A stretch of DNA of 32,000 nucleotides from Pirellula staleyi DSM 6068 (lineage in GTDB: Bacteria > Planctomycetota > Planctomycetia > Pirellulales > Pirellulaceae): assembly GCA_000025185.1 (NCBI GenBank), contig CP001848.1:1440001-1472000 (forward strand), in the 5' to 3' direction. Below are positions 1 through 32,000 of this stretch, in pieces. The translations under genes and the position numbers were made by a program. The notes under the pieces are model-generated. The model saw nothing but the letters and a program-made list of their open reading frames with translations. It was not told the DNA's origin and made no database searches. Numbering within the stretch: the stretch's first letter is position 1; the number at the start of each line of letters is the position of its first letter.

Positions 1-1
1 G

Positions 2-1801
2 CCGAACATTGATAAGCTCTTCGCTCAAGGCATCGAGGTATCGCACTTCATGGGCTGGTGCGTTTGCTCGCCAACACGCGCTATGTTCCTGACGGGTCGC
101 CATCCGATTCGCGTCGGCACAGGGCCAGAAGTTGGTGGCGAACTATCGCTCGACGAGACAACCATCGCCGAAGGTTTCAAGGCCAACGGCTATCGAACCG
201 GCGTCTTTGGAAAATGGCACAGCGGCAGTGATCCCGACACCCCTGCTTTCCGCGCTGCCTTTGCCGAGGCTTTCAAGGCCATACCCAACAAACAGTTCGC
301 TGGTGGGCATGGCGCGAATGCCCATGGCTTCGACGAAGCCTGGGTCTACTACGGCGGCGGTGCTGACTTCTTCAATCGCCGAACTGTCCAGGGGCGCGGG
401 CCGGTCTCGTGGTGGCACAACCGTGAGTTCCGCCCGGACGACGAAGGTTACACCGACGACCTCGTCACACAGCGTGCCATCGAGTTCATTCGTGAGAACA
501 AAGACCAGCCTTTCTTCTGCTATGTCCCGTTCCACATCGCTCACGCGCCTCTGCAGGCCAAAGAAAACGACTTAGCCGCCATCGATTCGAAGACCGCCGC
601 AAAACTTCCGACGGCAAGTGGGAAAACAAGCGACGAAGGGAAACACATCCACGCAGCGATGTTGCATTCGATGGACAACAACATCGCCGCAATCCGCGAT
701 GAACTCGAGAAACTTGGTCTCAGCGACAACACGATTTTCGTCTTCACCAGCGACAACGGTGCCATGGAAGCAGGGAGCAGCCTGCCGCTTCGAGGTCATA
801 AGCATACGATCTACGAAGGTGGCGTACGGCTGCCGACTGCAATTTACTGGCCCAAGGGTGGCTTAACTGGCGGTCGCAAATGGAATGGTCTGTGCGGGGC
901 GCTCGACATGTTCCCAACTCTCATGGCCATGACCGACTCCACGATGCCCAAGACGCAGCCTCTCGATGGCAAGAATGTCTGGCCCGCACTGCGTGACAAT
1001 CAGCCTAGCCCCGTCGAGAGCTACTATTTCATCTGGCACGACGAAGATGCGATTCGCACCGATCGCTGGAAACTCCACCGCTTTCACGGTCGCTATGAAC
1101 TCTACGACATCACGATCGATGAAACCGAATCCAACAACATTGCCGACTCGCACCCCGATGTAGTGAAATCTCTTTCCGCGAAGATGGATGCGTGGGCCGA
1201 ATCGCTCGGCGCGGCAATCAGTCATCAACCTGCGCCGAAGAAGTATCACGTGCCAGCCGCTCCCGATGGCGAAGTGCTGGCGGTCACCGTGACCATCACC
1301 GACAAGGCGAAGCCGAAAGACCGTCTTGTCATCAACATCGCCAACTGGATTGGCACGCAGTACGCCACGGATTGGATCGATTTCGACATTGCCTTCTCAC
1401 CGACCTCGCCAAAGAAGCATCCTTACTTTTCCACGCTGGAAGGGAATAACTCGAAACCCTTTGGTCCACTCTTTAAACCTGGAACCAGCGTGGACCAATT
1501 CGGCCGCGACCAGAGCACAGGCCCCGGGATCGCCGACGTCAACAGCGTCTGGGAACACCGCATTATCGGCCTTTCGAGCACCGCGCCCGGACCGCTCAGC
1601 AAGCATGGCATCGTCTTCACCGGCGGCACACCGGGAACCTTTACGGTCTACCTCGACAACCTTCGCATCCGCCATGCCGACGGCAGCACCACGCCACTTT
1701 GGAGCAGCGGAAAAGACACCCGCGCTGGCAAGTTCACGCCAAGCGATCTGTTTACCGACCTAAAGATTCGCACGATCAACGTGAGCGAGGTTCGCCCATG
1801 A
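2..1801 (+). CDS. Formylglycine-dependent (S1) sulfatase, 5' end cut by the window edge, with a ~190-aa non-sulfatase C-terminal extension
   Basis: The frame is open from nt 2: PNIDKLFAQGIEVSHF precedes the first Met at nt 50. CSPTRAMFLTGRHP is the C-x-P-x-R signature. Later sulfatase motifs are FVFTSDNGA, YEGGVRLP and ELYDITIDETESNNIADSHPDVV. The extension from about nt 1232 ends in TFTVYLDNLRIR. Confidence 0.9.
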   Translation, partial: PNIDKLFAQGIEVSHFMGWCVCSPTRAMFLTGRHPIRVGTGPEVGGELSLDETTIAEGFKANGYRTGVFGKWHSGSDPDTPAFRAAFAEAFKAIPNKQFAGGHGANAHGFDEAWVYYGGGADFFNRRTVQGRGPVSWWHNREFRPDDEGYTDDLVTQRAIEFIRENKDQPFFCYVPFHIAHAPLQAKENDLAAIDSKTAAKLPTASGKTSDEGKHIHAAMLHSMDNNIAAIRDELEKLGLSDNTIFVFTSDNGAMEAGSSLPLRGHKHTIYEGGVRLPTAIYWPKGGLTGGRKWNGLCGALDMFPTLMAMTDSTMPKTQPLDGKNVWPALRDNQPSPVESYYFIWHDEDAIRTDRWKLHRFHGRYELYDITIDETESNNIADSHPDVVKSLSAKMDAWAESLGAAISHQPAPKKYHVPAAPDGEVLAVTVTITDKAKPKDRLVINIANWIGTQYATDWIDFDIAFSPTSPKKHPYFSTLEGNNSKPFGPLFKPGTSVDQFGRDQSTGPGIADVNSVWEHRIIGLSSTAPGPLSKHGIVFTGGTPGTFTVYLDNLRIRHADGSTTPLWSSGKDTRAGKFTPSDLFTDLKIRTINVSEVRP

Positions 1802-1888
1802 CACGAGCTAGTGCCTCCATGAAAAATGAACTGAGAACACCAATCTTGCTCCCGATTTTCGCCGGGGCCACGTCCTTGGGATGCTGAC

Positions 1889-2607
1889 ATGAGACAACTA
1901 ACCACTCTGCTCGTCGTGATCGCTGGACTGCTCTTGGTAAGCAGTTCGTCGGCGCCGGCCAGTGACACTCGCGGCGTTCATCTGATCCTTCTGTCAGGCC
2001 AGTCCAACATGGCCAACCTGGATCCTGCTCAGGTCTTCATTCCTGAAGTGGAAAGGCACTTTGGTGCCGAGAATGTGGTGATCGTAAAAGTAGCCCGAAG
2101 CGGCCAGCCAATTCGCCGCTGGTACAAGAAGTGGACAGTCACCGGCAAACAGAACCCAAAAGAAATTGGTGATCTCTACGAGCAACTAATGGCAACTGCC
2201 GAGAAGGCACTCAACGGCAGACCCATTCAGTCCGCAACTCTGATTTGGATGCAGGGAGAGCGGGATGTCAAGGAACGCCTGTCTGCTCACTACAAAGTGG
2301 CCTTTCTCGGTATGGTGGAGCAGCTCAAGACTGATTTAGATGTCCCTCAAATCAATTATATCATTGGCCGAATCAGCGATTCGGGGCCGGGCAACAAAGA
2401 CTGGGACAGCATTCGCGATGTGCAACAAAAGCTCGGAGAATCAGGTCCTCACAGCGCATGGATCAATACCGACGATCTCAATGACGACGGCCAGAAACGC
2501 AATGATCTCCACTATTCAGAGAAGGGATATCAACTGCTCGCCAAGCGTTCTGCAGATAAAGCAATTCCGTTGCTGAGCGCTCCGAGCAAACAGGAAAATT
2601 GCCACCC

Positions 2608-2611
<4 letters not shown>
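1889..2611 (+). CDS. Secreted SASA-family (sialate O-acetylesterase-like, SGNH-type) carbohydrate esterase
   Basis: ATG at 1889 with signal peptide [24 protein letters not shown]. Family motifs are LLSGQSNM (nucleophile Ser), WMQGERD and [10 protein letters not shown]. The stop codon overlaps the next start as ATGA at 2608-2611. Confidence 0.85.
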
Positions 2612-3526
<915 letters not shown>

Positions 3527-3539
3527 CGACAGATTCATC

Positions 3540-4831
3540 ATGAACGGATCAACAACCATGACCATTTCACATCAAACTAATCCATCACGTCGAACTCTCT
3601 TGAAAACGATCGGCGCGACGACTGCGCTAGCTGCGTCCGATCTTTTGCCTTCCCTGGTTTACGCCGCGCCGTCAATAACCGCGAAGGACAAAATACGAGT
3701 GGGTTTGATCGGTGCTGGAAACCGAGCCAAATGGCTGACGCGCTCCTTGTCTCGTGAATCCCAGCGAGCCGAATTGGTTGCCGTCTGTGATTGCTACCTG
3801 CCACAGATCGATGCGCTTGCTTCGGATAACACGAGAGACCCAAAGCTGGGGATGCCTGGAAACGCTATCAGAACTACGAGCAGATGTTCGACCAGGAACA
3901 ACTCGATGCGGTGATGATCGCGACTCCGGATCATGTGCGGGTGCGAGCCGCCATCATCGCCTGTGCCAAAGGCCTGGATATTTACGCGGAGAAGCCGCTC
4001 AGTTTCAGCATTCCGGAAGGTCGCGCACTTGTGAGCGCGGTCCGCAAACACAAGCGAATCCTTCAGGTGGGAACACAACAACGTAGCACCGCCATCAACC
4101 GGTATGCCTGCCAGTTCGTTCGCGATGGTGGCCTGGGAAAGGTCCACACGATCCTGGTCAAAAACATGCCAGGCTCGCGGCCCGCAGGTGGCTTAACATC
4201 GGTAGCGGTTCCGGAGGGAATGGACTGGAATCGTTTTTGCGATCAGGCACCGCTGCTGGGATACAACCCCGATCTTCATCGTAATTGGCGGCGATACGAT
4301 CCGTTTACAGGGGGCACGATTTGCGATCGTGGAGCCCATGCGCTCGACATGGTTCATCTGGCGATGGGCTGGGACGCCATTGCGCCCAAGAGGATCGAAC
4401 CGACTGACGAAGGCAACAACTATTGGGAGCGCGGCGTCCGCATGTACTATCCTGATGGCACGGAGGTGCGCGTAGAAAACAAAGCTGGACCCGAGTTTGG
4501 CGGCATCTTCACTGGTGACAAAGGAAAAATGGAAATCAATCGTGGGCGATTCGCCTGCAACCCGAAGGGGCTCCTTCAAGAGTTCGAAGGAGCCGACACC
4601 GAAAACCACGTTGCGAACTGGCTTGATTGCATCCAATCGCGAGAAGAACCCAACGCACCGGTCGAAGTGGGGCATCTTGTGACGAGCGTTTCGCACTTAA
4701 TCAATATCTGTCGAATCACCGGCCGCGCGATCGACTGGGATGCGACTGCAGAACAGATCGTTGGAGACAAAGAGGCTAACGACCTGCTCACCAAAACTCG
4801 CCGTCCCGAATTTGCACTGCCGAAAACCTAA
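3540..4831 (+). pseudogene. TAT-exported Gfo/Idh/MocA-family oxidoreductase interrupted by a single-nucleotide frameshift (or a homopolymer sequencing error)
   Basis: ORF 3540..3914 has the TAT signal SRRTLLKTIGATTALA and the Rossmann motif IRVGLIGAGNRA. The frame of ORF 3884..4831 is open from 3830 and reads [27 protein letters not shown]...YAEKP. Together the two pieces make one normal-length protein. Confidence 0.85.
3848..3851 (+). other. GGGG homopolymer at the frameshift point of the oxidoreductase gene
   Basis: Reading GGGGG instead of GGGG joins the two frames seamlessly as ...[23 protein letters not shown]... Confidence 0.6.
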
Positions 4832-4844
4832 GCACGGAAATCCC

Positions 4845-5510
4845 ATGATAAGAAACATGATTCTCGCAGTCGTTATCGCAACAGTGATTGCGACACCGCC
4901 CGCAGTTGCCGAAGACTGGCAGGTGCTCTTTGATGGAACGAGCCTGCAAGGCTGGCAGCCGTCCAACGACAACATGCAATTTGAGTTGGTCGATGGAGTG
5001 ATTCTTGGTTCGAGTTCCGCCCAAACTCATTTTCTGGTCACGAGCAGCAAGTACGGAGACTTTGAGTTGGAGCTTGAAGTCAAGCTGCACGACACCGACC
5101 TAAATTCTGGGGTGCAGATCCGCACGAGTACGAGTCGGACGAACGAAAAAGGCGACTCTCGCGCAGTGATTCATGGCCCGCAGGTCGATCTTGGGAAATC
5201 ACCCGGGCGCAGCGGACAGCTCTTTAGTCAGGGTAATGGTGCCTGGATCACGCCCAAGGACAAACTCGCCAGTAGCAGTGCGATGAAGAACGGAGAGTGG
5301 AATACGTTGCGAGTCTTAGCCGTTGGTCCACGAATCCAAACGTGGGTCAATGGCCAGCAGATTGCGGACGTGACCGACGAAGAAGCCTACGCCAAGTATC
5401 CATCGGGCGTGATCGCACTGCAGGTGCACGGTGTCAAGAATTCACCAGAGAAAGGTCGCCACGTCTCGTTTCGATCCATTCGTATTCGCAAAATCGAAAC
5501 CGCCAAGTAA
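4845..5510 (+). CDS. Secreted DUF1080 / 3-keto-disaccharide hydrolase-family (LamG-like) protein
   Basis: ATG at 4845 lies 14 nt after the upstream stop. Signal peptide is [22 protein letters not shown]. Family hallmarks are [38 protein letters not shown] and [11 protein letters not shown]. The longer ORF start at 4740 overlaps the previous gene and is rejected. Confidence 0.85.
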
Positions 5511-5580
5511 CACCCGAGAGCGAGATTCCTTTCGAACTCAGTGGTCGCAGGAAAACCACTCGCTCCAGGGAGAATCAATC

Positions 5581-6987
5581 ATGAAATCCATCCCATGCCT
5601 TCTAATGCTCCTGCTGTGGATGCTTGCGTCGCCGTCGCGAGAATTACTGGCTAAGACGCCCGCCAAGCCCAACGTTCTGCTGCTGATTGTCGATGATCTC
5701 AACACTTGGTTGATGGAAGATCCCACGCGCTACTCCGGCAAAGTCGTCGCACCCAATCTCCAGGAGTTGGGCAAGCAGGGAATCGTCTTTCGTCGGGCGT
5801 ACGCCGCCAGCCCGGTGTGTTGCCCATCCCGCACCGCATTGCTTTCCGGCGTGCGCCCTTGGCAATCGGGGATGTACGAGAACGGGCTCGATTCGTCCGC
5901 GAGTGCGGCGCTGAAACAGGCCACGTCGATGCCCGCCGTGTTCAAGCAGGCAGGGTATTACACAGCATCTTACGGCAAGGTCGGCCACGGCTGGCGACTT
6001 GGCGACGTATGGGATGATTCCTTGGCCCACAGGCGCGACCCCGCTCCACCGCAAGCCCCGTTACTCCCATTCACCCGCGGCGAGCTGGACTGGGGGCTAA
6101 CGCACCTGAAGGAAGCGGAAATGAGCGACACAAAAATCGCGGATGCCGCGGTGACTCAGCTGCAACGAAAGCACGATCGCCCCTTTTTCATTGCCTGCGG
6201 CCTGTTCCATCCTCACATGCCGTGGTACATCCCACAAAAATATTTTGACATGTTTCCGGTGGATGAGGTGAAAACTCCGGAGATTCTCGATACCGACCTG
6301 GATGACTTGCCGCCTCTGGGCCGGGCTGTCACTCAAGGCAAGGCGAAGTTCGTCGATCAGGTGATGGAGAACAAGGTGCACAAAGAGGGCGTGCGTGCAT
6401 ATCTGGCAGCCACCGCCTATGCCGACTTCCAAATGGGTCGTGTCGTGGAAGCGCTCAAGCAAAGCCCCTATGCCGACAACACGATCGTGGTGTTCCTGAG
6501 CGATCATGGCTTCCACCTCGGTGAGAAGCACCACTGGCAGAAGAATACACTCTGGCAAGAGGCTACGCATTGTAACCTGGCCTTCCGCGTTCCAGGAATC
6601 ACGACGCCCAGCAGTGTTTGCCAGCGGTGCGTCTCCCTCCAGGATCTCTACCCGACCTTGATGGACCTCACTGGCCTCACACCACCATCCCAGGTGGAAG
6701 GGCGTTCGCTGGTGCCGCTCCTCAAGGAACCCAAGGCTGCATGGGAGAGCACGGCAATCACTTCTTGGGGCGATCGCTACGTCGCCATTCGGACAGAGCA
6801 TTATCGCTATATCCGTTATCGCGATGACCAGGAAGAACTTTACGACCTCTTGAATGACCCACATGAGTGGACCAACCAGATCAAGAACCAAGACTACGCT
6901 GCCGACGTCGAGATCCTGCGTTCAAAGATACCCGCACTGAAGGACATGGCCCCGAAGCTGAAGTCCGGCCGTCGAAGCGACGACTAG
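5581..6987 (+). CDS. Secreted formylglycine-dependent sulfatase, 468 aa
   Basis: ATG at 5581 is preceded by GGGAGA 7 nt upstream. A signal peptide is followed by PNVLLLIVDDLN, SPVCCPSRTALLSGVRP (C-x-P-x-R), FLSDHGFHLGEK and ELYDLLNDPHEWTN. The ORF-track start at 5431 is upstream read-through. Confidence 0.92.
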   Translation: MKSIPCLLMLLLWMLASPSRELLAKTPAKPNVLLLIVDDLNTWLMEDPTRYSGKVVAPNLQELGKQGIVFRRAYAASPVCCPSRTALLSGVRPWQSGMYENGLDSSASAALKQATSMPAVFKQAGYYTASYGKVGHGWRLGDVWDDSLAHRRDPAPPQAPLLPFTRGELDWGLTHLKEAEMSDTKIADAAVTQLQRKHDRPFFIACGLFHPHMPWYIPQKYFDMFPVDEVKTPEILDTDLDDLPPLGRAVTQGKAKFVDQVMENKVHKEGVRAYLAATAYADFQMGRVVEALKQSPYADNTIVVFLSDHGFHLGEKHHWQKNTLWQEATHCNLAFRVPGITTPSSVCQRCVSLQDLYPTLMDLTGLTPPSQVEGRSLVPLLKEPKAAWESTAITSWGDRYVAIRTEHYRYIRYRDDQEELYDLLNDPHEWTNQIKNQDYAADVEILRSKIPALKDMAPKLKSGRRSDD

Positions 6988-7074
6988 CGACTTGAGGCTG
7001 AAGCCCTCACCGTTTGCACCACACCCCCGATCCATCGAGTAGCTCCTGCCGATGATTTCAACTACTCTCTAGTT

Positions 7075-9699
7075 ATGAACTTCCGAGCATCTATTTCCGC
7101 AGTAATTGCATTTCTGTTTTGTGCAGGACTTGCGCTTCACCACTGTTCGACGTGGACTACGAAGTCGGCAGTTGCCGACGAGCCTAGCAAACCCGTCGCT
7201 GGCAAGGAGTCGGGTGCATCTTCGATCGCTGCTGGGCTGCCAGGATACAAGCAACGGGTCAGCCCGTTCTTTAACACTTATTGCGCTACATGCCACGGGC
7301 CGGAGAAGAGCAAAGCGGGCCTCAGTGTCCTTGCGCTCAATGGCGATCTTGCTGCAGGTGAGGATTTAGACCAGTGGGAGTCGGTGCTCGAGATGCTCGA
7401 GGCTGGCGAGATGCCGCCGATTGACGAGCGACAGCCCATCAAAGCCGAAGTCGATGCGGTGAAGCATTGGATCGAGTCGGGGATGCGCGACTATGTGCAG
7501 CAGGCCAAAGCCGTGCAGCGCGAGCCGAAAACCCGTAGGCTGACGAACGTCGAGTACGAGAACACACTCAGCGATCTGCTCGGTTTCGAACTGGCCGTGA
7601 TCGACGAATTGCCGGAAGACCCGGCACACAACTACCACTTCAACAACAACGCCGAATTGATGCGGCTCGGTCCCGAGCAGTTAGACAGATACCTGGAGAT
7701 CGCACGCAAAGCAATGCGCAGCGCGATCGTCGATCCGGAGCAGCCCACGGTCATCAAAGCCCGCAGCGAGTGGAAGCCGAGCGTTTCTAAAAACGGGACA
7801 GCTGCCAATGAAATTAGCGCCTGCGTTAACAAATTCAGCGGACCCCCGCAGCGTAAAATTGGGATTACGGGTGCGCCCATCAGCGGCGAGTTTCGCATCC
7901 GCATGAGCGCCGCTGCTCTGCTGGTGCCAGGCTGCGACGAAGTCCCCCTCGAGGTGAGCATTGGGATGCCAATCGATGGCGACCACAACGAGAAGCCGTA
8001 TCGAGTTGTTGCAGTCGCTTACCTCACCAACTCGCCGGACGAGCCTAAGGTTTATGAATTTCGAGGGCGGATCGAGAACTTTCCTTATGCCACGGCCTCC
8101 GACAAAAAGAATGGCTCCGTCGTACATCGCAGAGAGTTGCGAACGCAGATCATCTACGACGACGGCACCCCCAACAACGGTGCAGTGTTTTCCGAGGAGC
8201 AACAGCGACTGTCGATGCTACGCGCGGCCATCGATTGGATCGAGTTTGAAGCGCCCGTGTTCGAGGTCTGGCCACCCAAGCACCACACCGACATTCTGTT
8301 TGAGTCGCCGCTGAAGCAAAGCGACGAACCTGCCTACGTACGGGCGGTGCTCGAACGATTCATGTCGCGGGCCTATCGTCGACCAGCAACCGACGACGAA
8401 GTCGAGCGGTTCGTCAAGGTCTACCTCTTAACTCGTCCAACTGTCGACACCTTGGAAGAGGCAATCCGAGAGACTTTGGCGCTGGTGCTAGTCGCGCCGC
8501 GGTTTCTCTACCATACCGAGTGGGATGCAGCCACAGACGATCATTATGCAATCGCCTCGCGACTCTCGTATTTCCTCTGGGCGAGCATGCCCGACCAGGA
8601 GCTCTTGGATCTTGCCGCTAAAAAGGAACTTAACGTTCCCGAGGTGATCGAGCAGCAGGTGCTGCGGATGCTCGCCGACGAAAAGTCGCAGAGTTTTGTG
8701 GAAGACTTCACCCTGCAGTGGCTGAGCATCAAGAAGTCGCTGACGGTCCCGATTAACCGGGATCTGTACCCTCAGTTTCTTAGTCTTCGCGCAATCGGCG
8801 AGACTGCTGGAACCGAGTTGCCCTATCGGCCGGCAATCCGCGACTACATGATGCAAGAAACGGTTGGTTTTGTTGGCCAGCTGATCCGTGAAAACAAGAG
8901 CGTGCTGAATGTCGTCGATTCTGATTTCGCCTATCTCAACGAGCGGCTTGCTGCGCACTATGGGGTCGATGGCGTGAGGGGTATGAAGATGCGTTCGGTA
9001 CCGATCAAGCCCGAGCACCATCTCGGCGGGCTACTCACGCACGGCTCGGTACTGATCGGAAATGGCACGGGCACCGCTCCTCACCCAATCTATCGCGCGG
9101 TCTGGCTGCGCGAGGCGATCCTCGGCGATACCGTTGCACCACCCCCATCGGAGGTCCCGGCGCTGAGCGATTCGGCAGGCGATTCGCTCGAAAAGGCCCT
9201 CTCGATCGCCCAACTCTTGGCCAAGCACCGCAACGTCCAGTCGTGCAACGATTGTCACTTCCGGCTCGACCCTTGGGGGATTCCGTTCGAGGAATATAGC
9301 GCCATCGGCCAGTTCCAGCCCAAGGTTCCCAAAGACGGAACTCGCGTCCGCCCGTTCGATGCCAGCTTCCAAGACCGGGCCAGCTATGCGCAGTACCTTG
9401 ACTCGATCAACGTCGTCGAAGTCTCCGCCAAAGCCCGTGTTCCGCACGGCCCAGAGGTCAACGGGCTCCGCGAACTCAAAGACTATTTGCTCCAAGAACG
9501 CAAAGATGAAATCGTCCAGAATGTGATCCGGCGTCTGTTAACCTATGGTATCGGCCGAAATCTAACGTACCACGATCGGTTTGCAGTGCAGCAGCTGTTT
9601 CACGAAGCTCAAACCAAGGGCTTGGGCATACGGGATATCATCGTTTCGATCTGCAAGAGCGAAGTGTTCCGAGAATCCGCTTCGAAGAAGAAAGATTGA
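7075..9699 (+). CDS. PSCyt / DUF1592-family protein (planctomycete cytochrome-c-like domain plus DUF1587/1592/1595/1588/1585-type regions)
   Basis: Signal peptide, then the CxxCH motif in FFNTYCATCHGPEKSKAGLSV. Family-typical strings are RLSYFLWASMPDQELL, FTLQWLSI and GGLLTHGSVL. A second CxxCH is in SCNDCHFRLDPWG. Confidence 0.85.
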   Translation: MNFRASISAVIAFLFCAGLALHHCSTWTTKSAVADEPSKPVAGKESGASSIAAGLPGYKQRVSPFFNTYCATCHGPEKSKAGLSVLALNGDLAAGEDLDQWESVLEMLEAGEMPPIDERQPIKAEVDAVKHWIESGMRDYVQQAKAVQREPKTRRLTNVEYENTLSDLLGFELAVIDELPEDPAHNYHFNNNAELMRLGPEQLDRYLEIARKAMRSAIVDPEQPTVIKARSEWKPSVSKNGTAANEISACVNKFSGPPQRKIGITGAPISGEFRIRMSAAALLVPGCDEVPLEVSIGMPIDGDHNEKPYRVVAVAYLTNSPDEPKVYEFRGRIENFPYATASDKKNGSVVHRRELRTQIIYDDGTPNNGAVFSEEQQRLSMLRAAIDWIEFEAPVFEVWPPKHHTDILFESPLKQSDEPAYVRAVLERFMSRAYRRPATDDEVERFVKVYLLTRPTVDTLEEAIRETLALVLVAPRFLYHTEWDAATDDHYAIASRLSYFLWASMPDQELLDLAAKKELNVPEVIEQQVLRMLADEKSQSFVEDFTLQWLSIKKSLTVPINRDLYPQFLSLRAIGETAGTELPYRPAIRDYMMQETVGFVGQLIRENKSVLNVVDSDFAYLNERLAAHYGVDGVRGMKMRSVPIKPEHHLGGLLTHGSVLIGNGTGTAPHPIYRAVWLREAILGDTVAPPPSEVPALSDSAGDSLEKALSIAQLLAKHRNVQSCNDCHFRLDPWGIPFEEYSAIGQFQPKVPKDGTRVRPFDASFQDRASYAQYLDSINVVEVSAKARVPHGPEVNGLRELKDYLLQERKDEIVQNVIRRLLTYGIGRNLTYHDRFAVQQLFHEAQTKGLGIRDIIVSICKSEVFRESASKKKD

Positions 9700-9701
9700 G
9701 C

Positions 9702-11099
9702 ATGACACAAAAATCGTGGCACCTGAATCGACGAAGCCTACTTCGAGGCGCAGGCGTGGCCCTGGCGCTGCCATACCTTAGCGCGATGGAAGGCTATTCG
9801 AAGACCGATGCCGACGCGGCAGAGACAAAAGCTCCCCAGCGATTTCTAGCGGCGTACATCTCCTACGGAGTGTACATGCCGGATGGCCAGAGTGGCGTCC
9901 CGCGCAAGAAACCCGACGGCACCTATGATCACCATGAGTGGAGCTGGTGGCCTCAGGGTTCACCGGGCAAGATCGAATCGTTCAACAAATCTTCGGAGCC
10001 GTTCGATCCACTCAAAGACCAGGTGACCTACCTCCGTGGTCTCGACCACAAGGGTGGTTACAAGATGGGTGGACATAGCAGTGGCGATGTCTTCCTCACC
10101 GGTGCCAACATGGCGGAGGTCGAGACAACCAATAACATCTCCATCGATCAGCTGATGGCCAAACACCTGGGGCACCTCACGCGCCATGACTCGCTTGTCA
10201 TGGGGACCGAAGGGGGCACCGGGTCGTACCAACGATCCAAAACGCTCTCGCACCGGGGTCCGGGCAAGCCGATCCCCTCGATGCACAAACCTCAGGAGAT
10301 TTTTAGCCGCCTGTTTAACCCCTACGGCGATCAGGGAATCGAGCAAGTGCGAGCCAGCCTGAAACGCGATGCGAGTATCCTCGACCTACTCACAGAGGAT
10401 AGTAAGAGTTTCCACGGCCAGCTGGGGGCCGAAGACAAGCGAAAGATGGAGGAGTATCTCGAATCCGTCCGTGAGATAGAAAAGCGGGTCGAGCGTACCA
10501 GCCAGTGGACCCACACTCCGTTGCCGGGCGTCGATACGAAAGGTGTGAACCTGGAAGTCAATCACGGGGGGCGACCAGCCGACTACATCCGCGTGATGTA
10601 CGACCTGGCTTACCTTGCTTTCGTCACCGACCAGACACGCGTCGCGACGTTCATGACCGAGAGTGAACACTCCCAGGACAGCGAGCTCTGGAACTATGCC
10701 AATTATGCGCTCGGCTACAAAGGTGCCACCCACGACATCGCCCACAAGCGGCCCGAGGTCATCTCCGGCCAGTGGGACAAGTGGCGCAACGAGAACCATG
10801 CCTATTTCCTCAAGCGACTGGCGAGCACGCAGGAGGGCAACGGCACGATGCTCGATAATACACTCGTCCTTTATGGATCAGCCCACCCGCACGCCTCGCA
10901 CAGTGGCATGAACTATCCGCTACAACTCTCCGGTGGCAAGAACATGGGCTTCCAACATGGCCAGCTGCACGAATTCGTCGACTACAAGAAGGTGCCGCTG
11001 GCCAACCTATTTGTCACCATGCTTCAGGCCATGGAAATCCCCGTTGATAAGTTCGCCGATAGCACTGGTACACTCAACCAACTGCTTCGAGCCAGCTAG
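9702..11099 (+). CDS. DUF1552 (HXXSHH-family) protein with a twin-arginine signal
   Basis: ATG at 9702 lies 2 nt after the upstream stop; a TTG at 9696 would overlap it. The TAT motif is NRRSLLRGAGVALALPYL. The C-terminal part carries the His-rich motif SAHPHASHSG. It pairs with the upstream DUF1592-type gene as expected for this family. Confidence 0.85.
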   Translation: MTQKSWHLNRRSLLRGAGVALALPYLSAMEGYSKTDADAAETKAPQRFLAAYISYGVYMPDGQSGVPRKKPDGTYDHHEWSWWPQGSPGKIESFNKSSEPFDPLKDQVTYLRGLDHKGGYKMGGHSSGDVFLTGANMAEVETTNNISIDQLMAKHLGHLTRHDSLVMGTEGGTGSYQRSKTLSHRGPGKPIPSMHKPQEIFSRLFNPYGDQGIEQVRASLKRDASILDLLTEDSKSFHGQLGAEDKRKMEEYLESVREIEKRVERTSQWTHTPLPGVDTKGVNLEVNHGGRPADYIRVMYDLAYLAFVTDQTRVATFMTESEHSQDSELWNYANYALGYKGATHDIAHKRPEVISGQWDKWRNENHAYFLKRLASTQEGNGTMLDNTLVLYGSAHPHASHSGMNYPLQLSGGKNMGFQHGQLHEFVDYKKVPLANLFVTMLQAMEIPVDKFADSTGTLNQLLRAS

Positions 11100-11470
11100 T
11101 GACTTTGTCGGTAGATTTGTGCGAGGAGGATGGTGACTTGGTCCCGTTCTTGCAAACTAGCCGTGGTGACCTACACGGCAAGTAGATTTCCCAGGGGATT
11201 GACCGCAATATTGGCCTTCGAACCCTACTTTTCGCACTATCATAGAACTTGCAAAGTTCGGTCTGTCGGGAGGCCCTAAGGTTGTGAAAAATCTTCGGCC
11301 AAGGTTGCAGGCCTGCCCGCTCAACGATCCGTTTCAGCTGAGTTCCGAGATTCTTCCCTGGTCCCCGATAGCTTGGGATGACGAACTCGGCTCACCTCCT
11401 CTGCAGCCCGACGCATCCAAGCTCAAAAAGTGCGTGGGGCTGTGCCGCCCATTGCGTTTAAGGCAATACT

Positions 11471-12355
11471 TTGGTGAACAGGAATTGGAAACTGCTGAAC
11501 GGTGAACTTCTCTTGCTTGATGGCGCAACCGGCACGGAGTTGAACCGACGCGGATTGGACACCGGCTTGCCAATGTGGTCGGCGAACGCGCTCACCACTG
11601 ATACCGGGCTGAATGTATTACGCCAGATTCATCTGGACTATTTGCAGGCGGGGGCGGACATCCTCACCGCCAACACCTTTCGCACGCATCGCCGCGCGCT
11701 GGCTAGCAAAGTGCACGCCGCACGCGAATTAACCATGCGCGCGGTGGCGACCGCCCAAGAGGCCATCGCCGAATTTGGTCAAGCAGCACAAGTGGCAGGC
11801 TCGGTGTCCCCACTCGAAGATTGTTATCGTCCCGACCTAGTGCCACCTGATGACATGTGCCGCGCCGAGCACTCCGAGCGCATCCAGCATCTCGTGGATG
11901 CGGGCGTTGACCTGCTGTTGATCGAGACGATGAGCTCGATTCGCGAAGCTGTGATTGCGGCCAAATTAGCGACGATCACCGGCCTGCCCACATTGGTCAG
12001 TTTTGTGTGCGACGGCGAAGGGCGAATCCTGTCTGGCGAACCGGTGGCGGTTGCCGCTGAGTTGTTGTTGCCGCTGGGGGTGAAGGCCCTGGGCGTGAAC
12101 TGCGGTCCGGCTCACACACTGGCTAAACCATTGGTAGAGTTGCGGAGGATCTGCGGCCCTGATTTTCCGCTCATTGCCTATGGTAACATTGGCTATGCCG
12201 ACGAGGCCCAAGGCTGGATCAACACGGACGCCGAAAGCCCGGAGAGTTACTTGCACCACGCTGAAACTTGGCCGGCGCAAATTTTAGGCGGCTGTTGTGG
12301 CACCACTCCGGCGCATATTCGCAGGCTAAGAGTCAGAAGCAACGATACGACCTGA
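11471..12355 (+). CDS. Homocysteine S-methyltransferase family protein (MmuM/YagD-like)
   Basis: LLLDGATGTEL, WSANAL and DYLQAGADILTANTF match the family. Zinc-ligand cysteines are in LGVNCGPAH and ILGGCCGTTPAHI. The start is uncertain (TTG 11471 or GTG 11474; there is no nearby ATG). Confidence 0.85.
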   Translation: MVNRNWKLLNGELLLLDGATGTELNRRGLDTGLPMWSANALTTDTGLNVLRQIHLDYLQAGADILTANTFRTHRRALASKVHAARELTMRAVATAQEAIAEFGQAAQVAGSVSPLEDCYRPDLVPPDDMCRAEHSERIQHLVDAGVDLLLIETMSSIREAVIAAKLATITGLPTLVSFVCDGEGRILSGEPVAVAAELLLPLGVKALGVNCGPAHTLAKPLVELRRICGPDFPLIAYGNIGYADEAQGWINTDAESPESYLHHAETWPAQILGGCCGTTPAHIRRLRVRSNDTT

Positions 12356-12423
12356 AACAAACTACGTCGCTCCTGCGCTGGGTTGTTCGGCCACCAAATA
12401 CCAACCATGACGAGAATCCAACG

Positions 12424-15129
12424 ATGACTACACGATACTGGATGCTTCCACTGGTTAGCCTGTTGTTTCTTTGCCATGCGTCGCCATCACACGCGCAGGT
12501 CGATTACGGCAAGGTTAGCCCGTGGGATCAACGAGCGGAATCGGGACCGGACGCGCAAGTGCCTGGCTGGTTCTACAACCTCGGCATCACCGGGTTGCGG
12601 GCACAATTGGTGGCCGACGAACCGAAGGCCTTGCTGATCAAGTATGTCTTCCCTAAGTCGCCTGCGGATGGCCAAGTCAAGATCGGCGACCTGATCGTCG
12701 GCGCGGGCGGAAGGATGTTCCAAGAGGATCACCGCAACGGATATGGTGAGAAAGTGTTCGGGGCCGACGGGCCGATCTCGGAACTCGCTCAGGTGCTCGA
12801 AGAGTGTCAAAGCGCCGATCGCAAAGGAAAGCTCACACTCACGCTACGGCGCGGCAATCAAATCGTTGACGTCAGCCTGGATGTCGGAACCAAGTACGGA
12901 ACGTTTGCTCCCACGTTCCCCAGCGACTGCCGAAAGTCGGACCTGATACTCGCCGAGCTGCTTCAGTACCTTGTAGACCATCAGCGGCAGGATGGCTCCT
13001 TCGGCGACCCAGTTCATGACACGTTCGCGCCGCTGGCCTTACTAGCAAGTGGTGAAGCGAAGTACCTGCCGGCCGTCGAGCGGAACGTGAAGTATCACTG
13101 CGGCGTGACCAAGGCGAAAGACTTGGGGTTGCCCAACTGGTACTACATGAGCACTGCGATTGTCCTCAGCGAGTACCACCTCGCAACCGGCGACAGATCG
13201 GTGTTGCCAGACCTTCAGAAGGTTCACGATCTGATGGCGAAGGGGCAGTACCTGCACATGTCGCAGATTAATCCGCAGGCGAAGAAATCTCACCCGGATT
13301 CGTTCCCAAAAGGGCCGCAGGATTCGCACGGCGGCTGGGGCCACAACCCGGGCTTTGAAGGGTATGGTCCAATTGCCATGCTCACTGGCCAAGGGGCGCT
13401 GTCGTATTCCCTCATGCACCGCTGCGGGATCACGATCGATCGCATGAATCACGATGCCGCGTATGACTTCCTCAAACGGGGAACGGGGGAGAACGGCTAT
13501 GTCTGGTACGGCGATCAAAAGGGCGGAGGTCCGGACAACTGGGCCGACATGGGCAGAACCGGTGCTGCAGGCATCGCGAACTTCCTCAGCCCTTACAACG
13601 GCAACGCCTATCGGGAGCGAGCGCTTTCGCATGCCAAGGTGATCGGTGCACACCCGCAGAGCTTCCCCGACACCCACGGTTCGCCGATGATGGGCATGGC
13701 CTACACGGCGCTCGCCGCGAGCGTCGACGCCGACAGCTTCCGCAAACTCATGGACGCGAACCGCTGGTGGTTCACGCTGGCCCATTGCACCGACGGCAGT
13801 TTTTACTATCAACCGAATCGTGACAACTCCTACTATGGCTCTGACTCTCGGACACTCGCCTCATCGGTGACGGCGTTCATCCTGACAATTCCCAAGCGTG
13901 GCTTGGTAATGACCGGCAAGGAAGAGAGGGGTGTTCCCAAGCCGGTTTCTAAGGCTGGCAACTCGGCTAAGCCGCTCAAGGTGTTTATCCTCGCCGGACA
14001 GTCGAACATGCAGGGTCACGCCGCCATCTCGACGTTCGACTCGCTCGCGGATGACCCGCAGACAGCACCGCTCCTAAAGACGATGCGCGGTCCCGATGGC
14101 AAACCACGCATCTGCGAAAAGGTCTGGATCTCATCGGTCGGTTGCCTTGGCGACGCCTACTCCGATCTGACCGAGGCGAAAGGGAAACTGACGGCCGGGT
14201 TTGGTGCCCCCGAGCATAAAATCGGCCCAGAGTTCACCTTCGGCCTGACCATGGAGCAGCGGCTCAGCGAGCCCGTGCTTATCATCAAGACCTCTTGGGG
14301 AGGACGAAGTTTGCACACCGATTTCCGCCCGCCGAGCGCGGGGCCTTTCGTCCTGGCAAAGGAAACTCAGGAACTTTGGGACAAGCATCCCGAGGGTGCC
14401 CACGGCATTCCGAAAGCCGAGGATCGGCCCAAGTTTTATGCCGAAAAGACCGCCGCCACCGGCGTTTTCTACCGCGAGATGATCGCGCACGTGAAAATGG
14501 TGCTTAAGGATATCAAGCGGGTGGTGCCCGACTACGACGAGAATCAGGGGTACGAGTTGGCCGGGTTCGTCTGGTTCCAAGGATTCAATGATTATGTTGA
14601 CGGCGGGGTGTACCCCAAGCAGAACACGGCAGGCGGGTATGAGTTGTACGCCGATCTGCTCGGCCACTTTATCCGCGACGTGCGAAAAGACCTGTCTGCC
14701 CCGAAGCTGCCGTTTGTCATCGGCGTCATGGGCATCGACGGTATGAGGGGCAACAAAATTGGCCCAATGATGCACTTCCGCGAAGCCCAGCGTAAACCGT
14801 CGACCCTCGACGAGTTCAAAGGCAACGTGTTCGCTGTGGAGACAGCGCCGTTCTGGGACGACGACCTGGAGGCTTTTGTCGAGCGGAAGGAGCGGGTGTA
14901 CGACAAACTGGAACAGGAGTTCCGTAAGGCGAATCCGATGCCCACCGAGCCCAAGAAGGAAGCTGCCCGCAAGAAGGCCCTGGACGAAGAGTTCAAGCCG
15001 GACGAGTTGAAGCGGCTCAGCACAGGCGTGTCCAACGGCGGCTACCACTACCTCGGTGCTGCCAAGATCATGGCACCCATCGGAAAGGAGTTCGCCGAAG
15101 CTCTCGTCGGAGTCGATGCGGTCAAATAG
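12424..15129 (+). CDS. Secreted 901-aa multidomain protein: PDZ-like domain, prenyltransferase/terpene-cyclase-like alpha/alpha toroid, and C-terminal SASA-family esterase
   Basis: ATG at 12424 with signal peptide MTTRYWMLPLVSLLFLCHASPSHA. PDZ-like segment is LLIKYVFPKSPADGQVKIGDLIVGAGG. Q-x-x-DGSF type repeats are HQRQDGSFGD and CTDGSFYY. The C-terminal part has KVFILAGQSNMQGHA and VWFQGFND. The ORF-track start at 12268 overlaps the previous gene. Confidence 0.8.
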   Translation: MTTRYWMLPLVSLLFLCHASPSHAQVDYGKVSPWDQRAESGPDAQVPGWFYNLGITGLRAQLVADEPKALLIKYVFPKSPADGQVKIGDLIVGAGGRMFQEDHRNGYGEKVFGADGPISELAQVLEECQSADRKGKLTLTLRRGNQIVDVSLDVGTKYGTFAPTFPSDCRKSDLILAELLQYLVDHQRQDGSFGDPVHDTFAPLALLASGEAKYLPAVERNVKYHCGVTKAKDLGLPNWYYMSTAIVLSEYHLATGDRSVLPDLQKVHDLMAKGQYLHMSQINPQAKKSHPDSFPKGPQDSHGGWGHNPGFEGYGPIAMLTGQGALSYSLMHRCGITIDRMNHDAAYDFLKRGTGENGYVWYGDQKGGGPDNWADMGRTGAAGIANFLSPYNGNAYRERALSHAKVIGAHPQSFPDTHGSPMMGMAYTALAASVDADSFRKLMDANRWWFTLAHCTDGSFYYQPNRDNSYYGSDSRTLASSVTAFILTIPKRGLVMTGKEERGVPKPVSKAGNSAKPLKVFILAGQSNMQGHAAISTFDSLADDPQTAPLLKTMRGPDGKPRICEKVWISSVGCLGDAYSDLTEAKGKLTAGFGAPEHKIGPEFTFGLTMEQRLSEPVLIIKTSWGGRSLHTDFRPPSAGPFVLAKETQELWDKHPEGAHGIPKAEDRPKFYAEKTAATGVFYREMIAHVKMVLKDIKRVVPDYDENQGYELAGFVWFQGFNDYVDGGVYPKQNTAGGYELYADLLGHFIRDVRKDLSAPKLPFVIGVMGIDGMRGNKIGPMMHFREAQRKPSTLDEFKGNVFAVETAPFWDDDLEAFVERKERVYDKLEQEFRKANPMPTEPKKEAARKKALDEEFKPDELKRLSTGVSNGGYHYLGAAKIMAPIGKEFAEALVGVDAVK

Positions 15130-15143
15130 CGCGCAGCCGTTGG

Positions 15144-15938
15144 TTACTCCACCTTAGCCAAGAGTGGCAGTCGTTCACGAGTCGATACTACTACCCCGCC
15201 TGGCTTTTCGATGGTAATGGCGAACATGAAGGGGTCTTGGACATATAGCTTCGCATTGATTGGGATGATGACTTCTTCGGTTGATGTGATATCGAACACC
15301 CCGCCATCAATCGGCGTCTTGTCACTCTGATTTTTGTCGAAAATCCAGAGCTGATACTGTTCTTTGGTGGGCGTGTTTACCGGCAACCCTCGAAAGCGCA
15401 TGAACCCCTGTTGCTGCGGAGCACTCCAGACCACGTCGCCTGTTGCACCATCGCTGGGCGTAGGCCCTGGAGACCATTTTGCTTGCACAAGGCCTTGATT
15501 CGCAGCGATCAATTCCGCTCGCAGTTGAGCGACGTCAGGGCGTACTGTGTCCGTCGGTCGGTTAGCGATCCAAGTAAAAACCGCAAGCATCAGGCAGATC
15601 GCTGAAACAAACCAAGGGAGATAGTTTTTTCCACGAAGCGTCGTTGCCGGGTAGGTGGAGGGTTTGGCTAACGAGACAACAGGCTTTGCATCCAACTCTT
15701 GCGAGGCTCGAATTCGAATCGCTTTGCGCAGATGTTCCGGCAGTGGTTCCGATTGCGTGTCCGACCAAACCACATCAAGGGAAGCGACCACCGTGTCCAA
15801 CTGATTGAGTTCTTCGGCAGTGATTTCACGGGTCAACTCGTCGTACTCCGTTTTTTCTTCTGCGGTCAGGCCAAACAGCAGGTGTGCCGTCTGTAGATCT
15901 TGCCAGCGATTCGCGTCCGGGGTTGGGTGTTTGCTCAT
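15144..15938 (-). CDS. Membrane anti-sigma factor with a C-terminal RskA (anti-sigma-K) domain
   Basis: ATGA overlap with the sigma gene at 15935-15938. One TM helix, YLPWFVSAICLMLAVFTWI. RskA-type extracytoplasmic domain reads EQYQLWIFDK...PIDGGVFD...FAITIEKPGGVVVSTRERLPLLA. No H-x3-C-x2-C zinc motif in the N-terminus. Confidence 0.85.
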   Translation of the reverse strand: MSKHPTPDANRWQDLQTAHLLFGLTAEEKTEYDELTREITAEELNQLDTVVASLDVVWSDTQSEPLPEHLRKAIRIRASQELDAKPVVSLAKPSTYPATTLRGKNYLPWFVSAICLMLAVFTWIANRPTDTVRPDVAQLRAELIAANQGLVQAKWSPGPTPSDGATGDVVWSAPQQQGFMRFRGLPVNTPTKEQYQLWIFDKNQSDKTPIDGGVFDITSTEEVIIPINAKLYVQDPFMFAITIEKPGGVVVSTRERLPLLAKVE

Positions 15939-16501
15939 AGCGCTTCGACTCCTTCAAGACGCCGCTGGCTGCGGACTTGCATGCAATTTCGGAGTTGTAA
16001 CAACCCACGCCGTGCGTGCGTCTTTACCGTCCCCAGAGCTAGCCCCGTTTGTTCGGCAATTCGCGATTGCGGCAAGCCATGATAGATGGAGAGTTCGAGT
16101 ACTTTCCGTTCGTCGCTCCTTAGTCCCTCGAGGCAAACCACGGCACGCGCCCCTTCCTCGGCCAATTCCATGTTTGACGTTTGCGGGGGAGCCGCATATT
16201 GCAACGCGAGTTCGTCGATCGGTTGGGATTCCAGTTCGCGGCGCGATTTACGCAGCCGATCGATCAATCGACGACGGGCGAGCATGGCCACGAAGTTCGG
16301 TTCACTGGCGAGGTCTTCGCGAAACCGATCCGCATTTTTCCACAAGTCAACGAAGATCTCTTGTACGGCGTCTTCTGCATCGGCTACCGAGGAGGAGAGT
16401 CGGCGGGCAAGCGACCAGACAAGGCCACCATATCGGTCGATACATTCGTCAACCGCCCGGGTATCACCACTGGCAATGCGTGTTAACAGCGGCACTTGCA
16501 A
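15935..16501 (-). CDS. ECF (group 4) sigma-70 family RNA polymerase sigma factor
   Basis: Region 2 is DAEDAVQEIFVDLWKNADRF. Region 4 HTH is LPQSRIAEQTGLALGTVKTHARRGLLQLR. TTG start at 16501 with GGAGG 5 nt upstream. Confidence 0.9.
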   Translation of the reverse strand: MQVPLLTRIASGDTRAVDECIDRYGGLVWSLARRLSSSVADAEDAVQEIFVDLWKNADRFREDLASEPNFVAMLARRRLIDRLRKSRRELESQPIDELALQYAAPPQTSNMELAEEGARAVVCLEGLRSDERKVLELSIYHGLPQSRIAEQTGLALGTVKTHARRGLLQLRNCMQVRSQRRLEGVEAL

Positions 16502-16531
16502 ATCAACCTCCTCTCACAAAGCGTGAAATGA

Positions 16532-16561
16532 GGCGAGGTCGGTAAGCATACCAACCTCGCC
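16532..16561 (-). terminator. Stem-loop between the fasciclin gene and the sigma gene (terminator-like)
   Basis: On the minus strand: GGCGAGGUUGGUA-UGCU-UACCGACCUCGCC, a 13-bp stem with one G-U pair. It begins 27 nt after the fasciclin stop and is followed by UCAUUUCACGCUUUG. The tail is only moderately U-rich. Confidence 0.5.
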
Positions 16562-16587
16562 ATGGTTTTCCACGATCGAGCTGCCTA

Positions 16588-17073
16588 CTACTTGGGCAGG
16601 ATCACCGCATCAATTACGTGAATAACTCCGTTGCTGGTCTCAATGTCGGTGTTCACAACATTGGCACCATCGACACTCACCTTTCCCTCGTTAACCGCAA
16701 TCTTCACCGCAGAGCCTTGCACGGTCTTGGCCTCGGTGAGCTTCACAACGTCTTTGGCCAAAACTTTCCCCGGCACAACGTGATAGGTCAGAATGGCAAC
16801 CAACTTTTGCTTGTTCTCGGGCTTCAGTAACGATTCCACTGTTCCTTGGGGAAGCTTGGCAAAAGCTTCGTCGGTCGGTGCGAATACGGTGAACGGCCCC
16901 TTGCCCTTCAGGGTTTCAACGAGGTCGGCCGCTTGCACAGCAGCGACCAGCGTCTTGAAGCTACCAGCTCCTACCGCCGTATCCACAATATCCTTCTGGT
17001 CCTCGGCAACTGCCAATACCGAGGCTCCCAAAACAACAACTAACGACAAGACACTGGCAACAAACGATTTCAT
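16588..17073 (-). CDS. Secreted single-domain fasciclin (FAS1) protein
   Basis: Signal peptide [26 protein letters not shown]1 motifs are [38 protein letters not shown] and [13 protein letters not shown]. Confidence 0.92.
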
Positions 17074-17502
17074 GTTCAGATTCCTTTTCTCAGTCGTACA
17101 AAGTTTTCAGGGTGAAAAAACGATTCCGTCGACACTTCTGAGCGGCTCGTAAGGTTATTCGCAGAACATTGGCCGGCGGATTCAAAATAAAATCGAAAAA
17201 CAACTGCTTGTCACGGATTCAACGACGGACCCCCACCCCTCGCCGCCGCGTGATAGATCACTGCTTAGTAGCTAAGGCAACGACGGTTGTTTCATGCGTA
17301 CTTGAACAAGCCGAGCAAGAGCCCCTTGTCATGAAAAAAGTTTCCTCAACCCTTTTCCTTGTCCCAAGGTCAAACGAAATGATCGGCTATTTTCTGGAAA
17401 AACCATTTTTTTGAATCCGCGATCTTGATTCCCGCGAACACTTTATCGTGCCCCACTTGGGGGTCAGACAGAAAGACCAAACAACCAAGCGGAACCACGT
17501 AA

Positions 17503-19530
17503 ATGAAAACACTACTGAAATCACTCGCTGTAATTGTTGTCATGGCAAGCCTGGTAGCGGCACAAGAAAATGCAGCCAAGCCAGCCATCGTCGATACCAC
17601 TGGTGAAGAGGCTTACGCAAAGCTTAAGGGAGGCCGTGCCGGGGAGGAGCGTGAGTTCGAGATCGCGCCCGGTGTAAAGATGAAGTTCGTCTGGTGCCCG
17701 CCTGGTGAGTTCGTGATGGGGAGCCCGCCCTCCGAGGAGCGCAGGGAAACCAGAGAAGCTCAGGCCAAAGTCACCCTGAGCAAGGGCTTTTGGATCTCAA
17801 AAACCGAAGTGACCCAGTCGCAGTGGACGGCGGTGATGGGGAGCAATCCACTGGATGGCATAGGCCCCTACGGCAAGCCTCACCCCGAGAAGAACAAAAG
17901 TCCCCATCTCCCTATCGTGGGCGTCAGTTGGGACGACGCCCAGGTGTTTATGGAAAAGGTGAATTCCACGCTTGGGAGCGAGGATGGCGGAAAGATGTCT
18001 TTGCCGACCGAAGCGCAGTACGAATACGCGGCGCGAGCGGGCGAGACAGGAATGTACCCCGGAGGCAGTCTGGATGAGGTGGCGTGGCACGATGGCAACA
18101 GCGGCGGTTATCCAAAACCGGTAGGCACGAAGAAGGCGAATGCCTGGGGCCTGCACGACATGAACGGGAGTGCCTGGGAGTGGGTTCAGGATTGTTACTT
18201 CGAGGAATTGCCGAGCGGAACGGATCCGATTGCCAAGGAAACAGGTCCCGATCGGGTGATCCGGGGCGGCTGCTGGTTCAAGGAAGCCACCCGCTGCAGA
18301 CTGGCGACCCGTAGCTATCGGTGGCAGGGGGCGAGTCAATGCTTCAGTATCGGGTTCCGGATGGTTCGTAATAGCTGGCCGGTGGAGGTTTCCAGGGCAG
18401 CCATCGACCCCGAGATTAAAGGTCAAAACGTCACCAAGGTCTCCTACAAGGGTTCATCTTCCGAGCAGTCGTTTGAGCAGACCGGACCCAAGAGTTGGAA
18501 GAGCGGGAAAGCAGTCTACAACGAGGTGAAACGCAGCGAGTGGAATGTGCATCTCCAGCGGGCCGCTGAAGTCGACGAGCGAGTGCAAATCGACCTCTCC
18601 CAAATGACGATTCATTTTCGTGGTCAGGGGCCGAAAGAGGTGCTCCCGATCTTGAGTGCGTCAAAACAGCTTTCTGCCGCAGCCGAGGCGGCGATAGAGC
18701 AAGCTCGACTGAGCAGTGCCGAATCCGCAGAGTCACGGGCTGATCAGGGAATTACCAACAGCATTGGTATGAAGCTGGTGCCGATCGCTAAGGGAAAATT
18801 TCAAATGGGCTCGCTGTATAGAGAAGAGGGTTACCAGTTCGCAGAGCAACGGCACGAAGTCACACTCACTCGGCACTACTACCTGGGCGCTTTCGAGGTG
18901 ACTCAAGCCCAGTATGCGAAGCTGATGGGCAACAACCCTAGTAAATTTCAAGGAGACAATGTCAATAACGTTGATAGCTCGAATCATCCCGTCGATCAGG
19001 CTTCGTGGGAGGACGCTGTCGAATTCTGCAAGAGGCTTTCAGAGTTGCCCGAGGAGAAGGCGGCCGGTCGGGTGTATCGCTTACCGACGGAGGCGGAGTG
19101 GGAGTACGCCTGCCGAGCTGGTAGTCGCGCCCCTTTCGGGTTTGGAGGGCTGGAATTAGCTGACGACTACGGCTGGTTCTCTTCGAATTGTAAAGGCATA
19201 TCGCAGCCGGTCGGCAAGAAGGAGCCGAACGCCTGGGGTCTGTATGACATGCACGGCAATGTGATGGAGTGGTGCAGCGACTGGGCCGGTGATTACCCCG
19301 AGGGCCCGGTCAGCGATCCCACCGGCCCCAAGGAGGGCTTTAGCCGAATGATCCGTGGCGGCGCTTGGTTGACGCCCGCAATGTTAGGGAGGTCAGGGAA
19401 CCGGGCCTTTCATTTCCCTTCTGATACTCGCTCCGACTACGTCGGCTTCCGCGTGGCCCTGAGTTCCCCAGAAATGTCCAAGCAGTCGGCTCCGTCGCAA
19501 GACAAGTCAAGCGGAGCCGGGCGGAACTGA
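17503..19530 (+). CDS. Secreted protein with two FGE/SUMF1-family (formylglycine-generating-enzyme-like) domains separated by a ~125-aa linker
   Basis: Signal peptide. Domain 1: VSWDDAQVFMEKVN, LPTEAQYEYAARAG, NAWGLHDMNGSAWEWVQD, RVIRGGCWF. Domain 2: ASWEDAVEFCKRLSE, RLPTEAEWEYACRAGS, NAWGLYDMHGNVMEWCSDW, RMIRGGAW. Confidence 0.88.
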   Translation: MKTLLKSLAVIVVMASLVAAQENAAKPAIVDTTGEEAYAKLKGGRAGEEREFEIAPGVKMKFVWCPPGEFVMGSPPSEERRETREAQAKVTLSKGFWISKTEVTQSQWTAVMGSNPLDGIGPYGKPHPEKNKSPHLPIVGVSWDDAQVFMEKVNSTLGSEDGGKMSLPTEAQYEYAARAGETGMYPGGSLDEVAWHDGNSGGYPKPVGTKKANAWGLHDMNGSAWEWVQDCYFEELPSGTDPIAKETGPDRVIRGGCWFKEATRCRLATRSYRWQGASQCFSIGFRMVRNSWPVEVSRAAIDPEIKGQNVTKVSYKGSSSEQSFEQTGPKSWKSGKAVYNEVKRSEWNVHLQRAAEVDERVQIDLSQMTIHFRGQGPKEVLPILSASKQLSAAAEAAIEQARLSSAESAESRADQGITNSIGMKLVPIAKGKFQMGSLYREEGYQFAEQRHEVTLTRHYYLGAFEVTQAQYAKLMGNNPSKFQGDNVNNVDSSNHPVDQASWEDAVEFCKRLSELPEEKAAGRVYRLPTEAEWEYACRAGSRAPFGFGGLELADDYGWFSSNCKGISQPVGKKEPNAWGLYDMHGNVMEWCSDWAGDYPEGPVSDPTGPKEGFSRMIRGGAWLTPAMLGRSGNRAFHFPSDTRSDYVGFRVALSSPEMSKQSAPSQDKSSGAGRN

Positions 19531-19708
19531 GCCGATGGCGATTGAAATTGGTCTGAATCGGGTGACCTGGAAGAGGTTTACAGCACTGAACAACATTTGC
19601 TCTATACGTTGCGTGCACTCGCCCCCGTGACCACTTGAATGTCTCCGGCGTCGTGTCAATCTCCGAGTTTCTAGAAGACTTGGAGTAGGGACAACTATTT
19701 GGGACACG

Positions 19709-20434
19709 CTATTTTTGAATTTGAGGCTTGGGGCTTTCGAGATAGGTGAGCATGGCGTGTGCTGGAGGGTTGTTAGCATTCATCGAGAGAGCGGTGCGGA
19801 GCGCTGTTTTAGCCTCTTCGGTTTTGCCTTGTCGGGCTTTGATCATGCCGATATTGCTGTGTGCTGCTGCCGGACCAGACACGGCTGCGAAAAGATCAAA
19901 GGCCTCCTGGTACTTCATTTGCTGAGCGAGGGCGATGGCAAGATTGGTCTTGGCGCGATCGTTCGTGGCATCAAGTGCAACAGCTTGACGCAAGTGCAGC
20001 TCGGCCTCGACGAAGTTGCCGTGGCGTTTGTGGAGACAGCCATAGTCGTTCAGCAGATTGGCATCGCCGGGAAGCTTTTGAATTGCAAGTCGATACTCGT
20101 CAATCGCTTTCGAGTATTCCCCTTGACCATCGTAGAGTGCGGCGAGGATTCGCGAGTAATCAACCGCCTCAGGATCGAGTGAACGAGCCTTTTGGTACAG
20201 CTGAATTGCTTCGGTAAGATGTCCCTCTTGCACTAGCTCTCCAGCGGTGGTGAGACATAACTGCACCGTTTGTGAAGTGGGAAGCTCGTCGAGTTTTTCA
20301 GACGAGGCTTTCGAGACCACTGGTGCTGTGGGAATCGCCGGTTTTTTGAGACCCATGCTCGCGCAGCCTGTAGTAGCTGTGAGCGCAATCAGGAAGATAG
20401 CAACAGAGCTATTGGGCTTGAGCGGTATGAACAT
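19709..20434 (-). CDS. TPR-repeat lipoprotein, TadD-like by position
   Basis: ATG at 20434 gives MFIPLKPNSSVAIFLIALTATTGCAS, a lipobox. TPR-type repeats follow (AIQLYQKARSLDPE, YSKAIDEYRLAIQKLP, FVEAELHLRQAVALD, EEAKTALRTALSMN). The ORF-track start at 20545 would overlap the upstream gene. Confidence 0.75.
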   Translation of the reverse strand: MFIPLKPNSSVAIFLIALTATTGCASMGLKKPAIPTAPVVSKASSEKLDELPTSQTVQLCLTTAGELVQEGHLTEAIQLYQKARSLDPEAVDYSRILAALYDGQGEYSKAIDEYRLAIQKLPGDANLLNDYGCLHKRHGNFVEAELHLRQAVALDATNDRAKTNLAIALAQQMKYQEAFDLFAAVSGPAAAHSNIGMIKARQGKTEEAKTALRTALSMNANNPPAHAMLTYLESPKPQIQK

Positions 20435-20471
20435 CGAAGTGCTTCCTGCAAAATAGCTACGGATAGCTTGA

Positions 20472-21065
20472 CTAGTACGAACCAAAGCCACCGGAACTGC
20501 CAAAACCGCCACCCGACGATGGTTGGCCCAATTGTCCGCCGCCATTTTGCCCGCGACTGGAGTTTCCTCCAGAGAAATAGCCGCGTGTTACTCGAATCGA
20601 TTCTTGACCAAGCATCCCTTCCGCATCGGGATTGGCCGTGATCACACGCTCCTCTGCGCCAGGAACTTCCCGAATAATCAAGTACTGCATGATCTCGGCG
20701 CGGCGTGCTTCGTTCAGCGCTGCATCGCTCGTCGGTTCAATCACCACGGTGAAGGGTTCGGTTGCCATCCGCTTGGCGAGCGATAGCAAGTGGTCGCGTC
20801 CGGCATCGCTCAATTGGGCTGTCCGGTCGATCCATTCTTTCTCGTAGATAGCAAAGTCATCCTGTTCGGCGCGGGTCATCTGCGCCTGTTGCCACTGACA
20901 ACTATAAGTGCCAATGGGCTGAGGAATTGCTCCTCGCGGCACTTCGTCGCCACACTTGCCAATGCCGAGAAAATCGTCGGTACACCGACAGCCTGTCGCT
21001 AGCGAGATCGCTCCTAGGGCCAGCAAGCGACCAATCAGGCTTCGTCGGTTGATTTCGTTCGCCAT
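20472..21065 (-). CDS. Lipoprotein of unknown function with a Cys-rich N-terminus and a Gly-rich C-terminal tail, in the CpaD/RcpB position after the secretin
   Basis: ATG at 21065 gives MANEINRRSLIGRLLALGAISLATGC, a lipobox. Further cysteines are in CRCTDDFLGIGKCG and YSCQW. The tail is GGNSSRGQNGGGQLGQPSSGGGFGSSGGFGSY. An alternative TTG start is at 21110. Confidence 0.6.
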   Translation of the reverse strand: MANEINRRSLIGRLLALGAISLATGCRCTDDFLGIGKCGDEVPRGAIPQPIGTYSCQWQQAQMTRAEQDDFAIYEKEWIDRTAQLSDAGRDHLLSLAKRMATEPFTVVIEPTSDAALNEARRAEIMQYLIIREVPGAEERVITANPDAEGMLGQESIRVTRGYFSGGNSSRGQNGGGQLGQPSSGGGFGSSGGFGSY

Positions 21066-21152
21066 GTTTCTCTCACTTGCATCCTTGCCGCGAGCTTTGA
21101 TCGAAGACAAGCACCACGCTGCATTTTGCCATTACTGCTTGCAGCCATCGCA

Positions 21153-23210
21153 CTACTTAATGACCGGTGGCACCACACTAGCTGGGAGACAACCACCACT
21201 ATTCTTGTCGCAACAGCCGTACGTGGGGCCATTTGGGCCGATGATGAATTGGTCTTCGCAAAGTTTGTCACCTGCACGAATGCGAGCGAAGTCGGTTCGT
21301 ACGGTGCTGCGATAGTCGCGCATCCGACGTGCTTCGAGATGATTGCCCAGGTAGAACTCGATATCGCCTGTTTCAAAAACATCGGCACCTGGAAGTGACG
21401 GGGTGTCGCATGCCTCCAGCGGATGGACAAGCTCGGGCGTTACGAGAATCACCAACTCTTGCTCGCCAGCGGTCGTTCGGCTGAAGCCTCCTGTATGTCC
21501 GATGATTGGCAAATCACCCCAGAAAGGAACACGATCGCTGTCGGCCCCCATGTTGGTTTGAATGAGCCCAGCGACGGCGAGGGTTTGTCCTTCTCGCAGC
21601 TCGACCGTGGAATCGAACGTCCGTGAATTAAGCCCCGCAACTTGTGTTCCACCGGCACCGGCGGAACCACCAATACTGGTGCCAAGACTTTCATCGCGAA
21701 CACTCACACCTGCTGATAGCTTCAAGCGAATGCGATCGCGATCGATCACGTAGGGAGTGAATTCAATCGAAACGCCGAAAGGTACGAACACGGTTCCTTG
21801 GAGACCTGTTCCTCCTAGCCCACCGATTTGGGGCACCGGAAAACTGCCACCTGCGCGAAACGTGGCTTGTTGACCATTGAGTGTGGTGAGATTGGGCTCT
21901 GCCAGTGTTTTGGCGAGTCGTAGACTGCGAAGTGCATTGATCGCCAGGATGACTTGGCCGTTATCGAGACTGGCGAGAACATTCGAAAGATTGCCACCAC
22001 CTGCTGCGCCAAGCTGGCCCGTCAGGTTTTGAAATACGGTGGTTCCTTGATTGTTCTGCACACTGAAATTCAGCCCAATGCTGCGGGCAGCAGTGCGGTT
22101 CACTTCGGCGACGGTCACTCGCAACATCACCTGCTGTTCACCAGGAATCTGGAGCAGATTGATAATGCCTGATCGTGCCAGCAGTGCTGAGTCGACAACC
22201 GTTTGCCTTAGGAACGCTTGATCCTGATCGACCAAAGGATCGCGCTGCTGATCAATGAAAGCCGCTTGCTGAACGTACTGCACCGGCCGTCCAAACTCGT
22301 CTTGTGACTTCGTGGGACTATGTCGCGCGACGATTTGCAGAATTTGATTCGCCTCGACAGCATCGTGAGCTTGCCCCCGTACCGCCAATTGGTCGCCAAT
22401 CAAACTCAGTTGAATCTTGCTACGCGGAAATGCTTGATTAATTTCGCGCTCGAGCCCGGCATAGACCGCTTCCAGCCGCTCTTTGAGTTGCGGCTCGGGA
22501 AGCACTTTCACGAGATAACTGAGCACAATTTCTTTGCCAGTCTCAGGATCGATAACCCAAAGATTCAGTGCCGTCGAACCGACACTGCGACCAACAATCG
22601 AGATCTGCCGATCATCGATCACTTGAAAAGCAGCGATGCTCTCATCAGGCAGATAGATTCGTTTGGGGGTCTCGTTAAACACCAATATGCGAGGTCGACC
22701 GAGGATTACTTCGAGGGTGTTTTCGGGGTCGATCTTCCGCTGGATGAAGCGATCGAATCGCTGGCTGACTTCCGCTGTGGGAACGGGGTTTGCCATACCT
22801 GGTGGAAGGGGTGGCAGCAGTTCGAGACGCTGGGGGCCGGCAGCTGGTGGTGGAAGAGGCTGAGCTCCCTGACCGCTCGGAACCATCGGGACCGCTGGGT
22901 TGGCCATTGGCATCGGCGTTGGCAAGAACGGAACTTGCTGAAGCATCGGCGATGGAGCACCGGTTGCGGGTGCGAACGCAGCTGGTGGCAAAGGGGCCGA
23001 TGGAAGCGTACCAGGAGGAATCGCTGCTGGAAGCTGAGCCCCATCTTGTTGATAGGCGGCTTGCCGTATTTGCAGTACGGTATCGACCGGCGCTAGCGCT
23101 TGCTGTGCCGTCGCTGTGGTGCTCGCCCATCCGAGGAGCGTCATCAGCGCTGCAGCCGTATATTGTTGCTTGCGGCTGGCCCGGTTCTTAAGCGATGAGA
23201 TGGTCACCAC
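21153..23210 (-). CDS. cpaC: Tad/Cpa pilus secretin (CpaC/RcpA family)
   Basis: GTG start with a GAGG upstream, and a signal peptide. Pilus-formation N-terminal region: LEVILGRPRILVF...AAFQVIDDRQISIVGRSVGSTALNLWV. Secretin core: LAEPNLTTLNGQQATFRAGG...LVILVTPELVHP. Confidence 0.9.
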   Translation of the reverse strand: MVTISSLKNRASRKQQYTAAALMTLLGWASTTATAQQALAPVDTVLQIRQAAYQQDGAQLPAAIPPGTLPSAPLPPAAFAPATGAPSPMLQQVPFLPTPMPMANPAVPMVPSGQGAQPLPPPAAGPQRLELLPPLPPGMANPVPTAEVSQRFDRFIQRKIDPENTLEVILGRPRILVFNETPKRIYLPDESIAAFQVIDDRQISIVGRSVGSTALNLWVIDPETGKEIVLSYLVKVLPEPQLKERLEAVYAGLEREINQAFPRSKIQLSLIGDQLAVRGQAHDAVEANQILQIVARHSPTKSQDEFGRPVQYVQQAAFIDQQRDPLVDQDQAFLRQTVVDSALLARSGIINLLQIPGEQQVMLRVTVAEVNRTAARSIGLNFSVQNNQGTTVFQNLTGQLGAAGGGNLSNVLASLDNGQVILAINALRSLRLAKTLAEPNLTTLNGQQATFRAGGSFPVPQIGGLGGTGLQGTVFVPFGVSIEFTPYVIDRDRIRLKLSAGVSVRDESLGTSIGGSAGAGGTQVAGLNSRTFDSTVELREGQTLAVAGLIQTNMGADSDRVPFWGDLPIIGHTGGFSRTTAGEQELVILVTPELVHPLEACDTPSLPGADVFETGDIEFYLGNHLEARRMRDYRSTVRTDFARIRAGDKLCEDQFIIGPNGPTYGCCDKNSGGCLPASVVPPVIK

Positions 23211-23494
23211 AGCCTCACATTCGTTGGCAAGCGCGCAGAAAGGTCCAATTGTCGGTGTCTCTAAGCCAATTCATAGTGATCGCTGATGCAACCCACTACG
23301 CGTGCGCGGAGATTCGACAAAACCAATGGCTAAACGCGGAAATTGCTACGAGCGATCTAGAGACGTGAGCGTACTGTCCGACCTGGCAATCTTTATCGGT
23401 TGTAGGGCCAAAGGACTTGGGCTTGATGCCGCTTGATCGGCAAGATATGCCGATTTTGCTCAAGGAGAAGCGCTGCTAGCGACGGTCGAGGTCC

Positions 23495-23914
23495 TCAAGT
23501 TGGTAAGAAATCATCACCGGCTAGCATCGCTTGCAAGCGCGACAGTCGACGCTTTGCTTGATCGCGTTCGACCAAACTGGGCACCAAACTAAGAGCTTCG
23601 CCAATTTCTACGCTCACGCTTTCTGGCAGCACTTCCACCACGCACGCTGCTCCGCGGGTTGGCAACGTCGCGCGCCATGGTGCGACTCGTTTGATGGCGA
23701 GCACCTCCCCCTTGGTATTGAGGAAAATGGCGTCGATCGTAAACCGCATCCAGCAAGTGTGAATTGAGTTGCATGGTGTGATGAGTAGACCTGTGTCCGC
23801 AGCAAGCGACGAGCGAAATTGCAGACCCCAGAAGCGCTGGCTGAAAGTTGTCGCGAGTTCGAGATTCGCAACCAGGACGTCACCTGTTGCTCGGCGGCAT
23901 AACTTCACGAACAT
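23495..23914 (-). CDS. DUF192 family protein
   Basis: ATTFSQRFWGLQFRSSL...GLLITPCNSIHTCWMRFTIDAIFLNTKGEVLAI matches the DUF192 pattern (R-x-x-GL, PC-x-S-[IV]-HT, ID-x-x-FL). It starts 24 nt after the tadC stop. Confidence 0.8.
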   Translation of the reverse strand: MFVKLCRRATGDVLVANLELATTFSQRFWGLQFRSSLAADTGLLITPCNSIHTCWMRFTIDAIFLNTKGEVLAIKRVAPWRATLPTRGAACVVEVLPESVSVEIGEALSLVPSLVERDQAKRRLSRLQAMLAGDDFLPT

Positions 23915-23938
23915 AGAACGACTCGTCTCGTGGTAAAG

Positions 23939-24868
23939 CTATGGGGCGAGTCCACCCACACGTGTGAAGGAATCGGCCAGCTGAAACAGCTGTACGAAGA
24001 ACGGACCGAGTGTCCAGACAAAGAGTCCCGGCAAGAAGCAAACCACCAGCGGAATCACGCGTTTCACCGTCAACGACATCGCAAACGCGTTGGCCCGCTC
24101 GCGCCGTCGATCACGCATGTCGTCGGCCTGTCTACGCAAGACTTGCGCAATTCCCATCCCCAGCTGTTCGGCCTGCACCAGGGCCGAGACGAAGATCGAT
24201 ATCGCAGGCACCTGAATACGACTCGACAAACGCCGGAGCGATTGTGTGCGCGGACGTCCCGCCAGCAAATCGGCCTGATAACTACGAAACTCACTTGCCA
24301 GTGGTCGAACCGCCAAGCGAGTACTCTGAATGCGCTGCATGGCGGCATCAAAACCGAGTCCCGCTTCGCTAAGTGTGGCGAGCAGTTCGAGTGTCAGCGG
24401 CAGGTCTTGCTCAATCATCTCCACACGCTTCTGTCGCGAACGATTTACGACCAATGCTGGTAGCGCGGATAATCCGAGCAGGATGATCCATGGCGAAAGC
24501 CAAACAGCTGGTAGAAACACTTCGCCGACACCACCGGGGACCGCATCGGCGCTCACCACCATGACCTGGTAAAGCCCCGAGTAGAAGAAGAATGTGATTG
24601 CCACGCCGCCGAGCATTGTTGTGCCGAGCGTGAGTAAAGCGAAGAAGGTGGTCGCACCAGGCTGGCGATATCCGGCAAGGAACAACCAACGACGCAGCAG
24701 CCACATGTCGTCGAGTTGCGTGACCGGAGCAGCCCGCTCGGCATCGTCGCTCGCAAGTGCACGTCGGCGCGTTTCCTGCGATGTGCGAAGCCAGCGCCAG
24801 CCCAGATAAATCGCTGCGGCGAGGCTCGACCAGAGCAGTACCACCAGTGTAACTTGCCAAGCGTTCAT
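23939..24868 (-). CDS. tadC: Tad pilus platform protein TadC (type II secretion system F family)
   Basis: Polytopic membrane protein. The T2SS-F domain reads IEQDLPLTLELLATLSEAGLGFDAAMQRI...ALVQAEQLGMGIAQVLRRQADDMR. Its start shares 1 nt with the tadB stop. Confidence 0.88.
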   Translation of the reverse strand: MNAWQVTLVVLLWSSLAAAIYLGWRWLRTSQETRRRALASDDAERAAPVTQLDDMWLLRRWLFLAGYRQPGATTFFALLTLGTTMLGGVAITFFFYSGLYQVMVVSADAVPGGVGEVFLPAVWLSPWIILLGLSALPALVVNRSRQKRVEMIEQDLPLTLELLATLSEAGLGFDAAMQRIQSTRLAVRPLASEFRSYQADLLAGRPRTQSLRRLSSRIQVPAISIFVSALVQAEQLGMGIAQVLRRQADDMRDRRRERANAFAMSLTVKRVIPLVVCFLPGLFVWTLGPFFVQLFQLADSFTRVGGLAP

Positions 24869-25737
24869 CAGAACTTCGCCTTGCTAATGGCAGACATCCA
24901 GACAATTCCGACCGCTTGCAGCACCATCGATCCCGCTACCACACTGCCCCCCATATCGGTATTCAAAAAAGCCTGCATTTGCTCAGGACTATTGCGCCAC
25001 ACCACTGCTGCAATGAAGTAGGTGAGAAGCAGAATGAAGACTGTCGAAACTTGCGACTGGGCGATGTTCGACTGAATGCGCCTGCCAATTTCGATTCGAT
25101 CGCGAATCGTTCGGCCGGCGCTGGCAAGTGTCGGAGCAAGACTACCACCCACTTCCCAGTGAACGGCGAGCGTCGAGGAAAAGAGCAAGAACGTTTCGAG
25201 TGGAATTCGCTGCGATAAACTCCGAAACACGGCTTGTGGGTCATCTCCCAAGCGAATGCGTGCGAGCAAATCTTCGAGCTGCCCCTTGAGCGGATAACTC
25301 GACTCTTCGATCGCCGCAGCCATCGCGCTCGTCACGCCAGTTCCTGCCCCCAGCGCGCCGATCATCAGGTCAATCGCATCAGCCAACTGCCGCTCAAGCT
25401 TCGCACTTTTCATGGTTGCCAGGTAGGCTTCCACTTCGGCGCTCATCATCGCAACGATCAATCCAAAGGCAATCGAAAGTGTTAGCGAGAATCCTACGAC
25501 CAGCCAAATGATGAGTCCGAGTACCACTCCCAGCAAATAAGGAACTATTCGCAAGGGGCGTGCAAGCGGACCCGAGATCGACCACGAACTCGTGCGACGC
25601 GAGGCAGGGACTGCATCGTCGATTGCTGACGCAAGACGGCCGAGTGCGACGCTTCGCAAGCTGATCAGTTGCCACTGATAGACGACGATTGCCGCAAGCA
25701 ACAGCATGCATCCAAGAGTAAGAAAGATCGGCAACAT
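24868..25737 (-). CDS. tadB: Tad pilus platform protein TadB (type II secretion system F family)
   Basis: The T2SS-F domain reads LERQLADAIDLMIGALGAGTGVTSAMAAA...LAVHWEVGGSLAPTLASAGRTIRDR. ATG at 25737 lies 6 nt after the cpaF stop. Confidence 0.88.
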   Translation of the reverse strand: MLPIFLTLGCMLLLAAIVVYQWQLISLRSVALGRLASAIDDAVPASRRTSSWSISGPLARPLRIVPYLLGVVLGLIIWLVVGFSLTLSIAFGLIVAMMSAEVEAYLATMKSAKLERQLADAIDLMIGALGAGTGVTSAMAAAIEESSYPLKGQLEDLLARIRLGDDPQAVFRSLSQRIPLETFLLFSSTLAVHWEVGGSLAPTLASAGRTIRDRIEIGRRIQSNIAQSQVSTVFILLLTYFIAAVVWRNSPEQMQAFLNTDMGGSVVAGSMVLQAVGIVWMSAISKAKF

Positions 25738-25743
25738 GTGTGG

Positions 25744-27216
25744 TTAGGTGAGTGGAATGCCTGCAGATTTCCGCTGAAACAGCGACATCGGAACGCCGAA
25801 ATCTCGCTCCCGCAGTTCTTCAGCGATTCGTGGCACAATGCCGGTCGCCACAAATTCACCCACAATGCGCCGACCGACACGCGTTTTTGGTTCGAAACGA
25901 AAAATGTCCTGCATCTGCGGCGTGTTGCCTTCGAGTCCGAGCACTTCAGCGATGCTTTCGACACGTCGCACACCATCTTCATAGCGACGGATGTGGACCA
26001 CCAAGTGAAGTGCTGAGACCATCTGTTCGCGAATCGCGCGCGACGGAAGGTCGAGACCTGCCATGAGCACCATGGTCTCGACGCGCGAGAGCGCATCACG
26101 CGGGCTGTTGGCGTGTACGGTGGTCATGCCACCATCGTGACCTGTGTTGAGCGCTTGCAGCATATCGAGCGCTTCTGCGGACCGAATTTCGCCGACGATA
26201 ATCCGGTCGGGTCGCATACGCAGCGAATTCACCACCAAGTCGCGAGCTGCAATTCGCCCCCGACCTTCGACGTTGGCCGGGCGTGTTTCCATCCGTATCA
26301 CATGGGTTTGATCGAGGATGAGCTCCGCAGCATCCTCGATCGTGACGATTCGCTCGTGATCGGGAATTGCTTCGGCAATTGCGCCTAGGAATGTCGACTT
26401 GCCACTACCAGTACCACCCGAGATCAGCAGATTCTTACGACCTCGAACGGCAAGTTCCAGGAACTGCAGCATCTCGCTCGAAAACATGCCTAGTTGCTGC
26501 AGGTCCGAGCGGCGCAGTCGTCGATGGCCAAACCGCCGAATCGACAGCGTTGGTCCGTCGATAGTTACGGGAGGAAGCGTAGCATTCACACGGCTCCCAT
26601 CGGGCAATCGCGCGTCGACCATCGGCGAACTCTCGTCGATACGTCTGCCAACTCGCGCGGCGATTCGCTGAATGATACGGATCAGATGCTCGTCGTCACG
26701 AAAACGAACGGGAGTGAGTTCCAGTCGGCCGAAACGCTCGATATACACCTGCTGCGAACCATTCACCAAAATATCGGTGACAGCTGGATCCGACATCAGT
26801 GGGGCAAGTGGTCCGATCCCCAGTGTTTCTTCGAGCAGATCATCAACCAGCCGGTTCCGCTCTTCTTCATTGAGTGGCAAGTCTTCGCTGGCAAGCGTTC
26901 CCTCGACAAACTCTTTCACTTCGTCCGTTAATCGTTCTTCACTCGAAGAAAGCAAGTTACTGCGATCAAGTTCATCGAGTAAGCGTTGATGAAGTTCTCC
27001 ACGCACCACCAAATAGGCTGCGCTGCCAGCACGCTCGACGATCGATTCGGCTGCGATGCTAGGTCCTGATGAGCTCCCTCGCGAGGTGCTGCGTTTTGTA
27101 GCAGCTCGAAGTCGGTCGAGAGGCAACGTCGAACTGATGTGCGAAAGAATTCCTCGAGAGTTGACACTCCGTTCCCTACGGCTGTTGGAAGGTTCCACCG
27201 GTCCATCCCCACTCAT
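25744..27216 (-). CDS. cpaF: Tad pilus secretion ATPase CpaF/TadA (type II/IV secretion E family)
   Basis: Walker A is LLISGGTGSGKSTFLGAI. Also present are RIVTIEDAAEL, DRIIVGEIR (Walker B region) and TGHDGGMTTVHANS (His box). ATGA overlap with cpaE. Confidence 0.95.
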   Translation of the reverse strand: MSGDGPVEPSNSRRERSVNSRGILSHISSTLPLDRLRAATKRSTSRGSSSGPSIAAESIVERAGSAAYLVVRGELHQRLLDELDRSNLLSSSEERLTDEVKEFVEGTLASEDLPLNEEERNRLVDDLLEETLGIGPLAPLMSDPAVTDILVNGSQQVYIERFGRLELTPVRFRDDEHLIRIIQRIAARVGRRIDESSPMVDARLPDGSRVNATLPPVTIDGPTLSIRRFGHRRLRRSDLQQLGMFSSEMLQFLELAVRGRKNLLISGGTGSGKSTFLGAIAEAIPDHERIVTIEDAAELILDQTHVIRMETRPANVEGRGRIAARDLVVNSLRMRPDRIIVGEIRSAEALDMLQALNTGHDGGMTTVHANSPRDALSRVETMVLMAGLDLPSRAIREQMVSALHLVVHIRRYEDGVRRVESIAEVLGLEGNTPQMQDIFRFEPKTRVGRRIVGEFVATGIVPRIAEELRERDFGVPMSLFQRKSAGIPLT

Positions 27217-28490
27217 GGCAGCACCTCGCGAATCGATGGAGAGGAGCCTCGATCACTCAGGACCGATGGAGGACTAGATGCAATCGAAGATGCTACGCCC
27301 GAAGGAAGCGAAGTCGTTTCCATCTCGGTGCGCGGCATTTGGGCCAGCGATGCCAAATCGGAGATGAGCAGCTTGAGAGTTGGCCCAATTCCGAACCAAC
27401 GACTGGGATTCATCGCATAAGGTCGACCCGTGTTGGCCGCGACCATGATCCGTTTGTCGTAAGGAAGTGCGAAGTCGATGGTGCGCTCGAGTTTGGTTGC
27501 AGCATCGGTCAAGCTGAGCCCACCACTGATCGATTGAAATCGATTCACAATCACGCGCTGGCGCTCTTTCGGAAATCCAAGACCACCCAGTAGCTCTAGC
27601 AACTTGGCAGCCCCAAGCAGTGTTGGCACCACATTCTCGAGCACCACATAAGCACGATCGCTCAAGTCGAGAATTGCAATCACCACACGATCGAAAAGGG
27701 GGAAGGTGTCGACGATCACAAAATCGTAGCTGCGACGGCCCAGCGTAATGATGCGGCTTATCGACTCATCGTCGACTTCGGCAGCTTCGATGGCATCGCG
27801 CGGCGCGGCAAGGACGTGTAGTCCACTTTCATGCACCGCTGTGAGTTGACGCAAAAACATTTCGTCGAGCCGTGAGCTTTCGCGTACGGCATCGGTGAGT
27901 GTTGCCGAGGGATTCAAATCGAGCATCGAAGCAGCAACGCCGAGCTGAAGCGAAGCATCAATCAGTAGTACACGCCCTGGATAGAGTTGCGCGAGTCCAC
28001 AGGCGGAATTTACCGCCAAGGTGCTTTTGCCCACGCCACCTTTGTTACTGATAAACGAAATCACCCGCCCCAGCGGCGCGGAGACTCGCGCCGATTGCTT
28101 GCGAGTTCGGTCGAGCAGGTCTTGAAGTTCCACCGTCGAAACTGGACGCCGGAGGAAGTCTTTGACACCTGCTCGAATCGCCTCGATGACGATCGCACTC
28201 TCCGAGACATCGTTGCCAAACACATCGGGCCGAAAAACAGCAGCGACTGTCATCTCAGGCGAAATGGAGTTGAGTTCCATCGTCACACTTTTGAGTGCTG
28301 CGAGATTGCGCCCCATTTCGACGAGGACTAGATCAGGACTGCGACTTCGTGCTGCTTCGATTCCTTGGCGCGTTTCGGTGATGAAGTGAGCCACCGGCGC
28401 GCGGTCTCCCATCGCGCGAAGTGCCGATTGAAGCTCTTCGTGAAGCTTCGGATCGGCCGAGATAATCAGGATATTGGGAGTAGCAGCCAC
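27213..28490 (-). CDS. cpaE: CpaE/TadZ-like pilus assembly protein (receiver-like N-domain plus ParA/MinD-type ATPase)
   Basis: The N-terminus is CheY-like: NILIISADPKL...PDLVLVEM. Deviant Walker A is SNKGGVGKSTLAVNSA. GTG start at 28490; the start is uncertain. Confidence 0.88.
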   Translation of the reverse strand: MAATPNILIISADPKLHEELQSALRAMGDRAPVAHFITETRQGIEAARSRSPDLVLVEMGRNLAALKSVTMELNSISPEMTVAAVFRPDVFGNDVSESAIVIEAIRAGVKDFLRRPVSTVELQDLLDRTRKQSARVSAPLGRVISFISNKGGVGKSTLAVNSACGLAQLYPGRVLLIDASLQLGVAASMLDLNPSATLTDAVRESSRLDEMFLRQLTAVHESGLHVLAAPRDAIEAAEVDDESISRIITLGRRSYDFVIVDTFPLFDRVVIAILDLSDRAYVVLENVVPTLLGAAKLLELLGGLGFPKERQRVIVNRFQSISGGLSLTDAATKLERTIDFALPYDKRIMVAANTGRPYAMNPSRWFGIGPTLKLLISDLASLAQMPRTEMETTSLPSGVASSIASSPPSVLSDRGSSPSIREVLP

Positions 28491-28507
28491 GTGAATTCTC
28501 AGAGGAG

Positions 28508-29971
28508 TTAGCGCACAAGGGCGGGAGCTAGAAGTGGGTCGAGCAACTCATGGTGACGATTGAGAACTAAGTTCCAGTAATCGTCGATTTCGAGGCTCGA
28601 AGTAATTGGAGTTCGCGGAGCGATCGTTGCCATGGCATTGGTCCATGGAACATGTCCGCTGACTACGTGAATTTGTCCCGCATCTGCCTGGCCGTCAGGA
28701 AACAGAATCGCCCCGAATCCAATCACGATGTAAGGGCCGGAATCTTCGAGCCTCGCCACGATGGGAACAAACCCATAAGGAACCTGCGAGCCTCCTTCAG
28801 TTCGAAGAAGCGCCGCTTGCGCGAGAATGGTGGAAAGGCTTGTCGTGATCGACTCATCAACTTCTGGAACCTGTTCGCCAATCGAAATCGCGCGTCCTGT
28901 GCCGGTAAGTAAGTCGATGCTGACGACATGACCCAGCACATCACCCGATCCAACACGCACAAGCTGACCGTTGTTGATGGTGTATTCTGCTGCGGGGTTC
29001 ATCGGAATCGGCCATTGATCGGCATAAATCACGAGCGGCAATCGACCGGGTATGTCGCGATCAGGATTCTCGGCTGACGTTGGACGAACGCCGATCGACT
29101 TAGCGCGGACTTCAACAGTAAGTTCCTCGGGACTTGGCTCAAAAGAAAGTCGTTCGTAGGAACTGACGGCGATGGAGGTAGAACGGACCGCAATGCCACG
29201 TCCTTTCAGATCAGACGCAATCAGGCTACCACGTCCGAAGAGGTAGGGAATTGTGCCCCCTGTTGAGCCAACAGCTGGATCGAGCGTTTCATTGGTGCGA
29301 CGCATTCGCACCAGCAATCCGTTTCGATTGCCATCGATAGTCGCACCGGTCGTAAAGTCGGTTCGCGAGTAGTCGTTTTCCTCTATCGTCGCTAGTTCGG
29401 GTTTAATAGCATTTCCCGCAACAATGTCTCCTGCGGGATCATTCGACGCGCTGTTAAGACTGAGCACAGGATCGTAGACCCTCGAGGACGGAATGCTCAT
29501 CGTTTGGCTGGCGTTGAACTCGGGCGAAATTGAAGTGCCGCCGGTGAATGTCAGACGTGGCCCTGCCCCAAAGTTGCGAGCGTCAGTAGCGAGGTTGAAG
29601 TCGTCGTCGAAGGTATTGGATACATTCCGCGAAGCGGCATAGCGACTAGCGAGGTCGTACCAATCTTGCCACGCCGGATCGGTTGGATCTTGTGGCGCTG
29701 CTGGTGGAGCACCAATCGCACTAATCAGTTCTCTTCCGATCGGGTCGGAATTGTCGAGCCAGTTCTCAGGAACTTGCTGACGAAATCGCATCCCTTCGAG
29801 TGCTGCGCTGTCGGTGGCGGTTTGCATTTGCCGCTGCGTAGTGCGCACGATCCCCAGGTCGATCACCAGCGCAGCCAGCGCTAGGAGAGCAAACATCAGC
29901 AGCGCAAAGATGACGAGGGTGAAGCCCTTGCGATGGCGCGGTGTCGTACGTGAGTTGCGATGGTGGCTCAT
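28508..29971 (-). CDS. TadG-like protein with an N-terminal TadE/G-like membrane-anchor domain and a large unassigned periplasmic part
   Basis: RKGFTLVIFALLMFALLALAALVIDLGIVRTTQRQMQTATDSAALEG matches the Tad N-terminal (TadE/G-like) pattern. No D-x-S-x-S MIDAS/vWA motif was seen in the remaining ~420 aa. ATGA overlap with the upstream cpaB-like ORF. Confidence 0.7.
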   Translation of the reverse strand: MSHHRNSRTTPRHRKGFTLVIFALLMFALLALAALVIDLGIVRTTQRQMQTATDSAALEGMRFRQQVPENWLDNSDPIGRELISAIGAPPAAPQDPTDPAWQDWYDLASRYAASRNVSNTFDDDFNLATDARNFGAGPRLTFTGGTSISPEFNASQTMSIPSSRVYDPVLSLNSASNDPAGDIVAGNAIKPELATIEENDYSRTDFTTGATIDGNRNGLLVRMRRTNETLDPAVGSTGGTIPYLFGRGSLIASDLKGRGIAVRSTSIAVSSYERLSFEPSPEELTVEVRAKSIGVRPTSAENPDRDIPGRLPLVIYADQWPIPMNPAAEYTINNGQLVRVGSGDVLGHVVSIDLLTGTGRAISIGEQVPEVDESITTSLSTILAQAALLRTEGGSQVPYGFVPIVARLEDSGPYIVIGFGAILFPDGQADAGQIHVVSGHVPWTNAMATIAPRTPITSSLEIDDYWNLVLNRHHELLDPLLAPALVR

Positions 29972-32000
29972 GGTTGGGTCGTCGCTGGGAAGACCGAGAC
30001 GCGACGATCAGAACCGACCATCTGCTCCATGAACTTGAGGCTCGTGTAGGGATTGACCTCAGGAAGCTGATCGCTGGTGGCAGTCGCTTGCACCACGTCA
30101 GCGACCGATTGGCTGCGAGGAATCACTCGCAAATTGCTCGAGCTTGCCAGCACGCTTTCGAAACGAGCGACTTGCTCCAGCGGAATCGCCAGCACTGCAG
30201 AAACAACGCCTCGCAGCGGCTCTTCGTAAAGCTGTACCACTTCAACATCGCTGGCAGCAACCAGCATTTGCGTTCGACCAACGATTTCCGGCGGCACATC
30301 GTAGTTGCTCGGAAACGTCATTGGCTCGGCCGAAATCACATCGACTCGCATCTGCTGTTTGACAAGCTCAAGCCCTGCGAGCTGTTCTTTCTGAACTAAG
30401 AATCCGCGATAGCCAGGGGCGATTCCGGCCGAAATTCCCACAGCAGTGTCGGCTGGAAGAAAGTCGGACTCCAAAAAGTAGTCGCCAGGCTGTTTGTTGG
30501 TTCGCAGCACGCGACCAGCAAACAAGCTTAGATCGGTAACGATTTTCTTTTCGTTGACTTCATCGATCGAAATCGAAGTGATGGCTGGCCGAGCGACAAC
30601 GGCTCCCCACGGCTCGAGTTTTTCGAACGCTCGAACTGCCACCGTGCACAGCGGCACACTTGCCATGTTGGGAGGCGATGCTGTTGGCAAGTTCGAACGA
30701 AATGCAGCAGTGAGTTTGATTTCACTAGTCATCGCCGCTGCTTGCGCAAGGGCTTCGGCATCGCGCAAGCGAACGGCGAGGGTGAGGGATGAAATCGGAT
30801 TGGCAATCGAATTGTTCGCTCCAGCAGATTCGCTTGGCGTACGAGCAATGGCCACCACGCGCGCGTCGACCGCCAGCAGCCAGTGCTCGGCGCGATGACC
30901 AAGCGAAGTGGACCATTGCAAGTCGGTCGAACGGCTGATGACTTCTGAACTGTTGCGAGTCGTTGTCTCGTTTTCCCGGCGCGAAGTTTCCTCTGTCGTA
31001 CGCACATGCTCCAGCTTGAAACTGCCGAGCAAATCGAGGTGGTCCCCCACACTTAAATACTCAGACCCCAAGATCTGACTAGCGCTAATGACAACAGCTT
31101 GGCGATCAGGAGGAATGACACTTCCGATGCCACCTTTTGCCCCTTGTTCGGCAAGTTCCGATTCGGAGATGACAGTGCCAGCTTCGATGTCGCGATTGGC
31201 GACGCGTCCGAGCAGGAAGTCGTAAGGCACCAGTTTGGAGCGAGTGGCGGTGTCCGGGTCGTAGTAGGCGAACTCAGGGCGGCGTGTTACAGGATCGATA
31301 AAGTCTTGCTCGGTGATCCGCTGGAAGGCGGGAATGGTGCGCTTGACGAGCGGAAATGCCACGGCAAGCTTCTGTTCGGCAGGCGCTTCGCTATCGTCAC
31401 TCCCACCTTTGGCAGCTTGTCCTGATTGCGCCACCGCCATCACCGAGAGTCCCTTGTGAAGCGCCTTCTTCACGTGGGGAATGTCGGACGGAGTTAGCGC
31501 TAGAACCACTTCTTCGACCGGAATGTTTTGCACTCGCTGACCTTCGGTGAGCGAAGAGGTGGTCGACGGCTTCTGTCGAATGCGAACTGGTGTGAGCAAG
31601 ATGGCCGACTGAGCAATTGTGCGTTCCACCACTGCTTGGGGTGGATCGCTGGCCTTCGATCGCGTGACGAACTGAACACCGCTGCGGGGCTTATGCGACG
31701 GATCGAACTCGCCGAGCATGTCGTGTGGAACCGAGGCAATCAGGTCGACTTTGTCTCCCAGCTTGAGCCCGTGGAGGCCTGCAATCGAGCTGCTTTCGAG
31801 AGTCATCGACTGCATGCCGGGGGGAGTGGCGCCAGCTAAACCAGGGCGGGTTCCTTTGGGGAGAAACGAACTTTCCGTAAAGGCAAGTCCTGGGTTCTTT
31901 TCTTTCGAGACCACTCGGCCGATGATGTCGTTCACACTCATCATGGCACCACCCAGTTCGCGCACGCGGCCGATCGGAATCCGTTTTCCACCGTCGATCG
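29968..32000 (-). CDS. cpaB: Multi-module CpaB/RcpC-like pilus assembly protein, 5' end beyond the window
   Basis: The frame is open to nt 32000: ...IDGGKRIPIGRV precedes the GTG at 31965. Three segments each carry the CpaB pattern (GRV..G....ES.L, then a G-[IL]-x-x-x-I/T-PPG/APG-like turn, then a ..D-[LV]-[IL] strand). They begin at IIGRVVSKEKNPG, LLGRVANRDIEAG and FAGRVLRTNKQPG. Confidence 0.75.
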   Translation of the reverse strand, partial: IDGGKRIPIGRVRELGGAMMSVNDIIGRVVSKEKNPGLAFTESSFLPKGTRPGLAGATPPGMQSMTLESSSIAGLHGLKLGDKVDLIASVPHDMLGEFDPSHKPRSGVQFVTRSKASDPPQAVVERTIAQSAILLTPVRIRQKPSTTSSLTEGQRVQNIPVEEVVLALTPSDIPHVKKALHKGLSVMAVAQSGQAAKGGSDDSEAPAEQKLAVAFPLVKRTIPAFQRITEQDFIDPVTRRPEFAYYDPDTATRSKLVPYDFLLGRVANRDIEAGTVISESELAEQGAKGGIGSVIPPDRQAVVISASQILGSEYLSVGDHLDLLGSFKLEHVRTTEETSRRENETTTRNSSEVISRSTDLQWSTSLGHRAEHWLLAVDARVVAIARTPSESAGANNSIANPISSLTLAVRLRDAEALAQAAAMTSEIKLTAAFRSNLPTASPPNMASVPLCTVAVRAFEKLEPWGAVVARPAITSISIDEVNEKKIVTDLSLFAGRVLRTNKQPGDYFLESDFLPADTAVGISAGIAPGYRGFLVQKEQLAGLELVKQQMRVDVISAEPMTFPSNYDVPPEIVGRTQMLVAASDVEVVQLYEEPLRGVVSAVLAIPLEQVARFESVLASSSNLRVIPRSQSVADVVQATATSDQLPEVNPYTSLKFMEQMVGSDRRVSVFPATTQP

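Follow-up and report, generated by a model that had tools for sequence, protein, structure and literature searches.

A single open reading frame (ORF) of a Planctomycetota genome, conserved within a complete tad locus, encodes a protein with three diverged tandem modules that share homology with one another as well as with RcpC. It lies on the minus strand at the edge of the window, the whole 32,000-nucleotide stretch of DNA analysed here. We propose that the protein is the RcpC/CpaB subunit of a Tad (type IVc) machine from Planctomycetota in which three D1-D2 units form stacked tiers, a reading to which we assign a probability of roughly 0.55. The RcpC/CpaB family is known; no published description of a multi-module CpaB/RcpC architecture was found in the literature searched (its coverage was incomplete, and this is absence of evidence only). 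The features of the gene are as follows, with residues numbered as in the near-identical protein P0001 unless stated otherwise.

29968..32000 (-): cpaB/rcpC-like ORF, C-terminal 676 of 799 codons plus stop; open frame
31363..32000 (-): module 1 (M1), residues 124-335 visible of a module starting at about residue 50; end of the D1/SAF-like domain plus D2/RcpC
31729-31926 (-): stretch A of the initial annotation, inside module 1
31450-31842 (-): Pfam RcpC stretch in module 1, residues 53-183 of the window protein
31363..31422 (-): linker 1, residues 316-335; predicted disordered, unconserved
30652..31362 (-): module 2 (M2), residues 336-572
31153-31344 (-): SAF/D1 of module 2, Pfam SAF, residues 219-282 of the window protein
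30712-31125 (-): RcpC/D2 of module 2, Pfam RcpC
30112..30651 (-): module 3 (M3), residues 573-752; diverged D1 and D2, no Pfam match of its own
30052..30111 (-): linker 3, residues 753-772; predicted disordered, pLDDT <50 at 753-764
29971..30051 (-): C-terminal short helix and beta-hairpin, residues 773-799; one per chain

The frame runs without a stop from 31998 to the stop codon at 29968-29970, giving 676 codons in 2031 uninterrupted nucleotides. The initial annotation had correctly described the ORF as open at the window edge with no upstream stop; its count of 665 aa begins at an internal GTG and falls short of the 676 codons of the frame. The window edge cuts off 123 N-terminal residues including the transmembrane (TM) helix, so that the anchor indeed lies beyond it, as had been anticipated. 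Judged from near-identical and orthologous proteins, the complete protein has 799 aa; P0001 (799 aa) differs from the window protein at 5 of 676 residues. The full-length layout comprises an N-terminal membrane helix, three diverged modules of SAF-like (D1) and RcpC (D2) domains, a disordered linker and a single predicted C-terminal beta-hairpin. Near the N-terminus of P0001, a hydrophobic stretch (14-38) coincides with a helix in the AF2 model (13-37) that is predicted to be transmembrane. P0001 has the single N-terminal TM helix of RcpC/CpaB proteins, its membrane insertion being a prediction. A Pfam scan of the N-terminal 172 aa alone gave no match.

That separate cpaB paralogues were joined by a frameshift or assembly error, or that the assembly was duplicated, is extremely improbable. 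A search for nucleotide-level direct repeats was empty, in agreement with the initial annotation, and the frame is unbroken throughout. Of 47 loci in species-level genomes, about 29 show the same one-ORF three-module layout in independent assemblies, and a homolog is present in the complete 9.0-Mb genome of Anatilimnocola aggregata. Each chain carries one TM helix and one hairpin, whereas separate paralogues would be expected to carry one set each. In two loci from metagenome-assembled genomes (L018 and L037), module 3 sits in a separate overlapping ORF, which indicates that the gene can look split in draft data. Assembly duplication and gene fusion were rejected on the basis of the missing DNA repeat and the roughly 29 one-ORF genomes.

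Homology of the three modules

Single-sequence BLASTP detects similarity between all pairs of modules: 30% identity over 66 aa for M1-M2 (E 6e-10), 34% over 73 aa for M1-M3 (E 3e-12) and 22% over 91 aa for M2-M3 (E 7e-4). Comparison of family-alignment slices with hhalign gives E-values of 2e-28, 1e-17 and 1e-18, respectively, at 17-23% identity, and the M1-M2 and M2-M3 alignments begin at the first D1 strand. The one-module CpaB P0087 matches the protein three separate times in BLASTP, once per module (4e-49, 4e-18 and 5e-15). Three CpaB/RcpC-like modules in one genuine ORF, as proposed initially, are thus borne out by BLASTP, hhalign, the P0087 matches and the module 3 fold. The three 66-aa segments first taken for the modules (A, B and C; residues 148-213, 385-450 and 616-681 of the full-length protein) are homologous, but they cover merely the D1/D2 junction of modules of ~190-290 aa.

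In the whole protein, Pfam RcpC (PF16976) is found in two stretches (36.4-38.3 bits; gathering cut-off 28.8 bits) and SAF once, which supplies part of the independent profile matches that the initial annotation had called for, module 3 giving none. Scanned alone, M2 passes for RcpC (30.5 bits) and matches SAF (E 1.8e-6), M1 reaches 25.4 bits for RcpC, under the cut-off, and M3 has no Pfam match; the results for M1 and M3 weigh against the proposed reading. The AF2 model of residues 573-799 alone has a pLDDT of 80.4 and a pTM of 0.66, and its sole significant fold match in the PDB is RcpC (9gzr_A/B; E 6e-8 and 6e-7 over 190-205 columns). It aligns along the entire 189-204-residue RcpC chain, i.e. 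D1 and D2. The full-length model also matches RcpC 9gzr (Foldseek, E 1.8e-7). A search of PDB sequences with the profile of the whole-family alignment A1 returned nothing at E up to 1, so the link to 9gzr comes solely from fold comparison. Both family hallmarks, the RcpC domain (D2) and a SAF-like D1 preceding it, are present.

M1 is the most conserved module, with 39-41% identity between clades versus 24-33% for M2 and M3. Its AGATPPGM motif is nearly invariant in alignment A1, and its D1 carries an insertion of its own of ~40 aa. Many relatives have a low-complexity insert of 60-150 aa within module 2. The D1/D2 junction motif is retained by all three modules, each of which adopts a complete D1 and D2 fold with confident local structure, judging from the AF2 model and the fold match.

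The modules are conserved between clades and the linkers are not. Linker 1 (pLDDT <50 at 316-333) shows a between-clade identity of 12%, while the M2-to-M3 linker spans ~11 residues in the AF2 model, from strand 550-556 to strand 568-573. Linker 3 occupies the position of the L3 linker in the RcpC domain plan (PMC12307814). After its disordered residues 753-764, a hairpin is predicted at 778-793 (AF2 strands 778-784 and 787-793), with mean pLDDT in 10-residue blocks of 82 and 86 (771-790) and 70 (791-799). The hairpin family motif is approximately DP..KF.E..VGS.RR..FP; a similar tail motif is found in both three-module clades, in Rhodopirellula-type two-module proteins and in the one-module P0087, and is less clear in distant members.

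The tad locus and the module series

The gene is embedded in a tad/cpa locus with secretin, CpaE/TadZ, CpaF/TadA and TadB/TadC genes, and related loci have the same order: pilin, A24 peptidase, TadE, the cpaB/rcpC-like gene, TadG-like, CpaE, CpaF, TadB, TadC, DUF192, secretin and TPR protein.

28508..29971 (-): TadG/TadE-like pseudopilin gene, 487 aa, Pfam Tad PF13400 (E 4.7e-8)
27213..28490 (-): CpaE/TadZ-like ParA/MinD ATPase, 425 aa, Pfam AAA_31 and CbiA
25744..27216 (-): CpaF/TadA secretion ATPase, 490 aa, Pfam T2SSE (E 5.8e-65)
23939..25737 (-): TadB and TadC platform proteins, 289 aa and 309 aa, both Pfam T2SSF
21153..23210 (-): secretin (CpaC/RcpA-like), 685 aa, Pfam T2SS-T3SS_pil_N 163-236 and Secretin 426-595
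19709..21110 (-): 212-aa protein without a match in the Pfam scan and 278-aa TPR protein, downstream of the secretin

The ATG of the pseudopilin gene overlaps the cpaB stop codon (ATGA). The 212-aa and TPR proteins, whose gene order is repeated in locus L001, are possibly secretin accessory or pilotin-like proteins. The locus listing contains no product annotated as CpaI-type, and the pil_N domain common to CpaI and secretins was found in the secretin only. The initial attribution of the DNA to a planctomycete agrees with its Planctomycetota origin.

The rarity of three-module proteins implied by the initial annotation finds no support in our survey: the 183 relatives include 49 with three modules and 54 with two. 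One-, two- and three-module versions are widespread in similar loci, which makes the architecture common in Planctomycetota databases. The genome scan used the peptide patterns AGATPPGM[RQ] and IIGRV.., which are family-specific and bias it towards the Planctomycetota lineage of the gene. Those cluster members that carry organism names belong to Planctomicrobium and Thermoguttaceae only. Across the series, the N-terminal and first-module regions are common and the C-terminal motif is similar among the tails examined; between M1 and the tail lie no further module, one (M3-like) or two (M2 plus M3). P0087 (338 aa, one module) and Rhodopirellula baltica RBSH_05411 (590 aa, two modules) share a similar locus order, N-terminus, M1 and tail motif with the three-module protein, and the CpaF of the P0087 locus is 69% identical.

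Arrangement of the modules

It was not until 2025 that RcpC/CpaB was identified as the Tad pilus alignment complex, and mapping of its position in situ followed in 2025-26 (PDB 9gzr; PMC12307814, PMC13170226, PMC12637624). RcpC follows the plan TM-D1-D2-L3-hairpin. Twelve copies assemble into a ring in which A and B conformers alternate and the D1 domains pair as dimers (PMC12307814). D1 points towards the inner membrane, and the hairpin, located above D2, binds the secretin N-domain and is required for RcpA binding (PMC12307814). By analogy with RcpC and the MCE proteins, we infer that the modules stack as rings into a longer conduit, which is our preferred mechanism. Each module would oligomerize laterally like RcpC D2 (a dodecameric ring with a pore of roughly 5 nm) and the chain would be directed from the inner membrane to the secretin; on this direction we base the proposal of three modules as three stacked tiers. 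The periplasmic pilus conduit would be longer than with a one-module CpaB, and the hairpin following module 3 would dock onto the N-domain of a secretin, the expected partner being that of the locus.

The anatomy of the chain favors such a stack. [quoted passage not shown] M1 is positionally specialized by its top conservation and its own insertion. The multi-storey spacer envisaged in the initial annotation fits this anatomy, a side-by-side arrangement being its less likely rival; the connection drawn there with an enlarged planctomycetal periplasm is speculative. In MCE proteins, tandem domains that are 17-28% identical to each other follow one N-terminal TM helix, and their number sets that of the stacked rings (bioRxiv 10.1101/748145). 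On the other side, the monomer AF2 model of the full-length protein has a pTM of 0.34, which leaves the relative placement of the modules undefined. Among the loci compared, secretin length does not change, and in particular does not fall, as module number rises (stop-to-stop ORFs of ~650-830 aa in both classes), and it offers no separate hint that distance is constrained. In addition, envelope-spanning complexes are reported to keep the cytoplasmic membrane near the wall (Boedeker et al. 2017), so that a wide periplasm at the machine is not a necessity.

In a different geometry, the three modules of one chain would be neighbors within a single ring of the RcpC type, four chains of three modules or six of two giving the same 12-module ring as twelve of one, so that ring height stays constant and chain number alone changes. 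As 12 is a multiple of 1, 2 and 3 alike, rings of 12, 6 or 4 chains are arithmetically as neat as a stack, the undefined module geometry of the model would accommodate them, and the disordered linker 1 of ~20 residues could reach a neighboring position. The beta-clamp and PCNA set a precedent for the same ring being built from fewer or more chains. The conformers and D1 dimers of the RcpC dodecamer (PMC12307814) also speak for this pseudo-oligomer. We nevertheless regard it as unlikely. TM anchors and secretin-binding hairpins would drop to four or six against a 13-14-mer secretin, and, assuming RcpC-like geometry, ~11 residues look short for a connection from the outer-membrane-proximal end of D2 to the inner-membrane-proximal next D1. 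The higher conservation and own insertion of M1 suggest different partners for the individual modules, something one would not expect of equivalent ring positions, and the low-complexity insert in module 2 of many relatives likewise fits poorly.

It is comparably doubtful that only one module (the conserved M1, or M3 beside the hairpin) forms a canonical ring and the others serve as a tether or adaptor outside any ring. The latter might stand in for a CpaI-like bridge, attach to peptidoglycan or interact with the large TadE/TadG-like pseudopilins of the locus. In favor of this reading, conservation is lower in M2 and M3 than in M1, M3 having drifted under Pfam detection. In Caulobacter, CpaB is linked to the secretin through a separate adaptor, CpaI, which many Tad systems lack (PMC13170226), and the locus listing described above names no CpaI-type product. 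In contrast, the full D1 and D2 fold and the junction motif persist in all three modules, and the equally diverged tandem domains of MCE proteins all form rings.

The occurrence of one-, two- and three-unit relatives in similar loci suggests a longer stacked channel across the envelope. We tentatively propose, at somewhat less than even odds, that Planctomycetota Tad machines have a genetically set number of tiers (1, 2 or 3) through tandem RcpC modules in one chain. Why length would be added is a matter of speculation: the envelope could be wider at the machine, or a CpaI-type adaptor could have been replaced. More speculatively still, extended Tad machines could be the trans-envelope 'press-stud' complexes under small crateriform structures, from which thin fibers emerge (PMC5394234). 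The natural one-, two- and three-module series lends itself directly to experiments on what determines conduit length in a trans-envelope pilus machine and would tell whether ring-forming modules stack like MCE domains. Given the unusual planctomycete envelope, it also provides a testable molecular handle on how pilus machines connect the inner and outer membrane. Should the modules turn out to be arranged side by side, the series would instead show ring stoichiometry evolving through internal duplication.

Comparison with known systems

FlgA, the flagellar P-ring chaperone, has a SAF-type beta-clip domain in common with the protein; a TM-anchored tandem architecture is not a feature of FlgA. 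Membership of this family was rejected, as Foldseek matches to 3vjp, 3frn and 3tee reach only E 0.05-0.16 and the neighboring genes are tad rather than flagellar genes.

The MCE proteins MlaD, PqiB and LetB combine an N-terminal TM helix with tandem arrays of 1, 3 or 7 diverged domains, every one of which forms a ring (bioRxiv 10.1101/748145), and domain number sets their periplasmic reach. Their likeness to the three-module CpaB is one of design logic, a functional analogy only: the fold is unrelated, and MCE hexamers carry lipids and form no pilus conduit. Homology was rejected (Foldseek E above 0.2 and probability below 0.2 for MlaD and LetB, Pfam MCE match absent). By this analogy, the modular conduit may be the pilus-machine counterpart of MlaD, PqiB and LetB and a natural ruler for the distance between membranes.

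The closest known systems are RcpC of Pseudomonas aeruginosa and CpaB of Caulobacter, which share the tad setting with CpaE, CpaF, TadB, TadC and secretin as well as the Pfam RcpC and SAF domains, and RcpC supplies the top-ranking PDB fold match, the only one to reach significance. In contrast to these proteins of about 300 aa, the 799-aa protein described here repeats the D1-D2 unit three times in tandem, with modules that share 22-34% identity in short BLASTP cores, an insertion of ~40 aa in D1 of module 1 and a module 3 that lies under Pfam detection.

Three modules in one reading frame

The cpaB-like frame on the minus strand ends with a stop codon at 29968-29970 and continues without interruption up to base 31998, giving 676 codons in the window sequence. 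It is thus still open at the window edge, as stated in the initial annotation, but the 665 aa reported there are a count from an internal GTG. The protein P0001 (799 aa), encoded in the NCBI MAG GCA_002483025.1 (contig DLHC01000004.1), was found in a database search and shows 5 differences from the window protein over the 676 positions they share; the search also gave further 799-aa homologues (86% identity) and the 800-aa ETAA8_21220 of Anatilimnocola aggregata (9.0-Mb genome; 65% identity). Because the full-length homologues have 799-800 aa, the window lacks the 123 N-terminal residues of the protein. In P0001, these residues contain the hydrophobic stretch LWMLGGLFFVLLFGAVATGATLWMAGV, modelled by AlphaFold2 as a helix (13-37), in agreement with the membrane anchor that had been expected beyond the window edge.

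Domain anatomy of the full-length protein (P0001 numbering)
13-37, transmembrane (TM) helix predicted in the AlphaFold2 model
about 50-315, module 1 (M1), with a beta insertion of ~40 aa in D1
~20 aa between modules 1 and 2, unconserved linker 1
336-556, module 2 (M2; slice of family alignment A1 taken as 336-572)
~11 aa, linker between modules 2 and 3
568-752, module 3 (M3; A1 slice started at 573)
753-772, linker predicted to be disordered
778-793, beta-hairpin accompanied by a short helix, both predicted in the AlphaFold2 model

Each chain is predicted to contain exactly one TM helix and exactly one hairpin. Between the two main clades, identity is 24-41% in the modules and 12-18% in the linkers. 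Conservation is highest in module 1, where the motif AGATPPGM is nearly invariant.

The 66-aa stretches described in the initial annotation as three diverged copies of one module correspond to residues 148-213, 385-450 and 616-681. They cover only the D1/D2 junction, the real modules being ~190-290 aa each. Pfam finds RcpC (PF16976) in two stretches of the window protein and SAF (PF08666) in one, so that the profile count on which the earlier claim had been made to depend gives more than one independent match. Scanned alone, module 1 scores 25.4 bits for RcpC, slightly below the cut-off of 28.8, and module 2 matches SAF (E 1.8e-6) and RcpC (30.5 bits; cut-off 28.8); module 3 alone has no match in Pfam. 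Profile comparison with hhalign, for which the 12-sequence alignment A1 was cut into residues 50-335, 336-572 and 573-799, relates all three slices (M1-M2, E 2.2e-28; M1-M3, E 1e-17; M2-M3, E 1.1e-18), and the M1-M2 and M2-M3 alignments begin at the first strand of D1 and extend through D2. With single sequences, BLASTP of module against module gives 30%, 34% and 22% identity over 66-91 residues (E 6e-10 to 7e-4). Used as an outside probe, the one-module CpaB P0087 matches M1, M2 and M3 separately at 4e-49, 4e-18 and 5e-15. For module 3 modelled alone (pLDDT 80.4, pTM 0.66), the only significant fold matches in the PDB are two chains of 9gzr, the cryo-EM structure of RcpC (E 6e-8 and 6e-7), covering 190-205 columns and hence the whole D1+D2 chain; 9gzr is also the best fold match of the full-length model (pLDDT 75.9; E 1.8e-7). 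The sequence comparisons, the outside probe and the module 3 fold match agree on three copies of one module in a single ORF. No nucleotide direct repeat was found in 29968-32000, as the initial annotation had also observed.

The tad locus and its surroundings

The window cpaB is the sole CpaB gene of a complete Tad (type IVc pilus) locus. Downstream on the same strand, the TadG-like gene is followed by CpaE/TadZ, CpaF, TadB, TadC, a DUF192 protein, the secretin, a 212-aa protein and a TPR protein. The upstream part is seen in the locus around P0001 (L001), where cpaB is preceded by genes for a pilin-like protein, an A24 prepilin peptidase and a TadE-like protein of 336 aa.

Genes of the locus in the window
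28508-29971, minus strand, TadG-like pseudopilin, downstream of cpaB
23495-23914, minus strand, DUF192 protein, between tadC and the secretin gene
21153-23210, minus strand, secretin, 685 aa
20472-21110, minus strand, 212-aa protein without a Pfam match, directly after the secretin

The DUF192 and 212-aa proteins are kept as conserved members in related loci. The secretin has ~160 aa before its T2SS-T3SS_pil_N domain and ~190 aa without a Pfam match between this and the Secretin domain. The ATG of the TadG-like gene overlaps the cpaB stop codon (ATGA, 29968-29971), which suggests that the two genes may be translationally coupled. The pseudopilin-like proteins are unusually large (TadG-like, 487-506 aa, 28508-29971; TadE-like, 336 aa, L001 8909-9919), and Pfam recognizes only a short N-terminal Tad/TadE motif in them.

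Genes outside the tad locus occupy 50-15129 and 15144-19530. They include three genes for sulfatases, of which one may be interrupted at 1889-3366 by a SASA esterase ORF, a 3-keto-disaccharide hydrolase, a GFO/IDH/MocA oxidoreductase, a DUF6288-SASA protein, a homocysteine S-methyltransferase, an ECF sigma/anti-sigma pair, a fasciclin protein and a 675-aa protein with an FGE-sulfatase domain. A further gene pair encodes PSD/PSCyt (DUF1585-1595) and DUF1552 proteins; the Pfam PSD/PSCyt families are not known outside planctomycetes, consistent with the names of the homologues.

A series of one, two and three modules

When 1.84 billion cluster representatives were searched exhaustively with phmmer, 485 relatives were obtained (E <= 1e-3). 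D1/D2 junction cores were counted with module-specific HMMs in 183 relatives. One core is present in 80 proteins (median length 338 aa), two in 54 (590 aa) and three in 49 (859 aa); four cores were detected by these HMMs in none (0/183). Family-specific sequence patterns, applied to a single genome for each GTDB species, gave 47 loci, ~29 with three cores in one ORF and ~15 with two. In two draft MAGs (L018, 9980-12470; L037, 9917-12866), module 3 is encoded by an overlapping ORF of its own, an apparent frameshift that would reflect a draft-assembly error or a pseudogene.

In P0087, the TM helix is followed by a single M1-like module, whose D1 has no counterpart of the ~40-aa insertion seen in module 1 of the window protein, and the C-terminal tail has a similar motif. 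P0087 aligns to the N-terminus and M1 of the window-type protein. Its gene lies at 8001-9017 in L049 and at 5104-6120 in L050; these loci have the same order as the window, namely A24 peptidase, TadE, CpaB, TadG-like, CpaE, CpaF, TadB, TadC, DUF192 and secretin, and their CpaF is 69% identical to that of the window. Two-module proteins comprise M1, an M3-like module and the tail. From these layouts, the family varies, in the members inspected, in the number of modules between a common first module and the tail.

Organism labels of the relatives are Planctomycetota throughout (Pirellulaceae, Planctomycetaceae, Fuerstiella, Thalassoglobus, Roseiconus, Rubripirellula, Novipirellula, Rhodopirellula, Blastopirellula and, from cluster names, Thermoguttaceae and Planctomicrobium), except for one MAG labelled 'uncultured Chitinophaga sp.' (L009, CAZLOQ010000118.1). 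Its three-module CpaB lies in a tad locus of the same planctomycete type, and the contig is probably mis-binned or mislabelled.

Many three-module relatives (P0008-P0015) have a Ser/Gln/Ala/Pro-rich low-complexity insertion of 60-150 aa in module 2, between D1 and D2 (A1 columns about 430-490), which is absent from the window protein and may act as a flexible spacer. The longest relative, the 1117-aa P0058 from a JGI metagenome, has three junction cores and two additional SAF-like half-repeats (656-728 and 735-807), and may therefore contain more than three D1-type domains.

A possible stacked conduit and its relation to known systems

Pseudomonas aeruginosa RcpC has the order TM-D1-D2-L3-hairpin and assembles into a dodecameric periplasmic ring ~15 nm wide with a pore of ~5 nm, in which the C12 ring is made by D2, with D1 on the inner-membrane side; binding to the N-domain of the secretin RcpA requires the hairpin and oligomerization (PMC12307814). 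Since a single-module chain starts on the inner-membrane side and ends on the secretin side, tandem modules would most simply be arranged in order, with module 1 nearest the inner membrane and modules 2 and 3 successively above it. The three modules could thus form three stacked tiers and a longer periplasmic conduit. We infer this geometry from several features that it fits: each chain has one predicted anchor and one predicted hairpin, at opposite ends; the additional modules of the series lie between shared ends; the M2-to-M3 linker is short; and module 1 is specialized. The monomer model of the full-length protein has a pTM of 0.34. The main alternative is a single ring of 12 modules, an attractive number because it can be shared evenly among 4, 6 or 12 chains. 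As a second alternative, one module alone would form the ring, the remaining ones serving as a tether or adaptor. A direct precedent for the three-tier conduit is provided by MCE proteins, which carry 1, 3 or 7 diverged domains in tandem (17-28% identity) after a single TM helix and form, correspondingly, 1, 3 or 7 stacked rings (bioRxiv 10.1101/748145).

The enlarged planctomycete periplasm (PMC5394234, PMC12673574) to which the initial annotation linked the CpaB modules would be a plausible background, but Boedeker et al. described trans-envelope complexes that keep the cytoplasmic membrane close to the wall (PMC5394234). In the loci compared, secretin length does not compensate for CpaB module number, the stop-to-stop secretin ORFs measuring ~650-830 aa regardless.

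Three-module proteins are common among the Planctomycetota entries of sequence databases and are annotated there only as 'hypothetical' or 'SAF domain-containing'. The initial annotation's claim of novelty was to lapse if such proteins were common and already described; the former applies, and no mention was found in the papers retrieved on RcpC/CpaB or on Tad systems with planctomycetes. Identity as an MCE protein or as FlgA was rejected. The window-type protein shares with RcpC/CpaB both domains, the tad locus and, as predicted in the full-length orthologue, the TM anchor; its tail contains a predicted hairpin that may correspond to that of RcpC. In contrast to RcpC/CpaB, it contains the D1-D2 unit three times, and the natural series of one, two and three modules offers a direct test of how conduit length is designed in a type IV filament machine.
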